In this document: positions 1-64,000 of the stretch, piece by piece
Position numbering within the stretch: the first letter of the stretch is position 1
How the letters are laid out: each line of letters starts with the position of its first letter
Origin: an uncultured Pseudomonadota bacterium
GTDB lineage: Bacteria > Oederibacteriota > Muellerivitia > Muellerivitales > Muellerivitaceae
DNA length: 64,000 bases
Direction: 5' to 3'
NCBI GenBank assembly: GCA_963836235.1
Contig: CAWIIP010000002.1
Location: 1,952,001-2,016,000 of the forward strand
The notes under the pieces: model-generated
What the model was told of the DNA's origin: nothing
Seen by the model: only the letters and a program-made list of their open reading frames with translations
Database searches by the model: none
Made by a program: the position numbers and the translations under genes

Positions 1-1
1 G

Positions 2-337
2 ACGATCACGATGGCCCTGGGCCACTTGGCTTTTTGGGATTTGCGCCAAGCGACTCTGCTGAAGCGTTGGCTTGAGCAGGGCGTCAAACCAGGTTCCCTG
101 GATGCGGAGGCGATCAACGAACCTTTAAGCGTTCTCTCCGCCTCTATTTATCCACAAGCCGTGGCGCGGCTGGTCGTCGAAGCGGCGGAAACCATCGACC
201 GCGCGGTGGAACAATTGACACCCCCTCAGACCGTGGAATTGCTGAAGATGGGTCTGGAACGCAACCTCCACCGGGCCCTGCACCGGCGGGACCATCTGGA
301 CAAAATCGACAAGGCGCTGGGAGGAAAAATCGGTTAA
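2..337 (+). CDS. DinB/maleylpyruvate-isomerase-N-like protein, probably 5'-truncated by the window edge
   Basis: Frame open from the window start (TITMALGHLAFWD); C-terminal HRRDHL..I His pattern typical of DinB-like four-helix bundles. Confidence 0.6.
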   Translation, partial: TITMALGHLAFWDLRQATLLKRWLEQGVKPGSLDAEAINEPLSVLSASIYPQAVARLVVEAAETIDRAVEQLTPPQTVELLKMGLERNLHRALHRRDHLDKIDKALGGKIG

Positions 338-344
338 ATTATCC

Positions 345-491
345 TTAACAGGTTGTTGAAAAAGTAGTTTTCAGCAACCTGTCGACAGCCATGGGATAGA
401 AAGAGGCACCCAAAATATGGTTTTTATCTTTCGTGTCTCTTTCATAAATAGGAAAGAGTCCTTTTTCAGGACTTTTTCAGCATCCTGTTAA
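345..491. mobile_element. MITE-like or IS-end-derived inverted-repeat element
   Basis: TTAA-CAGGTTGTTGAAAAAGT (345-365) ... ACTTTTTCAGCATCCTG-TTAA (471-491); internal hairpin 349-381; no ORF. Confidence 0.5.
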
Positions 492-2404
492 TGCACTTCC
501 GCACCACCCTCATTCTCCTATCATTGACCGCCCTTTCCGCCCCCCTCGCTTTTTCACAAACCCCCACGCCGGTTTTAACCCCGGGTGAAACCGACTATTC
601 CAAAGTCATCGAGGATTTGGAAAACTTCATACCCGATGAAATGCATAACGAGCACGTGAGGGGCTTGAGCGTTGCCTTGGTGGATGGCGGCAGGGTGGTT
701 TGGGTCAAGGGTTTCGGGCACGCGGACTCGGACAAGCAAATCCGCGCCACGGGTGACACCCTTTACCACCTGGGGGCGGTTTCCAAAATCTTCACCGCGG
801 CGGAGGTCTTGAAACTGGCGCGGGAGGGCAGGATCGGACTGGATAAGCCCCTGCGGAAATATCTTCCGGAATTTTCCATTCACAGCCGGTTCAAAAAAGC
901 CAAGGTGCTCACCGTCCGGTCTCTTTTAGCCAACCATTCGGGCCTCCCGGGCTTTTTCCTCAAGGGCATTTGGGTGGACCATCCGCAAGGGCTCGCGGAT
1001 TTCATCCAGGACCTGAAGTCCGACTACCTGGTCGCCCCGCCCCAAAGCCTCTATAAGTATTCTTACGTGGATTACGACCTTCTAGGCCGCCTGGTGGAAG
1101 TGAAACGTAAGGAAGCTTTCGCGGACGCGGTGAAGGAAGACCTCTTCGAACCCTTGGGCATGGAGAACTCTTCCTTCGATAACTCGTCCGATAACGATCC
1201 TCAATTGGCCCAGGGCTACCGCAAAGGCAATAAAGTGGACCTGATCCATTTGCGGGATGTCCCGGCGGCGGGAATGGTTTCCAGCGCCAACGACCTGGCG
1301 AAGTTTCTCCAGGCGGTTTTGGGCGGCGGGGAACAAGGCGATCCAGCGCTGGTCCGGAACGAAATCCTGAAGGCCATGTTCAAACCCCAATATCCGGACA
1401 TCCCGATGGACCTAGGCCATCAAGTGGGAATGGGCTGGCAATTGAACGGCCTGGATATCGCGGGTTCCCAAGGCACGGCCTGGCATGACGGTGAGTACCC
1501 GCCCTATATCGCCCAGTTGACGGTGCTTTACCAACAGGGGTTGGGAGTGGTTTTTCTTTCCAACAGCGAGGAAGGGGACAAGCCGAGGGAAGACGTGACG
1601 GTGCGGGCCTTGGAACTCATGCTCCAGGCCAAATACGGGCTCCAGGAAGATTTGAAGAAGAAAAAAATCGAGATGCCCAAGACCGTCACGGTTCCGCTGG
1701 ATCAACTGGACCAGGACACGGGCTATTATTCGGCGCTAGGGCAATTGATGAAGGTGACCCGCCGTGATGGCCACTTGGCAGCCGAGTGGGACGGCCACCA
1801 ACTGGACCTGCTTCCCGTCTCTCTAGACACTTTTGTGCCCCATATCACCTTTATTATTTTCCCCATAGACCTGCCCCAATTCCCGATCACCTTTTCCCGG
1901 ATCCAGGAACAGGAAACGGGCGTTCTGGGAGGCTTGGCCTTTCCCGTGCCGCTTGAGAAAATCCAGCCGGTGGATATCCCCCAGGCTTGGAAGGACCGGG
2001 AAGGGGACTATGAACTGGAAAATCCTGACGGGCAGTTTGAGTTCAGCCGAATTTCCCTGGGAGAAAAGGAGGGATTCCTGACGGTGACCTTGAAAGTTTC
2101 CTTCAAAGCCTTCGACCTCAAGGAACAAGAATTCAAGGTGGCCTTGTTGCCCCTCTCCGATGAGGACGCGGTGATCCCTGGACTTTTTTACGGAGACGGG
2201 GGAACCCTTCACGCGGTGGATGAAGAAAAGACCCGGGCGTTCTATTCGGGCTATTGGTTTAGGAAAAAGGAAAGTCCCAATTCGACGCCGGTTGAGCCGA
2301 CACCGAAACCGGTCGTGCCGGTTCCCACCCCGATCATCCCCTTGACTCCCACGGTGAAAGGGGTGGAACCGACGCCGACTTCAACCATTGGGGCCCAACC
2401 CTAG
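491..2404 (+). CDS. Secreted class C beta-lactamase/serine-hydrolase-fold protein with degenerate catalytic motifs and a Pro/Thr-rich tail
   Basis: Signal peptide; LLANHSGL and WHDG motifs; SxxK reads AVSK and YxN reads YSY. Confidence 0.8.
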   Translation: MHFRTTLILLSLTALSAPLAFSQTPTPVLTPGETDYSKVIEDLENFIPDEMHNEHVRGLSVALVDGGRVVWVKGFGHADSDKQIRATGDTLYHLGAVSKIFTAAEVLKLAREGRIGLDKPLRKYLPEFSIHSRFKKAKVLTVRSLLANHSGLPGFFLKGIWVDHPQGLADFIQDLKSDYLVAPPQSLYKYSYVDYDLLGRLVEVKRKEAFADAVKEDLFEPLGMENSSFDNSSDNDPQLAQGYRKGNKVDLIHLRDVPAAGMVSSANDLAKFLQAVLGGGEQGDPALVRNEILKAMFKPQYPDIPMDLGHQVGMGWQLNGLDIAGSQGTAWHDGEYPPYIAQLTVLYQQGLGVVFLSNSEEGDKPREDVTVRALELMLQAKYGLQEDLKKKKIEMPKTVTVPLDQLDQDTGYYSALGQLMKVTRRDGHLAAEWDGHQLDLLPVSLDTFVPHITFIIFPIDLPQFPITFSRIQEQETGVLGGLAFPVPLEKIQPVDIPQAWKDREGDYELENPDGQFEFSRISLGEKEGFLTVTLKVSFKAFDLKEQEFKVALLPLSDEDAVIPGLFYGDGGTLHAVDEEKTRAFYSGYWFRKKESPNSTPVEPTPKPVVPVPTPIIPLTPTVKGVEPTPTSTIGAQP

Positions 2405-2415
2405 AAGGTTCCGCC

Positions 2416-3354
2416 TCACGTTTCCGTTATGCTCTTGGTGAGAAATTTCTTCGCGCCCTCGAAATTTTCCTGGCTTCCCCAGCCGCCGTACATCCAATCG
2501 TCGTCCTTCAAAAGATTAAACTGCCGAAGGGCCGTTTCATATTGGCCGGCGATCATACTGATTCGGGCGTACCAACTGCGCGCGGGAATATCGGTGGGAT
2601 TGATTTTTAGATAATCTTCGAAGGCCTTTTGGACGGGAGTCCAAACCGAGGGGTCCTTGAAATATTCCTTCCGGTCAGGGCTCAAATCCCACAGGGCCTC
2701 CTGAAAGACAACCGTCAAGAGCCTGACCCGGGAGCCGGGGGAGGCCGCCGCCACGGAGGCATCGATGAAGGTCTTTACCGCCGCCACGTCCGAATGGGCG
2801 TGGAAAAACATAAAATTCATCTTGGCGCAGTAGGCGGAGTAGCAGTCGGGATCGGCTCGCACCGCGTTTTGGAAAGACCGTTCCACCTCGTTATCCCGGT
2901 GGAAGACTATTTGACCTTCCATTTGGAGGGTCCAAAGATAACCGTTGCCGGGGGAAAGGGCGCAGGCCTTGTCCAAGGCTTTCTGGCCCTTCTCTTTAAG
3001 ATTTCCCGCAAATTCACTTCGGGGATCGGCGGCGACCGCGTAAACGCAGGCCCGGCCCAGGCAAGCCCAGGCGGCGGGGGATTGGGGATCCGCCGCTATC
3101 CATTCGTCCAAGTGGGAGATGTTTTGATAATTGCCGAGGGCTTGATAAATCAGGTAAAGCATCAGTTTGGGATTAGGGTCTTTAAGGGCCAGGATGGCGG
3201 CGCATTCGCTGTCGATATGGATATAGTTCTGTTGCCGAAAATCCTCAAAGGCCTGTTTTGTGTTGTAGGCGTCTTGGGCGTGGGCAAGGGTAAAGAATGG
3301 AAGCCAAACCAGGATCAAGGCGGCGGTTAATTTCGGAAAGCAAACTAGGCGCAA
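2416..3354 (-). CDS. Secreted TPR-like protein (DUF4034-like)
   Basis: Signal peptide; LDEWIAADPQS and helical repeats. Confidence 0.55.
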   Translation of the reverse strand: MRLVCFPKLTAALILVWLPFFTLAHAQDAYNTKQAFEDFRQQNYIHIDSECAAILALKDPNPKLMLYLIYQALGNYQNISHLDEWIAADPQSPAAWACLGRACVYAVAADPRSEFAGNLKEKGQKALDKACALSPGNGYLWTLQMEGQIVFHRDNEVERSFQNAVRADPDCYSAYCAKMNFMFFHAHSDVAAVKTFIDASVAAASPGSRVRLLTVVFQEALWDLSPDRKEYFKDPSVWTPVQKAFEDYLKINPTDIPARSWYARISMIAGQYETALRQFNLLKDDDWMYGGWGSQENFEGAKKFLTKSITET

Positions 3355-3466
3355 CGCTATCCTCCCATTAAAGGCTTAAATAGAATAACGGGAGAAGGTG
3401 ATAAAAGAAATCAGAGGGATGGGGGAAATTATTCCCTGTTTTTGCGGCTGGGAGGGTTTTTGAAAG

Positions 3467-4150
3467 TCACCCGAACCGTTGGGCGGCTTCCTCCAGTATT
3501 TTCACAGTTGCGGTGGCGCCCACCCGGGTGACGCCCAAATCCAGTACTTCCAACAAACGGTCCAGGTCGTGGATGCCACCGGCGGCCTTGACTTGAATAG
3601 AAGGGGGGGCGTAGGCCCGCATGAGTTTCAAGTCCTCGTTGGTGGCCCCCCCGGAGCCATAGCCCGTGGAAGTCTTCACGAAATCAGGGCCGATGCCCTC
3701 ACAGATTTGGCAAAGCCGAATCTTTTGATCGTCCTGCAGATAACAATTTTCGAAGATGACTTTGCTGCGGGCCTTGCCGGCCTTGCAGAGGCCCACGACT
3801 CCCCGGATATCTTTCTCCACGAATTCCCAATCGCCGCTCAAAACCTTGCCGATATTGACGACCATGTCCAGTTCGGTGGCGCCATATTGGATGGATTGTT
3901 GGGCTTCCAGCATCTTGACCGCGGTCGTGGAGCCGCCATGGGGAAAACCCACCACAGATCCCACGGCCACACCCGAATCTTTCAATGATTTTGCCGCCCT
4001 GGAAACAAAATAAGGTTTGATGCAAACCGAGGCGACTTTGTACTTGCGAGCGATTTCAATTCCTTCCAAGAGAATGTCGTCCGTCATGACGGGGCTCAAG
4101 AGGGAATGGTCGATGACTTTGGCGATGGACGCGACGGAAAGGTTGTTCAT
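3467..4150 (-). CDS. deoC: Deoxyribose-phosphate aldolase
   Basis: IDHSLL, VVGFPHG, ELDMV, FVKTSTG, VKAAGGI motifs. Confidence 0.95.
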   Translation of the reverse strand: MNNLSVASIAKVIDHSLLSPVMTDDILLEGIEIARKYKVASVCIKPYFVSRAAKSLKDSGVAVGSVVGFPHGGSTTAVKMLEAQQSIQYGATELDMVVNIGKVLSGDWEFVEKDIRGVVGLCKAGKARSKVIFENCYLQDDQKIRLCQICEGIGPDFVKTSTGYGSGGATNEDLKLMRAYAPPSIQVKAAGGIHDLDRLLEVLDLGVTRVGATATVKILEEAAQRFG

Positions 4151-5262
4151 GGAACCATCCTGTATTCGCTGGGGACCAATTCCCCCACCCGGTTACGGCC
4201 GGCGGCCTTGGCCTGGTACAGGCTCTCATCGGCTTTTCGGATGAGTTCCTTATGATCCACCATCGACTGGGTCTGGCAGGCGATTCCCATGCTTACAGTT
4301 ACTTTCCTCCCCTGCAAACCCAAAAGTTCCAGGGGCGCGGAAGATTCGGTAAAGGATTTGAATAACCGCTGCGCCACATTCTGGGCCCCATCTGGGCCCA
4401 CTTCCGGAAGGATGATCGCGAACTCATCCCCGCCAAGCCTCACCACGATATCGACGTTGCGAAGCCCCTGGACGAGGCGTTCCGCCACGGCCTTCAAAAC
4501 CAGGTCCCCGGCGGGATGTCCATAAAGGTCGTTGATTTCCTTAAAATGATCCACGTCAAGGTAGAGAAGGCTGAGAAACCTTTTGTAGCGGCGGCAGCGC
4601 TGGACTTCCCGGGGAAGATAATTGTCGAAGTAACGGCGGTTATAAACGTCCGTCAAACCGTCTTTGATCGTCATGTTCCTGATTTTTTCGTGTATCTGGA
4701 AAGACTCGATGGCGAGCCCGGCCTGGGTCGCGAAATTAATCAGGGAAAGAAGGTCGGATTTATTCAGGCGCCGCTGGGTGAAGAGGTTGTCCACCGCCAG
4801 AACCCCGATGATCTTGTTGTTTCCAATGATGATGGGAGCGACTGCGGTGCAAAAAACACCCGGATCAATATATTTCAAATCTTTTTTCTTGACCATGCGA
4901 TGGAGATTGTTGGTAAAGCTGGCCTTGCGGTGGCCGTAAACCATATCGGAGAACCAGTTGGTTCCTTTGACGGGGGAAAGGGGAATATCCCCGCAATCTC
5001 CCTCGAATTTACCGTAACGGTCGATGCCGATCATCCGTTGGCCGACGTTCCGGTCCCAGTTGACCATGAAAATACCAGCGCGGTCGTAACCCAGCCCTTT
5101 GGTGACGGAGGTGATGAGAAGCTTCAGGATGTCCTCAAAGCTGTTCTCGTCGCGCATGGCTTGCATTAAGCGCTGGTACATGAGAACTTCCTGGGTGAGG
5201 ACTTTTTTGTCTCGGAGGGCCTTTTGCAGAAGGCTCTGCTTTTGAAGGTGGCTTTTGGCCAT
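4147..5262 (-). CDS. GAF-GGDEF diguanylate cyclase
   Basis: DGLT..YNRR, DVDHFK.IND.YGH..GD, RNVD I-site, GGDEF; 4-nt overlap with deoC. Confidence 0.92.
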   Translation of the reverse strand: MAKSHLQKQSLLQKALRDKKVLTQEVLMYQRLMQAMRDENSFEDILKLLITSVTKGLGYDRAGIFMVNWDRNVGQRMIGIDRYGKFEGDCGDIPLSPVKGTNWFSDMVYGHRKASFTNNLHRMVKKKDLKYIDPGVFCTAVAPIIIGNNKIIGVLAVDNLFTQRRLNKSDLLSLINFATQAGLAIESFQIHEKIRNMTIKDGLTDVYNRRYFDNYLPREVQRCRRYKRFLSLLYLDVDHFKEINDLYGHPAGDLVLKAVAERLVQGLRNVDIVVRLGGDEFAIILPEVGPDGAQNVAQRLFKSFTESSAPLELLGLQGRKVTVSMGIACQTQSMVDHKELIRKADESLYQAKAAGRNRVGELVPSEYRMVP

Positions 5263-5342
5263 AAAACCTCCAGCAGAGGGATGTGCGTTTAACCTATTGG
5301 TTTAACGAATAAATTGTCTCATTTTTTGGGTGAATGTCAAAT

Positions 5343-5399
5343 AAAAAGCCGCCCCAAAGGCCCCTGCTTTTAAACAAACAGGGGCTTTTGGGACGGCTT
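5343..5399 (-). terminator. Intrinsic terminator downstream of the redoxin gene
   Basis: AAAAAGCCGCCCCAAAGGCCCCTG...CAGGGGCTTTTGGGACGGCTT inverted repeat; the A-tract gives a U-tract on the minus strand. Confidence 0.7.
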
Positions 5400-5421
5400 G
5401 ATCAAATTTGAGGAACTGGTT

Positions 5422-6087
5422 TTAGTCTTTGTATTTCACTCCACAGCCATAGGGCGGGGTGGAAGGAACTGAAACTTTCTTTCCGTTTACCATGGATTCG
5501 GTCAATGCCCGATCCACGTAATTCACGAAAGGCTCACCCGAATCAGTTTTGGTGACATCCTCGTCCACCCGGGGGGCGTTGTCGATGGCTCCGTCATAAA
5601 TAAGGACCCCTTTGGGATCGATGACGAACATGTGGGGTGTGGTTTTGGCTCCAAAAGCGTGGCCTAAATTCCCCTTAGGATCCAGGAAGACCGCCGTCAA
5701 ATGGGCATGGTGGCTATTCATATCGGAGTTGGCTTGGGTTGCTTCCGCGTAACCTTCCATCCCGGGAGCGGAGGAAATCACCGCGAACCATTGGACTCCT
5801 TTTCGTACCCACTTCGCCTGCAATTTTTCCATTTTGCCTTTGTATTGGCTCACGACGAAGGGACAGGATTGGTTGTGCCATTCCAAAACCACATACTTTC
5901 CTTTGCTGTCGGCCAGTTTGTGTTCCTTGCCATTGCTGTCGATGGCGGTAAAGTCCGGCGCCGGATCACCCACCGTTGCCGCGTGGCCTAAAGAACTATT
6001 TCCCAAAATGATCAGGGCCAGGGCGAAGAACCCCCAATTCTTAAAATCTTTCATTCCAATCCTCCTTAAAATTTTTAGTGAAGCCAT
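5422..6087 (-). CDS. Exported redoxin/AhpC-TSA family protein (true start may be ~30 nt downstream)
   Basis: GDPAPDF, VVLEW.N..CPFV, AKTTPHMFVID, YGCGVKY. Confidence 0.88.
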   Translation of the reverse strand: MASLKILRRIGMKDFKNWGFFALALIILGNSSLGHAATVGDPAPDFTAIDSNGKEHKLADSKGKYVVLEWHNQSCPFVVSQYKGKMEKLQAKWVRKGVQWFAVISSAPGMEGYAEATQANSDMNSHHAHLTAVFLDPKGNLGHAFGAKTTPHMFVIDPKGVLIYDGAIDNAPRVDEDVTKTDSGEPFVNYVDRALTESMVNGKKVSVPSTPPYGCGVKYKD

Positions 6088-6914
6088 TACTCTTCCGCTA
6101 ATGGGATAGTGACGTTATATCCCTTCGTCGATTTCTTCTCCTTGACCACCAATATCCCATCCAAGGATTTGACGTCCTGGGCCAATTGATCGGACTTCTT
6201 GACGGCAAGTTGAATGGAATTGCCTGAAGCCTTCGACACCTGGACGGGGGCGTTTTCAATTTCATTCGGATGACTGGGAATAAAAAGGGCCACGGTGGTC
6301 TTGGCAACGGAAGCTCCCGTATCAAGGTCGATATGAAATTCTTTTTTTCCCGTAGAACCGCTTACTTTCCAATCTTCCGGCGGGTCAAGGGGAAGGCTTC
6401 GGCGGGCCGATTGGAAAAGATATTCGTGCCGGGAGTTCAACTTTGGTTTGTGGTTCTTGACCACGAGGCGGACGTTAAAAGACATGTCCCCGGGAATGCA
6501 GATTTCGTTGCAAACCAGCCATCGAATATGGGCCGCGAATCGAACAAAGTGCCCGGGTTTCAAGTTGGCTGGGGTCTGGATGGGGACCATCAACACAGTC
6601 TCGTTTGTGTAGCCGTAATCGGCTAAGGAAGGGAGGGTGATTCGCTGGGGAGTGGGCCAAAGGATATCTCCTGCCGTGAAGCCGTCCGGCAAAGTCCAAG
6701 TAATGGAGGGTGGCTGGCCCGAATCCCCGGGGTTTTGCCAGTAAATATGCCAGTCTTTTTGCATGCGGAAATGAAAGCCCACCGTGACGCTGCCCCCCGG
6801 CTGAATGGAGGCTTGTTCGGCCAACAACTCCACTTTTAGGTGGGTGAGGTTTTGTGAAAAGGCGGGAGCTATAAATGATAAAAGGAAAAGCGCCAGAACG
6901 ATTCGTTGAAACAT
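6087..6914 (-). CDS. DsbD N-terminal-domain (protein-disulfide reductase) protein
   Basis: Start re-assigned to MFQRIVLAL signal peptide; WHIYWQNPGDSG and WLVCNEICIPG motifs. Confidence 0.85.
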   Translation of the reverse strand: MFQRIVLALFLLSFIAPAFSQNLTHLKVELLAEQASIQPGGSVTVGFHFRMQKDWHIYWQNPGDSGQPPSITWTLPDGFTAGDILWPTPQRITLPSLADYGYTNETVLMVPIQTPANLKPGHFVRFAAHIRWLVCNEICIPGDMSFNVRLVVKNHKPKLNSRHEYLFQSARRSLPLDPPEDWKVSGSTGKKEFHIDLDTGASVAKTTVALFIPSHPNEIENAPVQVSKASGNSIQLAVKKSDQLAQDVKSLDGILVVKEKKSTKGYNVTIPLAEE

Positions 6915-7078
6915 TAGATTCCTTGAAAAGAAAACTTTGAAATTGCCATCGCAAGGAGTATCCCCAAATAGGGGATGGTTACGACGAAACAATCGCTCTT
7001 TAAATAAACTTCTGATTATTAAAAATGGGGCTTTCGGCGTAGTTTTACGAACGATGACACAGGGATTTAGACGTCCAG

Positions 7079-7777
7079 TCATTCCATTTTGAGCCGGTAT
7101 CCCACACCCGATTCGGTGACAATATACCTGGGCCGGTCGGGATCGGCCTCTATTTTCTGGCGTAGTTGGTAAACGTAAATTCTCAGGTATTGCACCTGGT
7201 CGCCGCTGGCTGGGCCCCAAACTTCCTGCAAAATCTGTTTTTGGGTGACGACTTTCCCCGCGTGGCGGATGAGAAAGGCCAGAAGGTCGTACTCGTTAGG
7301 AGTTAAATGCACTTCCTTACCCCGAACCGTGACGACCCGGGCGGAAAGATCCACTTTGAAGTCGGGGGTTTCGAAAACTGGGTCCTGTTTCCCTCCCTGT
7401 TTCACCGTCTGGGCGTGCCGAAGGGCCACTCGGATGCGGGCCATGAGTTCCCCCACGTCAAAGGGTTTGGTGAGGTAGTCGTCGGCCCCGGCGTCGAGTC
7501 CCGCGATCTTATCTTTTTCCTTGCCCCGGGCCGTGATGATGATGATGGGTGTGGTGGTCCATTCCCGCAGGCGTTTTACGACTTCCAATCCATCCAGGTC
7601 GGGAAGTCCCAGATCCAAAAGGATAATATCGGGGTTGTGGGATGAGGCTAGGGCCAAACCTTCCTCACCCTTAACGGATTCCAACACCTTGAAGCCCTGG
7701 CTTTGAAGGGTGGGTTTCAAGAAGCGCCGGATGGCAAGTTCGTCCTCAATGATCAAAACGGTTCCGCTGTCAGCCAT
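7079..7777 (-). CDS. kdpE: KdpE response regulator
   Basis: LDLGLPDLDG receiver, GADDYLTKPF, winged helix; directly downstream of kdpD. Confidence 0.93.
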   Translation of the reverse strand: MADSGTVLIIEDELAIRRFLKPTLQSQGFKVLESVKGEEGLALASSHNPDIILLDLGLPDLDGLEVVKRLREWTTTPIIIITARGKEKDKIAGLDAGADDYLTKPFDVGELMARIRVALRHAQTVKQGGKQDPVFETPDFKVDLSARVVTVRGKEVHLTPNEYDLLAFLIRHAGKVVTQKQILQEVWGPASGDQVQYLRIYVYQLRQKIEADPDRPRYIVTESGVGYRLKME

Positions 7778-7796
7778 GAATTTCCTCGTTTAAACT

Positions 7797-10493
7797 TTAA
7801 GCTTTTTCTTGGTTCGTCATCAAATCACTTTTCAAGGGCAGCGTGAAACGGAAGAGGGACCCGCCACCCGGCCCATTTTCAGCCGAAATCGTTCCGCCAT
7901 GAATCTCAATGATACCCTTACAAATGGAAAGTCCCAAGCCCGCTCCGCTCTTGGTTTCCTTTTGGGGTCCCCGGTAAAACTTCTCGAATAATCGGGGAAG
8001 ATCGGCTTCGGGGATTCCCGGCCCCCTGTCCGCCACTTCCATGACCAACCGGTTTTCCTTAACTTCCGCCGAGATATCGATAGGGGTTCCGTCGGGTGTG
8101 TATTTGAGGGCGTTGTCCAGGAGGTTCACCAGCACCTGTTCGATCAAAAGGGCGTCCATGGGGACCAAGGGGAGTTCGGGGGTGATTTGGGTGGTGAGGG
8201 AGCGGGATCCCAGCCTTCCCTCAACCCGTGCAATGGCCGATCCGATAATTTCCGCCGGGATATGCAGTTCCTTCCTCAATTGAACCGCGCCCGATTCGAG
8301 TTTGGTCATTTCCAAAAGATTATTCACCAGCCGTTCCAAACGCTCGGCTTCGTCGTGGATGTTTTCCAAAAGATCCCGGCGAGTCGCCGTCGGGAGGGAT
8401 TCCCCGTTATCCAACAGGCTGCTAGCCGAACCGGTGATGGCGGCCAAGGGCGTTCGCAAGTCGTGGGATACCGAACTCAAAAGGGAACTGCGCAGCCTTT
8501 CGGTTTCCACCTGCATCTGGGTTTGCTGCTGCTTTTCCGCCAGCTTGTCGCCGGCCACCGCCAACGCGGTCTGGTGGGCGAAGGCCTCCAACAAGTGCAA
8601 TTGCTCGGGAATTAAAAGTTTTTCAGGGTTGGATGGTTTCACCCCCAGGGCACCCACCGGAGCGCCGGAGGCCAACAAGGGTACGTAAAGCGCCTCCGTG
8701 CCGGGCAAAGTGTCGGTGCCCCGGCCCGCCATCTGGCCCAGGTCGAAAGCCCAGTGGGCCACGCCCATTTCCTTGGCGGTCAGGTTAAATTCATTCATCG
8801 CCCCACAATGGACTTTCAGCCGCCCGTTTTCATCGGGTAAAAAGGCGATGACGGAACTTTCAAAGACCTCGGAGATATGTTTGACCGCGATCTCTAAAAT
8901 TTCCTCAGTGCCCCGGGTGGAGGCCAACTCCCGCGACAGGGAGTAAAGGGCGGCAGTCCGCCGTTCCCGAAGGCGGGAAAGCTTGGCCTGGTTCCTGATC
9001 CTTACCGTCAAGTTACTGATAGAAAGGCCCACCAAGAGCATGACGAGGAACATAAAAATATATTGGGTGTCGGATACCGCGAAGGAGAAACGCGGGGGAA
9101 CGAAAAAGAAGTCGAAAGCGATGACGCTTAAAAAGGAAGCCAACGTGGAAGGGCCTAGGCCCTGGCGGTAGGAAAAGGCCAGTATGCCAAGCAGGTACAC
9201 CATAATGAGATTGGCCAGGTCCACTCTCGGAAATAGCAGCCAAGCTACACCGGTACTGATGGCTACCGTTAATAAGGAATAGCCATAACCCTTCCAGTCG
9301 ATGGATCTCTTGGACAGACCCGTTTGGGTCCGTCTTTTCTCTCTTAAATCGGCGATTTCGCCTTTGGTAGCGTAAACATCGATGTCCCCACTAGCCCTTA
9401 AAAGCTGATCCACGGGGGAAGGCTTTAATAGGCTTCGCCAGGAATATTGCGGGGGTTTGCCGATGAAGATCTTGGTGATGTTCCGTTCCCGGGCATAATC
9501 CATGACTTCCTCGGCGAAATTTTGGCCGCTTAAGGTGGCGGTTTCAGCTCCCAATTGTTCGGCCAAACGAAGGTGTTGGATGGCCCGGGTGCGCAATTCT
9601 TCCGAAAGGCCGGCCTGGGAAGGCGTTTCAACGTAAAGAGCTATCCAATTGGAGCGCAGGGATTTGGCCATACGGTGTGCGGCCCGCACCAGATTGGCCG
9701 ATGAGGGGCTGGGGGATACGCAAACCAAAATCTTGTCCGCTGTGGCCCAAGTTTGGGTGATGGCCTTGGTTTTTCGGTAGTCCTGCACCTGGTCATTGAC
9801 ACGGTCAGCGGTAATCCGCAGGGCCATTTCACGGAGCGCGATCAGATTGCCTTTGCGGAAGAAATTTTTGACGGCCCGCTGGGCCGCCTCGGCCATGTAA
9901 ACCTTTCCTTCCTGGAGGCGCTTTAAGAGGTCGTCGGGAGGGAGGTCAATCAACTCCACCTCATCGGCCGTTTCCAAAACCTTGTCTGGGAGGGTTTCAC
10001 GCACGACGACGCCGGTGATCTGGGCCACGATGTCGTTCAGACTTTCCAGGTGTTGGACATTGAGAGTGGAATAGACGTTCACCCCCAGGTCCAAGAGTTC
10101 CTGAACATCTTGCCAGCGTTTCAAATGCCGGGCGCCGGGCGCGTTGGTATGGGCCAATTCGTCGACCAAAAGAAGGCCGGGTTTGCGTTTCAGGGCCCCG
10201 TCAATGTCGAATTCCTTCAGCTTGGCTCCGCGGTATTCCAGTTCCTGGGAAGGAAGAATTTCGAGCCCCTCCAGCATGGCCGCTGTTTCCTTACGTCCAT
10301 GGGTTTCCAAAAGGCCCACCACCACGTCCACCCCCTCGGCCTTTTTGGCCCGGGCGGCTTCCAGCATCGAATAGGTTTTTCCCACGCCGGGCGAGGAGCC
10401 GAAAAAAATCTTCAGCTTGCCCCTTTTTTCCTGCGCGGCTTCCATTTGGACACGGTTGAGGAGCTGGTCGGGATCGGGGCGTTTGTCGTTCAT
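7797..10493 (-). CDS. kdpD: Full-length K+-sensing histidine kinase KdpD
   Basis: GKLKIFFG..PGVGKTY, VDELAHTN, USP domain, 4 TM, GAF, SHDLRTPL HisKA, HATPase. Confidence 0.97.
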   Translation of the reverse strand: MNDKRPDPDQLLNRVQMEAAQEKRGKLKIFFGSSPGVGKTYSMLEAARAKKAEGVDVVVGLLETHGRKETAAMLEGLEILPSQELEYRGAKLKEFDIDGALKRKPGLLLVDELAHTNAPGARHLKRWQDVQELLDLGVNVYSTLNVQHLESLNDIVAQITGVVVRETLPDKVLETADEVELIDLPPDDLLKRLQEGKVYMAEAAQRAVKNFFRKGNLIALREMALRITADRVNDQVQDYRKTKAITQTWATADKILVCVSPSPSSANLVRAAHRMAKSLRSNWIALYVETPSQAGLSEELRTRAIQHLRLAEQLGAETATLSGQNFAEEVMDYARERNITKIFIGKPPQYSWRSLLKPSPVDQLLRASGDIDVYATKGEIADLREKRRTQTGLSKRSIDWKGYGYSLLTVAISTGVAWLLFPRVDLANLIMVYLLGILAFSYRQGLGPSTLASFLSVIAFDFFFVPPRFSFAVSDTQYIFMFLVMLLVGLSISNLTVRIRNQAKLSRLRERRTAALYSLSRELASTRGTEEILEIAVKHISEVFESSVIAFLPDENGRLKVHCGAMNEFNLTAKEMGVAHWAFDLGQMAGRGTDTLPGTEALYVPLLASGAPVGALGVKPSNPEKLLIPEQLHLLEAFAHQTALAVAGDKLAEKQQQTQMQVETERLRSSLLSSVSHDLRTPLAAITGSASSLLDNGESLPTATRRDLLENIHDEAERLERLVNNLLEMTKLESGAVQLRKELHIPAEIIGSAIARVEGRLGSRSLTTQITPELPLVPMDALLIEQVLVNLLDNALKYTPDGTPIDISAEVKENRLVMEVADRGPGIPEADLPRLFEKFYRGPQKETKSGAGLGLSICKGIIEIHGGTISAENGPGGGSLFRFTLPLKSDLMTNQEKA

Positions 10494-10555
10494 GGAGTGA
10501 TTTTACGGCTCATCGGCGGCCACTGTCCATGAAACGGACCATCAAACTCCTTTAT

Positions 10556-10622
10556 TTTAATTTTTCCCTTATGCCTTGGGACTCCCTCTTAACAGCATCT
10601 TTATCCGGTTTCGCCTTATCTT
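10556..10622 (+). promoter_or_regulatory. Predicted KdpE-activated promoter of the kdp operon
   Basis: Half-sites TTTAAT(10556), CCTTAT(10567), CTTAAC(10588), CTTTAT(10599) spaced 11/21/11; candidate -10 TATCTT at 10617. Confidence 0.6.
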
Positions 10623-10718
10623 CTCTTCGACGGAAGATGAATGTCATCTTGTGTGACATGAATCATAAGTCAATTTGAAAAAGGGGCGAATAATGAATCC
10701 GCCCCGAAGAGGTGTGCC

Positions 10719-10865
10719 ATGACAAGGATATTGTTCCTGCTTAGTCCAATCATTTTCAGCGGGCTTTGCCTCCTGTTGGGGGAGACTTTCAACTGGCTGA
10801 AAAGGAGCCGCGGGGAGAGCGACTTCACGACGAAAATAGTTTTATCCCATCCGAGGAGGAAATAA
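10719..10865 (+). CDS. 48-aa single-TM small protein MTRILFLLSPIIFSGLCLLLGETFNWLKRSRGESDFTTKIVLSHPRRK
   Basis: GAGGTG RBS; hydrophobic N-terminus; stop 2 nt before the next ATG. Confidence 0.5.
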   Translation: MTRILFLLSPIIFSGLCLLLGETFNWLKRSRGESDFTTKIVLSHPRRK

Positions 10866-10867
10866 CC

Positions 10868-10966
10868 ATGTTGGAATTCTGGTGTGTAGCAATTTTCGTG
10901 GGGCTGTCCGCGTCGTCGATCTGGCTGATCTACGCCCTGGACGGAATGATGGGGAGTGAACCATGA
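10868..10966 (+). CDS. 32-aa hydrophobic peptide upstream of kdpF, MLEFWCVAIFVGLSASSIWLIYALDGMMGSEP
   Basis: GAGGAGG RBS; ATGA overlap with kdpF. Confidence 0.72.
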   Translation: MLEFWCVAIFVGLSASSIWLIYALDGMMGSEP

Positions 10967-11052
10967 ACCTGACTTACCTTATTAGTGGAATCGTTTCGGC
11001 GTTGCTTCTGGCCTACCTTTTGGTGGCGCTCCTGAAGCCGGAGAAGTTCTAA
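10963..11052 (+). CDS. kdpF: KdpF subunit MNLTYLISGIVSALLLAYLLVALLKPEKF
   Basis: Canonical YL..ALL.PEKF C-terminus; lies just before kdpA; absent from the ORF track. Confidence 0.92.
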   Translation: MNLTYLISGIVSALLLAYLLVALLKPEKF

Positions 11053-11133
11053 GGCGGCCTTTCGCCGCCTTGCGGTGGTTCAAGTGAGCCGTCGTTGTTT
11101 GCAAGACGGTTAGATTAAGAATGGAGAATAAGA

Positions 11134-12933
11134 ATGAATACCAATCAATGGATGCAGATCATCATTTTCTTCGTGGTACTCCTGGCCCTGGTAAAACCCT
11201 TGGGAACTTATATGGCCCGGGTTTACGGGGACAAACCCTTCTTCATGGAAAAACTGATCGGCTGGCTGGAAAGGCTGATCTACCGGATTTGCGGCATCAA
11301 CCCGAAGAAGGAAATGGACTGGAAGGGTTATGCGCTTGCCATGCTGGCCTTCAATATCATGGGGGGGATCTTCCTTTACACCCTCATGCGCGTCCAGCAA
11401 TGGCTACCCCTGAACCCGGCGGGCCAGTCCGCGGTCCCGCCCGACCTTTCCCTCAACACCGCCGTCAGTTTCATCACCAACACCAACTTCCAGTTCTACG
11501 GCGGGGAGACCACCCTCAGCTACCTGACCCAGATGTGCGGCATGACGGTGCAGAACTTCGTCTGCGCGGCATCCGGGCTGGCGGTCATGATCGCCCTCAT
11601 CCGGGGCATCGCCCGGAAGGAAACCACCAAGATCGGCAATTTTTGGGCCGACCTGGTCCGGGGCACCCTTTATATCGTCCTGCCCATGAGTTTCATCTTC
11701 GCCCTCGTCCTGCTCCAACAGGGGACGCCCCAGACCTTCGCCGCTTACCCCAGCGCCACGCTGGTCCAGCCGACTTCCTATGACCAGCCGGTGACGACCG
11801 CGGCCGGGGCGCCGGTGACGGGCAAGGACGGCAAACCCGAGACAACGCATGTGGCGGTGACCGAACAGCCTATCGCCCTGGGACCCATGGCCTCGCAGAT
11901 ATCGGTCAAGCAGCTTTTCACCAACGGGGGCGGTTTCATGAACGTCAACTCCGCCCATCCTTATGAGAACCCCACGCCATTGACCGATTTCCTTGAGCTC
12001 ATGGCCGTTTTCCTCATTTCCGTCGCCCAGTTCTACACCTTCGGCGTGATGGTCAAGGACCGGCGCCAGGGATGGGCGCTGATTATCGCCATGTTCCTCA
12101 TCTTCGCGCCGATGTTCTACCTGTGTTTCGCCTCCGAGCAAGGTGGGAACCCGGTCTTGAACAAGCTGACCATGGGGACGCATGGGGAAACTCTCCATGA
12201 CGGCAATATGGAGGGTAAGGAAGTGCGCTTCGGCATCGTCAATTCCACCCTTTGGGCCACGGCCTGTACGGCCACTTCCAACGGTTCGGTCAACTCCATG
12301 CACGATTCCTATACGCCCCTGGGGGGCCTGGTGCCCCTTTGGCTGATTGAATTGGGGGAGGTTATTTTCGGCGGGGTGGGCTGCGGGCTTTACGGCATGC
12401 TGGCCTTCGTCGTCGTGGCGGTTTTCGTGGCGGGGCTCATGGTGGGCCGAACCCCCGAGTACCTGGGGAAGAAGCTCGGGGCCTTCGAGACCAAGATAGC
12501 CTCCATCGCCATCCTGGTTCCGGCGCTCCTGACCTTGATTTGCACGGCCATCGCGGTGGTCTCCGACGGCGGCAAGGCCGGCCCCTCGAATCCCGGCGCG
12601 CACGGGTTCTCCGAAATCCTATACGGTTTTGCCTCCATGACCAACAACAACGGCAGCGCCTTTGCCGGGCTTAACGGCAATACCTTTTATGAACTGTTGG
12701 GGGCGGCGGCCATCTGGTTCGGGCGTTTCTGGATCAAGATTCCCGTACTTGCCCTGGCGGGAAGCCTGGCCAAAAAGAAGGTCGTGCCGGAAAGCGCGGG
12801 AACCCTCGCGACCCATACGCCCCTGTTTATCATCATGCTGATCTCCACGGTTTTGATCGTCGGGGCACTGGTGTTCTTCCCGGCCATGGCCCTAGGCCCT
12901 ATCGTGGAGCATTTAAAGATGCTGAAAATGTGA
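11134..12933 (+). CDS. kdpA: K+-transporting ATPase subunit A
   Basis: NTAVSFITNTN.Q.Y.GE, TNGGGF, NSAHPYENP, SNGSVNSMHDS, NNNGSAFAGL. Confidence 0.98.
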   Translation: MNTNQWMQIIIFFVVLLALVKPLGTYMARVYGDKPFFMEKLIGWLERLIYRICGINPKKEMDWKGYALAMLAFNIMGGIFLYTLMRVQQWLPLNPAGQSAVPPDLSLNTAVSFITNTNFQFYGGETTLSYLTQMCGMTVQNFVCAASGLAVMIALIRGIARKETTKIGNFWADLVRGTLYIVLPMSFIFALVLLQQGTPQTFAAYPSATLVQPTSYDQPVTTAAGAPVTGKDGKPETTHVAVTEQPIALGPMASQISVKQLFTNGGGFMNVNSAHPYENPTPLTDFLELMAVFLISVAQFYTFGVMVKDRRQGWALIIAMFLIFAPMFYLCFASEQGGNPVLNKLTMGTHGETLHDGNMEGKEVRFGIVNSTLWATACTATSNGSVNSMHDSYTPLGGLVPLWLIELGEVIFGGVGCGLYGMLAFVVVAVFVAGLMVGRTPEYLGKKLGAFETKIASIAILVPALLTLICTAIAVVSDGGKAGPSNPGAHGFSEILYGFASMTNNNGSAFAGLNGNTFYELLGAAAIWFGRFWIKIPVLALAGSLAKKKVVPESAGTLATHTPLFIIMLISTVLIVGALVFFPAMALGPIVEHLKMLKM

Positions 12934-13021
12934 AAACCAGTCGTCAGTCGGCAGTCCGCGGTCGGCAGCAAAGACTTCCAAAGCACTTACTGAAAACCAC
13001 TGACTGCCCCAAGGTGCGCAG

Positions 13022-13288
13022 ATGTTACAGATAGAAAAGGAAATGATCGGACTGCTGATGAAGGGGGCTTCCACCCCGATGGAGAACATCCAGGTTTCTT
13101 TTTTCCTGGTGGCCTGGTCCGCGTTGTTACTGGCCGTATTAAGGATGGTTCAACATGGCGAAGAAAAACAGGGCTTCACGCAAGCTGAAGGTATCCAAGA
13201 ACTCGCGAGGGATTTCGCGAAAAAAACCGGGGCCGAAACGCAAACCAAAGCCCGCCCCCCGGTCCGGCGGAAGGTTAATAGCAAATAA
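13022..13288 (+). CDS. Possible small single-TM protein between kdpA and kdpB
   Basis: AAGGTG upstream; one hydrophobic segment [16 protein letters not shown]. Confidence 0.35.
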
Positions 13289-13334
13289 AGTTTTGATTCA
13301 AGAGTTGCCAGATTCGAAAAGAGGAGAAAAGAAA

Positions 13335-15407
13335 ATGACAGAACACACGAAAGAACGAAAACTGTTTGAGGGCGAGATTACCCGTAAGGCGGTCCTCGAG
13401 TCCTTCAAAAAGCTGAACCCGGCCCACATGGTCAAGAACCCGGTCATGTTCACCGTTTGGGTCGGCAGCGTCTTGACCACAGGGCTTTGGCTGCAAGCCA
13501 TTTCCGGCAAGGGGGAGGCCGCCGCCGGCTTCATTTTCGAGGTTTCCCTGTGGCTGTGGTTCACGGTGCTTTTCGCCAATTTCGCGGAAGCCATGGCCGA
13601 GGGCCGGGGCAAGGCCCAGGCCGACACCCTGCGCAAGAGCCGCCAGGAAGTGAAGGCCAAGAAACTGGCCAAGCCCGAGAAGGATTCCAAGATGAGTGAA
13701 GTCCTGTCCGGCGACCTGCGCAAGGGCGACCTGGTGCTGGTGGAAGCGGGGGATTTCGTTCCCGCGGACGGGGAAGCAGTGGTGGGCGTGGCCATGGTGG
13801 ACGAATCGGCCATCACCGGCGAATCGGCCCCCGTGGTGAGGGAATCCGGTGGGGACCGCAGCGCGGTCACTGGCGGCACCAAGGTCATTTCCGACTGGCT
13901 TATCATCAAAGTTTCATCCAATCCGGGCGAGTCCTTCCTGGACCGCATGATTTCCATGGTGGAGGGCGCCAAGCGGCAGAAGACGCCCAACGAGATCGCC
14001 CTGAACATCCTCCTGGCGGCCTTGACCATCGTGTTCCTCATCGTCTGCGCCACCCTGCTGCCCTTTTCCATCTATAGCGTGGCGGTTTCGGGCTCGGGCC
14101 TGGTGGTGACCGTGACCGTTTTGGTGGCCCTTTTCGTGTGCCTGGCGCCTACCACCATCGGCGGTTTGCTATCGGCCATCGGCATCGCGGGCATGGATCG
14201 CATGATCCAGGCCAATGTCATCGCCATGTCGGGCCGGGCGGTTGAGGCCGCGGGTGACGTGGACATGCTTTTACTTGATAAAACCGGCACTATCACTTTG
14301 GGCAACCGCCAAGCTACCGAATTTATCCCTGCCGATGGCGTGGACATCAAGGAACTGGCTGAGGCCGCCCAACTTTCCTCGCTTTCGGACGAAACGCCCG
14401 AAGGGCGCAGTATCGTGGTTTTGGCCAAGGAAAAGTACGGGCTACGGGGGCAGGAGATTCACGACTTGCACGCCACTTTCGTGCCCTTCACGGCGCAAAC
14501 CCGCATGAGCGGCGTGGATATTGGGAAGCGCGCCATTCGCAAGGGAGCTGCCGAATCCATTGAGAACTACGTGAAAGACCAGGGGGGGAAATATCCGGAT
14601 GACGTGCGCAAGGGTGTGGATTCCATCTCACGCCTGGGTGGTACGCCCCTGGTGGTGGCCGATGGGAAAAGGGTCATGGGCGTCATCTATTTGAAGGACA
14701 TCGTCAAGGGAGGAATCCAGGAACGCTTCGCGGAATTGAGACGCATGGGCATCAAGACCGTAATGATCACGGGCGACAACCCCCTGACCGCCGCGGCCAT
14801 CGCGGCGGAAGCCGGCGTGGACGACTTTTTGGCCCAAGCCACGCCGGAAGCCAAACTGAAGCTCATCCGGGAATCCCAGGCGGGAGGCCGCCTGGTGGCC
14901 ATGGCGGGGGACGGCACCAACGACGCGCCGGCCCTGGCGCAAGCCGATGTGGCGGTGGCCATGAACACGGGCACCCAGGCCGCCAAGGAAGCGGGCAACA
15001 TGGTGGATTTGGATTCCAACCCCACCAAGCTGATCGAGGTGGTGAAGATCGGCAAACAGCTCCTCATGACCCGGGGTTCGCTGACCACCTTCTCCATCGC
15101 CAACGACGTGGCGAAATATTTCGCCATCATTCCGGCGGCCTTCGCGCTGACCTATCCGGAGCTCAACACCCTGAACATCATGCACCTGGCCACGCCGCAG
15201 TCGGCCATTTTGTCCGCCGTCATCTTCAATGCGGTCATCATCGTGTTCCTGGTGCCCCTGGCCCTCAAGGGGGTGAAGTACCGGCCCGCTTCGGCTTCCA
15301 AGCTATTACAGGATAATTTCCTGATATATGGGGTGGGGGGACTGATCGTGCCTTTTATCGGAATCAAGTTGATCGACATGATTTTAGTGGGATTGGGATT
15401 AGTCTAA
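13335..15407 (+). CDS. kdpB: K+-transporting ATPase subunit B
   Basis: GAGGAG RBS before MTEHTK; [25 protein letters not shown]. Confidence 0.98.
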
Positions 15408-15425
15408 GAAAAGGAAAAGGTAAGA

Positions 15426-15536
15426 TTTACCGCGAAGGCGCGAAGAACACGAAGAAAGTCATTGCGATGAAAAAGAAATACTTGCTTTTGAAAATAGCCG
15501 GTGTTTTCGCGGACTCCGCGTCTTCGCGGTGAAAAT
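15426..15536. repeat. Intergenic long imperfect inverted repeat with 9-nt CGCGAAG-type units
   Basis: TTTACCGCGAAGGCGCGAAGAACACGAAG ... TTCGCGGACTCCGCGTCTTCGCGGTGAAA. Confidence 0.6.
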
Positions 15537-15549
15537 TTAGGAGGATTAC

Positions 15550-16143
15550 ATGTTTAAAGAATTAGGAATTCAATTCAGGATCTCATTGGCCGCCATGGTG
15601 TTTTTTACCCTCTTTTGCGGCCTCATTTACCCGGGGGTGGTGACCTTGGTGGGGCAGGCCGTGTTTCCCCGCCAAGCCAACGGCAGCCTGATCGAAGTGA
15701 ACGGAAAAACGGTGGGGTCGGAACTCATCGGCCAGCCTTTTGACGACCCTAAGTATTTCTGGGGCCGGCCTTCCGCGACCTCTCCTTTTGCCTACAACGC
15801 CGCCAATTCCAGCGGTTCCAACCTGGGCCCGACCAATCCGGCCTTTATCAGCTCCGTTAAGGCCAACGTGGACGCCCAGCGCAAGGCCAATCCGGACATG
15901 GCGGACAAGCCCGTGCCGATGGACCTGGTGACGGCCTCGGGATCGGGGCTGGACCCCCACATCAGCCCGGCGGGCGCCGAGTACCAGGCGGCCCGCGTGG
16001 CCAAGGTTAGGAACCTGGCCCCTGCCAAGGTGGAAGAATTGATCGCCCAAAATACCGATGGCCGCTGGCTGGGGTTCATCGGCGACCCGGGAGTAAACGT
16101 GTTGAAACTCAACCTCGCCCTGGACGCTTTGGACTCAAAGTAA
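15550..16143 (+). CDS. kdpC: K+-transporting ATPase subunit C
   Basis: [43 protein letters not shown]. Confidence 0.98.
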
Positions 16144-16176
16144 ACCGTTCGGTACGACGATTGCTGAGGGGGTTCC

Positions 16177-16518
16177 ATGAAAAAAATTGAGGCCATTGTC
16201 CGGCCCGAGAATTTCGAGAAAATCAAAGCCGCGATGGAAAGGGTCGGCTACGACGGAGTGACCCTGACCGAGGTGGAAGGCCAGGGGCGCCAGAAGGGCC
16301 TGGCCCAGCAGTTTAAGGGCTACAAATTCAACGTGGACTTTTTGCCTAAATTAAAAATGGAAATTGTGGCCGCCGACGGCGACGTCGCGAAGATCGTCCA
16401 GGCTATCCTGGGGACGAAGACCGGCGGACAGGCGGGGGACGGCAAGATATTCGTGTATGGTATTGAGGAAGCCTATCGCATCCGTGACGGAGAAAAAGGG
16501 GAAAAGGTTGTTTCCTGA
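16177..16518 (+). CDS. PII family signal transduction protein at the end of the kdp operon
   Basis: MKKIEAIVRP, G.GRQKG, FLPK, GDGKIFV; 33 nt after kdpC. Confidence 0.95.
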   Translation: MKKIEAIVRPENFEKIKAAMERVGYDGVTLTEVEGQGRQKGLAQQFKGYKFNVDFLPKLKMEIVAADGDVAKIVQAILGTKTGGQAGDGKIFVYGIEEAYRIRDGEKGEKVVS

Positions 16519-16630
16519 GGGGAAGTTCCGAGCGGGGCTTGCTTGGAGGGTGGGGATGTCCTTGATGCAAGAGGATTAAATCGGGCTAGGTGCGGAAATA
16601 ATGTTTCCTGCTTTCCGGTGAAGGCCATTT

Positions 16631-16697
16631 TTTTATTGTTTCTTAATATCCAGGGGTTCCTTCCTAAGAGAATTTTAATCTCTCTTTGTTCTAAGCT
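16631..16697 (+). promoter_or_regulatory. Predicted KdpE-type promoter of micropeptide 1
   Basis: TTTTAT(16631), CTTAAT(16642), CCTAAG(16663), TTTAAT(16674) spaced 11/21/11; -10 TAAGCT at 16692, same offset as in the kdp promoter. Confidence 0.55.
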
Positions 16698-16735
16698 TTT
16701 CTTAGATGTTTGTAGTTTAGTTTGAGGAGGGCGAA

Positions 16736-16816
16736 ATGGATTCAGGCATTCTGTCGTTTTTGATTTTGGGCGCCATGCTTTTACTGGCGGGTTTTTATTT
16801 GAAAGAGTATAAATGA
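16736..16816 (+). CDS. Membrane micropeptide 1, 26 aa, MDSGILSFLILGAMLLLAGFYLKEYK
   Basis: GAGGAGG RBS; own terminator; paralogue of the next two ORFs. Confidence 0.8.
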   Translation: MDSGILSFLILGAMLLLAGFYLKEYK

Positions 16817-16821
16817 TTTTT

Positions 16822-16861
16822 TTAAAAAGACCCTTCGCCCATGGGCGAAGGGTCTTTTTAA
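16822..16861. terminator. 40-bp perfect palindrome, bidirectional terminator
   Basis: TTAAAAAGACCCTTCGCCCA|TGGGCGAAGGGTCTTTTTAA. Confidence 0.85.
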
Positions 16862-16899
16862 TTTGTGAAGATATTTGACGGAAAGTTTTTACGCCTCAA

Positions 16900-16955
16900 G
16901 ATCAGTCTCGAATCTGATTCAAATCATGCGGTTTATACTCCCGGACTCCTATCTT
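16900..16955 (+). promoter_or_regulatory. Crp/Fnr-type class II promoter of micropeptide 2
   Basis: TGAT-TCAA-ATCA at 16915-16926; -10 TATCTT at 16950. Confidence 0.6.
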
Positions 16956-16997
16956 TGGATACTGACGATTGGGAATTTTATTTCAAGGGAGAGAAAA

Positions 16998-17075
16998 ATG
17001 GATTCAGGAGTTTGGTCATTGGTGGTCCTGGGTTTCATCGTCTTGTTGAGCGGCTTTTATTTGAAGGATTATTAA
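16998..17075 (+). CDS. Membrane micropeptide 2, 25 aa, MDSGVWSLVVLGFIVLLSGFYLKDY
   Basis: AAGGGAG RBS; own terminator; shares MDSG...GFYLK[ED]Y with peptide 1. Confidence 0.8.
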   Translation: MDSGVWSLVVLGFIVLLSGFYLKDY

Positions 17076-17088
17076 TTTAAAAATTTTC

Positions 17089-17120
17089 AAAGGCCCTTCC
17101 CCGTGGGAAGGGCCTTTTTT
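17089..17120 (+). terminator. Intrinsic terminator
   Basis: AAAGGCCCTTCCC-CGT-GGGAAGGGCCTTTTTT. Confidence 0.85.
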
Positions 17121-17158
17121 GTTGCGGGACATTTAATTGAAATTTTTTCGGCATTTAG

Positions 17159-17214
17159 GATCAGTTTTAGACCTGATTTAAATCATGGGGCTTTCCCGCG
17201 AGGGGGATTAAGGT
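17159..17214 (+). promoter_or_regulatory. Crp/Fnr-type class II promoter of micropeptide 3
   Basis: TGAT-TTAA-ATCA at 17174-17185; -10 TAAGGT at 17209; same box-to-ATG distance as copy 2. Confidence 0.6.
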
Positions 17215-17256
17215 TGTCTTGTGGTCGCCGTGGATTCCAGTTTGCGGGAGGGGAAA

Positions 17257-17328
17257 ATGAACGTTATATTGCCGGTCGTACTCATTGTTGGTTTTCTTGT
17301 TTTGTCCATCGTCTATTTGCGCGACTAA
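17257..17328 (+). CDS. Membrane micropeptide 3, 23 aa, MNVILPVVLIVGFLVLSIVYLRD
   Basis: GGGAGGGG RBS; single TM; YL[KR][DE] C-terminus as in peptides 1 and 2. Confidence 0.7.
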   Translation: MNVILPVVLIVGFLVLSIVYLRD

Positions 17329-17428
17329 CTTCAAAGTCCTTGGATTGGCCCCAAGGCGAAAAAAGATTTGGATACCGATGGGTGGCATGCCCGTCGGTAT
17401 TTTTATTTAGAGTAGAGGAATAAGCGAA

Positions 17429-17736
17429 ATGCTGGAACTTAGACCCATTTGCGAGAACTGTAAAAGACCCCTGCCGCCCCACTCCAAGGAAGCGATGATC
17501 TGTTCTTCGAGTGCACTTTCTGCCAAAACTGCGTGGATGGAATCCTGCAGAATGTGTGCCCCAATTGCGGCGGGGGTTTTTCTCCCAGGCCGATCCGGCC
17601 GAACACCGATTGGAAAAATGAGAATTGCTTAACCAAATATCCGGCCAGTACCCGGTTCAAACACAACCCGGTGAACGCCACAACCCACCTTGAATTCTCC
17701 GAACACATCAAAAAACTGCCGCCCGAAAAGCGGTAA
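17429..17736 (+). pseudogene. DUF1272 Cys-rich protein with a 1-nt frameshift (or sequencing error)
   Basis: MLELRPICENC...AMICS continues in another frame as FECTFC..C...CPNCGG; one T missing near 17504-17508. Confidence 0.75.
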
Positions 17737-17740
17737 GGGA

Positions 17741-18433
17741 TCAGGGAATTCCCGCTTCCTTTTGAATCATTTCCGGATTCAATATTTTGATCTTCTTCTT
17801 TGCCCGAAGGATGAGTTTTTTCTTCTCCAAATCCCCCAGGTAGCGCATTAGGGTTTCGGGGGCGGTGTCCGAAAGCTCCGACATGTCGGTGCGGGACAAT
17901 TCCATCTGCAGGAAACCGTCGGGCCGGACGCCATAGTTTTTCATTAAAAAACAAAGGACCCGGGCTACCCGCTGTTCGGCGGGCATCTGGGCGGCTCCGA
18001 CCAGCCGGTCCTCCACTTCCCCCAGTTCCATACTGAGACTTTTCAAAAGCAGGTGGACCAACAGTTTGTCTTTTTGGAGGTAGTTGATGAAAAATTCCTT
18101 CTCGATGAAGGCGATCTTCGTATCGAGCAGAGATTCGGCGGTGACTTTGTAGAGCTCCCCTGTCAAAAGGGCCCGGTAGCCGAAAAGATCCCCCTTGCCG
18201 CCCATAAAAGTAATGTGCTGGCGCCCGGCCTTGCCTGATTTGAAGAGCTTGATGATTCCGTGGTGGATGTAATAAACCCCGAAAGGTTCGGTGCCTGTGT
18301 AAAAGATGTCCTGGCGGGGTTTGTAGAGGTGTTCGGTGATGACCGGAGCGCCTTTTTGGGTGGCGGCTTCCAGCAATCCCTGCAAGATTTTATGTTTCTC
18401 GGAAAACAAGCTGTCGTAGAAAGTGGGGTTCAT
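17741..18433 (-). CDS. Crp/Fnr family transcriptional regulator
   Basis: cNMP-binding beta-roll (GDLFGY) and C-terminal HTH (SRTDM...PETLMR). Confidence 0.92.
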   Translation of the reverse strand: MNPTFYDSLFSEKHKILQGLLEAATQKGAPVITEHLYKPRQDIFYTGTEPFGVYYIHHGIIKLFKSGKAGRQHITFMGGKGDLFGYRALLTGELYKVTAESLLDTKIAFIEKEFFINYLQKDKLLVHLLLKSLSMELGEVEDRLVGAAQMPAEQRVARVLCFLMKNYGVRPDGFLQMELSRTDMSELSDTAPETLMRYLGDLEKKKLILRAKKKIKILNPEMIQKEAGIP

Positions 18434-18557
18434 GAATTTGCCAGTTCCAAAGTTTTAAGAAGCTTTGGCGCTTATCATAGCATGACGAGCGGGTCCTGGC
18501 AGTCCATGTCCCCGCTCGATTTAAATAATCTTTTGAATAGCCGGCTGATACTGGAAG

Positions 18558-20537
18558 TTAAATCACCCGCACTGGCACGATCATCATGTTCACGCCCTTG
18601 AAAAGCAGGCGGCGTTGGATTTCCAAGGCGGTTTGGTTGTGCAGCAGATTCGTCCAAAGGGATTCCTTGGCGAAGATGAGCTTACCCGAGAAGAAGGTCG
18701 CGTCGGAAAAGTCGGCGGAAACCAATTCGCACAGCCTTTCCATCCCGGCGATGACGTCGATATCCTCCACGTGCCGGAAGTCGGCCCGGTAACCCATCTT
18801 GTGGGCCAGGGCTACATATTTCCCTAGGTTTTCCTCGGTATTTTTCCTCAGGTTATCCAGTTCTTCAATCCCCTTGAACTTGCTGGAGTCGATGCGGCCG
18901 ATAGAAACGAAAAGAAAATCCTGGAAACGGTTGGCGAAAAGCTTTTGGATCGAAAAGATGGCGTGGATGCCCAATCCGTTATAGCGCTCCACCATCACCA
19001 CCGCGACCGCTTTGGCTTTATCGCAGGGCCCCAGGGCGGGCTCGCTGGTGTCCCGATCCGGCAAAGGAAGGTTGGTCAGAGCGTCGTCCAGGCGGGTTAG
19101 GGCTTGCTGGACTCCCTTGTAGTGGCGCTTTACCAAGAAACAAATAACGATGAGGACGGTCGTTAAGGCGATGGTCACGAAGCCGCCTTCGAGGAATTTG
19201 GCCATCACGGTCGCTACTAAAATAATGGAAGTCAGAGTCAAACCCAGTCCGTTGATAAAGAACCGGCTTTTCCAATCCTTTTGTTCGCGGCGGGCCTGCC
19301 ACCAGTGGATACACATCGAAAGCTGGGACAGGCTGAAAGTGATATAAACATTGATCGCATAAAGTACGATAAGGGTGTCCACGTTGCCCTTGGCCAGTAT
19401 GAGGATCACTAGGGTCGAGACGCCCATCACGAGAATTCCGTTCATGCGAACCAGCCGGTGGGAAAGGTTGGCGAAGCGGTGGGGAAGCCAGGAATCGGCG
19501 GCCATGTTGGACAAAACGTTGGGGCCGTCGATGAAGCCGGTTTGGGCGGCAATGAAGAGAAGCATGCCTTCCGAAAGTAAGGTCAGGTAGATAAGCCATT
19601 GGCCCAGCGGCAGGCCGAAAGCCGTCCAGGGCCCGAAGATGGCTTTGGCCAGGGTACCGTTCATGGTCTCGTTCTGGACGGCCTGAATATCCCAGAGCAT
19701 GTATAAAAGCAGGATCCCGCCCGCGGTGAAGGCCAGGGAAGTCGCCATGTAAAGCATGGTGCGCTTGCCCGTTTTCACCCTGGGCTCCCTCAGGTTCGCC
19801 AAGCCATTGGAGACCGCCTCAATGCCCGTGTAGGTTCCCCCGCCCAGGCTGTAGGCCGTGAAAAAGATGACGATAAATCCCCAAACCCCCAAAGGCCCCC
19901 CGACAATCTCGTGGGTCTCTCTGAAGGTGCTTTGAACGACGGGTACGATTTGGGAGCCGTGGCCAAGCAATCCCGCCGCGATCAGGATGATATGGGTTCC
20001 CACGAAGACCAGGAAGATGGGAAGAAGGGCGGTCACCGATTCTTTGATGCCCCGCATATTGAGCCAAATCAAAAGAAGAACCAGAAGCACTTCGATGGAC
20101 AGCTTGTGGGCAACGAAAAAAGTCGGCATGAAATCGGCGATAGCGTCCACGCCCGCCGCGATAGAAATGTTGATAGTCAGGATATAGTCCACGATGAGGG
20201 CGGAGCCGGAAATAAGGCCGGCCACGGGATGCAAGAGTTTGCTAGCCACCACGTAACCGCCGCCGCCCGAGGGGAAATGCTCGATCACCTGGCTATAGCT
20301 GGCGGAAATGATGAAGACGGTAGCGGCCACCGCGATGGCGAGGTAGAGGGCGATGTGGTGGTATTGGGCGCCCAGGGCCTTATAGGTTTCCTCGGGGCCG
20401 TAGGCTGAGGAGGACAGCCCGTCGGCTCCCAGTCCCACCCAGGCCAGGAAAGCGATGAGGCTCAGTTTGTGAAAGACATTCTGATCGAGAGGATTTTTGG
20501 CCTTGCCAAAGACAAGTTCTCTTACTTTTTCCACCAT
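18558..20537 (-). CDS. KimA/YdaO-like APC-family K+ transporter
   Basis: ADGLSSSAYGPEE, FPSGGGGY, VDYILT, TGIEAVSNG; cytosolic C-terminal domain; upstream c-di-AMP riboswitch. Confidence 0.9.
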   Translation of the reverse strand: MVEKVRELVFGKAKNPLDQNVFHKLSLIAFLAWVGLGADGLSSSAYGPEETYKALGAQYHHIALYLAIAVAATVFIISASYSQVIEHFPSGGGGYVVASKLLHPVAGLISGSALIVDYILTINISIAAGVDAIADFMPTFFVAHKLSIEVLLVLLLIWLNMRGIKESVTALLPIFLVFVGTHIILIAAGLLGHGSQIVPVVQSTFRETHEIVGGPLGVWGFIVIFFTAYSLGGGTYTGIEAVSNGLANLREPRVKTGKRTMLYMATSLAFTAGGILLLYMLWDIQAVQNETMNGTLAKAIFGPWTAFGLPLGQWLIYLTLLSEGMLLFIAAQTGFIDGPNVLSNMAADSWLPHRFANLSHRLVRMNGILVMGVSTLVILILAKGNVDTLIVLYAINVYITFSLSQLSMCIHWWQARREQKDWKSRFFINGLGLTLTSIILVATVMAKFLEGGFVTIALTTVLIVICFLVKRHYKGVQQALTRLDDALTNLPLPDRDTSEPALGPCDKAKAVAVVMVERYNGLGIHAIFSIQKLFANRFQDFLFVSIGRIDSSKFKGIEELDNLRKNTEENLGKYVALAHKMGYRADFRHVEDIDVIAGMERLCELVSADFSDATFFSGKLIFAKESLWTNLLHNQTALEIQRRLLFKGVNMMIVPVRVI

Positions 20538-20629
20538 GACAGCCTCCCGAAAAAATTTTGACTCAAAATTTTTGAGGCCCCCCAGCGGGGGGCTGAAACC
20601 GGGCCGCCATGTTTCAGACGCGCCCTTCG

Positions 20630-20758
20630 AAGCCTGCGAGGTTAGCTGTCGGGCTCGGCGCGAAAGGCTCGCCGTTCCTTCCCATCAAGTCGGGAAAGGA
20701 ATTAGCCCCAGATCATCGGGTCCCCCGTTCATTCCAGGCGGAATGACTCGGCTATTTG
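20630..20758 (-). ncRNA. c-di-AMP (ydaO/yuaA) riboswitch
   Basis: Minus strand GCCGAGTC...AACGGGGGACCC...TGGGGCTAAT...GAGCCCGACAGCTAACCTCGCAGGC. Confidence 0.93.
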
Positions 20759-20762
20759 CTGA

Positions 20763-20783
20763 GAATCTTTATACTTTTTTAAT
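20763..20783. promoter_or_regulatory. 21-bp element shared with 23888-23908; contains the minus-strand -10 TATAAA and a KdpE-like direct repeat
   Basis: GAATCTTTATACTTTTTTAAT. Confidence 0.65.
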
Positions 20784-21008
20784 TTGAGTTCAATGAAGGA
20801 GGGAAAAGAAGGCTAATATTAATAAAATCTTAATATTTTTGGATGAGGTGTTTTTGCCGTTTTTTTCAAGGAAATTAGGGTTTATTTGGGAAGAAAGAAA
20901 CTGGCAACAATAAGTTAGAATTGAGACAGATAGAAGGTAATGATTTGGTTCGAGTTCAACCCGGTGAGAATTGAAAAATCTCGAACTAAAAGGGAAAACC
21001 TTTTTAAT

Positions 21009-21767
21009 ATGCCTAATACAAAAATAAAGCCTATTAAATCTAAAGAAAATTTTGAAAATAGTCCCTTTTTTTTAATTGTGACGGGTCAAAAATGGCCTTG
21101 GATTAACAAAATCATTCTTTATGCGACTTTTGTTTTCACTTTCCCATTTCGAAAGAAATTAAGAAACTCCGGCAGCGGTTCAATCGGTCATTTAGGCAAA
21201 TTGATCCGTTTGAAAAGATTCGAAGAAGGCTATTCATTTGGATTAGAACAACTTTCTCGTTTATCTGCAAAGTTAAAGTTTGTTCCGAAAAATCCGAAGA
21301 GTTTTTTGGATTTTGCGAAGGCTTTTACTCCAATGATGTGGTGTTTTGTATTTGAACAAACATGTACATGCGCATCTGAAATAAACGAAGAAGGAGTCCT
21401 AGAAAAAATGGAAACTATTTATGAACAATATTCGGGGCCCAAGGATGGAAATTCAAACAATTTTGAACAAGTCCCCGTCGGTCGAGCATTGAGTGGCCTA
21501 GCTTCTCTGGCGTGGCGGAAGAAAAGTCCGGAAGCTGGATGGGAATGGATAAATAAAGCTGTAGAAAGCGAAAAGACCTATGGGTATTCCTATTATTTAA
21601 GGGCTTGGATGGGTGAAATAATGGGCGTGGGGCAACCCGTTAATGATTTGATTTTGGCTATTGGCTGTCAACCAGAACTAGAAGAAATGGCTTTCGAAGA
21701 TGAAACTTTTCTAAAAAATGAAAACCTCTTAACGGAATTGAAGGAAAGGCTCGAAAAACCGAACTAG
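21009..21767 (+). CDS. Hypothetical AT-rich protein with TPR-like C-terminus (start uncertain)
   Basis: Long open frame (275 aa from 20940); visibly lower GC than flanks. Confidence 0.6.
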   Translation: MPNTKIKPIKSKENFENSPFFLIVTGQKWPWINKIILYATFVFTFPFRKKLRNSGSGSIGHLGKLIRLKRFEEGYSFGLEQLSRLSAKLKFVPKNPKSFLDFAKAFTPMMWCFVFEQTCTCASEINEEGVLEKMETIYEQYSGPKDGNSNNFEQVPVGRALSGLASLAWRKKSPEAGWEWINKAVESEKTYGYSYYLRAWMGEIMGVGQPVNDLILAIGCQPELEEMAFEDETFLKNENLLTELKERLEKPN

Positions 21768-21871
21768 ATATAACCTTTAATCGCGAATCATCACGAATTT
21801 AATGGTTCGTAAATCTACCTGCGCTGAAGCTCCGGTAGACAGGTCGTACAGAATGGGGAAGCGTTAGGCTT

Positions 21872-23710
21872 CTAGCCGACGATGATTAGGTCGGCGGATT
21901 CGGGCAGGCGTTCCGCCAAGTTCTTTAGCATGCGGCCCCGCACCATGCGCCAGAAGAAGGTGCGCTTGGACGATCCCACGAACACCTGCTTGACCTTCAA
22001 TTCCTTGGCGGCCTCGGCGATGGAAAAGCCCGCGTCCTCGGCCATGCGCCAAATGGGGATGCCGGCCACGCCCAACTTTTGCAGTGTCGCGCAGGAATCG
22101 ACCAGTACCTTGATCGCCTCGGGGGTTGGCTTAATCTCCTGGGGCAAGAACAAGCCCGGCATTTCATCCACATAAATTACGTATATATTGTTACGTTTCA
22201 AACCCTTTATATAAATCGACGCATCCTCCAGTAGTTTTGTGTTCACCTGCCTCAGTGCCACGAGAATAGGGGAGGATTCCATGGCGGAAGCCTCGATGGC
22301 TTCTTCCAGCGTCAGGATATTGGAGGCCTCCGGCAGGTCGGCGACGTTGGCTTCGGCTTCGGCGAAGACGGCTACGGCTTTCCGGGAAGCGCCGATGCGG
22401 TGCCAGACTCCGGTAGCTACCAGAATGGTGGCCAGGGTCCCGCCAAACATCAGGGCTTCCGGTTTGTGGAACATGTTAATGACCCAGGCGGCTAAGAGGG
22501 CGATGGTCGTGAAGGCCCCGGTCCAAAATTTGAATCCCCTCACCCCGTCCCTCCAGCGGAGCTTATCGATGGCCAGGGAAGAAAGGGAAAGGGTTCCCAA
22601 GAGGCCGAAATTATAAAGATCGCCCAGGGCATCCACGTTGGCTCGGGTGATGAGGATGATGGCCATGGGCACCAGCCCCGAGATAAGGATGGAAAGATAC
22701 GGCGTTCCAAGGGTTGGGTGCCGTTTCCTTAAAAACGAGGGAAGGAATCCCAGGTCCGAAAGCCGCACGTTCACGTGGTAGTTGCCTACGATCGCGGTGT
22801 TGCAGGCCATGAAAAGCAAAGCCGAGGCCGCCACGACCACCGCCACACCCATGAAGGGCCCGCCGATCTGGAAACCCAGCGCGGACAGGAGGGAATCGGA
22901 TTGGGTTTGTTTGACTGAGTCAGGGAGCAGGTAAAGCACGACGGAGGTCATGGGGGAGGAAATAATAGCGATGGCGATGATGACCCACATCATGGCTTTT
23001 CCGGCGGTGGCCTTGATGGGCAAGCGCATGGAGCCGGAAATCTGGGCGACCGATTCCAAACCCGAATAGGCCAGCCAGGTGGTGGCGTAACCGATCATGA
23101 CGGCACCGAAAGTAATGGGGATGCCGGGATGGGTAATGCTGTGCCACCAGCCGCCCCAGGAATAATGAGGATTGAAGGCAATGGTGCAGAAAGCCCAGCC
23201 CAGGAGAAGAAAGGTTACGATGATTTCGACGGTGGCGAAGCTGGAGGTTACCGACGCCGATTCCTTAATGCCGATCATATTGATGAGCACGAGACAAAGG
23301 AACAAAACCATGGATGCGGCGATGACTAGGTCCTTCGTTTGCGGCATGAGGCTGGAGAGGTAATAGAGGCCCGAGACGCCCGAGATAGCCGATGTCAGGA
23401 AATAATCCACGGTGATAAAAGAGCCGCCGACCAGGGGCAGGAATTCGAAGGCAGAAAAGGCCTCGCGAACCACCGAAACCACGCCGCCGCCGTCCGGACA
23501 GCGCTCGCAAATTTCGACATATTTAAGCGCGATGGAGATAAAAACACCGGTGGTGATGAACTGGGCCAGGGTGGCCAGGTTGCCGATGGAGTTATAGAGG
23601 ATGCCGGGAACGTAAAAGACCGAGGTGCCGATATCCGCGTAAACGATCGCGAAAACCAGGACCCAGCCCAGCTGGTGAACTTTTACGGATGAGGAGTTTG
23701 AATCGGACAA
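21872..23710 (-). CDS. Second KimA/KUP-like APC transporter with C-terminal USP-like domain
   Basis: TTG start after GGAGG; YADIGTSVFY, VDYFLT, YSGLES; the ORF-track N-terminal extension is riboswitch sequence. Confidence 0.88.
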   Translation of the reverse strand: MSDSNSSSVKVHQLGWVLVFAIVYADIGTSVFYVPGILYNSIGNLATLAQFITTGVFISIALKYVEICERCPDGGGVVSVVREAFSAFEFLPLVGGSFITVDYFLTSAISGVSGLYYLSSLMPQTKDLVIAASMVLFLCLVLINMIGIKESASVTSSFATVEIIVTFLLLGWAFCTIAFNPHYSWGGWWHSITHPGIPITFGAVMIGYATTWLAYSGLESVAQISGSMRLPIKATAGKAMMWVIIAIAIISSPMTSVVLYLLPDSVKQTQSDSLLSALGFQIGGPFMGVAVVVAASALLFMACNTAIVGNYHVNVRLSDLGFLPSFLRKRHPTLGTPYLSILISGLVPMAIILITRANVDALGDLYNFGLLGTLSLSSLAIDKLRWRDGVRGFKFWTGAFTTIALLAAWVINMFHKPEALMFGGTLATILVATGVWHRIGASRKAVAVFAEAEANVADLPEASNILTLEEAIEASAMESSPILVALRQVNTKLLEDASIYIKGLKRNNIYVIYVDEMPGLFLPQEIKPTPEAIKVLVDSCATLQKLGVAGIPIWRMAEDAGFSIAEAAKELKVKQVFVGSSKRTFFWRMVRGRMLKNLAERLPESADLIIVG

Positions 23711-23723
23711 GGCCGCGCCTCCG

Positions 23724-23882
23724 AAGCCTGCGGGGTTAGCTGTCGGGCTCGGCGGGAATGCTCGCCGGTTCAATCCTCTTCTTTAGAGGGTGAAGCTTAG
23801 CCCCGAAAAACCTGGGTCCCCCGTTTGGCCTTTCGCCTGTTCCGAGGTTCTGGAACATCGCGTCAAGGTCAATTCGGCTGTT
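23724..23882 (-). ncRNA. c-di-AMP (ydaO/yuaA) riboswitch abutting the RBS
   Basis: Minus strand GCCGAATT...AACGGGGGACCCA...GGGGCTAAG...GAGCCCGACAGCTAACCCCGCAGGC-TTC-GGAGG. Confidence 0.93.
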
Positions 23883-23887
23883 AAGGT

Positions 23888-23921
23888 GAATCTTTATACT
23901 TTTTTAATATTTAAATTCAAG
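23888..23921 (-). promoter_or_regulatory. Sigma-70 promoter TTGAAT-N16-TATAAA overlapped by the shared 21-bp element
   Basis: Read on the minus strand just upstream of the riboswitch. Confidence 0.65.
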
Positions 23922-24071
23922 GGGATTATGGGGCCGGGAGGCTGTTTGAGATGACTGGTTGGCCTTTTACCGCAAAATACGAGCTTTTTTGGAACTCGTA
24001 TTTCGACAAAGAGGTTAAAAATAATCCATCCTAAATGTGATGGCATGAATCCAAAAGTTATTGAAAACAGT

Positions 24072-25256
24072 TCAATAAAACACGAAAGCGTCCGCCAGAA
24101 GGCTGTAATTAGGTTCATTCGCCACAAAGGTGGGATCGGCGCGCTGAAAATCAATTTGGGTTTTTAAATTCCGCATGGGATAGCACCGGATGCTTACCAC
24201 CTGGCGTGTTTCATCGGCCGTGCTTTCATTCAATGAATCATTAAACTTCTCATCGACCAGGCGAAGGTAAATATCGTTGCCCAAGTCGACTTCCGCGCTC
24301 ACGTGGTAGGCCATGAGCTTGTCTTCCTGAACCCCGTTATTGACGAAACCAGGGAGAATTTGGGTTGGTTCGGAGTAACCTTGGTCATATTCCGCCAGGA
24401 GGACAACAGGCCCGATTCGTCCCCAGCCAAAAGCGTTATAAAGCAGGGTTTGAGCGCTGGAAGGGACGGTCGTATCCGTTCCCCCCTGTTCATCCAGGTT
24501 GGCGGCGCAAAGGGAACCGCCTAAAGTAAACTCGGAAAAACTGACGCCTCCCTTCGCGGAAAAAATCTTTTCATTCATGATCACGCTTTCCGATGAGGTC
24601 GTTGCGGGGCCCGAGTCCCCATTGGTAAGAGCCATGTTGAGGAAAAAAGGATCGGGATAAATTCCCACTTCAAGGGCCCCGATTTGGGAACTATCAAACG
24701 AAAAGCCAAGCGGGGAACGAATCAGGCTGGCGTCATCCGAAAGAGTCAGGCCATAGGGCAATAAAAAATTCCCGAACTTGATGTAGGCCCCTCCCGGTAG
24801 GTTCGAGATCAAGCCATAGGCTTCTTTGGTAGTGCTTTCGTCCAAGCGATAAGTGAAAACTCCCGATACCACCTCATTCGCCTTAACTTGAATTGAAAAA
24901 TCCTGGCGGCTGAGGGGTTGGGTGCCAACGGTAAAAGAACTATTGTTGGGGTTATTGAAGGTGTTGTAGTTTTGGGTCGTGTTGTAGCCCTCGTGGATGT
25001 CCATGCCGATAGCGATCCAGGAGGGGGTCGCGTGCTGGATTTTCTGGGCCGCTTCGGAAATGCCCTGCCAGTCGAAGGTTTGGAGGCTGTTTCCGTAGTT
25101 TTTCCCGAAGTCGTTTCGCAGCCACCCACCGGTCTGGTTGACGTGGCAGGCGTTGCAGTTGACCCCTTTCCAAGCCGCCAGGTAGGGTTCGGCCCAAACA
25201 CCGGATGTTCCAAGGAATAAAACCAGCAAAACCGTCCCGAACAAATTTTTTTTCAT
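24072..25256 (-). CDS. Outer-membrane beta-barrel with N-terminal CxxCH heme-c motif
   Basis: Signal peptide; CNACH..TGG..RNDFG; alternating beta strands; aromatic terminal residue (FVFY). Confidence 0.75.
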   Translation of the reverse strand: MKKNLFGTVLLVLFLGTSGVWAEPYLAAWKGVNCNACHVNQTGGWLRNDFGKNYGNSLQTFDWQGISEAAQKIQHATPSWIAIGMDIHEGYNTTQNYNTFNNPNNSSFTVGTQPLSRQDFSIQVKANEVVSGVFTYRLDESTTKEAYGLISNLPGGAYIKFGNFLLPYGLTLSDDASLIRSPLGFSFDSSQIGALEVGIYPDPFFLNMALTNGDSGPATTSSESVIMNEKIFSAKGGVSFSEFTLGGSLCAANLDEQGGTDTTVPSSAQTLLYNAFGWGRIGPVVLLAEYDQGYSEPTQILPGFVNNGVQEDKLMAYHVSAEVDLGNDIYLRLVDEKFNDSLNESTADETRQVVSIRCYPMRNLKTQIDFQRADPTFVANEPNYSLLADAFVFY

Positions 25257-25327
25257 ATTCTCACCTCGAAGAATGTTCTTTGGCCCGAAGGGTCAAATTG
25301 AGAACACCGCAGAATTTCTTGAAGAAG

Positions 25328-27571
25328 CTACTTAGCCACAAGCAGTTTCCCGACCGTTCTTTCGGAGTCTTGGCTAATCACGATGTAATAAAAGCCATTC
25401 GCGAGGCTTTTCCCCCAATGGTCTTTCAACTCAAACGATGTCGTTTGATTCCCCGGCGGAAGGTTACCTAAATCCGCTTCCTGGATTTTTCGGAACGCCG
25501 CCGTGAAGATATGAAGCTTTACGTCACCCGAACCATTCAATTTAAATATTATTTGGATCAGTTCTGTTCCGTTTACCGGATTTGGATAGACGAGGATTTT
25601 TTCGGGCACTAGGACAGGTGTCGCGGTGAAAGTCATGATTCCCGTAGGTGTCGGGGTTAAGGTTGCCGCCGGGGTAAGAGTCAAAGTGGGGGTGAAAGAA
25701 GCTGTGCCGGTAGCCGTTTCTGTTGGGGTGGAAGACTCGGTGGCCGAAGAAGTTACCGTAAAACTGGGGGAAGGTGAGGGGCTGGAGGTGGATGTGCCGG
25801 TTGCCGTGGGACTGGCCGTGAAAGACAAGGTCAAAGTCGGGGTGATGGTTGGAGTCGGCGTGATCGGGCTTGTATTAGTAGGCGTCGAGGTCACCGTTGA
25901 ACTGGCCGTCGGAGAAGCGGTTCCGGTCGCCGTCGAGGAAGCGGTACTTGTGGGGCTCGGGGTTACCGTCGAGGAAGGGGTTGGGGTTCCACTGGAGGTG
26001 GCGGTTGAAGTCGGGCTGAAGGTGGAAGTTACCGTTGCCGTAAGAGTCGCTGTAGAGGTCGGGCTGGAAGTAGCCGTGTTTGTCGAAGTGGAAGAGATGG
26101 TACTCGTAGCGGTTAGGGTTGCCGTGGAGGAGGGCGTCGGAGTTCCGCTGGAGGTGAAGGTCGAGGTTTGAGTGAAAGTGGGTGTTACCGATGCCGTGAG
26201 AGTCGGTGTAGAAGTTACGGTGGAAGTAGCCGTGTTGGTGGAGGTCGAAGAAACGGTGCTGGTGGCGGTTTTGGTTTCTGTCGAGGAAGGTGTAGGGGTT
26301 CCGCTGGAAGTAGAAGTTGAAGTTAAGGTGGAAGTGGGAGTACCTGAGGCCGTGTCAGTGGATGTAGAAGTAACCGTGGAAGTTGGGGTGGCCGTCGCCG
26401 TTTTGGTGGAGGTGCCGCTGGGAGTACTGGTTGCGGTCAGAGTGGCGGTGGAAGTAGAAGTTCCGGTCGTCGTCAGAGTGGGCGTTCCGGTGGGCGTGGG
26501 TGTGATCACGTTGGTGTCAGTGGAAGTCGCCGTCGATGTGGGTGTTGACGTTATCGTCGCGGTGGGAGTTTTAGTGGCCGTGGTTGTCGGCGAATTCGTT
26601 GGAGTAGCCGTTGTCGTTGAGGTGGATGTTGAAGTTGGGCTGGGTGTCGTTGAGTTGGCTCTCGTGGCCGTCGGACTTGCCGTTGGGGACGAGGTGGGAG
26701 TCGCTGTCCAGGTTGATGAGGGCGTCGAGGAAACCGTCGAAGTCGGGGTGAAAGTGGCGGAAGAAGTCGCCGTGCCGGTTAAGGTGGGGGAAAAACTCGC
26801 TGTCTTGCTCGGGGTTAAAGACGCTGTTGAAGTCGCGGTGCCGGTGGGGCTCGCGGTAGAGGTGTTGACAGGTGTCGAACTGGCGGTCAGGGTGGGAGAA
26901 AGGGTGGCGGTGGATGTCGGGGTGGCTGTGGCCGAGAAAGTCGAAGTGGAAGTTGGAGAATTGCTGGAAGTGGAAGTCGGGGTCAAGGTCAAGGTGCGTG
27001 TCGGGGTCATGGTAAGGGTTGAAGTAGAAGTGCCGGTTGGCGTTGAAGATAAAGTCACCGTCGGGCTATTCGTTGGGGTTGAAGTGGGTGTTAGGGTCCG
27101 GGTATTGGTCACGGTGAAAGTCATCGTCGAGGTGGCCGTATTCGTGGGTGTGGAAGTGATGGCCGCCGCGTTGACGATGAGAGTGCAAGCCATTCCCCCG
27201 CATCCCGTGGCGGTACAAGTCGTATTATTGGGAGCGCATCCCGTGGCGTGATTGCCGCAGTGGAAGAAATAAGTCCCGGGAGTGTTAAAAGTAAGAGTCA
27301 ATCCGCTGGCGGGACTTAAGCCGTTCTCCATGCAGGTCGTACCGCTATAAAGATAAAGCGGATGGATATTGGTATTGGTGGTGTCCCAGGTGAGAGAGTC
27401 CCCAGCATTGATGGTGACTGCGGCAATAGCAGTCGTCGAACCCGTTGTGGTATATCGGTATTGGGTGCCCGTCGGATTAATGACCCCAATGGAAACTGTC
27501 GCGGCTCGCAAAGCCGAAAAGGGGGCCAAAAGGAGCAAAAAGCAAAAAACAAGTTTCCGTGTCAGCGGCAT
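25328..27571 (-). CDS. Secreted cupredoxin-like domain + ~500-aa Thr/Ser/Pro stalk + YPNP-type (T9SS-A/FlgD-Ig-like) C-terminal domain
   Basis: AGDSLTW, HPLY, PGTYFFHCGNH...GGM; T-x repeats; VYPNP...ANGFYY...GKLLVAK. Confidence 0.8.
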   Translation of the reverse strand: MPLTRKLVFCFLLLLAPFSALRAATVSIGVINPTGTQYRYTTTGSTTAIAAVTINAGDSLTWDTTNTNIHPLYLYSGTTCMENGLSPASGLTLTFNTPGTYFFHCGNHATGCAPNNTTCTATGCGGMACTLIVNAAAITSTPTNTATSTMTFTVTNTRTLTPTSTPTNSPTVTLSSTPTGTSTSTLTMTPTRTLTLTPTSTSSNSPTSTSTFSATATPTSTATLSPTLTASSTPVNTSTASPTGTATSTASLTPSKTASFSPTLTGTATSSATFTPTSTVSSTPSSTWTATPTSSPTASPTATRANSTTPSPTSTSTSTTTATPTNSPTTTATKTPTATITSTPTSTATSTDTNVITPTPTGTPTLTTTGTSTSTATLTATSTPSGTSTKTATATPTSTVTSTSTDTASGTPTSTLTSTSTSSGTPTPSSTETKTATSTVSSTSTNTATSTVTSTPTLTASVTPTFTQTSTFTSSGTPTPSSTATLTATSTISSTSTNTATSSPTSTATLTATVTSTFSPTSTATSSGTPTPSSTVTPSPTSTASSTATGTASPTASSTVTSTPTNTSPITPTPTITPTLTLSFTASPTATGTSTSSPSPSPSFTVTSSATESSTPTETATGTASFTPTLTLTPAATLTPTPTGIMTFTATPVLVPEKILVYPNPVNGTELIQIIFKLNGSGDVKLHIFTAAFRKIQEADLGNLPPGNQTTSFELKDHWGKSLANGFYYIVISQDSERTVGKLLVAK
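25620..27160 (-). repeat. Low-complexity Thr-X coding repeat (TSSGTPTPSST unit recurs three times)
   Basis: Visible in translation; generates long Val-rich shadow ORFs on the + strand. Confidence 0.9.
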
Positions 27572-27630
27572 TCAACTACTCCGTAATGATAGTTGTTTCT
27601 TTGAGATGATTAATAACGCCGTAACATCAT

Positions 27631-27656
27631 TAGTTTCCCGGAGCTTAAAATGTTAC
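27631..27656 (-). promoter_or_regulatory. ECF-sigma promoter GTAAC-N17-ACTA for the cupredoxin/barrel operon
   Basis: Minus strand GTAAC-attttaagctccgggaa-ACTAATGATG. Confidence 0.7.
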
Positions 27657-27850
27657 GAGGGGCGTGCTTTCCACAGAAAAGAGGCTTTTTTTCCAAGAAT
27701 AACTAGCAATGTGAAGGCACACTCAGGGCTTTTGGAGCGATATGGGGGAAACGGGAAGCTTGAAGCGGCAACTTTGAGGGGCAGATATTTTTCTTGGAAA
27801 CATGAAAAAATCCTTTTTGTTCCTATTACTCTGTGTTTTTCCTTATTAAA

Positions 27851-27876
27851 GTAACTTTGCTGGCGGATGCCCACTA
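27851..27876 (+). promoter_or_regulatory. ECF-sigma autoregulatory promoter GTAAC-N17-ACTA
   Basis: GTAAC-tttgctggcggatgccc-ACTATTGATG, same spacing as the divergent copy. Confidence 0.7.
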
Positions 27877-27900
27877 TTGATGGTTAAGGAGCTGTAGCCT

Positions 27901-28461
27901 TTGGATTTCAACGACGGCCAATGGCAAACCTGGACCCAGTTAATGAAGCAAACCCAAGGGGGCGATCAAGCGGCTTACGAACGCCTACTGGTGGAAATAA
28001 GCCCCCTGGTCTTTCATTACGTGAGAAAAAGAGTTTTCAACCAACAATACGTGGAGGATGTGTACCAGGAAGTGCTTTTGACCTTTCACAAGGCCAAGCA
28101 CACCTACCGGACGGACTTGCCCTTCGGTCCTTGGTTTTTCGCGGTGATCCGAAACGCGATTTGGAGCGCCTTGCAAAAGAACCGAAAGATCGCGGAACGT
28201 GAAGTTCCAATGGAAGATTTACCCGAGTTTGCCGCCCTGGAAGCGGTGGAAGATAAAATCGACGACCGTCTTCGGCGGGCATTGGAATCCCTCCCGGAGA
28301 TTTACCGGGGGGCGGTGGAGAGGTTGAAGTTCAAGGGAATGACGGTGGAAATGGCGGCTAAGGACCTAGGTATTTCCAAGATCGCCCTCCGGGTGAGGGC
28401 GCACCGGGGATACAGCCTTTTAAGGAAGTTTTTGACGGCGCAACAGGGAAAAAACAAATGA
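27901..28461 (+). CDS. ECF sigma-70 factor (SigF/ECF16-like)
   Basis: AAGGAG RBS with TTG start; GDQAAYERLL, EDVYQEVLL, LRVRAHRG. Confidence 0.92.
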   Translation: MDFNDGQWQTWTQLMKQTQGGDQAAYERLLVEISPLVFHYVRKRVFNQQYVEDVYQEVLLTFHKAKHTYRTDLPFGPWFFAVIRNAIWSALQKNRKIAEREVPMEDLPEFAALEAVEDKIDDRLRRALESLPEIYRGAVERLKFKGMTVEMAAKDLGISKIALRVRAHRGYSLLRKFLTAQQGKNK

Positions 28462-29153
28462 GCAAACCGATTCAATCTAAATCCAACTTAAATGACATGC
28501 CCGAATTCCAACGGCGCTTGGTGGAAAAGCTTGCCTCCGAGGTTAGGCCCCTCAAACCGACTCCGGGCGTTCTACAACAATGGTTTGTTTGGCTGGGCTT
28601 TTCCCTGTTAGTGGTGGGGGTGTCCCTCTCCTTGATTGGGCCGCAGTTCGAGATTATGGAAAAGCTTACCGATTTTTCGTCAGGCGGGTTCCTGTTTTTG
28701 GCTTTTTCAATATCGGCGTTCTGCGCTTGGATGGGCATAGCCTCCAGTAAGCCGGATTACCGGCCCAACCCGGCGCCCTGGATTTTCGCCGGCGTCCTGA
28801 TCCTTTTTCTCTTTTGTATGCCTTTCCTGTTTTTTGACCGGGACAGTCTTTCGCAAGTATGGACCCTCAATATGGCCGACGGATGGTTTTGCGTGAGGAC
28901 CGTGATATTGGTGGCCTTTCCTTCCTGGGTAATGCTGGGATGGATGGCTTCCCGGAACGCTTCCTTTCACCCCGGGTGGACCGGGGCTTGGCTGGGGGCC
29001 TCAGCTTTTCTCTTGGGGACGGGGACTATCCAACTTCATTGCGCCCACTGGGAAACCTGCCACATGCTGGTGGACCATCTGCTTCCCCTATTAGTGCTGA
29101 TCTTTCTTCCTATATGGATAGGAAGCTACTGGTTCTCTCGTTGGATGAAATAA
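28458..29153 (+). CDS. NrsF/DUF1109 membrane anti-sigma factor
   Basis: About 6 TM; conserved Cys in GWFC and LHC...H; 4-nt overlap with the sigma gene. Confidence 0.82.
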   Translation: MSKPIQSKSNLNDMPEFQRRLVEKLASEVRPLKPTPGVLQQWFVWLGFSLLVVGVSLSLIGPQFEIMEKLTDFSSGGFLFLAFSISAFCAWMGIASSKPDYRPNPAPWIFAGVLILFLFCMPFLFFDRDSLSQVWTLNMADGWFCVRTVILVAFPSWVMLGWMASRNASFHPGWTGAWLGASAFLLGTGTIQLHCAHWETCHMLVDHLLPLLVLIFLPIWIGSYWFSRWMK

Positions 29154-29188
29154 GACTCTAACCCCCCCAAAAAAAAGTTTAAGCTTTT

Positions 29189-30175
29189 TTATTTCCCGTA
29201 AACATCTTCCTTCTTTTGAACCTTATCCTCGATCACGGTCGCATCCAGGTTCTTCGCGTCCACGCCGACGGGCGTTAGAAGTACGGCACGCACTTTCTTT
29301 TCGCCATTATCCACCTCCACGAACTGGCAGTCGAACTGGGTAGCCTTGCGGGCCAGTTTGGCGGCCAAATAGGCGGTTTCCTCGGCCAACTTTTGGGGAG
29401 GATGATAGACCGTCATGGTCTGGGTGCCGGAGGCGATTCTTCGGCAGGCCGATAGGTCGTCCCCTAGGCCCCCCACCGAGACTTTTCCGGAAAGCTTTGC
29501 TTTTTCTAGGGCCCCGATAGCCCCTTCAGCCATTTGGCTATCCGAGGCCAATATTGCGTCCACTTTGTTTCCTTCTAGAGCCAGGATGGATTCCATTTTC
29601 TTCGCCGCCTCGGAAGGGCGGGTCCATTGGGCGGAGGCGATGCGGATATCCCCCCGGTCAATGAGGGGTTGTAGCGTTTTCATCTGACCTTCCCGAAGGT
29701 CCTTACCTTCCGCGGAGTCTTCCCCTAAGAGAACGTAGCGTCCTTGGGGAACCTTCTTTACCAATGCCTTCGCCTGCAACTCGCCCGCTTTCACGCTGTT
29801 AAAGCCAATGAGATAATCCAGGTCGCTGCCGGGAATGGGACGTTCCAGGGAGATTATCTTGATTCCAGCTTGATGCGCCGCGCTTACCAAGGGTGCGGCC
29901 TTCGCGGGATCGGAGGGAAACACCAAAAGGGTTTGGACACCCTGTCGGATTAATTCTTGAACCTGGGTTTCCTGGGCCGCCGGGTCATCCTTCGCGTCTT
30001 TGATAAAAAGTTCTGCCCGATTGTCTTCCATGGCCTCCTGCAACTTGTGAATGAATGGTTCCCGGCCCTGGGTATGGTCCAGGGAAAGGCCGATTTTGAC
30101 ATTGGGCCCCCAGTGGCCCCAGCCGGTTAAAAGTAGGAAGGTGAAACACCAAATGACGGAAATCCTTAAACGCAT
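29189..30175 (-). CDS. Orphan sugar ABC substrate-binding protein (XylF-like)
   Basis: QETQVQELI.QGV, GELQA.ALV, RIASGTQTMTVY, LDATVIED. Confidence 0.85.
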   Translation of the reverse strand: MRLRISVIWCFTFLLLTGWGHWGPNVKIGLSLDHTQGREPFIHKLQEAMEDNRAELFIKDAKDDPAAQETQVQELIRQGVQTLLVFPSDPAKAAPLVSAAHQAGIKIISLERPIPGSDLDYLIGFNSVKAGELQAKALVKKVPQGRYVLLGEDSAEGKDLREGQMKTLQPLIDRGDIRIASAQWTRPSEAAKKMESILALEGNKVDAILASDSQMAEGAIGALEKAKLSGKVSVGGLGDDLSACRRIASGTQTMTVYHPPQKLAEETAYLAAKLARKATQFDCQFVEVDNGEKKVRAVLLTPVGVDAKNLDATVIEDKVQKKEDVYGK

Positions 30176-30375
30176 GGTTTCCTCGGTGAACGGGATGAAT
30201 CAACTCGACTGATTATAGATAGGAGAGGGAATGGGTTTCAGCCAAATAACAAGGTAATTGAGGTAAAACGCTGGACAGAAACCTTACTGGGTTGCGGAAC
30301 CCCACATTCGGCGTTACAGTTTGGCGGGATAGAAACTTCTAAAGGGTGCAGGCTTTGAAAGGAAACCGAAATCCG

Positions 30376-31146
30376 ATGAACCGGATGAAAGCCAGTTTCA
30401 GACACGCCTTTCTGCTGGGTATTATTCTTTGGGGCGCCCAAGCCCTTTTGCCCTCTTCCTCCTTCGCGCAAGAGGATGACCCGGGCCTCATCCGGGCTCT
30501 CGAAACCGATTCGCCTCAGGTGGAAAATACCTACTATCTCGAAGCGACTTACAACAACGACAGTTCGTCCCATCATTTGTTTTATTCGTATGGTGAGGGG
30601 TTGTTCGCCTTGGTGAAGGATTTGGGCTTGGAGGTTGATTTTCCGAACCTGCTCACCGTGGAGCCCCTCGGCCAGGGTTCGGCGGGTTTGGGGCCCATCG
30701 GGGTCTACTTACGTTACGAGTTTTACCATTTCGGGGGATGGAGCAGTGAAACGGCGGGCGCCTTTTCCATTGAGGGCGGGGGAGCCTATGGTTTTTCCAA
30801 CACCGCTTTCCCTTGGATCGGAAGCAGTTGGTCCCTTGAGGCCCTGGGCGGCTACCGGGTGGGAAAGTTCTTCCTGCAAGGGAACTACTGTTACCAGGGC
30901 GGGTTTGATTCCAATGTTCCGAGCGAATGGATGGCCAACACGGCGCTGGGGTACCGCTTGGGCTCGGATTGGTATATCCAGGGAGAAGCGGATTTTACGG
31001 CCATCACGACGCCTTTCAGCAACGCTAGCTGGTCCTTTATCCCTCAAATCGCCTTCCAGCCGGGGGAATGGCTGTTTGAATTAGGCGAATCCCTCAACGA
31101 ATCACCTTCGGGTATCACAGAATTGATGGTCGCCCGGACTTTTTAA
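30376..31146 (+). CDS. Putative outer-membrane beta-barrel protein
   Basis: Signal peptide; aromatic-rich beta strands; C-terminal Phe. Confidence 0.6.
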   Translation: MNRMKASFRHAFLLGIILWGAQALLPSSSFAQEDDPGLIRALETDSPQVENTYYLEATYNNDSSSHHLFYSYGEGLFALVKDLGLEVDFPNLLTVEPLGQGSAGLGPIGVYLRYEFYHFGGWSSETAGAFSIEGGGAYGFSNTAFPWIGSSWSLEALGGYRVGKFFLQGNYCYQGGFDSNVPSEWMANTALGYRLGSDWYIQGEADFTAITTPFSNASWSFIPQIAFQPGEWLFELGESLNESPSGITELMVARTF

Positions 31147-31212
31147 AACTGTTTTGAGGGTTGATCGATGTTAGTTCGAGTCCAACGCGGGGAAGCTCCT
31201 AACAGGGGATTC

Positions 31213-31563
31213 ATGAATAAAAAAAATAGAAAATTGGCTAACCTTATTCTCTATCCGCTTTATTTTCCCATGGTAATTCTATGGATCATAATTGCTTTGA
31301 TTATCGATCTCTTTATGACAAGGAGATGGCCAGGACCTGGTTTCAAGTACATTTATGTGAATGAAGATGGGACAGCACGCGAACTTACCAATGAAGAGCG
31401 CCAAATACTAACCCAAAAATATGAATCTGGAGATGGAGCACGTCCAAATATTAAATTTGGCTATAACGAGAGGAAATTAAACGGGAAGCTGAGTGGTTTC
31501 CTTAAACGACGTCACTTACCCTGGAATATTGTGATTGGCCCAGTTGAAAAGGCTAATCAATAA
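31213..31563 (+). CDS. Hypothetical single-TM protein, AT-rich
   Basis: AGGGGG RBS before MNKKN; one TM segment. Confidence 0.55.
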   Translation: MNKKNRKLANLILYPLYFPMVILWIIIALIIDLFMTRRWPGPGFKYIYVNEDGTARELTNEERQILTQKYESGDGARPNIKFGYNERKLNGKLSGFLKRRHLPWNIVIGPVEKANQ

Positions 31564-31637
31564 AGCGCTTTACACCCTAACTATTTCAAATTTGATAGTT
31601 CGCAAATTGTACGGGATGGAGACCCAAAGCGGATTCG

Positions 31638-31817
31638 TTAGTTCGACTTTAGGGGAACATCCTCATAGGCATTATGCGAAACCGGTTTTGACTGCAAAGT
31701 TTCCGGATGCAAGTATAACTGGTAGGCCGCATAGCCGATGAGGGCGATAAAGCCGGCCCAAAGCATCATCTCCACAAATCCTATTCCTTTTTGGTTGTTG
31801 ATGCCGTTCCATTTCAT
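31638..31817 (-). CDS. 59-aa prepilin-like protein MKWNGINNQKG|IGFVEMMLWAGFIALIGYAAYQLYLHPETLQSKPVSHNAYEDVPLKSN
   Basis: AGGA RBS; class III signal (basic leader, G-1, E+5, hydrophobic helix); absent from the ORF track. Confidence 0.65.
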   Translation of the reverse strand: MKWNGINNQKGIGFVEMMLWAGFIALIGYAAYQLYLHPETLQSKPVSHNAYEDVPLKSN

Positions 31818-31930
31818 ACTTCTATCCTATCAAATCACCTCGCCGCCTTTCCCGGTTTAATTTCACCCACTTTCAGGTTGGGTACGGGATAATAAAGTCC
31901 ATAAAACTTTCATTTCGCATCGGGAGATCC

Positions 31931-32758
31931 ATGTCCTACCGGAAATATCCTCGGTTTACCCTTCTTCTGGCCCTGCTGGCGCTTGCCGGCGTTCTTGGAA
32001 TTGTCATTTCTCATCATGTCCTGGAGAAAAAGGAATCCCTTTCCGGCATGGTTTATACCTGCCCTATGCATTGCCTGGACGGGAAGACCTATCCTGGGCC
32101 GGGGCGCTGCCCGGTTTGCCATATGGAATTGGTTCCTGTCTCCAACCCGCAAATGCAGGGGCAAACCCCGGGTCAGGAAGGGCGGTACGAGGTCCAGATA
32201 CAGGGAAAACCCGCGATGGGTTTCTCGGCTTATCAGGTTCAGCGCCGATCCATTGAAAGCATCCTTTTGACGGCAGGGCGTCTTTCCCCCGACGGATTGT
32301 GGCTGAAGGCCGAGGTCGATCCGATGGCCGCTTCCGGTTTCAAAAAGGGGGGGCTTGCGATTGTGACACTCGACGCGGATTCTTCAAGCGCCTTTGTGGC
32401 CAAGATCACGAGTCTTTCAAGCCAGGGCCAGATCGTTCTCCGATTGTCCCGCCCCGCCCCTGGAAATCGTTACGCCCAAGCTCAGATCATCCGGGAACAA
32501 CCTTCGTGCCTCGCCATTCCCTTGAACGCCATCTGGTACCAGGATGGGAAAGATTTCGTTTTTCGAATGGAGAATGGAAGCCCCCAGATGCGGGAAATCC
32601 AATTGGGATTGAAGGGGGAACATTTCGTTGAAGTGGCCCAAGGACTCGCGGAAGGGGATACTATCGCGGAATCCGGGTTATTTTTTCTGAATGCCGAAAA
32701 AGTTTTAAGGGGTTCGGCGGATACTTCAAACGATTCGGCTAATAGCAAGTCGCTCTGA
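31931..32758 (+). CDS. Shortened CusB-like RND adaptor with heavy-metal-binding domain
   Basis: YTCPMH...PGRCPVCHMELVP; C-terminal LAIP..AI...VEVAQGLAEGD. Confidence 0.8.
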   Translation: MSYRKYPRFTLLLALLALAGVLGIVISHHVLEKKESLSGMVYTCPMHCLDGKTYPGPGRCPVCHMELVPVSNPQMQGQTPGQEGRYEVQIQGKPAMGFSAYQVQRRSIESILLTAGRLSPDGLWLKAEVDPMAASGFKKGGLAIVTLDADSSSAFVAKITSLSSQGQIVLRLSRPAPGNRYAQAQIIREQPSCLAIPLNAIWYQDGKDFVFRMENGSPQMREIQLGLKGEHFVEVAQGLAEGDTIAESGLFFLNAEKVLRGSADTSNDSANSKSL

Positions 32759-32793
32759 TTTTATAAGCGGGTATAAACACTGAAAGGCCATTC

Positions 32794-35700
32794 TTGTTTT
32801 CTCGAATCACTGAATTCTCTATTAAACATTCCAAATGGATATTGGTTTTCTTCGCCTTGGGAACTCTGGGGGGGTTAGTATCGCTAGCCCTTTGTCCCTT
32901 GGACGCCATCCCCGATTTGTCCGACCCTCAAGTGCTCCTTTACGCGCGAGTACCTGGAACACCCCGGGAAGTTTCCGAAGCGGTTACCCGACCGATGATG
33001 GACCGTTTGGCGGGACTACCGGAAGTCGAGACGGTGAGGGGTTTTTCAGATATCGACTATAGCTATATCACGGTGGTGTTGAAGGAAAAGGCGGATAACC
33101 CGGAGGCACGCCAAAAGATTGCCGACTTGGCCCATAGTTTCATCGCCAATCTTCCCGTGACTTGGCAGGTTTCCCAGGACAATTCGGGTGTGGGTTGGGT
33201 TTATGAATACAGCCTTTTCCACGGTAAAAGAGGCATGGATTTATATGGCCTGCGGTCTCTTCAGGAAAATGTGATTCGGCCAGCTCTCGCCCGTTTGGAC
33301 GGCGTGGCCGAAGTGGCGACAGTGGGGGGATACGCCAAGCAATTTCAAATCGTGGTCAATCCCTATCTGTTGCGGGCCTACGGGCTGACACCCGCGGACC
33401 TCAGCCTGGCTTTGGAAGGGCGAGAACCTGAACTAAAGGGCCGGACTATTGAATTAAACGAAAGGGAAGCCATCCTGGACTTTTCCGGTGTCCTTCCCCC
33501 GGCGCAACCGGGAAAAATTCAATTCTTGGAGCATGGGCCCATCAACAGCCTGGGAGACCTGGCGGCCTTGAGATTTCGTTTCAAGGGAAAGGAAATGGCC
33601 TTGAGCCAAGTGGCCACTTTCCGTTTGGAGCCCGATTTAAGCTGGGGCACCGCCGAACTGGATGGAAAAGGGGAAGTGGTGGGGGGGATTGTTATTGCCC
33701 GCAAGGGAGTCAACAGCCTGGTTTTGATCCGGCGTATCAAAGAAGAGATGGAACGGCTGAAGCCATCTTTTTCGGGAGTCGAGGTTCAAACGGTTTATGA
33801 CCGAAGCCAGCTTATCTATTCCACCCTGAAGACAGTTGGCTGGGAATTGTTCCAAGAGTTGTTCCTTTTATCTCTGGTGGTGACCCTTTTTCTGGGCCAT
33901 TACCGTTCGGCTGTGGTTTTGGGCCTGGCTTTTCCGGCGGCCCTATCCCTTTGCTTTGTTCCCTTTCACGCTTTGGGCCTTTCCCTGAATCTAATGACCT
34001 TGGGTGGTTTGGCCATCGCCATTGGCGATATGCTCGATGCGGGCATCATCCTGGTGGAAAACGCCAATCGAAGACTCTCTCAAGCGGGCCGGCCCGCTTT
34101 GCTAAAAGAGGGCGTCCGGCGAAGGGAACTGGCACTGTCCTGTTCGGCTTTGATGCGGCCGCTGGTTTTTACCTTGCTGATCGTCACGGTTTCCTTTCTG
34201 CCGGTCTTCGTTCTTTCCGGTCAGTTGGGCAGGCTATTCGCGCCCCTGGTCGCCGCCAAGACCCTGGGGATGTTGTCTGCCTTGGCCGTTACTTTGTTTC
34301 TCTTTCCAGCCTTGTGCGTCAAGTTATTGAAGGGAAAATTCCAGCGGGAGGAAGAAAACAAAATTTCCATGAAGCTGCAATCCCTTTACCGGCCTAGTCT
34401 GGAGTGGGTACTTCAGCGGCCCCGGCGGGTGCTGGCGTCGGCCTTCTTTTTAATCGTGCTAACCATTCCCCTTTTTTTGTCACTGCACCGGGAATTCCTG
34501 CCTTCATTTAATGAAGGGAGCTTGTTGTTCATGCCCCTTACTCTGCCAGGGGCCGATTCGGAGACGATCAAAAACTGGCTGGTGGCGACAGACCGGAGGC
34601 TGGCGGCTTTTCCCGAAGTGGAGCGGGTTTTTGGGAAAGCCGGCCGGGCTGAAAGCGCTACCGACCCCGCCCCGCTTTCGATGATCGAAAGCACTGTTCT
34701 ACTTAAACCCCGAAACCAATGGCCTTTTGGCATGACGGAAGAAAAGCTGACCCAGGAGATGGACGCGGCCCTTCAATTTTTCGGAGTTTCTAATGGATGG
34801 ACCCAACCGATCCGGGGGCGCATTGACATGCAGGCCACTGGTGTCCGGACCCCCCTGGGGATCAAGGTCACCGCCCCCACCCTGGAAAGGGCCGAGGCGG
34901 GGGCGATTGATTTGGAAAAGGTTATTCTTCAAATTCCGGGTGTCAAGTCGGCAACAGCCGAGAGGGTCGTGAAGGCGCCTTACCTAGAGGTGGCCGTGGA
35001 CGCAATGGCTGCGGCGAAAGCGGGGCTTCGCCCGGAAGAAATATTGGGGCAGGTAATTTCTTTCGCGGGTGCCGCCGGCTTAGGTAAAACATCAAATGGC
35101 TTCGACGGTATTCCAGTAGCCGTGGTTTACGCCCCGGAATTCAGCGACAGTTTGGACAAATTGAATCAGCTGCCGATTTTTACTTCACCGGGAAAAACGG
35201 TTCCTCTGGAAAAACTAGCCCGGGTGGAATGGGGGGAAGGGCCGGACATGATTCCCTTAGAAAATGGAAAACCCACCGTGATCGTCTATCTCGAATTGGA
35301 CTCCACCAATACTTTCGGATGGGTCCAACGGAACCGGGCGCGGCTTGAACAGGTTTTTCCGCCAGGATCGGATATGCACCTTGAAATTTCCGGCCAGTAT
35401 CAACAGGCGCAAAGAGCATGGGGCCGGTTGAAATGGTTGGCGCCTCTGTGTCTTTTTCTGATCGCGGTCCTCTTGCGCCTGGCACTGGCTTCCTGGCGAG
35501 AGACGGGAGTGATTCTGCTCTCGTTGCCTTTCGCTTTTCTCGGAGGCGTTTGGATGCAGGCCCTGCTGGGGATCCCCTTGTCAGTTTCCGTTTGGGTGGG
35601 CTATATCGCCCTTTTCGCGGTGGCAGTCCAGACGGGAGTGGTGATGGTGGTTTACCTGACGCAGGCTCTTGAGCGCGAAGGTCCCCAGGCTGGGCTGGAT

Positions 35701-36003
35701 AAGAAAGTCTTCCAACAGGCCGTCCTGCGGGGTTCGGTTTTGAGGTTAAGGCCAAAACTTATGACAGTGGCCACTAACGTTGCAGCTTTTCTTCCACTAC
35801 TTTGGACAAGGGGGAGCGGAGGAGATCTTTTAGCTTCGGTAGCCGCCCCGATCGTGGGTGGAATGGTCACCTCGGCGATCCATGTGCTTTATATTACCCC
35901 AGTTCTTTTTTATGGGACCAGGAGGGGCGTGCGGCATGAAAAATTCCGCCTAGGTAGAAATGGTTCAAAAAGCTTGTTAAATAGCCGTAAAACTGTCAAG
36001 TAA
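32794..36003 (+). CDS. cusA: CusA-type heavy-metal RND permease
   Basis: LDAIPDLSD.QV, GWVYEY, AIGDMLDAGIILVEN, Met triad LLFMP/LSMIE/IDMQATG, RLRPKLMT. Confidence 0.9.
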   Translation: MFSRITEFSIKHSKWILVFFALGTLGGLVSLALCPLDAIPDLSDPQVLLYARVPGTPREVSEAVTRPMMDRLAGLPEVETVRGFSDIDYSYITVVLKEKADNPEARQKIADLAHSFIANLPVTWQVSQDNSGVGWVYEYSLFHGKRGMDLYGLRSLQENVIRPALARLDGVAEVATVGGYAKQFQIVVNPYLLRAYGLTPADLSLALEGREPELKGRTIELNEREAILDFSGVLPPAQPGKIQFLEHGPINSLGDLAALRFRFKGKEMALSQVATFRLEPDLSWGTAELDGKGEVVGGIVIARKGVNSLVLIRRIKEEMERLKPSFSGVEVQTVYDRSQLIYSTLKTVGWELFQELFLLSLVVTLFLGHYRSAVVLGLAFPAALSLCFVPFHALGLSLNLMTLGGLAIAIGDMLDAGIILVENANRRLSQAGRPALLKEGVRRRELALSCSALMRPLVFTLLIVTVSFLPVFVLSGQLGRLFAPLVAAKTLGMLSALAVTLFLFPALCVKLLKGKFQREEENKISMKLQSLYRPSLEWVLQRPRRVLASAFFLIVLTIPLFLSLHREFLPSFNEGSLLFMPLTLPGADSETIKNWLVATDRRLAAFPEVERVFGKAGRAESATDPAPLSMIESTVLLKPRNQWPFGMTEEKLTQEMDAALQFFGVSNGWTQPIRGRIDMQATGVRTPLGIKVTAPTLERAEAGAIDLEKVILQIPGVKSATAERVVKAPYLEVAVDAMAAAKAGLRPEEILGQVISFAGAAGLGKTSNGFDGIPVAVVYAPEFSDSLDKLNQLPIFTSPGKTVPLEKLARVEWGEGPDMIPLENGKPTVIVYLELDSTNTFGWVQRNRARLEQVFPPGSDMHLEISGQYQQAQRAWGRLKWLAPLCLFLIAVLLRLALASWRETGVILLSLPFAFLGGVWMQALLGIPLSVSVWVGYIALFAVAVQTGVVMVVYLTQALEREGPQAGLDKKVFQQAVLRGSVLRLRPKLMTVATNVAAFLPLLWTRGSGGDLLASVAAPIVGGMVTSAIHVLYITPVLFYGTRRGVRHEKFRLGRNGSKSLLNSRKTVK

Positions 36004-36100
36004 AAGGCAGTAGGCTCATGGACTAAGAGGTTGGGGTGGGAGTATATTAATTGTCATCTAAACAAGCTTGCAACGATTACAGTTATTATTGGACGAATTT

Positions 36101-37522
36101 ATGAAAAAGCAAATTTTCCCTAGCTTTATTATGTTGATCGGCTTCTTTATCTTTTTTAGCCATCCCCTTCCATCTTATGCGCAATTGAACATGCTCATTT
36201 ACGGAGACACCGACCCTGGGATCTCGGACACGGCACCAGGATTCAATGTGACGGTTTGGAACGATGCCACTTGGGCGGCGGCATCTACTGCGGATTTTGC
36301 CAAATTCAACGTCATTGTTTTCGCCGATGCCCCGGCGCCATCCTGTATTACCAGTTCCAGCGTTTGGAGCACCGCTTTGGCGACCGAGGCCACTTGGGGG
36401 CCAGCCATTACGGGTAATGTTCTCATCATCGGGTCGGATCCGGATTTTCATATCACCAATTCAGGTGTTTCCCCTAACGTGGAGTACAATTTTTTAAATT
36501 ACGCCGCATCCGGGACTGGGACCGGTCTTTATGTCGCCTTGAGCTGTGTTTATAACGGAGTCTCGCCGGGTACGGTTGTTCCGCTCCTTTCCCCGCTTGG
36601 AACATTTACAGTGGAAGGCGCCGCGTCTGGCGGCTACGATGCGGCCCATATTGTCGCAAATAGCCCTGCTCTTACGGGTGTGACGGACGCCATGCTTTCC
36701 AACTGGAGCTATTCCGTCCATGAGGGGTTCGATGTTTGGCCTACCAACTTCGTCCCTCTCGCGATTGCCACCGATGCCGTAGATCCTAATTACACCGCCT
36801 CGGATGGAACCACGGGGTTGGTTTATATCCTGGCATCGGGTGATATCGTGGCCCTCGGAACCAACACGCCCACCCCTTATCCTACCAATACTCCCACGCC
36901 TAACTATACTTTGACTTTGACCCCTCCGAATACGCCTACGTCTACATCCACTCCGACTCCTACCCCCAACTTAACATTAACTTTGACACCCCCGAATACC
37001 TCCACGCCTACTTCCACTCCCACGTTTACGCTTACTCCTACCATCACCCTCACCCCTACCTTCACAACTACTTTCACGACTACCTTTACCACCACCTCAA
37101 CGGCGACAAAGACCAGCACCTTTACCACAACCAACAGTCCAACCGTTACCAGTACTTTCACGATCACCAATACTCCCACCATAACCAATACTCCGACCAT
37201 TACGCCGACGCCCACGGCCACCAATCCCACCCAAGATTCTTTTTACATCTCGGCGAACGCCTATAATCCGGCGACGGACAACCCCGTTTCCATTTATGTG
37301 GAATACAGCCAATTTCCAGGCGAGTATGATTTGTGGGTCTACAATACGGCTGGAGAACATATCAAGACGTTGGACCACCAGGAGATGAGTTCCCCGATCA
37401 CCCAGTCCTATCATTGGGACGGTACAAACAAATATGGGGATAAATGCGCCAGCGGAGTTTATATCTTCTACTTGGTCGAGCCTTTCTCTCAAAAGATAAA
37501 AAGGATTGCCCTGATTCGATGA
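36101..37522 (+). CDS. Secreted protein: ~235-aa N-domain + Thr/Pro linker + FlgD-Ig-like CTD (paralogue 1)
   Basis: Signal peptide; [18 protein letters not shown]...ASGVY. Confidence 0.85.
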
Positions 37523-37673
37523 CAAACCAGACGGTTTTTTTCTTGTATCCCAATACTTTCATAGTTCTTTCAGAAAAAGATTTGGGAGCAATTAGACTAG
37601 GGAATGAGACTGGGGTATATTGAATGCTGTCTATTAACTTTTTTGACGATTCCGTCTATTACGAGAAGAATTT

Positions 37674-38951
37674 ATGAAAAAACAAAATTTTACATTTGTC
37701 CTCATTGTTGCCGGTTTCTTCGCCTATTTGATTAATCCTCTTCCATCTTACGCACAATTGAACATGTTGGTTTACGGAGACACGTCCCCCGGGATTGCGA
37801 ACACGGCTCCAGGGTTCAATGTAACTGTTTGGAACGACGCCACTTGGGCCGCTGCCTCTACGGCAGATTTTGCCGCATTCAACGTTATCGTTTTCGGGGA
37901 CGCCCCGGCACCTTCTTGTATTACCAGTTCGGGCGTCTGGAATACCGCTGTGGCCACGCAGGCGGCTTGGGGACCGGCGATTACGGGCAATATCCTGATT
38001 ATCGGATCGGATCCTGATTTTCATATCACGAACTCGGGCGTGTCCCCCAACGTGGAATATAATTTCCTCAATTACGCCGCATCCGGTACGGGTACCGGCC
38101 TTTACGTTGCTTTGAGCTGTGTTTATAGCGGAGCTGCGGCAAATACCGCCGTTCCACTTCTTTCCCCCCTGGGTGTCTTCACCGTGGAAGGCGCGGCATC
38201 GGGCGGTTACAACTCTTCGCACATCGTGGCCAACAGCCCCGCCCTAACAGGCGTGACGGATGCCATGCTTTCCAACTGGAGTTTTTCCGTCCATGAGGGT
38301 TTCGACTCATGGCCGGCCAGCTTCATCCCCTTGGCAATTGCCACCGACGCCGTCGACCCTAATTACACCGCCTCGGATGGATCGTCGGGACTGGTCTATG
38401 TCCTGGCGACAGGCGCGATCGTGGGCCTTGGAACCGATACGCCTACTCCCCTTCCCACTTGGACTCCCACCGCTACCGCCACGCCCACCGGTACCTTGAG
38501 CCCCACCCTCAGCCCCACCAATACAACCACTTTGACGCCCACCTTCACTTCAACCCTTACAGCCACCATGACTCCTACCTTCACAACCACTGCAACGCCC
38601 ACTTTTACTCCAACTCTGACGACCACATTGACTCCCACGGTTACTCCGACTTCCACTCCAACCTGTGAAACTCACGTTTGGCCCGATCCCTATAACCCCA
38701 GGTATGCCGTGAACCAAACGCTGAACATCGGTTGCTTGCAACCGAACGAAACGGTTTATTTTTATACTTTATCAGGGGAACTAGTGGCCCAAACTCAGCC
38801 AGCGGATTGGAAAGGACAGGACCAATGGGAAGTCCAATGGAACGGAAAGAACAAGCAGGGAGTTCCGGTTTCGGCGGGTATTTACTTCTATGTCATTAAG
38901 GACGGTCAGCAAAAGGTGGTCGGGACGGGCAAATTCCTAGTGAGCCGCTAA
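37674..38951 (+). CDS. Secreted protein, tandem paralogue 2 with a different CTD
   Basis: Near-identical N-domain; WPDPYNP...YTLSGELV...WNGKN..G.PVSAGIY. Confidence 0.85.
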   Translation: MKKQNFTFVLIVAGFFAYLINPLPSYAQLNMLVYGDTSPGIANTAPGFNVTVWNDATWAAASTADFAAFNVIVFGDAPAPSCITSSGVWNTAVATQAAWGPAITGNILIIGSDPDFHITNSGVSPNVEYNFLNYAASGTGTGLYVALSCVYSGAAANTAVPLLSPLGVFTVEGAASGGYNSSHIVANSPALTGVTDAMLSNWSFSVHEGFDSWPASFIPLAIATDAVDPNYTASDGSSGLVYVLATGAIVGLGTDTPTPLPTWTPTATATPTGTLSPTLSPTNTTTLTPTFTSTLTATMTPTFTTTATPTFTPTLTTTLTPTVTPTSTPTCETHVWPDPYNPRYAVNQTLNIGCLQPNETVYFYTLSGELVAQTQPADWKGQDQWEVQWNGKNKQGVPVSAGIYFYVIKDGQQKVVGTGKFLVSR

Positions 38952-39196
38952 ATTCCTAAAGAACTCAGAAAAGTCCCGAAAAATCTGATCTGAAAACCCT
39001 CAGTTTTCTATTCCGAGCAAGTCTTTCCCATAGTTACCAAATCTTCAATTCAATCGTTAGGCCCGGGCATTTTAAAAGTTTTCACCTTCGGGGAACTGGC
39101 GTTTTAGCATTGAGGAGAAAAAAATAGTCATCTCCCATGATATTATGAGTCTTGTTCATCACCATTAGTCGGCTTGTCATTAAAGGGGAAAAGAAA

Positions 39197-39967
39197 ATGA
39201 AAGGTTGGAAAGTTGGGCTGTTCTTTTTACTGGGGTTAAACTTGAGCCTAATAAGAGGTTGGACACAAGAAGCTTTTGCTTCGGATATTAAAACTCCAGG
39301 TGTCCCCCCTATCGTCCAAGCTGCTGAAAATCTAACCCCGGCTGCCAATGAAACTATCCGAATACCCAAGCCCAATGTTCTTAAAGCTTCCGACTGGTTG
39401 AGCGATTCCGAATATCATTCCGATCCCAGCGCCCCGCGAAAAGGGCCGGATGGAACCCCTTGGAAAGTCGAAGCGAATGACCACACTCCTCGCGGCGCGG
39501 CGATAGCCCAGATGGCAGAGCCCGATTTCTTCAATCAGATCGGGGATTGGAACAAATCCGAGATAAAGCCAAGGACTTACTACTGGCACGCTTTTAACGG
39601 AACCAATTATTGTCATCTTCGCGATGGGTCGGGTAATCAATGGTACGGTTGGGTGGAAGGTCCAGCCTTTCATTGGGTACTTTACCGTTCGGGGCACTTT
39701 TGGTGGCATGACAGTTATGCCGAACGGTCCCTTTACTTTGACAGGGGTTATTGGTGGTGGCAGGGACGCCGAAAAGACCAGTTCCAGGTATATCTGGAGG
39801 ATGGGCATTACCACGTTTGCGGTCCCGATGGGGTTTTAGGGGACGACCTATTCACCACTGGAACCGAGGAAGTGGCTACCCAACCTGTGGAAAAGGACCC
39901 GACTCCCACGTCAAAACCTGGGGATGATTCGGGGGCGCCCGGTGGGATGGGGTCGTTCAGCCATTAA
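39197..39967 (+). CDS. Hypothetical exported Trp/Tyr/His-rich protein
   Basis: AGGGG RBS; signal-like N-terminus; YYWH, WYGW, FWWH, YWWW segments. Confidence 0.65.
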   Translation: MKGWKVGLFFLLGLNLSLIRGWTQEAFASDIKTPGVPPIVQAAENLTPAANETIRIPKPNVLKASDWLSDSEYHSDPSAPRKGPDGTPWKVEANDHTPRGAAIAQMAEPDFFNQIGDWNKSEIKPRTYYWHAFNGTNYCHLRDGSGNQWYGWVEGPAFHWVLYRSGHFWWHDSYAERSLYFDRGYWWWQGRRKDQFQVYLEDGHYHVCGPDGVLGDDLFTTGTEEVATQPVEKDPTPTSKPGDDSGAPGGMGSFSH

Positions 39968-40002
39968 CAGGATACTGAAAATTTTTGAAGGATGGAAAAT
40001 CC

Positions 40003-40356
40003 ATGAGTGAAAATAAATCGTTCTTGGAAAAAAGATCACATGTACGGGTTCCCGTTAAGATTCCCGTTCAATTCGGGCTGGTCGAGGATCCGAAGGAATT
40101 GGAAGAACTAAAAAGCCAGATCGGACTGGCTAAAGATTTAAGCCTGGATGGAATGTTCATTAAGACGGATAAGATGGTCAAGGTGGGGGATGTTTTCCGC
40201 ATGGATATTTCTTTGCCGGAGAAATCAAAACAATTGTTCGCTTTCGCGGAGGTGGTTTGGGCCAACGAAACCGGCGCCGGTCTTCGCCTGATGTTAATGG
40301 CCATGGAGGACAAGGAAGACCTGAAAGGTTACTGGGACAGCGCCGCTTCCAGTTGA
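40003..40356 (+). CDS. Stand-alone PilZ-domain c-di-GMP receptor
   Basis: RSHVR (RxxxR) and DLSLDG (DxSxxG) motifs. Confidence 0.88.
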   Translation: MSENKSFLEKRSHVRVPVKIPVQFGLVEDPKELEELKSQIGLAKDLSLDGMFIKTDKMVKVGDVFRMDISLPEKSKQLFAFAEVVWANETGAGLRLMLMAMEDKEDLKGYWDSAASS

Positions 40357-40375
40357 TATTTCACGGAATTTTGCT

Positions 40376-40858
40376 TTATCCCTGTATCGCGATTTCCACA
40401 TCTTTTTCTAGATCCTCCGGTTTCGTAGTTGAGGCGTAGCGTTTAACCGGTTCACCCCTTGAGTCGATCAAGAATTTCGTGAAATTCCATTTAATGGCTT
40501 CGGTTCCTAAAATACCCGACTTTTCGTTCGTCAGGTATTGGTAAAGAGGGTGGGCATTGGCCCCGTTCACGTCGATCTTGGCGAAGAGGGGAAAGGTGAT
40601 CCCGAAATTCAGGTCACAAAAGCTTTTGATCTCCTCCTCATTCCCCGGTTCCTGGGCGCCAAACTGGTTGCAGGGGAATCCGAGGACGGTAAATCCCTTA
40701 TCCTTGTATTTTTTATACAGATTCTCTAAGCCTTCGTATTGCGGCGTAAAACCACAGTGGCTGGCCACGTTCACGATCAGAAGAGCTTTCCCGTGGTATT
40801 GTGAAAGAGAGATTTCTTTTTCGTCGATGGTCCTGGCCTTAAATGGATAAACGGACAT
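40376..40858 (-). CDS. Glutathione peroxidase family protein
   Basis: VNVASHCGFTPQY, LGFPCNQFG.QEPG, KWNFTKFL. Confidence 0.96.
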   Translation of the reverse strand: MSVYPFKARTIDEKEISLSQYHGKALLIVNVASHCGFTPQYEGLENLYKKYKDKGFTVLGFPCNQFGAQEPGNEEEIKSFCDLNFGITFPLFAKIDVNGANAHPLYQYLTNEKSGILGTEAIKWNFTKFLIDSRGEPVKRYASTTKPEDLEKDVEIAIQG

Positions 40859-41025
40859 AGTGCCTCCTTCGATGATTCTCTTGATTAACTATAGGTAATA
40901 ATGGACGACGATGAAAGACCAGGCCTTAATTTAGTATTGCCGGATGTTTAGGTTGCGATACCTAATCCTTGGCTTGATGATGTGATGTGGGATGGTCCTA
41001 GAAGTTCCTCCCAAAGGATATTGAA

Positions 41026-42522
41026 TTGAAATTTTTGAACGAGTTTGTTTCCTCTAAGAAAAAAGTATTGTGGCTTTGTTTTTCCATTAATTTACTACTT
41101 CATTTACCCTTTATGAACCTGCCTCCCCAAAGCATCCATGTTTGGCGTCAGTGCAGCACCTTGGCGGTCGCGCGCAATTTTTACGAAGAAGATATGAACA
41201 TCCTGAAGCCAAGGCTGGATGACCGCATGGACAGGGATGGCGTGACTGGCACGCAGTTTCCATCCTATGAATATTTGGTAGCCCTGGGATATGAGCTGTT
41301 TGGGGAGCATTATTGGGTTCATCGAACGGTTTCATTCCTCATTTACTTCCTTGGCGCCTGGGGGATATATGAATTATTCTTTATCCTTTTCCAATCCGCC
41401 TGGGCGGCGACAATCGGCGCCTGGAGCTTTTGCTGGAGCCCGGAACTATTTTATTTTGGTATCTCGGCCCTGCCCGATGTGACGGCTCTTACCGCTTCTC
41501 TCTGGGGCCTTGTTTTTTTTGTCCGTTGGTTCAAAAGCGGGGAAAAGGTCCCTTACGGTTTGAGCCTCGTTTTAACGACTTTGGGCGGGCTAACCAAAAT
41601 CCAATATTTGGTGATTGGGTTTCCTATCGCCGTCATGGTCGTGATGGAAAAAAAGAAATATAGCCTGAATCAAATTTTAATGATGATTTTCTTCGCCTTT
41701 ACGTCGGTGGGATTAACCTTAGGGTGGTATTTCCGAGCTGTTCATTTGATTCAAACGAGCGGATTAAACGACTATGACATCGGGTTTACCCCCGCGCCTG
41801 GGTGGCTATGGGCGCTAAAGGTCGTTTGGCATAACGCCCATAGTGAAATTCCCGAGCTGATTTTGAACTACGCGACCTTTATTTTTTTTGTGGTTGGCAT
41901 TTTCGCTTGGTTCAAAAAAAAGAAAATGGAATCAGGCTGGTTTTGGCCATTGGCAGCCTGGGGAATGGCTGTTCTTGCCTATTACTTCATTGAATTGGGC
42001 AAAATGGACGTTCATTCCTATTATCTTTTGCCTTTCCTGCCTTTGCTTTTGGTTTTCGTGGTTAGGGGGGGATTGGCCTTAAAGGACTCGAAATTCGCGT
42101 GGCTTTTTGTTTTTCTTCTCTTTGCCCAGCCCATCGTGGCATTTTTCAGGATTGTCCCGCCCCGCTTTTGGGCTAAGGATAAGGCCGTTCCCCAGGAGCT
42201 ATATGTGGAAGCCTCCCGGGAGAAGCTTGAAGAAGCCGTACCCCGCAACGCCCTTTGTGTTATCGGCGAGGATAATTCACGGGCCATTTATTTTTATTTC
42301 TTGCATAAAAAAGGCTTTGCTTTTACTGAGCTGGGAGATTTGACGGCCTTGTCGGACGGCTCACCCCAATTGGAAAGGGACATACAACAAGGAGCCCAAT
42401 ACCTTTATACGGATGATTCCCAAGTAGCCGAGTCGAATGTTTTGAAACCCTATTTGGAATCGAAAGTTTTAAAGGAAGGTGACTTTCAAGTTTTTAAACT
42501 TGTTCAACCGGTTGGAAATTAA
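41026..42522 (+). CDS. GT-C (ArnT/PMT, family 39-like) membrane glycosyltransferase
   Basis: H.WRQ..T..VARNF, multiple TM segments, LPD motif. Confidence 0.78.
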   Translation: MKFLNEFVSSKKKVLWLCFSINLLLHLPFMNLPPQSIHVWRQCSTLAVARNFYEEDMNILKPRLDDRMDRDGVTGTQFPSYEYLVALGYELFGEHYWVHRTVSFLIYFLGAWGIYELFFILFQSAWAATIGAWSFCWSPELFYFGISALPDVTALTASLWGLVFFVRWFKSGEKVPYGLSLVLTTLGGLTKIQYLVIGFPIAVMVVMEKKKYSLNQILMMIFFAFTSVGLTLGWYFRAVHLIQTSGLNDYDIGFTPAPGWLWALKVVWHNAHSEIPELILNYATFIFFVVGIFAWFKKKKMESGWFWPLAAWGMAVLAYYFIELGKMDVHSYYLLPFLPLLLVFVVRGGLALKDSKFAWLFVFLLFAQPIVAFFRIVPPRFWAKDKAVPQELYVEASREKLEEAVPRNALCVIGEDNSRAIYFYFLHKKGFAFTELGDLTALSDGSPQLERDIQQGAQYLYTDDSQVAESNVLKPYLESKVLKEGDFQVFKLVQPVGN

Positions 42523-42585
42523 GAGAACTAAGTTTGATGTCTGAAGGAAAAATCGATGGTCATCGGGAATTTTTTTGACCCAAGG

Positions 42586-43290
42586 TTAATCAATCTGTAA
42601 CCGGTAGCCCACTCCGGGTTCGGTCAGGAAATGTTGGGGACGGCCAGATTCGTTTTCTAATTTATTCCTTAAGTTATTCATATGGACCCTCAGGTAATGG
42701 GCTTGGTCGGAGTAAGCTTCACCCCATATCTCAGTCAATAGCTGGCGCTGGGTTACCACTTTTCCGGCGTGGCGAGTTAGGATCGCCAGCAATCCGAATT
42801 CGCGTTTTGTTAAATGGACCTCTGTACCGGCCTTTAAAATTCGACGATGGGCCAAGTCTACTTCCAAGTCACCGTGCTTGAATACCGCTTCTTCGCTTTT
42901 TCCAATCGCTTCTTGGGTGCGCCGCAGGGCCGAGCGAATGCGAGCCAGAAGTTCTTGGACGCCGAAAGGCTTGGTCAAGTAATCGTCCGCGCCCCGGTCT
43001 AAGGCGGCTACCTTGTCCGATTCCCTGTCCCGGGCCGAAACCACAATGATGGGTTTTTTGGACCACTCCCGCAAGCGTTTCATAACCTCCAGTCCGTCCA
43101 TATCGGGCAGCCCTAAGTCCAGCAGAACCACGTCCGGATTGCGGGTGGCGGCTTGTACAAGACCTTCCTCTCCCGTCGAGGCTTGAAGGTAGTTGTAACC
43201 GCTGGCCGACAAGGTTGCCTTTAGGAAAAGACAGATGGGAGCCTCGTCCTCAATACATAAGACTGAAAGTTTTTCTTTTTCCATCGTCAT
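42586..43290 (-). CDS. Second KdpE-like response regulator
   Basis: LDLGLPDMDG, GADDYLTKPF, HAGKVVTQRQLL, TEPGVGYR; ATGA overlap with the kinase. Confidence 0.92.
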   Translation of the reverse strand: MTMEKEKLSVLCIEDEAPICLFLKATLSASGYNYLQASTGEEGLVQAATRNPDVVLLDLGLPDMDGLEVMKRLREWSKKPIIVVSARDRESDKVAALDRGADDYLTKPFGVQELLARIRSALRRTQEAIGKSEEAVFKHGDLEVDLAHRRILKAGTEVHLTKREFGLLAILTRHAGKVVTQRQLLTEIWGEAYSDQAHYLRVHMNNLRNKLENESGRPQHFLTEPGVGYRLQID

Positions 43291-44417
43291 TCCTCTTGGA
43301 CTGCGGGGGGAGTCCCCCCGGTGGGGAGCGTGACAATAAAGGAAGCCCCACCGCCAGAGCGGTTGCTGGCAATGATGTCCCCGCCATGGGCCCGGGCTAT
43401 GGCTAAACAAATACTAAGTCCCAGCCCCGCACCTTTTCCACCGCTATGATAGCCCCGGATGAATTTCTCGAATATGGATTTTTCCTCTCCCGGTTTCAAG
43501 CCGGGACCCCGGTCCGCGACTTCCATCTCCAACCCATCCTCCCCGGCTTTCACCGACAAGTGGATAGATGTTCCCCGCGGGGTATGATTAAGGGCATTCT
43601 GCAAAAGGTTCAATAAAAGCTGCTCCACCAGAAGGCCGTCGATGAAGGCGAGGGGAAGCTTGGGCTGAAAGTCCAGGGTGAGAGGAGTCTGAGTAAGGCG
43701 GGGTTTCAACCGCTCCAAGGCCACTCCCACCAGTTCCTCCACGGACTGCCATTCCTTTTTCGGTTCCAGTGCCCCCGCTTCCAAGCGGGTCATGTCCAAT
43801 AGGTTTTGAACCAAGTGCTTCAAACGTTCCGCTTCAATGTAGATGGATTTTGTTAGCAAGAAGCGTTCCTCCGGATTCAAGACACCCTTATCCTCCAAAA
43901 GCCCGCTGGCGGCCCCAATAATGGAGGTCAGGGGTGTTCTCAAATCATGTGAGACGGCGCTTAAAAGAGCGCTACGGTTTTTCTCGTTCTCGGCGGCAAT
44001 CCGGAGCTTTTCCGCCTGGCGGGATTTGGTCGCCAGAGCGCTGATCACCAGGCTTTCCACCAGCATGACCAACAAAGTCATCCAGCTCTCAGGCCGGGCG
44101 ATAGTTAAACTGAAATAGGGTGGTATAGCGAAAAAATCGAGGGCTAAAGCCCCCAGGACCGACGCGGTCAAGGCCGGGCCCCGCCCCCACCAGAAGGAAA
44201 TTCCTACGACGCCCAAAAGGTAAAACGTGCCGATGGCGGAAGGATCCAGGGTCTGGCGTAGCAAGTATCCCGGCAGCGTGATAACCGCGACGATTAAAAC
44301 ACTCCCGACATATTTTCGAAAGCTTTCCTGATTTGAGAGTCTCTTGAAGGCGGGAAAGGGAAGACCAGATGATTTTTTGACGGAAAAATTTTTGAATTTT
44401 GGGAAAAGTTTGGACAT
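43287..44417 (-). CDS. Minimal KdpD-like kinase (4-TM DUF4118 + HisKA + HATPase only)
   Basis: DFFAIPPYFSL TM motif joined directly to SALLSAVSHDLRTPL; no KdpD-N, USP or GAF domain. Confidence 0.88.
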   Translation of the reverse strand: MSKLFPKFKNFSVKKSSGLPFPAFKRLSNQESFRKYVGSVLIVAVITLPGYLLRQTLDPSAIGTFYLLGVVGISFWWGRGPALTASVLGALALDFFAIPPYFSLTIARPESWMTLLVMLVESLVISALATKSRQAEKLRIAAENEKNRSALLSAVSHDLRTPLTSIIGAASGLLEDKGVLNPEERFLLTKSIYIEAERLKHLVQNLLDMTRLEAGALEPKKEWQSVEELVGVALERLKPRLTQTPLTLDFQPKLPLAFIDGLLVEQLLLNLLQNALNHTPRGTSIHLSVKAGEDGLEMEVADRGPGLKPGEEKSIFEKFIRGYHSGGKGAGLGLSICLAIARAHGGDIIASNRSGGGASFIVTLPTGGTPPAVQEE

Positions 44418-44696
44418 GAATTTAAGGGGCCTTTTGATTTTCACTATTTTGAATGGGTTAGTATAAGAACAAAAATTTTTATTGCGAATAGTGACACAAA
44501 AAAGAGGATCCGAGTTCAAAAGTTCATTAATTTTTTAGTTCCGAATTTCAAATTAAGCGGAATGAGGACCTTTCAAGAAAAAAATAGTGGGTTCAATTTA
44601 AGCCTACACAATTGTCATTAACGACGTTGGTTGTCTTTTGGTACCTTTTCTGGGGACTTGCCTTTGATCCATTTCGCGGGTTTCCTCTCGCTCTGC

Positions 44697-44744
44697 ATCA
44701 AGAAAACATCAAGAAACTACCTTTGAAATCAAGGGGGCGTAAAT
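44697..44744. promoter_or_regulatory. OmpR/KdpE-type direct-repeat array
   Basis: ATCAAG at 44697, 44708, 44728 and GTAAAT at 44739 (11/20/11), just upstream of TTGACT at 44749. Confidence 0.6.
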
Positions 44745-44926
44745 TTTTTTGACTCAGGAAAAATATTTTTTATTTTCATGAAAATTTTTTCGTTTTTCCC
44801 AACGGAATTTTAATTTTAAAAATTCTCGAGGGATAAAAACTGGTTTTTTAAACGCGGGTGAGTGGCACGACCTTTGCTTTAGGTCCTGTGACATCCGCTT
44901 CAGTTATTTCAAAACAGGAGGAAATT

Positions 44927-46903
44927 ATGGCTAAGTCAGCGTCACCCCAAGCGCCTTCAGTGGTCGAACGGGTACTCGATTGGAAAGGGGCAGCCACAAA
45001 CGCTATGGCGCTGATCGCGCCGGGCGCCTTTTTGTGGATCACTTATCAAGGGCAATCGGCCGCGTCCGATTGGACCGGTAATGGTTGCCCGAACGACATG
45101 TGGTTCGGCATTCTCGTGGCCCTAGTCTTGGCTCTGTTGACGGCTCTTTCCTACGCCGAATTGGCGAAGATCTACCCGGAAGCGGGTTTCGCCGGTGCCG
45201 TCTATTTTGCCGAAAAGGCCTTTATCGACGACGGGAAGCTCAAACGCCCCGGGCCAGCCTCCATGGCCCGTGTCGCCAAACTTATCACCGGCTGGGCCGC
45301 CCATTTGTTCTACTGGGTTTATCCCGGCGTCATGGTAGCCACCTTCGGCAACTTGATCTCTTACCTGTATGGAGTAGTGACCAATGGTAAGACTTTGGAT
45401 ATGACTTGGGAAATGGTCATGGTCTGCCTCTTCACCGTCGGGGTGGGGTACATCGCCCACCGGGGCGTCCAGGGTTCAACCAAGACCAATATGTGGGGCA
45501 ACTTCATCCAATGGGGCACACTAATCATCTTCAGCTTACTGGCGATCGGATACCGCATGAGCAACCCGGAACACGCCACCACTTGGGCCTTTACCGACGG
45601 TTTTGACGTCGTGAAGTTTCACACCCTCAAGGGAGTGCTGACCCAGGCCACCATCGCCATCCTGATCCTGGTCGGCTTTGAGAGCTGCACCTCCCTCGCG
45701 GCCGAAACCAAGGAGCCGGAAAAGAACATACCGAAGGCCATCATTGTGGCGCTGATCGTGCAGTGCGTATTCGCTTACATGTTCGAGTATTTTTGCGCCA
45801 ACCTGGTAGTGAACGAAAAGTTTGTGGGATCGGTTCCTGTACCGGCTGTTGCGGCCGTTGCCGCCGTACCCATGAGCGTCTCGGGTGGTGTCACGACAGC
45901 AGCAGTCGCTGCGGTTGCCGCTGCTCCCGCGACCACGAAGGCCGTTTACGGTATGGATGCCATGGCCGCTTCCTCGGCGCCCATCGGTGACATGATCACG
46001 CACATCGGCAACAGCATGCTGGGCGGCATCGGACTCACACTCATGTACATCATGGCGCTCACTGTTTTGATCGCGGTAGTGGGAACCACCCTGGCTTGCA
46101 TCAACACGGGTGTCCGCGTCACCACCGGTATGGCGGAGGACCGGGAACTGCCTCCGGTGTTTGGCTTTATCCACCAAAAATTCGCCTCGCCCTATACCGC
46201 CATCTGGTTCATGGTCGCCCTTTCTTGCGTCATCGGCATCGTCGGGATTCAGTCGGTCGACACTTGGCTGGGTATCACCTTCGCTTCCAACTTGGGGACC
46301 TTCGTGCTTTACGGTTCGGTCTGTATCTGGACTATCATCGCTTATAAGAACCGCAAGGATTTCAACTTTCTCAAGCACGGGCTCATCCCTTTCGGGGGTT
46401 TGGTCTTAAACGTAGCCATGTGTTGGGGTATTTTTTATGAAAACACCACCGCCGCCGCTTCAGCGGACCAACATACCCAGGTCAAGATTTGCTTCATCAT
46501 CGCGGCTTCCTGGGCCTTGCTTTACGGATTGTGGGTCTTGGCGCATTCCACCTTGAAATCCCATGCTATGAAGATGATCTCGGTCATCATCCGGCCTGAT
46601 TCGCTAGATAACCTGGCGGACGCCTTGAATAAGGAGGAATTGGTCCAGGGCATGACCATCTCCGAGGTCAAGGGTTTCGGCCGCACCAAGGGATCCAAAA
46701 CGGACGACATGCCTTCCAAGGTCAAGTTCCTAGACAAGGTCCGGGTGGACGTGGTTGTGAATGAGTGGGATGTCCCGCATGTTATCGAAGTTATGAAGGA
46801 AGTCCTATACACCGGCAACAAGGGCGACGGAAAGATTTTCGTTCTAGAAACGGACGAAGCTGTCCGTGTCCGCACGGGTGAAACAGGAGTAGCCGCAGTT
46901 TAA
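44927..46903 (+). CDS. APC-family permease fused to a C-terminal PII domain
   Basis: AGGAGG RBS; SYAELAKIYPEAG, LVGFESC..LAAE.KEP; in-frame MKMISVIIRP...GFGR.KG...TG..GDGKIFV...VRVRTGE from 46568. Confidence 0.92.
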   Translation: MAKSASPQAPSVVERVLDWKGAATNAMALIAPGAFLWITYQGQSAASDWTGNGCPNDMWFGILVALVLALLTALSYAELAKIYPEAGFAGAVYFAEKAFIDDGKLKRPGPASMARVAKLITGWAAHLFYWVYPGVMVATFGNLISYLYGVVTNGKTLDMTWEMVMVCLFTVGVGYIAHRGVQGSTKTNMWGNFIQWGTLIIFSLLAIGYRMSNPEHATTWAFTDGFDVVKFHTLKGVLTQATIAILILVGFESCTSLAAETKEPEKNIPKAIIVALIVQCVFAYMFEYFCANLVVNEKFVGSVPVPAVAAVAAVPMSVSGGVTTAAVAAVAAAPATTKAVYGMDAMAASSAPIGDMITHIGNSMLGGIGLTLMYIMALTVLIAVVGTTLACINTGVRVTTGMAEDRELPPVFGFIHQKFASPYTAIWFMVALSCVIGIVGIQSVDTWLGITFASNLGTFVLYGSVCIWTIIAYKNRKDFNFLKHGLIPFGGLVLNVAMCWGIFYENTTAAASADQHTQVKICFIIAASWALLYGLWVLAHSTLKSHAMKMISVIIRPDSLDNLADALNKEELVQGMTISEVKGFGRTKGSKTDDMPSKVKFLDKVRVDVVVNEWDVPHVIEVMKEVLYTGNKGDGKIFVLETDEAVRVRTGETGVAAV

Positions 46904-46923
46904 GTTAAAACCCAGAATATTCT

Positions 46924-46962
46924 AAAGCCCCAGTGGAAGCTCACAGGGGCTTTTTTGTTTTT
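46924..46962 (+). terminator. Intrinsic terminator
   Basis: AAAGCCCCAGTG...CACAGGGGCTTTTTTGTTTTT. Confidence 0.8.
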
Positions 46963-47074
46963 GGAGAAAGGATGAGGACTATTTATTTAAAGAGGTGGCT
47001 ATTGCCGAAACAGGTTTGATTAAGTATTGTTATCGGGTTTTGAATAGCTTGAAGACCTGAGGATTAAGAAATCT

Positions 47075-48130
47075 ATGGCTGAGATCTCAACCCCAAATCG
47101 TATTGTTGTAGCCTGCACTGACAAACCCGGGAAACTGCTCTTGTCTCTTCCTATTTTTCAGACGCTAAAAAAAGCCTTTCCTCAGGCCAAAATTACGGCC
47201 TTCGTCCAGCAGGGTGCGGAGGGCTTTTTGTTAGGAAATCCCGCCATCGATGCCGTGGAAACCCTGTCGCCAAAACAAAGGTTCTTTCCTTTGGTGGGCC
47301 GGTTTCGCCAGTTAGGGGCGGATATTTTTATTCATGTCACTTCCAGCCATACGCTGGTGCTGGCCGCCTGGCTGGCCAAGATCCCAACACGGATCGGGAT
47401 GGAATATAAATGGCACGGCTTTTTCCTCACTCGGTCCGTCAAAATCAACCGGGCGGTCAGTGACCGAAACGAGGTTGAGTACAACTTTGAACTTTTAAAG
47501 CCACTTGGCGTAGAAACTTTTGCCACGAAAACCGAGTTCCCATTGACGGATGCGGATAAAACCGGTGTCCAGGAGATTTTAACCGAAAAAGGAATTGTTC
47601 CAGGCGTGCCTTATGTCCTTGTGCATCCGGGTTCCAAAGGGCACGCCCGACATTGGAAGGCCGAAAGGTATGGGCAATTATTAAATCATTTGTGCCAAAT
47701 CAAGGGTTTGAGGGTAGTTGTGACGGCGGAGGCGGACGAAATGGCCCTGGTCTCAGAGGTGACGGCCCTGCTTTATTCGCTCGCTCCTGAGCAAAAACCC
47801 GCCATGGTTACTACAGGGGATTTAAGCCTGGGAGATTTAGCAGCCCTTTGCCAGGGTGCCCTCTGCCTTTTATCTGGGCCCACGGGGCCCATGCAGCTGG
47901 CCGCGGCGGTGGGAACCCCGACCGTAACCATCTTTTCCCCGGCCCCCGAGGCTACCCCGGTTCGGTGGGGTCCTTGGGGAAATGAGCACACCGTACTCAT
48001 ACCCCAAAATCCAAACTGCATGTCCTGCCAGTCCGGCTATTGCAAAAAACATGATCCCATGGACGCCCTGACGGTTCCAGAAGTGTTTGAGGCAATGAAA
48101 AAATATATCAATCGAAAAGTCCCGTTCTAA
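47075..48130 (+). CDS. Glycosyltransferase family 9 (LPS heptosyltransferase-like)
   Basis: VHPGS....HW..ERY, TGPMQLAAAVGTPTV.IF, RWGPWG. Confidence 0.9.
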   Translation: MAEISTPNRIVVACTDKPGKLLLSLPIFQTLKKAFPQAKITAFVQQGAEGFLLGNPAIDAVETLSPKQRFFPLVGRFRQLGADIFIHVTSSHTLVLAAWLAKIPTRIGMEYKWHGFFLTRSVKINRAVSDRNEVEYNFELLKPLGVETFATKTEFPLTDADKTGVQEILTEKGIVPGVPYVLVHPGSKGHARHWKAERYGQLLNHLCQIKGLRVVVTAEADEMALVSEVTALLYSLAPEQKPAMVTTGDLSLGDLAALCQGALCLLSGPTGPMQLAAAVGTPTVTIFSPAPEATPVRWGPWGNEHTVLIPQNPNCMSCQSGYCKKHDPMDALTVPEVFEAMKKYINRKVPF

Positions 48131-48167
48131 TAATTCAAACCAACTTCACCAGGCCGATTTTGATGTT

Positions 48168-48749
48168 TTAGCTCTTTCGTGGGTTACGCTTGATGTCGCC
48201 CATGATCAAATAGACCCCTGACATCACCAGCAATCCGCCGATCCCCGGGCCCTTTAGATGTCCCATGGTTGGGTCCAAATGCAGGTTCATCATGCTCATG
48301 AAGCTCACGTTCCAACCGATGGCCATCAGGAAACGAAGAGTCCGCTGGGGATCCGTCGATTTCCAACCCCACGCGTAAAGTCCAGCCCCCACCAAGGGAC
48401 CGATCGGCCCCAGGAAACCCATATATTTCACTACCAGATCGGCCTGGTTGCCAGCCTTGGAGTCCAAGGCCATCCACATGACACACCAAAGCAAAAGCCA
48501 GAATACTGTTAAGGCCGAAAGGCCATTAAGCAGACGGGCCATTGGTACGGGAGGATTCCGGAAACCCTCCTCGTTCATCATCAACATGGTAAAGCCGACC
48601 AGGGCTGGAAAGCCGTAAAGAAGTACATAGGTCGTCAACATGGGATGGTTTTGGGCCAATAAAGTCTTGAGCGGATCCACCAGCAAAACGCCCGGGGCAA
48701 AGAGGAAGCCGAGAATGCCGAAGCGATAAAAAGTAATTCCAAGTTTCAT
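48168..48749 (-). CDS. Hypothetical multi-TM membrane protein
   Basis: GAGGAG RBS; about 6 hydrophobic segments. Confidence 0.7.
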   Translation of the reverse strand: MKLGITFYRFGILGFLFAPGVLLVDPLKTLLAQNHPMLTTYVLLYGFPALVGFTMLMMNEEGFRNPPVPMARLLNGLSALTVFWLLLWCVMWMALDSKAGNQADLVVKYMGFLGPIGPLVGAGLYAWGWKSTDPQRTLRFLMAIGWNVSFMSMMNLHLDPTMGHLKGPGIGGLLVMSGVYLIMGDIKRNPRKS

Positions 48750-49063
48750 TTAATTAAGACTCCTCATTTTGTTGGTTCGGTAAAAAGAGAGACGATTCTA
48801 AAGCCAACCCTCGATTTGCGGTCTAAATATTTTTTATATTTTGGTTTAGGTTTGGCAGACGCCAAAGTCATTGCAGCCCATTTTGGGTGGATTAGCGACC
48901 GTTTTGGCTTACAAAACCTGCCTCCCCATTTTTAGGCTGAAATTCCGTTATTTGTATATGTCTACATAAATGTAATCTTATTTTTAATAATTTTACGTTA
49001 TTTTTATTCTAATTTTAACTTCTTGATGAATCTTTTACTTGTTTTTTAAGGTCTTCGATCAGA

Positions 49064-49079
49064 TGGCATAAGCCTTGCT
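49064..49079 (+). promoter_or_regulatory. Sigma-54 (-24/-12) promoter of amt1
   Basis: TGGCATAAGCCTTGCT (GG-N10-GC). Confidence 0.85.
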
Positions 49080-49211
49080 TTTCAATCCGAGACTGTTGGG
49101 GTGAAGGTTGCCCTGAGTTTGCGTTGGTGAGACCTTCCGTGGCTTGCAGGGTCGAGGCGGCGGAGAGGTTTCAAGTAGTTTTGTTTCTAAATTACTAAGG
49201 AGGAAGAGAAT

Positions 49212-50894
49212 ATGTTAGCCAAAATTCGAAAGATAGGAAGCATGGGGCTTATGCTTTACTACCTTCTGGTGCTTGCCGTACCAGTGGTGGTAAACGCCCA
49301 GGCGGCAGCGCCTACCACGGCGGCTGCTCCCGCAGCGGCAGCAGCCCCGGCAGCGACTCCGGCGCCCCAAGGGCCAGATCCGAACGGGTCGGCCACGGGA
49401 GCGATCTCGGACCTGACGGGATTTAACAGTTTCAAAGACATCAAGAACCCGACGGTTTTGGAATTGGCCGCGGCGGTCGGTCATAACCGGGTCGCCATCA
49501 ACATCGTTTGGACGTTGGTGACCGGATATTTAGTCATGTTCATGCAAGCTGGTTTCGCGATGGTGGAAACGGGCATGACCCGCGCCAAGAACGTGAACCA
49601 TACCATGACGATGAACTTCATGATCTATCCCTTCGGGATGCTGGGGTTCTATATTTGCGGTTTCGCTTTCATGTTCGGCGGTTTAGGCGCCTTAGGAACC
49701 TTGGGCGGTTACGCCGGGTTGAGCAATGAAATCACCTGGACCATTATGGGCAAGCCTTTCGGCATGATCGGAAACGTGGGATATTTCCTCACCGGGCCCG
49801 CTTATGACGTCGGCGTTTTCTGCTTGTTCCTCTTCCAGATGGTGTTCATGGATACCACGGCCACCATCCCGACGGGAGCCATGGCGGAACGATGGAAATG
49901 GTCGGCCTTCTGTCTCTATGGTTGCGCTATTGGAACCATCATGTATCCCGTATTTGGTAACTGGGTCTGGGGCGGCGGCTGGCTCTCGCAGTTAGGGGTC
50001 AACTTCGGCTTGGGCCATGGGTATACCGACTTCGCCGGCTCTACCGTTGTTCATATGCAGGGCGGTGTGATCGCAATGGTCGGAGCATGGATCCTCGGTC
50101 CCCGCATCGGAAAATACAACAAAAATGGCTCGGCCAACACCATCCCGGCGCATAACATGCCGATGGCGATCGCTGGCTGCTTTATCCTGGCCTTTGGCTG
50201 GTTCGGGTTCAACCCCGGCTCCACCTTGGCTGGCGCGGACCTTCGCATCTCGGTCGTGGCGGTCAACACCATGTTGGCTTCCGCCTGGGGCGCAATGGCT
50301 TCCATGCTTTGGATCTGGTTTGTTCGCGGTAACAAGCCCGACCCAGGAATGATGGTGAACGGAATGTTGGCTGGGCTGGTGGCTATTACTGGCCCCTCAG
50401 CCTTCGTGAGCGCCACCGGAGCTTCCATCCTTGGATTTATCTCGGGCATTCTCGTTGTCGAGAGCTGTTTTTTCGTGGAGCGAGTGCTCAAACTGGACGA
50501 TCCAGTCGGAGCCATCTCTGTTCACGGCACCAACGGCGCCTGGGGATGTATTTCCCTCGGATTGTTCGCCGACGGTACCTACGGACAGGGTTGGAACGGG
50601 GTTGGAGCCGATAAGTACTTGGGTACTTCGGCTGCGGCCAACAACTTGAAAGGTGTCACCGGCTTGTTTTACGGAGACTCTTCACAGTTGATAGCTCAAA
50701 TTATCGGGGTGGCGGTTTGTTTCGTCACCTTGGCCGTCTTGGCCTGGATCGTGTTCATGGTTGTCGAGAAGACGATCGGAAACCGCGTCAGTCCCGAGAC
50801 AGAAATCGAGGGCTTGGATATCCCCGAAATGGGGTCCTATGGATACTGCGGTATCAAGATGGACAAGGCCTCCGAGAACATCACCTCTCATTAA
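49212..50894 (+). CDS. amt: Ammonium transporter with Ala/Pro-rich N-terminal extension
   Basis: FMQAGF..VE.G, DFAGSTVVH, WFGFNPGS, DDPVGAISVHG (twin His intact). Confidence 0.97.
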   Translation: MLAKIRKIGSMGLMLYYLLVLAVPVVVNAQAAAPTTAAAPAAAAAPAATPAPQGPDPNGSATGAISDLTGFNSFKDIKNPTVLELAAAVGHNRVAINIVWTLVTGYLVMFMQAGFAMVETGMTRAKNVNHTMTMNFMIYPFGMLGFYICGFAFMFGGLGALGTLGGYAGLSNEITWTIMGKPFGMIGNVGYFLTGPAYDVGVFCLFLFQMVFMDTTATIPTGAMAERWKWSAFCLYGCAIGTIMYPVFGNWVWGGGWLSQLGVNFGLGHGYTDFAGSTVVHMQGGVIAMVGAWILGPRIGKYNKNGSANTIPAHNMPMAIAGCFILAFGWFGFNPGSTLAGADLRISVVAVNTMLASAWGAMASMLWIWFVRGNKPDPGMMVNGMLAGLVAITGPSAFVSATGASILGFISGILVVESCFFVERVLKLDDPVGAISVHGTNGAWGCISLGLFADGTYGQGWNGVGADKYLGTSAAANNLKGVTGLFYGDSSQLIAQIIGVAVCFVTLAVLAWIVFMVVEKTIGNRVSPETEIEGLDIPEMGSYGYCGIKMDKASENITSH

Positions 50895-50922
50895 TTCGAT
50901 TAGCTTGTTAAGATGATGAACC

Positions 50923-50953
50923 GAAAAAGTCCCCTTTTCAGGGGACTTTTTCA
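50923..50953. terminator. Hairpin/terminator related to the right arm of the 345-491 element
   Basis: GAAAAAGTCCCCT-TTTC-AGGGGACTTTTTC. Confidence 0.7.
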
Positions 50954-51069
50954 TATTCCGGCTACCAGGAGATGATTGATCCTTTGGCCTGAATATGAAA
51001 AAGTAAGGATGAGTCAAAGAGTCGTATCCTTCGGTTGATTTTTATTTCCTTAATGGAAAAGGAGCCTTT

Positions 51070-51411
51070 GTGAAAAAGATAGAAGCGATTATTCGGCCCG
51101 ACAAGTTTGACAGCGTCAAGAAGGCCCTGGAAGACGCGGGTTATACCGGCGTGACCCTCACCGAGGTGGAAGGTCACGGCAAGCAGAAAGGGCTTTCCCA
51201 GCAGTTTCGGGGATACAAGTATAAGGTCGAGTTTTTGCCTAAATTGAAGTTGGAGATCGTGGCGCCCAGCGCCGATATCGAGAAGTTGGTCAAAGCCATC
51301 ATTACCAGCGCCTCGACGGGCCAGGTGGGGGACGGCAAGATATTTGTTTATAACATTGACGAGGCTTATCGTATCAGCAGCGGGGAAGCGGGGGACATCG
51401 CCGTTTCGTAA
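51070..51411 (+). CDS. PII protein (GlnK-like, Tyr51 present)
   Basis: GHGKQKG.SQQFRGYKY..EFLPK; TGQVGDGKIF. Confidence 0.95.
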   Translation: MKKIEAIIRPDKFDSVKKALEDAGYTGVTLTEVEGHGKQKGLSQQFRGYKYKVEFLPKLKLEIVAPSADIEKLVKAIITSASTGQVGDGKIFVYNIDEAYRISSGEAGDIAVS

Positions 51412-51523
51412 AAGCTTTCCCTCCCGGGTGAATGTGGGGGGTTAACCCGCTTAAGGTTAACCTCCTTTTTTTTGAAACCGAATAGGGTTGGAACCATCAA
51501 GACATCAAGGGCATCAGAACAAA

Positions 51524-51862
51524 ATGAAAAAAATTGAGGCGATTATCCAACCGGGGAAGGTGGATGAGGTCATCGCGGCCTTGGATGCCGCCGGTTATCC
51601 GGGATTGACCCTGACCGAGGTCAAGGGTCACGGGAAGCAAAAGGGCATCACGCAGAATTGGCTGGGCCGTATGATCAAAACAGATTTGATCCCGAAGATG
51701 AAACTGGAAGTCGTGGCGCTGGACGAAGAAGCCGAAAAACTCGTGAAGGCGATCCTGGCGGCGGCCAAGACGGGGAAGACGGGCGATGGAAAGATCTTTG
51801 TGCGTAAAGTCGACCAGGCCTACCGTATCCGGGACGGGGCGCTAGGCGATGAAGTCATCTAA
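51524..51862 (+). CDS. PII protein with divergent T-loop
   Basis: [37 protein letters not shown]. Confidence 0.93.
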   Translation: MKKIEAIIQPGKVDEVIAALDAAGYPGLTLTEVKGHGKQKGITQNWLGRMIKTDLIPKMKLEVVALDEEAEKLVKAILAAAKTGKTGDGKIFVRKVDQAYRIRDGALGDEVI

Positions 51863-51907
51863 TAAAGGTGTTTATCCAATCCAGCATTAGAAGTGAAAGG
51901 CCGATCA

Positions 51908-53268
51908 TGAACGCGATGGCTTACTGGCAGCAAATGGGATGGGGGACGGCGGCGCTTCATTTCCTGCCCTTTTTCCTGCTCCTCTTTTTCATCGCAGTAT
52001 TGCCCTTCATCCCCTTTACTGCGGGTTGGTGGGAGCATGTGCGAAACAAGTTTCTCACGGCTGCGGTCTGTGCGGGGGCCGGTATATTCCTCTATGTTCA
52101 TCCCACTGGCGATTTCGCCAAGGTTCTGGACACCTACCTGGACTATCTGGCCTTCCTAGTCTTGTTGGGTTCGCTCTTTACGGTGGCGGGGGGCATCCAT
52201 ATCACGGGGGCTTTCGCGGGCCTTCCTTACATCAACACAATTTTTTTAGGCCTGGGCGCCGTCCTCTCCAGCTTCCTGGGCACTACGGGCGCCAGTATGG
52301 TGCTGATTAGGCCGCTGCTTCGCGCCAATCAATTCAGGCGACACAAGTCCCATGTCATCGTCTTTTTCATCTTCATCGTCTCCAACTGTGGCGGTCTCCT
52401 GACTCCCTTGGGGGACCCGCCCCTCTACCTGGGCTTCCTGAAGGGTGTCCCATTCTGGTGGACTTTTTACCGTTTGATACCTATCTGGGCCCTGACCCTG
52501 CTGATCCTTCTTTTTATTTTCCACCTGATTGACGACCGGATCTTCGACAACGAGGAAACTCATGTCAGGGGTTCGTTGATCCAGACCATCCAGGAGGCCA
52601 AACAACCCATCCATATTGAAGGGTGGGCCAATGTCTTTTGCCTGGGAGGTATCTTGACCACGGTCATGCTTTCGGGCTACTCGTTGAATCCCTATTTGGA
52701 GGCCCATTGCGGGACCTGGGCCTCGGCTCTGTCGAGGCTGATCCAAATCGTGGTAATGCTGGTTTTTGCCATTGTTTCCTATAAGAGAACTCCCCTGGTG
52801 ATCCATGAGGAAAATCAGTTCGGCTTCGGCCCCATCATTGAGGTAGCGGTGCTCTTTTTTGGCATTTTCGGGGCCATGATTCCCGCCCTAACCCTGCTGG
52901 AGGCTAAAGGACAGACCATCGCTATCACCCATCCCTGGGCCTATTTCTGGCTTTCGGGGTTCTTGAGCAGTTTCCTGGACAATGCGCCGACTTACCTGAG
53001 CTACGCATCGCTGGCGGCAGGCCAGCACGGCCTTTCGACGGCCCATTTGGGAGACTTAGCGAATCAATATCCGCAGATACTTGCGGCCATATCCTGCGGG
53101 TCGGTCTTTATGGGGGCCAATAGCTATATCGGCAATGGACCGAATTTCATGGTGCGCGCCATTGCCGAGCAAGCTCGCGTGAAGATGCCTTCTTTCGGTG
53201 GCTACATGCTTTGGTCCGGAGCGATCCTCATCCCCGTTTTCATCCTCATGACCTTTATTTTCTTCTGA
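51908..53268 (+). CDS. IT-superfamily (CitMHS_2/putative Na+:H+ antiporter) transporter; start uncertain (51868-51917)
   Basis: GTTGASM.LIRP, GGLLTPLGDPPL.LGFL.GV, LSSFLDNAPTY, YIGNGPNFMV. Confidence 0.88.
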
Positions 53269-53665
53269 TCAAACTGGGTCTTTGGTTAGTTTAATTTGGA
53301 GACCATGCTTTAACTTTTCCAAATTTTATTGAACCTGTCGGATTGAATTCTTGTATTTTTTTTCACCGTTGTGGGCCACCTTGGTGTTAATTGTAGGGAC
53401 TCAGATAATTGGGTAAGGTGTCTCTCTAAGCCGGGGAAACCGAATCGCTGAGTTTGGTTCTCTTTTTTAATTCACCGGTGTTTATCATTTTCATTTGTTT
53501 AGCCCCTCAAGAAAATTTCGATTTGAGAGCTAAAAAAGCTTCTTCAAAAATGTTACAAAATTGTATTTATTCCTTATTAATGTAGCGCTTTACGTTATTG
53601 GATTTTTACCACATTAAAAAAGCCTTATTTTTGAAAGCTTTTTACACAAATTTTTTATTGGTAAA

Positions 53666-53681
53666 TGGCATAAGGCTTGCT
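53666..53681 (+). promoter_or_regulatory. Sigma-54 promoter of the porin gene
   Basis: TGGCATAAGGCTTGCT, 15/16 identical to the amt1 promoter. Confidence 0.85.
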
Positions 53682-53783
53682 CTTCATAATCCCATCTGTT
53701 ATGAAGTTGAAGGTTTTTCGGCGCTGCGGTTTGTCCCTGACAAGCCGAAGAGCCAATGAAGGTAAATACTCAAGGAGGAAGTG

Positions 53784-54938
53784 ATGAGAAAGACAATCAA
53801 GCTGTTCAGTTTCTTGGCCTCGTTCGCTTTGGCCGGTAGTCTCGCTCCGGTGATGGCGCAAACGGCGGCTGCAACACCGGCGGCAACGGCTGCGGCGGCA
53901 ACGCCGACTGCGGTTCCGACACCGGCGGTGACAGTGGATGGGTTGGTGGATACGTACTTCTCGTACAATTTCAACAATCCGAGTAGCAATCCATATGCGG
54001 GTAACAATTCGTATTGGTACAACAGCGCTAGCAGTTCCTATACCTTAGGATTGGCTGAGGTCAAGGTTGCCGCCACCCAAGGCGCAGCCAGCGCCCATGT
54101 GGTTTTGGCCTATGGTGAGGAAGGGGGCCTTGGTCCCATTGGTGGGAGTGGGCCGAATGTTTTGCAGGCTTATGTGTCCTACAATCCGGGACAATGGACT
54201 TTTAATTTCGGCCGTATGGCTACCTGGATGGGATACGAAGTGATTGAAAGTCCCAGCAACGCGAACTACAGCCATTCTATATTGTTTGGAGCCCTTCCCT
54301 ACTGGGACACCGGTCTCAGCGTGAATTTTGCGCCAAGCAGTACTTTTAACGCCACTTTCTACGCTATGGACGGGTGGAGCAATGATACGTTTGCTACCGG
54401 GTTGGGCGAAACGCTTGGACTGGAAGCCGTTATCACACCTAACTCCATGTGGGGCATTACCTTGAATGGAATTTTGTCTCCATACACCATGAGTCCTACC
54501 GAAGATATTGTTACCGTGGAAGGCATTGTCACCTATAAGCCAGACTCTACTTGGTCTTTCGCTGTGGACGGGCAGTTTGGAACTTATGGAGTCGCTTCGG
54601 GAACAGCACCCAGCTACTTTGGAGTTGCCTTGTACGGCAAATATCAAATCCAGAGCGATTGGGACGTGGCTCTTCGACTGGAATACGTGAACGATTCGGA
54701 TGATGACGCCATCAATCTTTATGGAAATGATCCGTATCCGTATTCCTTGGCTGGCAAGGCTTTCACTGGCGACGAGGTTACTTTGACTCTCGAGCATGAT
54801 TTCATGCCAAACTTGATTGCCCGTTTGGAAGGCCGCATGGATATGGCCAGCTATAACGGAGCTGCGGCTGATGTGTTCGATGCCGGCACTAGTTCCAGCC
54901 AGGCTACCGCCACCGCCAGCATGGCTTACACGTTTTAA
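53784..54938 (+). CDS. Outer-membrane porin (BBP2/DUF1597-like)
   Basis: G.VDTYFSYNFNNP, LQAYVSY, G.EVIES..N.NYSHS, C-terminal YTF. Confidence 0.82.
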   Translation: MRKTIKLFSFLASFALAGSLAPVMAQTAAATPAATAAAATPTAVPTPAVTVDGLVDTYFSYNFNNPSSNPYAGNNSYWYNSASSSYTLGLAEVKVAATQGAASAHVVLAYGEEGGLGPIGGSGPNVLQAYVSYNPGQWTFNFGRMATWMGYEVIESPSNANYSHSILFGALPYWDTGLSVNFAPSSTFNATFYAMDGWSNDTFATGLGETLGLEAVITPNSMWGITLNGILSPYTMSPTEDIVTVEGIVTYKPDSTWSFAVDGQFGTYGVASGTAPSYFGVALYGKYQIQSDWDVALRLEYVNDSDDDAINLYGNDPYPYSLAGKAFTGDEVTLTLEHDFMPNLIARLEGRMDMASYNGAAADVFDAGTSSSQATATASMAYTF

Positions 54939-55052
54939 GGTTTGATTGAGGATCTCCTTGCCCAGCCTTGTGGCTGGGCTTAGAGGTTTGAGTGGGAAAA
55001 AGGTTTAGTGTTCGGATAACTTAACTTCTCTCTCTCCTCCGGTTTGCAGCAG

Positions 55053-55090
55053 GGGGGCTGACCCGGCCAAGGTTAGCCCCTTTGTTGTTT
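55053..55090 (+). terminator. Intrinsic terminator
   Basis: GGGGCTGACC...GGTTAGCCCC-TTTGTTGTTT. Confidence 0.65.
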
Positions 55091-55188
55091 CTAAAGGCAG
55101 CCATTTACGGGTAGCGGTTGGTATTAGCCAAAAAGAAAAGCTAAAAACCAGCGGCTAACCGCCAATCGCTCAATTTAGGAGTTAAGTA

Positions 55189-55560
55189 ATGTGGAAAATC
55201 GAAGCGATTATCCGGCCTGAAAAACTAGAAGACGTCCAATCGCGCCTAAGCCGGATTGGATATCCGGGAATGATGGTCACCGAAATGGAGGGACATGGCC
55301 GGCAAAAGGGGCTTCACGCCGACTGGCCTCAGGGCATGAGGGTCAATTTTCTTCCCAAAACGAAGATGGAAATCGTAGTGGAGAACAAGGATAAGAAAAA
55401 GGTTCTCAAAGCTATTATGCTATCGGCCCACACTGGGGAACCGGGTGATGGGAAGATATTCATTTCCGAAGTAAAGGATGTTATCCGCATTCGGACCGGG
55501 GAACGGGGTACGAAGGCCCTTTCCAAAAAAGAGACGGCCAAAAGTGTTAGCCGCAGATAA
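55189..55560 (+). CDS. PII protein with shortened T-loop and basic C-terminal tail
   Basis: EAIIRP, GHGRQKGLHADWPQG, HTGEPGDGKIF, IRIRTGE. Confidence 0.93.
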   Translation: MWKIEAIIRPEKLEDVQSRLSRIGYPGMMVTEMEGHGRQKGLHADWPQGMRVNFLPKTKMEIVVENKDKKKVLKAIMLSAHTGEPGDGKIFISEVKDVIRIRTGERGTKALSKKETAKSVSRR

Positions 55561-55744
55561 ATATGGATTTCCGCCGATTACAAATCACTTTTCCCAGACG
55601 TCAAACCACTAAGCAGAATGTTTGTTTTTTCTTATTTGAGCGCATTCATGCGTCTAAATTAGCGGCTAGGTTTTTCAACAGTTTTCTTTTAATGAGCTTT
55701 TTAGTACCATACAACTTCTTCCAACTCTTTTCCGGAGGCTATAA

Positions 55745-56194
55745 ATGGCCGATTATCCGACACCCTACGTGTTCGTTTACGACGTTTTCTTAAAGGATGC
55801 CGTTAAGCATATTCAAATCGCCCCTTACGTGAAAACCTGGGTCCGGGCCGAGATGCCGGGAAAGTTGTATCAGCTCCCCACGGGCCTTCCGATAGTCGTG
55901 GAAGAAGAGGGGGGTAAAGTTTTCGGAGAAGTTATGACTTTTGAAGATATGGATGAGGTAATGGTAATCATCGATTCCCAGGAAGGCTACCGGGCGGACG
56001 CCCCACAAAATAGCCGCCTTTTAAGGGAAACCCGGGAAGTGACCTTATCTTCTACCGGCGAAAAGGTTAAAGCCATGGTTTATCTCTTTCCCAAGGAAAA
56101 ATTCAACGCCAAGGATATGTACGCGGTTTTTGCCCATGGGGGCGACTGGCGCAAGTTTGTCATGATGCCGAGGTTTGACGGGTATCAACATTGA
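55745..56194 (+). CDS. Gamma-glutamylcyclotransferase (GGACT/AIG2)-like protein
   Basis: VFVY, G.LY....G.P, V.GEV, ID.QEGY, GGDW. Confidence 0.78.
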   Translation: MADYPTPYVFVYDVFLKDAVKHIQIAPYVKTWVRAEMPGKLYQLPTGLPIVVEEEGGKVFGEVMTFEDMDEVMVIIDSQEGYRADAPQNSRLLRETREVTLSSTGEKVKAMVYLFPKEKFNAKDMYAVFAHGGDWRKFVMMPRFDGYQH

Positions 56195-56231
56195 GTTGAT
56201 TTTAAGCCTTGATATTGAGTTCCTCATTTCG

Positions 56232-56264
56232 AAAGGAGCGCGGAAACCGCGCTCCTTTTTATTT
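56232..56264 (+). terminator. Intrinsic terminator
   Basis: AAAGGAGCGCGG-AAA-CCGCGCTCCTTTTT. Confidence 0.85.
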
Positions 56265-56384
56265 TGAGATAGGTTACGAACTTCATTCGAAAAGCCATCG
56301 TCATTAAATAACTCCGGAAACGAAATGGAAGTTTCGCTTCGCCTCCTCTAAAATGACCCTTCTTTTAATCCAGCCGGGGGTCGC

Positions 56385-57176
56385 ATGGTTTCCAAGATTA
56401 CCTTTCTTTATTTCGGTTTCATGGCTTGGGGATGTCTAGCCCTTTTGCCAATCGTGAAACTTCAGGAAATAGGACAGGGTTTTTACCGCTTTTTTGGGTT
56501 TTTATGCGTGACTCTGGATACCCTGGCTCTTGGGTTGGCAATTTTCAGTGGGCCGGATTTTGACGTTCATTTCCATCATGCCGCCTGGGCCCTGGGTATA
56601 TCCCTCTTTTTCACCCTTTGTTTTACCATCGCTTTGAAGGTGAGAGTCCGTTGGTTTTTGTGGGTTTGCTATTGGCTGGCAGTTGTAAGCGGAGGGTGCG
56701 CCATCGGGTTTTATCCCTGGCAGGCCGGGGACGGCCCACGGCTCCTTCTTTTCCACGCGGTCTGCTCGAGCCTTCTTTTAGGATCGGGGATCCTTGCCAT
56801 GATGCTGGGCCATTGGTACCTGGTCACTCCCAAACTTTCCATCACCCCCTTGAAGCGTTACTCGGGCGCCTATATCCTTCTGACGGTTTTAACAGCTTTG
56901 GAATTGGCGGCTAGTTACCTCTTATATGTAGGATTTGGATCGGAACCTTCCACACCTTTGGGAGCCCATCTCATTCATGAAGAAGTGATATTCACCCTTT
57001 TTCGGGTGGCTTGGGGAATCATCCCGCCTTTGGGAATGGCCTATTGGATATGGGAAACGGTACGGATGAAATCCACCCAGTCCGCGACCGGAATCCTTTA
57101 CGCCGCGATGGTCTGTACCATCATCGGCGAGGGTATGGGGCTTTATTTGACAATCCAAACGGGGGTTCCTTTTTAA
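56385..57176 (+). CDS. Multi-TM membrane protein of unknown function
   Basis: About 8 TM; MMLGHWYL..P and STQSATGILY motifs. Confidence 0.75.
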   Translation: MVSKITFLYFGFMAWGCLALLPIVKLQEIGQGFYRFFGFLCVTLDTLALGLAIFSGPDFDVHFHHAAWALGISLFFTLCFTIALKVRVRWFLWVCYWLAVVSGGCAIGFYPWQAGDGPRLLLFHAVCSSLLLGSGILAMMLGHWYLVTPKLSITPLKRYSGAYILLTVLTALELAASYLLYVGFGSEPSTPLGAHLIHEEVIFTLFRVAWGIIPPLGMAYWIWETVRMKSTQSATGILYAAMVCTIIGEGMGLYLTIQTGVPF

Positions 57177-57620
57177 ATGGAAATCAACAGCTACTGCCCG
57201 GAATGCGAGAATGGGATTTTTCTATATGAAATGCCCACGGCGGGTTTATTGCCCTGTAAGCGTTGCGGCAAAGGAAGGGAAGCCACGGGCAACGGGGAAC
57301 TGGACGCCCAGGGGGCTATCCAAAAGTGCGGCCTTTGCGGCTGTACAGAGTTTTACCGCCAAAAGGATTTCAACACTAAACTGGGGCTTTGGTTGATCGT
57401 GCTCATGGTGATTTTGGCGATCGTGTTCAACAAGTGGTTCATCCAAATCCTGATCGTTTTCGCGGTCCTGGACCTGGCCCTTTATTTTGGGCTAGGTGAT
57501 ATCGTCCTCTGCTATAACTGCAGGGCCATTTACCGGGGCCTGCCCATTTCAGAAAAAATTGGCGGGTTTGATTTAAAAATCCATGACCAATATGCCTTTA
57601 AGAATAAGAAGCCGGAATAA
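57177..57620 (+). CDS. Zn-ribbon membrane protein
   Basis: Four CxxC pairs, FYRQKDFN, two TM segments. Confidence 0.75.
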   Translation: MEINSYCPECENGIFLYEMPTAGLLPCKRCGKGREATGNGELDAQGAIQKCGLCGCTEFYRQKDFNTKLGLWLIVLMVILAIVFNKWFIQILIVFAVLDLALYFGLGDIVLCYNCRAIYRGLPISEKIGGFDLKIHDQYAFKNKKPE

Positions 57621-57629
57621 GGAGCAGAT

Positions 57630-58508
57630 ATGCCGGACCAGCCATCCAACCCCGCCGGACCCCAGGGAAACAACCAAGACCCCCTTTACGCCCCGGAGTC
57701 GGGTTTCTCTCTTTTCTTGAAGCTGTTTATCGTTCCGGCCGCCATCGTTGCCGTGGCCTTGGGCATCTTTCTATTAGGGACTCTGGCCATCCAACATCCT
57801 AAAAGCGCCCAAGAGTACTTGGAAGAACTTCGAAGCGACAGCACCAGCCGCCGCTGGCAGGCGGCCTATGAGCTTTCCCGCATGTTGAACCAGGGGGAAA
57901 AAGTCGAGTTCGACGAAAACCTGCGGGCCGACTTGGTGAAAACCTTCACTGAAGCCAAAAAGGATGACCCCCGGGTAAGGGAATATTTAGCCCTGGTCCT
58001 GGGGCGGATGAAGGAGAAGTCGGCGGTACTGGCCTTGTCCGACGCGGTCGGGGATGAGTCCGACGACGTAAAAATCTACAGTCTATGGGCCCTGGGCAAC
58101 ATTGAAGACCCGGCTGGCGGTCCCGCGGCCCTTCAGGCCCTGTCGAATTCGAACCCCGAGGTTCAACGCATGGCCGTCGGAGCCTTGAGCGCCCTTCGTT
58201 ATGAACCGGCGAAAAACGCCCTGGAGGCTAATTTGACCAGTTCCAACGAAGGCTTGAAATATGATTCGGCGGTGGCCCTCGCCCGGATCAAGGATGAGCA
58301 GGCTATCCCAACCCTGTTATATATGATGAACCTCAAGGCGACCGGACAGCCGGGCGACGAAATTATCCAGTCCGCCAAAATCGCGGCTATTGAGGGAGCC
58401 CAGGAACTGAACAATGCCGGTCTACATGCCCAAGTGGTCGCCCTGAGCCAGAATGATCCTGATTTAAAGGTGCGGGAAGCGGCCTTGGATGCCCTCAAGA
58501 AGCCATAA
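57630..58508 (+). CDS. Membrane-anchored HEAT-repeat protein
   Basis: One TM then RWQAA, D.RVR..ALVLG, D..VREAA repeats. Confidence 0.85.
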   Translation: MPDQPSNPAGPQGNNQDPLYAPESGFSLFLKLFIVPAAIVAVALGIFLLGTLAIQHPKSAQEYLEELRSDSTSRRWQAAYELSRMLNQGEKVEFDENLRADLVKTFTEAKKDDPRVREYLALVLGRMKEKSAVLALSDAVGDESDDVKIYSLWALGNIEDPAGGPAALQALSNSNPEVQRMAVGALSALRYEPAKNALEANLTSSNEGLKYDSAVALARIKDEQAIPTLLYMMNLKATGQPGDEIIQSAKIAAIEGAQELNNAGLHAQVVALSQNDPDLKVREAALDALKKP

Positions 58509-58526
58509 AAAGTTCGAGGCGATAGT

Positions 58527-59219
58527 GTGATCATTTCTGAAACCCAGATCGATAAGCATTCCTGCATCATCCTGGACCCGCCGATTATCCAATCCGGTTC
58601 GCCTGTAATCGTTGTTCTTCATGGATTGGGAACCAACTCAGACGATCTGGTCCCCTTTTGTGAACAATTGAACCTTCCGGATTGCCGGTTTGTCCTGCCC
58701 GATGCGCCCCTGCATTTGCCGGGTTATCCGGAAGGGGCCTATGCCTGGTATGATTTTCAAGCTCATGATCGGTTGGAAATCGTAGATAGCCGGGAATATC
58801 TTTTTAAAGTGATGGACCGGTTTTCCGACGACCCCAATTTACGGCCCGCTCCCGGTAGCGAGAAAAAAATATCGCCTATCATTCTCATGGGTTTTTCCCA
58901 GGGGGGAGTGATGTCTTTGGAAGCGGGGTTAAACTACAAAGGCAAGATAGCGGCCATCGTTTCCATGAGCGGTTATATGCCCGATCCTTGGGCCACCTTG
59001 ACCAAGGCCGAAGCCCCGCTTGAAACGCCCATCCTGTTGGTTCATGGGGCCGAGGACCAGGTAGTTCCGTTGGAAGGCTCACACCACGCCGCTGAATCAC
59101 TCAAGCAGACGGGATACAACCCGGTTCTCAAGGTATTTCCCATGGGTCACACCATCACCTTGGAATCCCTCAAGGAAGTTTCGAATTTTCTTAAGGAAAT
59201 AATCGTCAAAAATCGTTAA
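58527..59219 (+). CDS. Phospholipase/carboxylesterase (alpha/beta hydrolase)
   Basis: LHGLG, GFSQGG, HG.ED.VVP, MGH. Confidence 0.92.
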   Translation: MIISETQIDKHSCIILDPPIIQSGSPVIVVLHGLGTNSDDLVPFCEQLNLPDCRFVLPDAPLHLPGYPEGAYAWYDFQAHDRLEIVDSREYLFKVMDRFSDDPNLRPAPGSEKKISPIILMGFSQGGVMSLEAGLNYKGKIAAIVSMSGYMPDPWATLTKAEAPLETPILLVHGAEDQVVPLEGSHHAAESLKQTGYNPVLKVFPMGHTITLESLKEVSNFLKEIIVKNR

Positions 59220-59342
59220 GAGCCTCACTCATAAAGGCTTCTTAGCCGCTTGAGAATGACTTGAAAACCCACCAGCCCCTTTGTAACTTAACGACGTTGG
59301 GTTTGCCTTATTTGAAATTACATTTTTTTTGGAGGAGTAAAC

Positions 59343-60257
59343 ATGAGTTGGCTTCGACGGATTTTCCTTTTTGCCCTGGTCAATATCCTGGTGATGGTGA
59401 CCATCACTACGGTCATTCAATTGCTCGGCCTTCAGTCTTTTTTCTCCCAAAGAGGGATGGATTACGGTTCCCTGATGGTTTTTTGCCTGGTTTGGGGTTT
59501 TGGGGGGGCTTTTATCTCGCTGCTGCTTTCCCGATGGATGGCCAAAACCATGATGGGGGTCCAGGTCATCAATCCGGCAAATCCGGGAAGCCAGGATGAA
59601 CGCTGGCTAGTGGAGACCGTTCATCGTTTGGCCAAGAGCGCAGGCTTGGAAACCATGCCGGAAGTGGGCTTTTACAACAGTCCTGACCCTAACGCATTTG
59701 CCACGGGGCCGGGCCGGGACAGTGCCCTAGTAGCCGTTTCCAACGGGCTTTTTCAATTGATGAACAAAGACGAAATCGAGGGCGTGTTGGGGCATGAGCT
59801 CACCCATGTCACCAATGGGGATATGGTTACCATGACTTTGCTCCAGGGCGTTATCAACGCCTTCGTTATGTTTTTGGCCTACGCCGTTTCTTTCGCGTTA
59901 ACCCGTAGCAACGACCGGCGGGAAAATAACTATATGACCCAATATTTTGTCCGTATGGCGTTGCAAATGGTTTTTGGAATCCTTGGAATGATTCCCCTGA
60001 TGGCTTTTTCCCGCTGGCGGGAATACCGCGCGGACGCGGGAAGCGCCCGGTTATCCGGGAAAACCAAAATGATCAACGCCTTGAAGGAACTGCAAAAGGC
60101 CTATGAGCATCCGGTGCAGGCCCCGGCGGAACCGGCCACTGTCGCGGCTTTCAAGATATCCAGCCGGGATGGCTTTTCCCTTTTCGCCAGCCACCCGCCC
60201 TTGGAAAAGAGGATTGAGCGATTAGAATCGGGTTCTTTGATAGCTTCGGAAGATTAA
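59343..60257 (+). CDS. htpX: Zinc metalloprotease HtpX
   Basis: PNAFATG, HELTH..NGDMVTMTLLQG, FSRWREYRAD, SHPPLEKRI. Confidence 0.96.
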   Translation: MSWLRRIFLFALVNILVMVTITTVIQLLGLQSFFSQRGMDYGSLMVFCLVWGFGGAFISLLLSRWMAKTMMGVQVINPANPGSQDERWLVETVHRLAKSAGLETMPEVGFYNSPDPNAFATGPGRDSALVAVSNGLFQLMNKDEIEGVLGHELTHVTNGDMVTMTLLQGVINAFVMFLAYAVSFALTRSNDRRENNYMTQYFVRMALQMVFGILGMIPLMAFSRWREYRADAGSARLSGKTKMINALKELQKAYEHPVQAPAEPATVAAFKISSRDGFSLFASHPPLEKRIERLESGSLIASED

Positions 60258-60306
60258 AGAGGATGGTCTATGAAGACGGTTCCCAATCGGGGCCGCCTTT
60301 TTTGTT

Positions 60307-61365
60307 TTACGGCCAGTTGACCGGCAGGGAATCGGGGTGAAATAAGGAACCCGCTTTTTTGTAATGAAAAGCCAAGTTAATAACTTGTCCACCTCTTAGG
60401 GCTTCTATATGGAGACGTTCCCAAGCGTAGTCACTTTTTCCCCCAATGTTTTTGGCTTGGCTCCAGAACTTAAGTCCTTTAGTTCGATGACCCCTCAAAA
60501 ATTCGACTTCCGCGAACCCCAATAAGGAATAGATGCGACCACGAGTGTCACCGGTTTTCTTGAATAGGCCATCCGCCTTTTGAAAGGCCGACCAAGCCGG
60601 AGAATAGTCACCTAACAGCTTATAAGTGGTACCAATAGACCAGAGGGTATAAGCGTAACTGACCCGGTCGCCGATCGTTCCATAGAGCTTTTCGGCTTTT
60701 TTATAGAAGGGAAGGGCCTGTTGGAAACGGCCCGCCATCCGCTCCACATTGCCCAAACCGCAGTAGGAATAAGCGATTCCGAAGGTATCCTTGCGCAGGC
60801 GCATGAGGCGGTTGGCTTCCTTATAAAATTTTCCTGAATCCTTATAGCGTCCCAACATTCGGAAAATTCCGCCCAGAGCACAACAGCTGTAAGCAACACC
60901 CTCTTTGTTTTTAAGCGACTTGAATATTCGCAGGGCGGTCTGAAGCTCCTTGAGGCCCGCGGTCATTTTGCCGGCAATCCTTAGGGTGCCGCCCAGCGCC
61001 CAATGGGTGAAAGCCTCCCCTTGATCATCTTTTTGCATTTGGTAGGCCGTAAGCGCCTTTCGCAGAATGACGAGGGCTTTCTTAGGTCTTCCGCAAGCCC
61101 GAGCCGCAAGAGCCCACCCGACTTGGGCGTCCCAATAAGTTTCATCGTGTTGCTTTTCAAAAATATTAGAGGCCTTCAGATAATTTTGGAGAGCTTTGGA
61201 GAAGTCGCCCTGGATTCTTTCAACGTCCGCTAAACCTAGGAGCGCCTCAGCTTTTTCCATAAGAGTTAGAGAAGGAATTAGAATTAATTTTTTATAAATA
61301 TTTTGAGCGGCGCGAAATTGAGAAGCTTCTCGGGCCTTTTCAGCCTTCTCAAATAAACGATCCAA
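60307..61365 (-). CDS. Tetratricopeptide repeat protein
   Basis: About seven ~40-aa TPR units (AYS...LG...R..G). Confidence 0.88.
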   Translation of the reverse strand: MDRLFEKAEKAREASQFRAAQNIYKKLILIPSLTLMEKAEALLGLADVERIQGDFSKALQNYLKASNIFEKQHDETYWDAQVGWALAARACGRPKKALVILRKALTAYQMQKDDQGEAFTHWALGGTLRIAGKMTAGLKELQTALRIFKSLKNKEGVAYSCCALGGIFRMLGRYKDSGKFYKEANRLMRLRKDTFGIAYSYCGLGNVERMAGRFQQALPFYKKAEKLYGTIGDRVSYAYTLWSIGTTYKLLGDYSPAWSAFQKADGLFKKTGDTRGRIYSLLGFAEVEFLRGHRTKGLKFWSQAKNIGGKSDYAWERLHIEALRGGQVINLAFHYKKAGSLFHPDSLPVNWP

Positions 61366-61552
61366 AAGAAATCCTTTTCTTATTAATGATGCTCATCATA
61401 AACGAATCCGATTTTAGGAAAGATAATCGGCCCGCGAATTAAAAACAAACGAAAAATAACGTATTTGTAATTTTATACAAAACAGTTGTTTTGCATGCAT
61501 AATGCTCTCCCTATTGGTTTCTTTCAAAATTTACGAATCCAAGGAGAAAAAG

Positions 61553-62875
61553 ATGAAGTTTCTTCACGGTTCTTTTGATGGATTAAGAGGAAAATCGGCT
61601 GGGTGGTTCACCGCGGGTTTTGCCTTCTTGATGGCCGGCTCCGCCATGGGCCAAGTAAATACGGTTCCGGCCATCAGCGCGGGCGATACGGCCTGGGTCT
61701 TGACGTCGGCAGCTTTGGTTTTGCTGATGACACCGGGGTTGGCGTTCTTCTACGCCGGAATGGTGCGCCGGAAAAACGTCATGGCTACGATTCTCCAGAG
61801 TTTCTTTCTGGTGGCCCTCATCAGCGTGCAATGGGTTATCTGGGGTTATTCCCTGGCTTTCGGAAACAACGGAAGCAATTTCTGGGGAGGATTGGGCTGG
61901 CTTTTCCTGGACAACATGCCGGCGGTCAGTCCCCTGGCCCCCACCATTCCCCACTACGCCTTCATGATCTTCCAAGCCATGTTCGCCATCATCACGCCAG
62001 CTCTTATTTGCGGGGCCTATGCCGAGAGGGTGAAATTTAAGGGCTTCGTGGCTTTCTCGCTTCTCTGGGCCACTTTCGTTTATGACCCCATCGCCCATTG
62101 GGTTTGGGGTGGTGGTTATTTTAAGGACGCCCTGGATTTCGCCGGAGGAACGGTGGTTCATATGTCCTCCGGTTATTCGGCATTGACCCTCGCCCTGCTT
62201 TTAGGAACCCGAAAGGGTTACGGAAGGGAATCCATGGTTCCCCATAACCTTACTATGGTCCTTTTGGGGGCCAGTTTACTTTGGTTTGGATGGTTCGGGT
62301 TCAATGCCGGATCGGCGGGCGCCGCCAATGCCTTGGCCTGCAACGCCTTTGTTACCACCAACACGGCCACGGCCATGGCGGCTATTACCTGGTGCGCCAT
62401 AGAGCTTTTCCACCATGGAAAAGCCTCTTCACTCGGTGCGGCTTCAGGGGCGGTGGCGGGACTGGTAGCGATCACCCCGGCTTGCGGCTTTGTGGATGTG
62501 AAAGCCTCGCTCATCATCGGGTTTGTGGTGAGTTTCCTTTGTTACACCGCGATTCAGATAAAAGTGAAGCTGGGTTATGACGATTCCCTGGACGCTTTCG
62601 GGGTACATGGAGTTGGTGGAACTTGGGGAGCTTTGGCCACCGGGTTGTTCGCCTTGAAGGCCATCAATGGCACGGATGGGCTTTTCGCGGGAAACCCCGC
62701 CCAGTTCTTCATCCAATTGAAAACGGTAGCCGCTACAGCTGTTTATTCGATTTTAGTCACCATCGTTATTTATTTCTTGGTCGAAAAAACGATCGGGATG
62801 AGGGTCGGTGTGAAGGACGAGGAATTGGGCTTGGACTTATCACAACATGGGGAAGAGGGTTACAACCTAAGGTAA
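61553..62875 (+). CDS. amtB: Ammonium transporter AmtB
   Basis: AAGGAG RBS; GDTAW, MTPGLAFFY.G, DFAGGTVVH, DDSLDAFGVHG. Confidence 0.97.
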   Translation: MKFLHGSFDGLRGKSAGWFTAGFAFLMAGSAMGQVNTVPAISAGDTAWVLTSAALVLLMTPGLAFFYAGMVRRKNVMATILQSFFLVALISVQWVIWGYSLAFGNNGSNFWGGLGWLFLDNMPAVSPLAPTIPHYAFMIFQAMFAIITPALICGAYAERVKFKGFVAFSLLWATFVYDPIAHWVWGGGYFKDALDFAGGTVVHMSSGYSALTLALLLGTRKGYGRESMVPHNLTMVLLGASLLWFGWFGFNAGSAGAANALACNAFVTTNTATAMAAITWCAIELFHHGKASSLGAASGAVAGLVAITPACGFVDVKASLIIGFVVSFLCYTAIQIKVKLGYDDSLDAFGVHGVGGTWGALATGLFALKAINGTDGLFAGNPAQFFIQLKTVAATAVYSILVTIVIYFLVEKTIGMRVGVKDEELGLDLSQHGEEGYNLR

Positions 62876-62899
62876 AAAAGTCTTATTTAATCTGAATAA

Positions 62900-63247
<348 letters not shown>

Positions 63248-63328
63248 TCCAATTTGAGTTAAACTAATGGCCTGGTTGTCCGGTGAACCCCGCACGGCCG
63301 GGCTATTTTTTAAAAAAGAAAGGTTTCC

Positions 63329-64000
63329 ATGCGTTTGAAATCTTATGGACTGCTTTTCGCCTGGTGCCTATTAGCCGGAACCCAAGTTTTGGCTGGAGAA
63401 TCCCTCGCAACCCTAAAGGTCGTCCCCTGGAACGGGCATAAGGCGGCCACCTCTCTGACCTTTGACGACGGCGATCCTTCCCATTTGGACGTGGTGGTTC
63501 CGGAGCTCAACAAAAGGCGCCTACATGGAACCTTCTTCCTGATCGCCAACAAGATCGACCGTAAAGACGATTGGCGCAAGATCCTGGCGGACGGCCATGA
63601 GATCGGCAACCATACGCTGGACCACAAACACGCCAATGAATTGACGCCCCAGGATGAGGAAGCCCAAGTCGTGGGCGCGCAGAATGTCCTTCAAAAGGAA
63701 TTTGGCATCGCGGTTTACAGCTTTGCCTATCCTTTCGTCGAGATATCGCCGGGCCTCAAGGTCCAGGTGGCCAGGACCGATCTTTTAGCCCGGGGCGGCT
63801 ATGGCGCCAATTACGACATCACCCCCGACCAGGACCTCGATTGGATGAATGTTCCTTCCCAAACCACCATGACGGCCTTTCCCTTTTCCACCTACCAAGG
63901 ATGGATCGACGACGATTATCAAAAAGGGGGATGGCTGGTGTGGATGATCCATGGCTTGGAAGGAACACAGTGGGGCTGGCAGCCCATCACCAAAAAAATA
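63329..64000 (+). CDS. Polysaccharide deacetylase family protein, 3'-truncated by the window edge
   Basis: Signal peptide; SLTFDDG, GTFF, HEIGNHT.DH, FAYPF; no stop before the window end. Confidence 0.88.
   Translation, partial: MRLKSYGLLFAWCLLAGTQVLAGESLATLKVVPWNGHKAATSLTFDDGDPSHLDVVVPELNKRRLHGTFFLIANKIDRKDDWRKILADGHEIGNHTLDHKHANELTPQDEEAQVVGAQNVLQKEFGIAVYSFAYPFVEISPGLKVQVARTDLLARGGYGANYDITPDQDLDWMNVPSQTTMTAFPFSTYQGWIDDDYQKGGWLVWMIHGLEGTQWGWQPITKKI

Follow-up and report, generated by a model that had tools for sequence, protein, structure and literature searches.

A lineage-restricted family of single-helix peptide genes in a bacterial potassium-uptake island: conservation, kdp linkage, and a possible accessory or regulatory role

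INTRODUCTION

Small membrane peptides that tune transporters or sensor kinases are represented, to our knowledge, by just a few model systems, and their genes nearly always escape gene callers. P-type ATPases, of which KdpB is one, have single-helix regulators of 25 to 50 residues, including sarcolipin, phospholamban, and DWORF on SERCA and MgtS on MgtA, and some of these peptides compete for one site. MgrB and SafA, which act on PhoQ, are small membrane peptides with their own promoter under a response regulator, in a feedback or connector arrangement; peptides of this type have 47 to 65 residues and functional periplasmic or cytoplasmic parts. Kdp systems may also contain extra small peptides, such as KdpX/Y/Z in Clostridium acetobutylicum and KdpG in cyanobacteria, the genes of which are small hydrophobic ORFs that belong to kdp operons and in one case follow kdpC. 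KdpF itself is described as a stabilizer of the Kdp pump, and mycobacterial KdpF contacts KdpD in a two-hybrid assay (PMC3618439, PMC10730256).

Here we describe three small ORFs, s1 to s3, and the peptide family to which they belong, which is new, unannotated, and restricted to one lineage, its kind (membrane peptides acting on transporters or sensor kinases) being known. The literature covered on small peptides of Kdp, KdpD, and KimA, which did not extend to older subscription literature, contained no account of such a family.

RESULTS AND DISCUSSION

Three small ORFs in a potassium-uptake island

The region of s1 to s3 is part of a potassium-uptake island comprising kdpFABC, kdpDE, and KimA-type transporter genes (Table 1) within the window, i.e., the whole stretch of 64,000 nucleotides that was analyzed. 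The kdpDE genes encode the two-component system that would drive the type A promoters described below. A frameshifted DUF1272 gene lies downstream of s3. As a separate observation, a conserved 32-codon membrane ORF overlaps the start of kdpF in 17/17 genomes, and the Kdp pump of this lineage therefore seems rich in small subunits.

Table 1. Features of the potassium-uptake island and of the small-ORF array, in window coordinates
Feature	Position	Strand	Evidence or remark
kdpE	7079..7777	-	Pfam Response_reg + Trans_reg_C
kdpD	7797..10493	-	Pfam KdpD/Usp/DUF4118/GAF/HisKA/HATPase_c
Type A box and -10-like hexamer of the kdp operon	10586..10622	+	kdpD/kdpF intergenic region; 22.4 bits
kdpF, canonical	10963..11052	+	TIGR02115, E 1.1e-9
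kdpA, kdpB, kdpC	after kdpF; kdpC end 16143	+	Pfam KdpA, E1-E2_ATPase/Hydrolase, KdpC
P-II-like gene	16177..16518	+	Pfam P-II
Weak terminator-like stem-loop	16610..16625	+	3' of the P-II-like gene
s1 type A box with its -10-like hexamer	16661..16697	+	33.4 bits; box at about -43 to -26
s1	16736..16816	+	26-codon ORF, single hydrophobic helix; Shine-Dalgarno site 16724-16731
s1 terminator	16822..16861	+	Perfect 20+20 nt palindrome with flanking A and T runs
Type B box of s2	16900..16955	+	-10-like hexamer 16950-16955
s2	16998..17075	+	25-codon ORF
s2 terminator	17089..17117	+	Flagged on both strands by the scan
Type B box of s3	17159..17214	+	Geometry as for s2
s3	17257..17328	+	23-codon ORF; likely start ATG 17257
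Stem-loop of s3-type genes	17338..17356	+	3' untranslated region; 6-bp stem, invariant 7-nt loop
s3 terminator	17370..17402	+	Terminator scan
Crp/Fnr-family regulator	17741..18433	-	Pfam cNMP_binding + HTH_Crp_2
KimA-like transporter 1	18558..20537	-	
c-di-AMP riboswitch	20616..20763		Before a KimA-like transporter; 79 bits
KimA-like transporter 2	21872..23773	-	
c-di-AMP riboswitch	23709..23848		Before the other KimA-like transporter; 44 bits

The three ORFs are paralogous (pairwise identity, 60% for s1/s2 and 30% for s1/s3), and their starts are spaced 262 and 259 nt apart. Each has a purine-rich Shine-Dalgarno site 5 to 12 nt upstream of its ATG, and behind each comes a stem-loop that carries a T run; each is predicted to be a separate transcription unit of roughly 160 to 190 nt, with starts near 16704, 16962, and 17221. 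Since s3 has its own terminator, the array extends to about 17410 and not to 17328. A GTG at 17221 falls on the same position as the predicted start of the s3 transcript. When a profile of the three peptides was searched against the 3.97-Mb genome, it matched the s1, s2, and s3 sites only (E values of 1e-10 to 1.5e-14), with the next-best matches at E >2.

These results bear out much of the initial annotation, which had placed three ORFs with these translations at these sites in a period of about 260 bp, given each a strong ribosome-binding site, and noted that the ORF track miscalled them; in the plain ORF list, s2 and s3 are indeed buried within longer TTG or GTG frames. Its description of the terminators needs adjustment. 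Own terminators had been claimed for the first two units, which is correct for s1 and s2 but too narrow, as s3 has one as well. The first terminator had been called bidirectional; the scan flags the s2 terminator on both strands, and the s1 palindrome, too, has A and T flanks.

Folding of the three predicted transcripts showed the terminators and no other structure. The fold z-score was -4.0 for the s1 transcript, because of its palindrome, and was unremarkable for s2 (-0.9) and s3 (-1.9). In the stem-loop of the s3-type genes, 29/30 cells are paired across five sequences and both sides have changed in 3/6 pairs, so a second, RNA-level role of the s3-type transcript is possible.

Conservation and coding status

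Profile searches of relatives, together with a scan of the regions around kdp, gathered a family of 30 members from 15 genomes or contigs; one bacterial family accounts for 28 members, found in 14 of its 31 genomes, and a metagenome contig (L028) supplies the other 2. Start and stop codons are kept in all 30 members, the Shine-Dalgarno site is conserved, and the alignment is nearly gap-free, with lengths of 21 to 36 residues (21 to 27 in 28/30). A further search for related loci with a five-row alignment returned only already-known loci from genome contigs and five loci from metagenome contigs, of which one was new (L028), two duplicated G010 exactly, and two were false.

Comparison of the members revealed purifying selection on the peptides. 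Among six members of the Met-Asp-Ser-Gly subtype, which includes s1 and s2, pN was lower than pS in 15/15 pairs, with a ratio of 0.08 to 0.51 in the 14/15 pairs for which dS was computable, and within the six subtypes overall, pN was lower than pS in 45/45 within-subtype pairs. Variable columns numbered 61, 39, and 94 at codon positions 1, 2, and 3, respectively, and the sequence flanking the peptide genes diverges. Two effects bear on these values: the hydrophobic composition constrains second codon positions, so that the apparent purifying selection is somewhat inflated, and the window's copy of the s3 subtype, which is shifted by one residue relative to the others, was compared ungapped, so that its pN is inflated. 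Four DNA sequencing runs yielded near-identical low-depth contigs, which are uninformative on selection. The frame conservation and the selection check on relatives uphold the initial suggestion of a small-protein family, and we conclude from these sequence comparisons that s1, s2, and s3 are real coding genes.

Column 7 is Pro or Ser in 30/30 members, column 18 is Ser or Ala in 29/30, and column 21 is Tyr in 28/30 and is followed by an aliphatic residue; small and aromatic residues are conserved along one helix. Mean column identity is 34% for the peptide family versus 81% for KdpF. Lys and Arg are absent from the N-terminal part in 30/30 members, and at least one occurs in the C-terminal tail in 20/30. 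Under the positive-inside rule, this charge pattern suggests a likely orientation of the peptides in the inner membrane, with the N terminus outside and the C terminus inside.

Existing annotation hardly registers the family. There was no Pfam match for s1 to s3 at E <=0.01, no NCBIfam family was found for their ORFs, and no Rfam family reached its threshold in positions 10400 to 17800. A library of 1.84 billion predicted proteins gave seven matches at E <=0.001, all clearly of the same family; three of them lie in wrongly extended frames, and their annotation is unnamed or hypothetical. The 66-residue frame containing s2 had no match among proteins of 30 to 35 or 36 to 116 residues, mostly because gene callers skip such short ORFs. 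KdpF was considered as an identity for the peptides and was rejected, as they had no Pfam match, no match to the NCBIfam KdpF family at E <=1, and an hhalign probability of 1.3%. Annotation of this lineage thus misses 30 genes of the family in addition to the conserved 32-codon ORF before kdpF.

Distribution and genomic location

A 22-row profile found the peptides in 14/31 genomes of the taxonomic family, the genome of the window included, at one to four copies per genome. The remainder of the phylum, represented by 68 genomes, gave no credible match, the single weak one lying inside a 567-residue frame. KdpA is present in 23/31 genomes of the family, among them all 14 peptide-bearing genomes, and no peptide match occurred in the eight genomes without KdpA (0/8). 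In 9/23 KdpA-bearing genomes, no peptide member was detectable; therefore, the peptides cannot be an obligatory pump subunit and are dispensable for Kdp as such. These figures are plain counts over several incomplete genomes that all belong to one family and are therefore nonindependent samples.

Members adjoin kdp, kdpD/E, or KimA-type potassium genes in 26/30 cases, which supports the tie to potassium genes drawn in the initial annotation. Twenty members are found no more than about 1.3 kb downstream of kdpC (in G000, G001, G005, G012, G016, G018, G020, G022, G044, and G045), five lie beside kdpD, kdpE, or a BBP2-type porin gene, and one is flanked by a KdpE paralogue on one side and a KimA-P-II fusion on the other. 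The others are two members beside a Crp gene on L028, a short contig of 2.6 kb, and two members in G023 with no potassium gene within a 3-kb locus. Gene order on L028 is as in the window, i.e., s2-like, s3-like, DUF1272, Crp. No member is encoded directly upstream of kdpA as the first pump gene; all are found either behind kdpC or at another place in the island, and the position next to kdp is retained across seven genera. G005, G044, G045, G018, G016, and G023 likewise have two or three paralogues in tandem, so that the window's triplet exemplifies a general arrangement.

A subtype ending in Phe-Phe-Asn-Asp/Glu is found 26 to 42 nt after kdpC or the P-II gene in six genomes, and a related subtype is found about 100 to 135 nt after kdpC in two more; neither has a promoter box. 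From its spacing, the first of these probably closes the pump operon, and the eight members 26 to 135 nt behind kdpC or the P-II gene, having no box of their own, are probably cotranscribed with the pump.

A promoter element common to s1 and kdpFABC

The box upstream of s1 (type A) consists of a pair of AT-rich 7-bp direct repeats set at a period of 11 bp, with a TAnnnT hexamer 13 nt further on. A matrix was derived from six sites (s1, four relatives, and a porin-kdpE-kdpD operon), the boxes of which had initially been chosen by eye. The genome-wide top match of the matrix is the s1 site, which is in the training set, and the best nontraining match in the whole genome is the site in the kdpD/kdpF intergenic region (Table 1). 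An orthologous site was found in G001, and in 15/15 further genomes, the top same-strand match in the 1.5 kb before kdpA sits 200 to 640 nt before kdpF. Thirteen of those 15 sites score at least 18 bits, the best opposite-strand scores being at most 12.8, against a background of 13 matches of at least 16 bits per 380,866 positions, several of which are themselves small-ORF promoters. A type A box precedes kdpF in 17/17 genomes examined, and given this recurrence, it is a conserved element of the kdpFABC promoter in the lineage. Nine nontraining members of the peptide family also have a type A box, which ends 33 to 40 nt before the ATG.

As reported in PMC3264566, Escherichia coli KdpE binds a pair of AT-rich direct repeats, each of 6 bp, spaced 5 bp apart, i.e., with the same 11-bp period as the type A box. 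The type A box is a probable binding site for KdpE (or a KdpE paralogue), an assignment made from position and co-occurrence and supported by the architecture of the E. coli site. Because the s1 box is the same as that of kdpFABC, KdpE probably switches on s1 under potassium shortage.

A second promoter element and the adjacent Crp/Fnr-family regulator

The box upstream of s2 and s3 (type B) is an 18-bp inverted repeat overlapping a 12-bp palindrome, the center of the palindrome lying 29.5 nt before a TAnnnT hexamer, i.e., at -41.5, the textbook position in class II Crp/Fnr-dependent promoters. We take the palindrome core to resemble an FNR-type consensus. The genome has just three strong type B sites, those of s2 and s3 and one on contig C5 that precedes a 90-codon ORF without a Pfam match. 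In relatives, where the search covered the kdp neighborhoods, G020, G005, and G044 have the box in front of their s3-type genes, and L028 has it in front of both small ORFs; two further carriers are nontraining members.

The Crp/Fnr-family gene next to the array has orthologues in only 3/31 genomes (G000, G020, and G044), where its immediate neighbor is in each case a type B small ORF, and L028 has the gene as well. G005 has a type B box and no orthologue at E <=1e-40. Judging by its sequence, the protein is without the FNR-type cysteine cluster. In the window and in G020, its gene shares a strand with the riboswitch-controlled KimA gene and follows it at a distance of 125 to 160 nt, and the gap between the two has no called terminator and one called promoter-like site. 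Position and co-occurrence, on which solely the assignment is based, point to this regulator as the probable activator of the type B promoters of s2 and s3.

Candidate function and alternative explanations

The genes exist and are conserved, evolve under purifying selection, are linked to kdp, and have promoter elements in common with kdp. We consider it somewhat probable that s1 to s3 are single-helix peptides with an accessory or regulatory role in potassium uptake that are induced at low potassium, taking this as one joint reading. Pointing to it are the position in or behind the pump operon, the promoter common to kdp, the conserved residues, and the presence of paralogues under two regulators. 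The modulator role proposed in the initial annotation, with KdpF, MgtS, and MgrB as examples, is the best available reading by location and predicted coregulation; kinship with KdpF was rejected by each of the tests applied.

Mechanistically, s1 would be transcribed from a kdpFABC-type direct-repeat box activated by KdpE at low potassium, and s2 and s3 would be transcribed from a class II-type promoter served by the adjacent Crp/Fnr-family regulator. The three transcripts would be translated into inner-membrane peptides of 23 to 26 residues with a single helix, and this helix would most likely pack against the Kdp pump, the KdpD sensor, or KimA, where the peptide would act as an accessory subunit or a modulator. 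In our judgment, the Kdp pump is the foremost candidate target, followed by KdpD and then by KimA. A complex prediction for KdpB and s1 scored 0.00 against a mark of 0.32 with both partners given as alignments, in a run that had no controls and with a partner of fewer than 30 residues, which is outside the calibration, and it carries no weight for or against binding.

A more specific and rather unlikely proposal is that the paralogues are competing, regulin-like peptides that answer to different sensors and tune one target, KdpB or KdpD, in different directions. Under this proposal, KdpDE would sense potassium directly, and the Crp-family gene, just downstream of the KimA gene with its c-di-AMP riboswitch, would provide the other input. 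Two potassium-sensing pathways would then converge at the level of membrane peptides.

The peptides might instead be extra structural subunits of Kdp, similar to KdpF, that serve assembly or stability and have no regulatory role. This explanation, to which we assign a low probability, overlaps with the reading of s1 to s3 as accessory or regulatory peptides and differs only by excluding regulation. It is in keeping with the boxless subtypes close behind kdpC or the P-II gene in 6 + 2 genomes, with the 32-codon membrane ORF at the kdpF start in 17/17 genomes, and with the additional small Kdp peptides mentioned above (KdpX/Y/Z and KdpG). However, the family is absent from 9/23 KdpA-bearing genomes and is far more variable than KdpF, and s1 to s3 in the window are separate units, two of which are under a different regulator, which fits poorly with a fixed proportion to the pump.

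It is very unlikely that the transcripts act as small RNAs or as leaders or attenuators whose short frames are either incidental or purely regulatory. In favor of this are the small size of the transcripts, the strong terminators at their ends, the conserved 3' stem-loop with an invariant loop in the s3 type, and the place of s3 directly before the DUF1272 gene in the window and on L028. Yet it is the peptide that is under purifying selection, with changes concentrated at third positions, while the flanks diverge; there is no gene downstream of s1 or s2 to attenuate before the next unit, no DUF1272 gene lies behind the s3-type gene in G020 and G044, and the Rfam search of positions 10400 to 17800 found no family at threshold. 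A leader peptide or attenuator in particular was rejected, since the folds show terminators only, s1 and s2 have no downstream gene, and the peptide is conserved.

The initial annotation had offered type I toxins as its other option, i.e., membrane-damaging peptides curbed by an antisense RNA that makes use of the bidirectional terminators. Although the peptides are small and hydrophobic, form tandem paralogues, and have their own terminators, one of which (s2) scores on both strands while the s1 palindrome is symmetric, we regard this option as highly improbable and unsupported. The kdp-adjacent position is kept across seven genera, which is atypical of toxin-antitoxin loci, and the one to four copies per genome are all in or near the potassium island. 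The sense promoters have activator boxes common to kdpFABC, and the eight boxless members 26 to 135 nt behind kdpC or the P-II gene are probably cotranscribed with the pump. A consensus scan called no promoter-like site on either strand in positions 16100 to 17800, including none for an antisense RNA, which is a weak point given that the scan missed the sense promoters as well.

That the frames arose by chance in AT-rich intergenic repeats and represent no gene can hardly be credited: very short hydrophobic frames are common, as the six-frame listing of the window illustrates, but the genome has just three profile matches, 30 homologous frames have kept start, stop, Shine-Dalgarno site, and key residues, pN is lower than pS in every one of the 45 pairs, and the seven independent matches in the protein library are all of the same family.

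Comparison with known systems

The family stands out from most predicted small ORFs by its comparative support, its setting in high-affinity potassium uptake, and its predicted dual control. KdpF resembles s1 to s3 in that it is about as long, has a single helix, and is a product of the kdp locus expressed from the same type of promoter. In contrast, kdpF is encoded before kdpA, whereas the present family is found after kdpC, has no sequence relation to KdpF, and lacks a match to the profile that bears the conserved C-terminal Pro-Glu-x-Phe end. Moreover, a canonical kdpF is present alongside the family, which is multicopy, variable, and missing from 9/23 kdp-bearing relatives. KdpX/Y/Z and KdpG, which we set apart by their description and not by sequence, are encoded by operon genes, as opposed to the separate units of s1 to s3.

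With MgrB and SafA, the likeness would lie in the regulatory logic, as s1 is under a probable KdpE box, which would suit feedback, and s2 and s3 appear to be under a second regulator. Unlike those peptides, s1 to s3 are shorter, there is no homology, and binding to KdpD is hypothetical. If KdpD is the target, no earlier feedback or connector peptide would be known for this potassium sensor, which is widespread. The micropeptides of P-type ATPases differ in that they have no homology to s1 to s3 and belong, in the animal cases, to another domain of life, with KdpB being a hypothetical target here; the Tyr-rich tail of several members recalls, as we see it, the Arg-Ser-Tyr-Gln-Tyr tail of sarcolipin, a resemblance that may be due to chance. 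If KdpB is the target, the peptides would represent, in bacteria, the equivalent of the regulatory micropeptides of animal P-type ATPases. Compared with the known cases, the family is set apart by its one to four copies per genome, its several subtypes, and the predicted split between KdpE-type and Crp-type control.

Probable additional small membrane proteins in and near the kdp operon

The kdp operon in this lineage seems to encode additional small membrane peptides upstream of kdpF. In the window and the 16 loci compared with it (L016 and L071-L085), a 32-codon hydrophobic ORF runs from -95 to +4 relative to the kdpF start, with its stop codon overlapping that start as ATGA, and it is present in 17 of 17 genomes examined, with good conservation. 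Directly 5' of it, many of these genomes carry another membrane ORF of about 48 codons; neither ORF has a match in Pfam or NCBIfam. Among the small ORFs downstream of kdpC, the first and the second are separated in two genera by a gene for a YnfA/UPF0060 (SMR-like) membrane protein of 103 residues.

Features of the kdp region and related loci
Feature	Location	Equivalents
~48-codon membrane ORF	window 10719-10865	
32-codon hydrophobic ORF	window 10868-10966	
KdpB N-terminal extension	window 13155-13330	
P-II-like gene	window 16177-16518	
s3 3' stem-loop	window 17338-17356	L028, L019, L037, L057
DUF1272 gene	window 17429-17736	L028
KimA-like gene with P-II domain	G010, L017 11409-13448	
YnfA/UPF0060 gene	L037 8631-8942	G018, G020, G044, G045
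kdpA match in two pieces	G042, contig C11 317097-318837	
Type B box 5' of 90-codon ORF	G000, contig C5 277116-277505 (L086)	

Pump genes and P-II proteins

KdpB of the window and of 12 related loci has an N-terminal extension of 45 to 60 residues, very rich in Lys and Arg. Most family genomes share it (13 of the 16 aligned); the other three begin at the usual position. The kdp operon ends with a P-II-like gene, as it does in several relatives. Because a KimA-like transporter of one related genome carries a P-II domain fused at its C terminus, potassium transport in this lineage is suggested to be regulated by P-II-type proteins. In another relative, kdpA was matched in two pieces, the first with an in-frame TAA, so the gene is either disrupted or misassembled.

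The 3' region of s3

All five s3-type genes have a 6-bp stem in the 3' untranslated region, located 10 to 15 nt past the stop codon and closed by an invariant 7-nt loop. The stem is paired in 29 of 30 cells across the five sequences, and both sides are altered in three of the six pairs, i.e., the changes are compensatory. Downstream of s3, a one-base frameshift near 17505 breaks the DUF1272 zinc-ribbon gene in two, while the orthologue on the 2.6-kb metagenome contig L028 is unbroken (Pfam E value, 1e-28). A publicly available DNA sequencing run has a contig that spans the frameshift site without an indel, although that contig may derive from the source sample.

Further occurrences of the promoter boxes

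The only strong type B box (the palindromic s2/s3 promoter element) elsewhere in the window's own genome lies 5' of a 90-codon ORF that lacks a Pfam match. The Crp-family regulator probably acts on this ORF as its third target. BBP2/OmpL-type porin genes with an upstream type A box (the direct-repeat element of s1 and kdpFABC) adjoin several KdpE paralogues (L016, L018, L048, and L062), and genome G001 has three such porin genes interspersed with kdpE-like genes. These porins are probably outer membrane components of the same regulon.

Follow-up and report, generated by a model that had tools for sequence, protein, structure and literature searches.

The KdpD/KdpE pair of Escherichia coli is K+-responsive and controls kdpFABC. 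For E. coli KdpD, external K+ is proposed to be sensed in the membrane domain and internal K+ in the GAF domain (PMC11018627). KdpD also occurs in split forms that comprise a separate KdpD/Usp protein and a TM/GAF/DHpCA kinase (Silberberg et al. 2024, PMC11018627); a GAF-less split form is not described in the part of that paper drawn on here. BceS is an intramembrane-sensing kinase that depends on a transporter, BceAB (PMC10314905), and transporter co-sensing by DctA/DcuS appears in the reference list of PMC11018627. At sigma54 promoters, proteins bound inside the enhancer loop are reported to raise or lower output (PMC4740811, PMC3897727, PMC3900584), and sites for IHF are typically placed between the enhancer and the promoter (PMC3897727).

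Here we describe a KdpD/KdpE-like sensor pair, encoded in a 64,000-nucleotide stretch of DNA (the window), that probably helps control a divergently transcribed permease carrying a PII domain. As judged by comparison of related genomes, the pairing of kinase and regulator with the permease is real and conserved.

A minimal kinase, its regulator and a PII-fused permease

The kinase gene (43287..44417, minus strand) encodes a minimal KdpD-type histidine kinase of 376 aa, read from the ATG at 44417. Its Pfam content is confined to DUF4118 (PF13493, 96.7 bits), HisKA and HATPase_c, with a gap of 10 residues between the DUF4118 and HisKA boundaries; the Pfam scan found no KdpD-N (PF02702), Usp or GAF domain. 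A hydropathy scan placed four hydrophobic segments at residues 36-56, 59-77, 81-99 and 111-132, separated by loops of no more than about 12 residues, and these make up the four-helix DUF4118 membrane bundle (residues 36-132; 44022..44312, minus strand). Only 25 residues separate the end of TM4 from the phospho-accepting histidine, His157, and by Pfam and hydropathy the kinase is without either an extracytoplasmic or a cytoplasmic input domain. Both methods agree with the first-pass annotation of this DNA, which had described a four-TM kinase lacking KdpD-N, USP and GAF. Against the NCBIfam KdpD model (NF007793), the kinase scored 241.4 bits over model positions 648-889 only, which is under the equivalog cut-off of 1123 bits. 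A weak sigma70-like hexamer pair 5' of the kinase start (TTCGCA-17-TATACT; 44460..44488, minus strand) came from a consensus scan only, in which the number of sigma70-like sites was not above that in shuffled sequences.

The stop codon of the kinase gene and the start codon of the regulator gene share an ATGA overlap, and from this arrangement the two genes are translationally coupled. The regulator (42586..43290, minus strand; 234 aa, MTMEKEK...) is an OmpR/KdpE-like response regulator made up of a receiver (Response_reg) and a winged-helix output domain (Trans_reg_C) in the Pfam scan. Its top NCBIfam match is KdpE (NF007820) at 273.6 bits, under the equivalog cut-off of 325 bits, and it shares 56% identity with the window's own KdpE. 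The pair had been annotated earlier as a single feature at 42586..44927; the pair itself is there, but the end coordinate is the start codon of the permease. A full Kdp system is also present in the window, with kdpABC at 11134-16143 and its own KdpDE at 7079-10493, including a second, full KdpD (7797-10493) that has all six domains. The minimal kinase does not lie beside kdpFABC.

Diverging from the kinase-regulator pair is a gene (44927..46903, plus strand) for an APC-family permease of 658 aa (AA_permease in Pfam) with a C-terminal PII domain (P-II) that spans about 46568-46903. Among its 120 best relatives, at 53-100% identity, PF00543 was found in 119, and the ATP-binding motifs are retained in the fused PII. 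The nearest solved proteins are cationic amino-acid carriers, not K+ carriers, and the gene is located in a cluster with two Amt-PII pairs. A Shine-Dalgarno sequence, AGGAGG (44916..44921, plus strand), stands 5 nt 5' of the permease ATG and is conserved in an alignment of orthologous intergenic regions (alignment A2). The terminator-like hairpin 3' of the gene (46935..46954, plus strand), detected by pattern scan only, suggests that the transcription unit is monocistronic.

Elements of the divergent intergenic region

A near-palindrome, TACACAATTGTC (44605..44616, plus strand), is invariant in alignment A2 and is a candidate enhancer (UAS) for a sigma54 activator. Its general form, TACA-N4-TGTH, was counted only 97 times across the genome, and the same palindrome recurs ahead of the sigma54-like promoters of Amt1 and the porin operon, at distances of 101 and 112 bp. 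Nearer the permease is a predicted sigma54-type promoter, TGGCACGACCTTTGCT (-24/-12; 44863..44878, plus strand), which is invariant across the orthologous intergenic regions and had been overlooked in the first-pass annotation. Its core, TGGCAC-N5-TTGCT, lies 64 nt 5' of the permease ATG, is invariant in 12 loci and is one of 10 exact consensus matches genome-wide. Three of the genome's 14 sigma54-like sites fall within the window, and the palindrome is found upstream of all three. The genome carries rpoN (one Sigma54_DBD match) and 13 Sigma54_activat matches, 10 of them at E <= 1e-19 (about 10 enhancer-binding proteins); none of the genes within the 64-kb window encodes a sigma54 activator.

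Between the palindrome and the promoter are four direct hexamer repeats (44697..44744, plus strand), which are candidate sites for two regulator dimers. They had been noted before as ATCAAG repeats spaced 11/20/11; the spacing stands and three copies are exact (at 44697, 44708 and 44728), but the fourth, GTAAAT at 44739, is degenerate. ATCAAG itself shows no enrichment across the window as a whole (45 occurrences against 32 expected), and ATCAAG-N5-ATCAAG occurs twice in the 3.97-Mb genome against an expectation of 0.45. OmpR/PhoB-family regulators usually have operators made of direct repeats with an 11-bp period, and same-strand repeats with a period of about 11 bp are present here. We saw no array resembling that at 44697-44744 upstream of kdpA when the sequence was inspected by eye. 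In the window, a sigma70-like sequence, TTGACT-16-TATTTT, lies 5 bp past the fourth repeat, although alignment A2 does not show it conserved.

Comparison across genomes

We surveyed 31 genomes of the family and found the kinase orthologue in 11 and the permease in 15, five of which have no kinase orthologue. The synteny of the three genes, which the first-pass annotation had proposed to check, proved to be widespread: the divergent layout was verified in nine of the 11 kinase-bearing genomes, the remaining two being G011, where contig ends hide the arrangement, and G002, where the layout differs. G002 keeps the kinase, the regulator and the cis module, but upstream of a different gene that opens with a signal peptide, and APC-PII was not found in this 98%-complete assembly. 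Because the module precedes another gene in G002, its link appears to be to the type of promoter and not to this permease alone. GAF-less orthologues occur in eight family genomes, all of which have the permease; the genes are adjacent in seven, the eighth being G011. The GAF-bearing orthologues of G018 and G045 adjoin the same permease.

The order and spacing of the cis elements are conserved in 12 of 12 linked loci, which represent five genera and one metagenome contig and are mutually related, not independent. In every one of these, 70-83 bp separate the palindrome from the repeat array (R1-11-R2-20/21-R3-11-R4), and TGGCAY-N5-TTGC comes a further 117-131 bp on. The resulting enhancer-promoter distances are either 258-260 bp or 269-273 bp, two groups that differ by roughly one turn of the helix. 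All 12 keep the four-copy array (score 18-23 of 24) with every copy oriented toward the permease, whereas it was found at none of 20 permease promoters without the kinase pair, where the best scores were 13-18 of 24. The repeats lie anywhere from 173 to 443 bp from the kinase start. Because this distance is variable and those to the promoter elements are fixed, the repeats are phased to the permease promoter and not to the kinase gene. In G001, G010, G016 and the second copy of G020, which have no pair, the palindrome is only 91-131 bp from the -24 element; given this short gap, the repeat-bearing segment looks like an insertion that arrived with the sensor pair.

These computations show intact genes, a conserved architecture and synteny, a conserved order and spacing of the cis elements, and repeats that accompany the pair. 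The earlier proposal that the permease is the regulated target is supported by this comparison, in both the shared layout and the restriction of the array to linked promoters, with two qualifications: G002 carries the module elsewhere, and the permease promoter is of the sigma54 type, which an OmpR-family regulator cannot activate alone.

The conserved adjacency could also be taken to mean that the kinase has no independent input and uses the PII-fused permease as a co-sensor. Contact between the membrane domains or between PII and the kinase would make the permease both sensor and target, with PII standing in for the nucleotide-sensing domains that were lost. A kinase without input domains does fit the profile of transporter-dependent intramembrane-sensing kinases, the permease is adjacent in nine of 11 genomes and present in all eight with GAF-less orthologues, and the nucleotide-binding motifs of the fused PII are intact. 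In G020, too, a short paralogue of the kinase (43% identity) diverges from an Amt-GlnK-GlnK-APC-PII operon. However, linkage of a regulator to its target accounts equally well for the adjacency, and the GAF-bearing orthologues of G018 and G045 are just as close to the permease, so domain loss and permease pairing are not coupled. G002 retains the pair and the cis module in an assembly where APC-PII was not found, five of the 15 permease-bearing family genomes are missing the kinase orthologue, and of the 28 fused permeases in metagenome loci, 25 lack a neighbouring KdpD-type kinase. The short DUF4118-HisKA-HATPase architecture is itself recurrent (27 of the 150 best representatives). We consider this reading unlikely; the comparison lends no support to a permease serving as the missing sensor, or to PII taking the place of the nucleotide-sensing domains, and the facts above make such a role unnecessary. 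Its fullest version is improbable as well. In that version the kinase would have shed every sensory domain since what it senses is the PII-fused permease's own state, conformational or nucleotide, and what PII reads of ATP, ADP and 2-oxoglutarate would pass to an OmpR-type regulator in the enhancer loop and on to the sigma54 promoter. If true, it would be a new wiring of PII signalling to transcription, in which a carrier is both sensor and target.

The repeats might act only in autoregulation of the kinase-regulator operon, or drive a separate sigma70 promoter, leaving the permease solely under the sigma54 activator and the adjacency incidental. Autoregulation is frequent in two-component systems, both transcription units share the intergenic region, and a sigma70-like hexamer pair directly follows the last repeat in the window. 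That pair, however, is not conserved in alignment A2. The four repeats face the permease in every locus, and they stay at fixed distances of 70-83 bp from the palindrome and 117-131 bp from the -24 element, whereas the gap to the kinase start varies from 173 to 443 bp. We give this reading a small chance of being correct.

Less probable still is that the ATCAA-core repeats bind an IHF/HU-like architectural protein and not the adjacent regulator. The array does occupy the typical position of IHF, between enhancer and sigma54 promoter. The ATCAA core of the repeats agrees with the start of the IHF consensus and is similar to its core, and AT-rich tracts lie 3' of the repeats. Against this, the array is present at 12 of 12 pair-linked promoters and at none of the 20 unlinked promoters of the same gene family, sigma54 promoters included, and four same-strand copies in pairs of 11-bp period suit winged-helix dimers. 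Inspection by eye of the repeat sequences at the 12 linked loci showed no downstream TTR arm of the IHF consensus.

That the short kinase is a functionless, decaying truncation of a second KdpD copy, a possibility that the first-pass annotation had raised against its own reading, is scarcely credible: it is missing the KdpD-N, Usp and GAF domains of the full KdpD 33 kb away, but its H, N, G1, F and G2 boxes are all intact and invariant across 11 aligned kinases (alignment A3), the frame is open in nine short orthologues from five genera (60-69% identity, 357-392 aa) that share an identical in-frame junction, the short form recurs among the best representatives, and the coupled partner regulator is conserved at 72-85% identity across orthologous loci. 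On this evidence the kinase is intact and not decayed. It is about 150 residues shorter between DUF4118 and DHp than KdpD and than its close GAF-bearing orthologues in G018, G045 and G002, which have the TM/GAF/DHpCA form.

Proposed regulation and relation to known systems

We lean towards an account in which a system derived from KdpDE gives an enhancer-dependent, nitrogen-type promoter a second input, by way of a regulator bound inside the enhancer loop, and on balance we judge it somewhat likelier to be right than wrong. The pair would be a lineage-specific offshoot of KdpD/KdpE K+ sensing, present in a single family of an uncultured soil phylum, with a kinase reduced to the KdpD membrane bundle fused directly onto the catalytic core. 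For the KdpE-like regulator, the likeliest binding site is the set of four phased direct repeats in the divergent intergenic region, an assignment supported by the co-occurrence of array and pair. The repeats would place it not at a classical promoter but within the loop between the palindromic enhancer and the sigma54 promoter that presumably drives the PII-fused permease. Once phosphorylated, the regulator may help or hinder contact of the enhancer-bound activator with sigma54 polymerase, and the outcome would be a second signal layered on nitrogen-type control. To our knowledge, OmpR-family regulators do not activate sigma54 promoters, so the role proposed here would be unusual. As for the signal, external K+ or a similar ion, NH4+, is the likeliest candidate, a guess made by analogy with the membrane domain of E. 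coli KdpD.

Several described systems resemble parts of this locus. E. coli KdpD/KdpE provides the best NCBIfam matches and has a homologous membrane bundle, DHp/CA core and regulator. In contrast to E. coli KdpD, the window kinase is without the KdpD-N serine-kinase/ATP domain, Usp and GAF. The pair is not beside kdpFABC, both of its proteins score below the equivalog cut-offs, and its presumed operator (RTCAAG repeats) precedes the sigma54 promoter of a permease. In the split KdpD forms, a membrane-anchored C-terminal half likewise stands alone, and the orthologues of G018, G045 and G002 are exactly TM/GAF/DHpCA; the window kinase additionally lacks GAF, the proposed internal K+ sensor, and is not tied to kdp genes.

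With BceS-BceAB, DcuS-DctA and CadC-LysP, the locus shares a sensor with just a membrane anchor in place of any input domain, and with its probable target transporter adjacent. Unlike BceS, which is of a two-helix type, the window kinase has four KdpD-type helices. The transporter here is a secondary carrier with a fused PII, and the comparative data do not require transporter dependence. AmtB-GlnK likewise couples a carrier to a PII sensor, a feature here of the permease gene and not of the sensor pair, but in this permease PII is covalently fused to an APC-fold carrier.

The position of the array between the enhancer and the -24/-12 element, here with conserved helical phasing, resembles that of proteins bound in sigma54 enhancer loops, such as IHF at many promoters, CRP at Pu and synthetic NtrC enhancers (PMC4740811). 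Our literature search found no published case of an OmpR-family regulator with a dedicated kinase in a sigma54 loop. What would set this locus apart from those loops is the presumed binder, a phosphorylation-controlled OmpR-family regulator that has its own dedicated kinase.

A minimal KdpD-type kinase beside an APC-PII permease

The sensor pair and the permease are encoded by two overlapping minus-strand genes and one divergent plus-strand gene. A Pfam scan of the kinase ORF (43287-44417, minus strand) recovered only DUF4118, HisKA and HATPase_c, with 10 residues between DUF4118 and HisKA, and found no KdpD-N, Usp or GAF domain. Because orthologues begin nearby, we took the ATG at 44417 as the kinase start, giving a protein of 376 aa. 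This protein has four hydrophobic segments in a hydropathy scan (residues 36-56, 59-77, 81-99 and 111-132), joined by loops no longer than about 12 residues, and its phospho-accepting histidine (residue 157) lies 25 residues past the fourth helix. The regulator (42586-43290, minus strand, 234 aa) carries a receiver and a winged-helix domain (Pfam), and its ATG overlaps the kinase stop codon as ATGA. The anatomy claimed in the first-pass annotation, a four-helix bundle with a catalytic core, absent input domains and a divergent APC-PII gene, is correct.

The best NCBIfam matches are KdpD for the kinase and KdpE for the regulator; the kinase falls far below the KdpD equivalog cut-off (241 of 1123 bits) and the regulator just below that for KdpE (274 of 325 bits). 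A complete kdpDE-kdpABC set is also present in the window. Its KdpD (7797-10493) has 898 aa and all six domains, and its KdpE is 56% identical to the regulator of the sensor pair. Only the minimal kinase and this full KdpD score above the DUF4118 cut-off in the whole genome.

The permease (44927-46903, plus strand) is an APC-type carrier with a C-terminal PII domain (Pfam). Its best 120 relatives are 53-100% identical and PF00543 was found in 119 of them, yet they carry only names such as 'amino acid permease'; the family is large, conserved and uncharacterised. We considered whether the permease is a KimA-like K+ carrier and rejected this, as the solved structures matched by single-sequence and profile searches were all cationic amino-acid, xCT or ApcT carriers (E about 1e-3 to 1e-6). 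An Ala/Val/Thr-rich low-complexity insert (AVAAVAAV...AAVAAVAAAP) at residues of about 300-350 (window about 45830-45990) interrupts the conserved membrane blocks of the permease, and is present but variable across the family.

Recurrence of the short form and loss of GAF

The first-pass annotation had raised the possibility that the kinase is a decayed truncation. This fails: no variation was seen in the H, N, G1, F and G2 boxes of 11 aligned kinases, and the short form recurs. Among the 150 best matches from an exhaustive search of cluster representatives, 27 were shorter than 420 aa, 81 had 420-599, 20 had 600-799, 20 had 800-999 and two were longer. Twenty-five of the 26 short representatives scanned with Pfam (of 27) have DUF4118-HisKA-HATPase_c without anything between, and some of these may be partial ORFs.

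Kinase orthologues of at least 60% identity were found in 11 of 31 genomes of the organism's family. Eight are short (357-392 aa), and those of three genomes (G018, G045 and G002) have 519-544 aa. The extra segment of about 150 residues aligns with the GAF region of KdpD; it passes the Pfam GAF_3 cut-off in G018 (30.8 vs 27 bits) and scores below it in G002. All nine short orthologues, from eight genomes and one metagenome contig, share the in-frame junction ...SR|xxExHR.... This place corresponds to kinase residues of about 132-140 (window about 43998-44022; loci concerned L041, L135 and L127). We found no clear flanking direct repeat at the DNA junctions of the three GAF-bearing forms.

In a kinase tree computed without the GAF columns, G018 falls within the clade of the window (support 98/95) and G045 within its own genus (98/96), and these placements therefore force at least three changes of GAF state. 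Forcing the short forms into one group costs 47 log-likelihood units (AU p = 0.02), with the tested group named after the first tree had been seen. The pattern would fit either several losses of GAF that each ended in the same helical register or a single deletion allele that recombination then spread.

Distribution of the sensor pair and the permease

Of the 31 genomes, 15 have the permease, 11 a kinase orthologue and 10 both. The divergent adjacency was confirmed in nine of them (G000, G018, G020, G005, G046, G044, G042, G043 and G045); G011, where kinase and permease lie at contig ends, stands outside this count. The permease occurs without a kinase orthologue in G001, G023, G010, G012 and G016, and the kinase without the permease in G002. 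The G002 genome retains the kinase, the regulator and the entire cis module, and no APC-PII gene was found in its assembly (98% complete). The gene following its promoter encodes a signal peptide and an Ala/Pro/Thr-rich stretch at its start, as do Amt1 and the porin of the window, and the contig ends there.

The link between sensor pair and permease disappears outside the family. Fused PII was found in 28 of 80 metagenome loci, and only three of these 28 have a KdpD-type membrane kinase: the orthologues at L047 (the G020 species) and L048, and one full KdpD. A free PII gene lies within 400 bp downstream in 20 of the 28 and an Amt gene accompanies 13. Downstream free PII genes were seen at loci L049-L065, L069, L117 and L121-L125, an arrangement absent from the family of the window. 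In G020, a paralogous GAF-less pair (kinase 43% identical) is divergent from an Amt-GlnK-GlnK-APC-PII operon, and in G023 a GAF-bearing counterpart of that pair is likewise divergent from such an operon. Two further copies differ in form: G044 (L132, 3701-7992) carries two APC-PII genes in tandem, with a separate sigma54-like site for the second, and G001 (L038, C3, 6001-7970) has an APC-PII copy broken by frame shifts or stops, with a regulator gene and then a porin gene after it.

A sigma54-type promoter and its candidate enhancer

An alignment of four orthologous intergenic spacers (mean column identity 54%) contains four conserved islands: CTACACAATTGTC, the ATCAAG repeats, TGGCAC-N5-TTGC and a ribosome-binding site. 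The TGGCAC-N5-TTGC island, at 44863-44878 and 64 nt before the permease ATG, reads as a textbook sigma54 -24/-12 element and was absent from the first-pass annotation. The genome encodes rpoN and, outside the window, about ten enhancer-binding ATPases. Sites of the form TGGCAY-N5-TTGCW number 14 genome-wide, and the window has three, one each ahead of the permease, Amt1 (49064) and the porin operon (53666). A TACA-N4-TGTH palindrome, of which there are only 97 on both strands of 3.97 Mb, precedes all three, by 258 bp (permease), 101 bp (Amt1) and 112 bp (porin). The Amt1 operon has TACA-N4-TGTA at 48963-48974 and its sigma54-like promoter at 49064-49079, and the porin (BBP2) operon has TACA-N4-TGTA at 53554-53565 and its promoter at 53666-53681, both promoters of the form TGGCATAAG(C/G)CTTGCT. 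The palindrome TACACAATTGTC is a candidate enhancer of the permease promoter for a sigma54 activator, and from these shared motifs we read it as the probable common enhancer of a nitrogen-type sigma54 regulon.

Between the repeats and the -24 element (44750-44860) the DNA is very AT-rich, with phased A/T tracts and a conserved AAATTTTAAT block that may act as an intrinsic bend or as a further protein site. A sigma70 promoter after the repeats was also considered and set aside, being visible in the window only, with hexamers not conserved in the spacer alignment. An Rfam scan of 44300-45000 (E up to 1) gave three chance-level matches and no riboswitch or leader, including the c-di-AMP (ydaO) type.

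A repeat array that accompanies the sensor pair

The ATCAAG repeats spaced 11/20/11 that had been claimed for the intergenic region are real, as three exact copies and a degenerate fourth (44697, 44708, 44728 and 44739), all on the permease strand. The genome holds two exact repeat pairs against 0.45 expected. All 12 loci in which the sensor pair adjoins the promoter module have the same order: palindrome, 70-83 bp, R1-11-R2-20/21-R3-11-R4, 117-131 bp, -24 element. The repeat consensus is RTMAAK, and the arrays match ATCAAG at 18-23 of 24 positions, scored with flexible spacing since some loci have a 21-bp middle gap. As a control we used twenty APC-PII upstream regions without the pair, 13 of which have a sigma54-like site; the array is absent from all twenty (best scores 13-18 of 24). 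The array is thus kept in linked loci and absent from controls, and the cassette therefore travels with the sensor pair.

The cassette is phased to the permease promoter and not to the kinase gene. Palindrome and promoter are 258-260 bp apart in three loci and 269-273 bp in nine, two classes about one helical turn apart, whereas the distance from kinase start to repeats ranges from 173 to 443 bp (two starts are off by a few bases). In four control copies from the family the palindrome is only 91-131 bp from the -24 element, and by this comparison the cassette seems to have been inserted into a pre-existing enhancer-promoter unit. OmpR/PhoB-family dimers usually bind operators made of same-strand repeats with an 11-bp period, and the two repeat pairs fit two regulator dimers as candidate sites. 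An IHF reading of the ATCAA core was rejected, as the second consensus arm was not seen by eye and the occurrence of the array follows that of the sensor pair.

Clustered cation and nitrogen genes in the window

Cation and nitrogen genes are densely packed across the window: kdpDE, kdpABC, a PII gene after kdpC, a Crp-family gene, a KimA homologue, the sensor pair, APC-PII, Amt1 accompanied by two PII genes and a CitMHS_2 carrier, the porin with PII, and Amt2 with PII. The genome has seven PII genes, and all but one fall within these 64 kb. The PII gene at 16177-16518 (plus strand) starts 34 bp past kdpC, as if within the kdp operon. A second APC permease (18558-20537, minus strand, 659 aa) is clearly homologous to KimA, a K+ importer (PDB 6s3k, E 6e-59), and adjoins both the Crp-family regulator (17741-18433) and the kdp-PII unit. 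In G002 (L127), kdpABC is followed by porin, PII, CitMHS_2 and PII genes. Relatives of the APC-PII permease, with PII fused or not, lie directly beside kdpABC or full kdpDE at L044, L046, L033 (G029), L054 and L092, in distant lineages including archaea (a Methanoregula-titled contig, L044, and a Bathyarchaeia-titled one, L046). This adjacency hints at a functional tie of the carrier family to K+ homeostasis.

Regulated target or co-sensor

The first-pass annotation had proposed the permease as both the regulated target of the sensor pair and its missing sensory module. Comparison across loci supports the first part, as the repeats track the pair and are phased to the permease promoter; taken whole, the proposal is partly supported. 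The minimal kinase might also use the PII-fused permease as a co-sensor: it resembles the intramembrane-sensing kinases, which often depend on a transporter, as in BceS-BceAB (PMC10314905). However, linkage of a regulator to its target explains every comparative fact as well as or better than co-sensing does, and the exceptions to the pairing, namely G002, the GAF-bearing kinases and the unpaired permeases, argue against an obligate partnership. A complex prediction for permease (15-658) and kinase (30-376), from alignments A1 and A3, scored zero and counts neither for nor against binding.

Sigma54 polymerase requires an AAA+ activator, and therefore the regulator of the sensor pair cannot be that activator. 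With the permease as regulated target, the best-supported role for the regulator is that of a phosphorylation-controlled architectural factor or anti-activator within the enhancer loop. Proteins bound in sigma54 enhancer loops can alter output (PMC4740811, PMC3897727, PMC3900584). The enhancer would set permease expression by nitrogen status, and the signal of the minimal kinase would gate the output. Our guess, and no more, is that this signal is external K+ or NH4+, two ions of similar chemistry. For E. coli KdpD, the sites proposed for external K+ are in the membrane domain and those for internal K+ in the GAF domain, and free-standing TM/GAF/DHpCA kinases are common (PMC11018627). By analogy, the GAF-less kinase would keep only the membrane-embedded sensor.

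If this main reading is true, a KdpD/KdpE module was duplicated, pared down to its membrane bundle and redirected to a transporter of a nitrogen cluster. Sensing of the K+ type would then be tied to the Amt/PII/APC-PII cluster in uncultured soil bacteria, and the system would offer a natural test of which KdpD domains signalling requires. An OmpR-family regulator with fixed helical phasing in a sigma54 enhancer loop would make a compact two-input promoter. The defined operator and small kinase would give a handle on a widespread, uncharacterised family of APC-PII carriers. A literature search lying largely outside the subscription journals found nothing on PII-permease fusions, DUF4118-only kinases or OmpR-family regulators at sigma54 promoters, and no description of the two-input design. 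Overall, the locus joins two systems of known kinds, a two-component pair derived from KdpDE and an enhancer-type sigma54 promoter; its unusual features are the repeated or shared loss of GAF and the fixed phasing of a putative OmpR-type operator within the enhancer loop.
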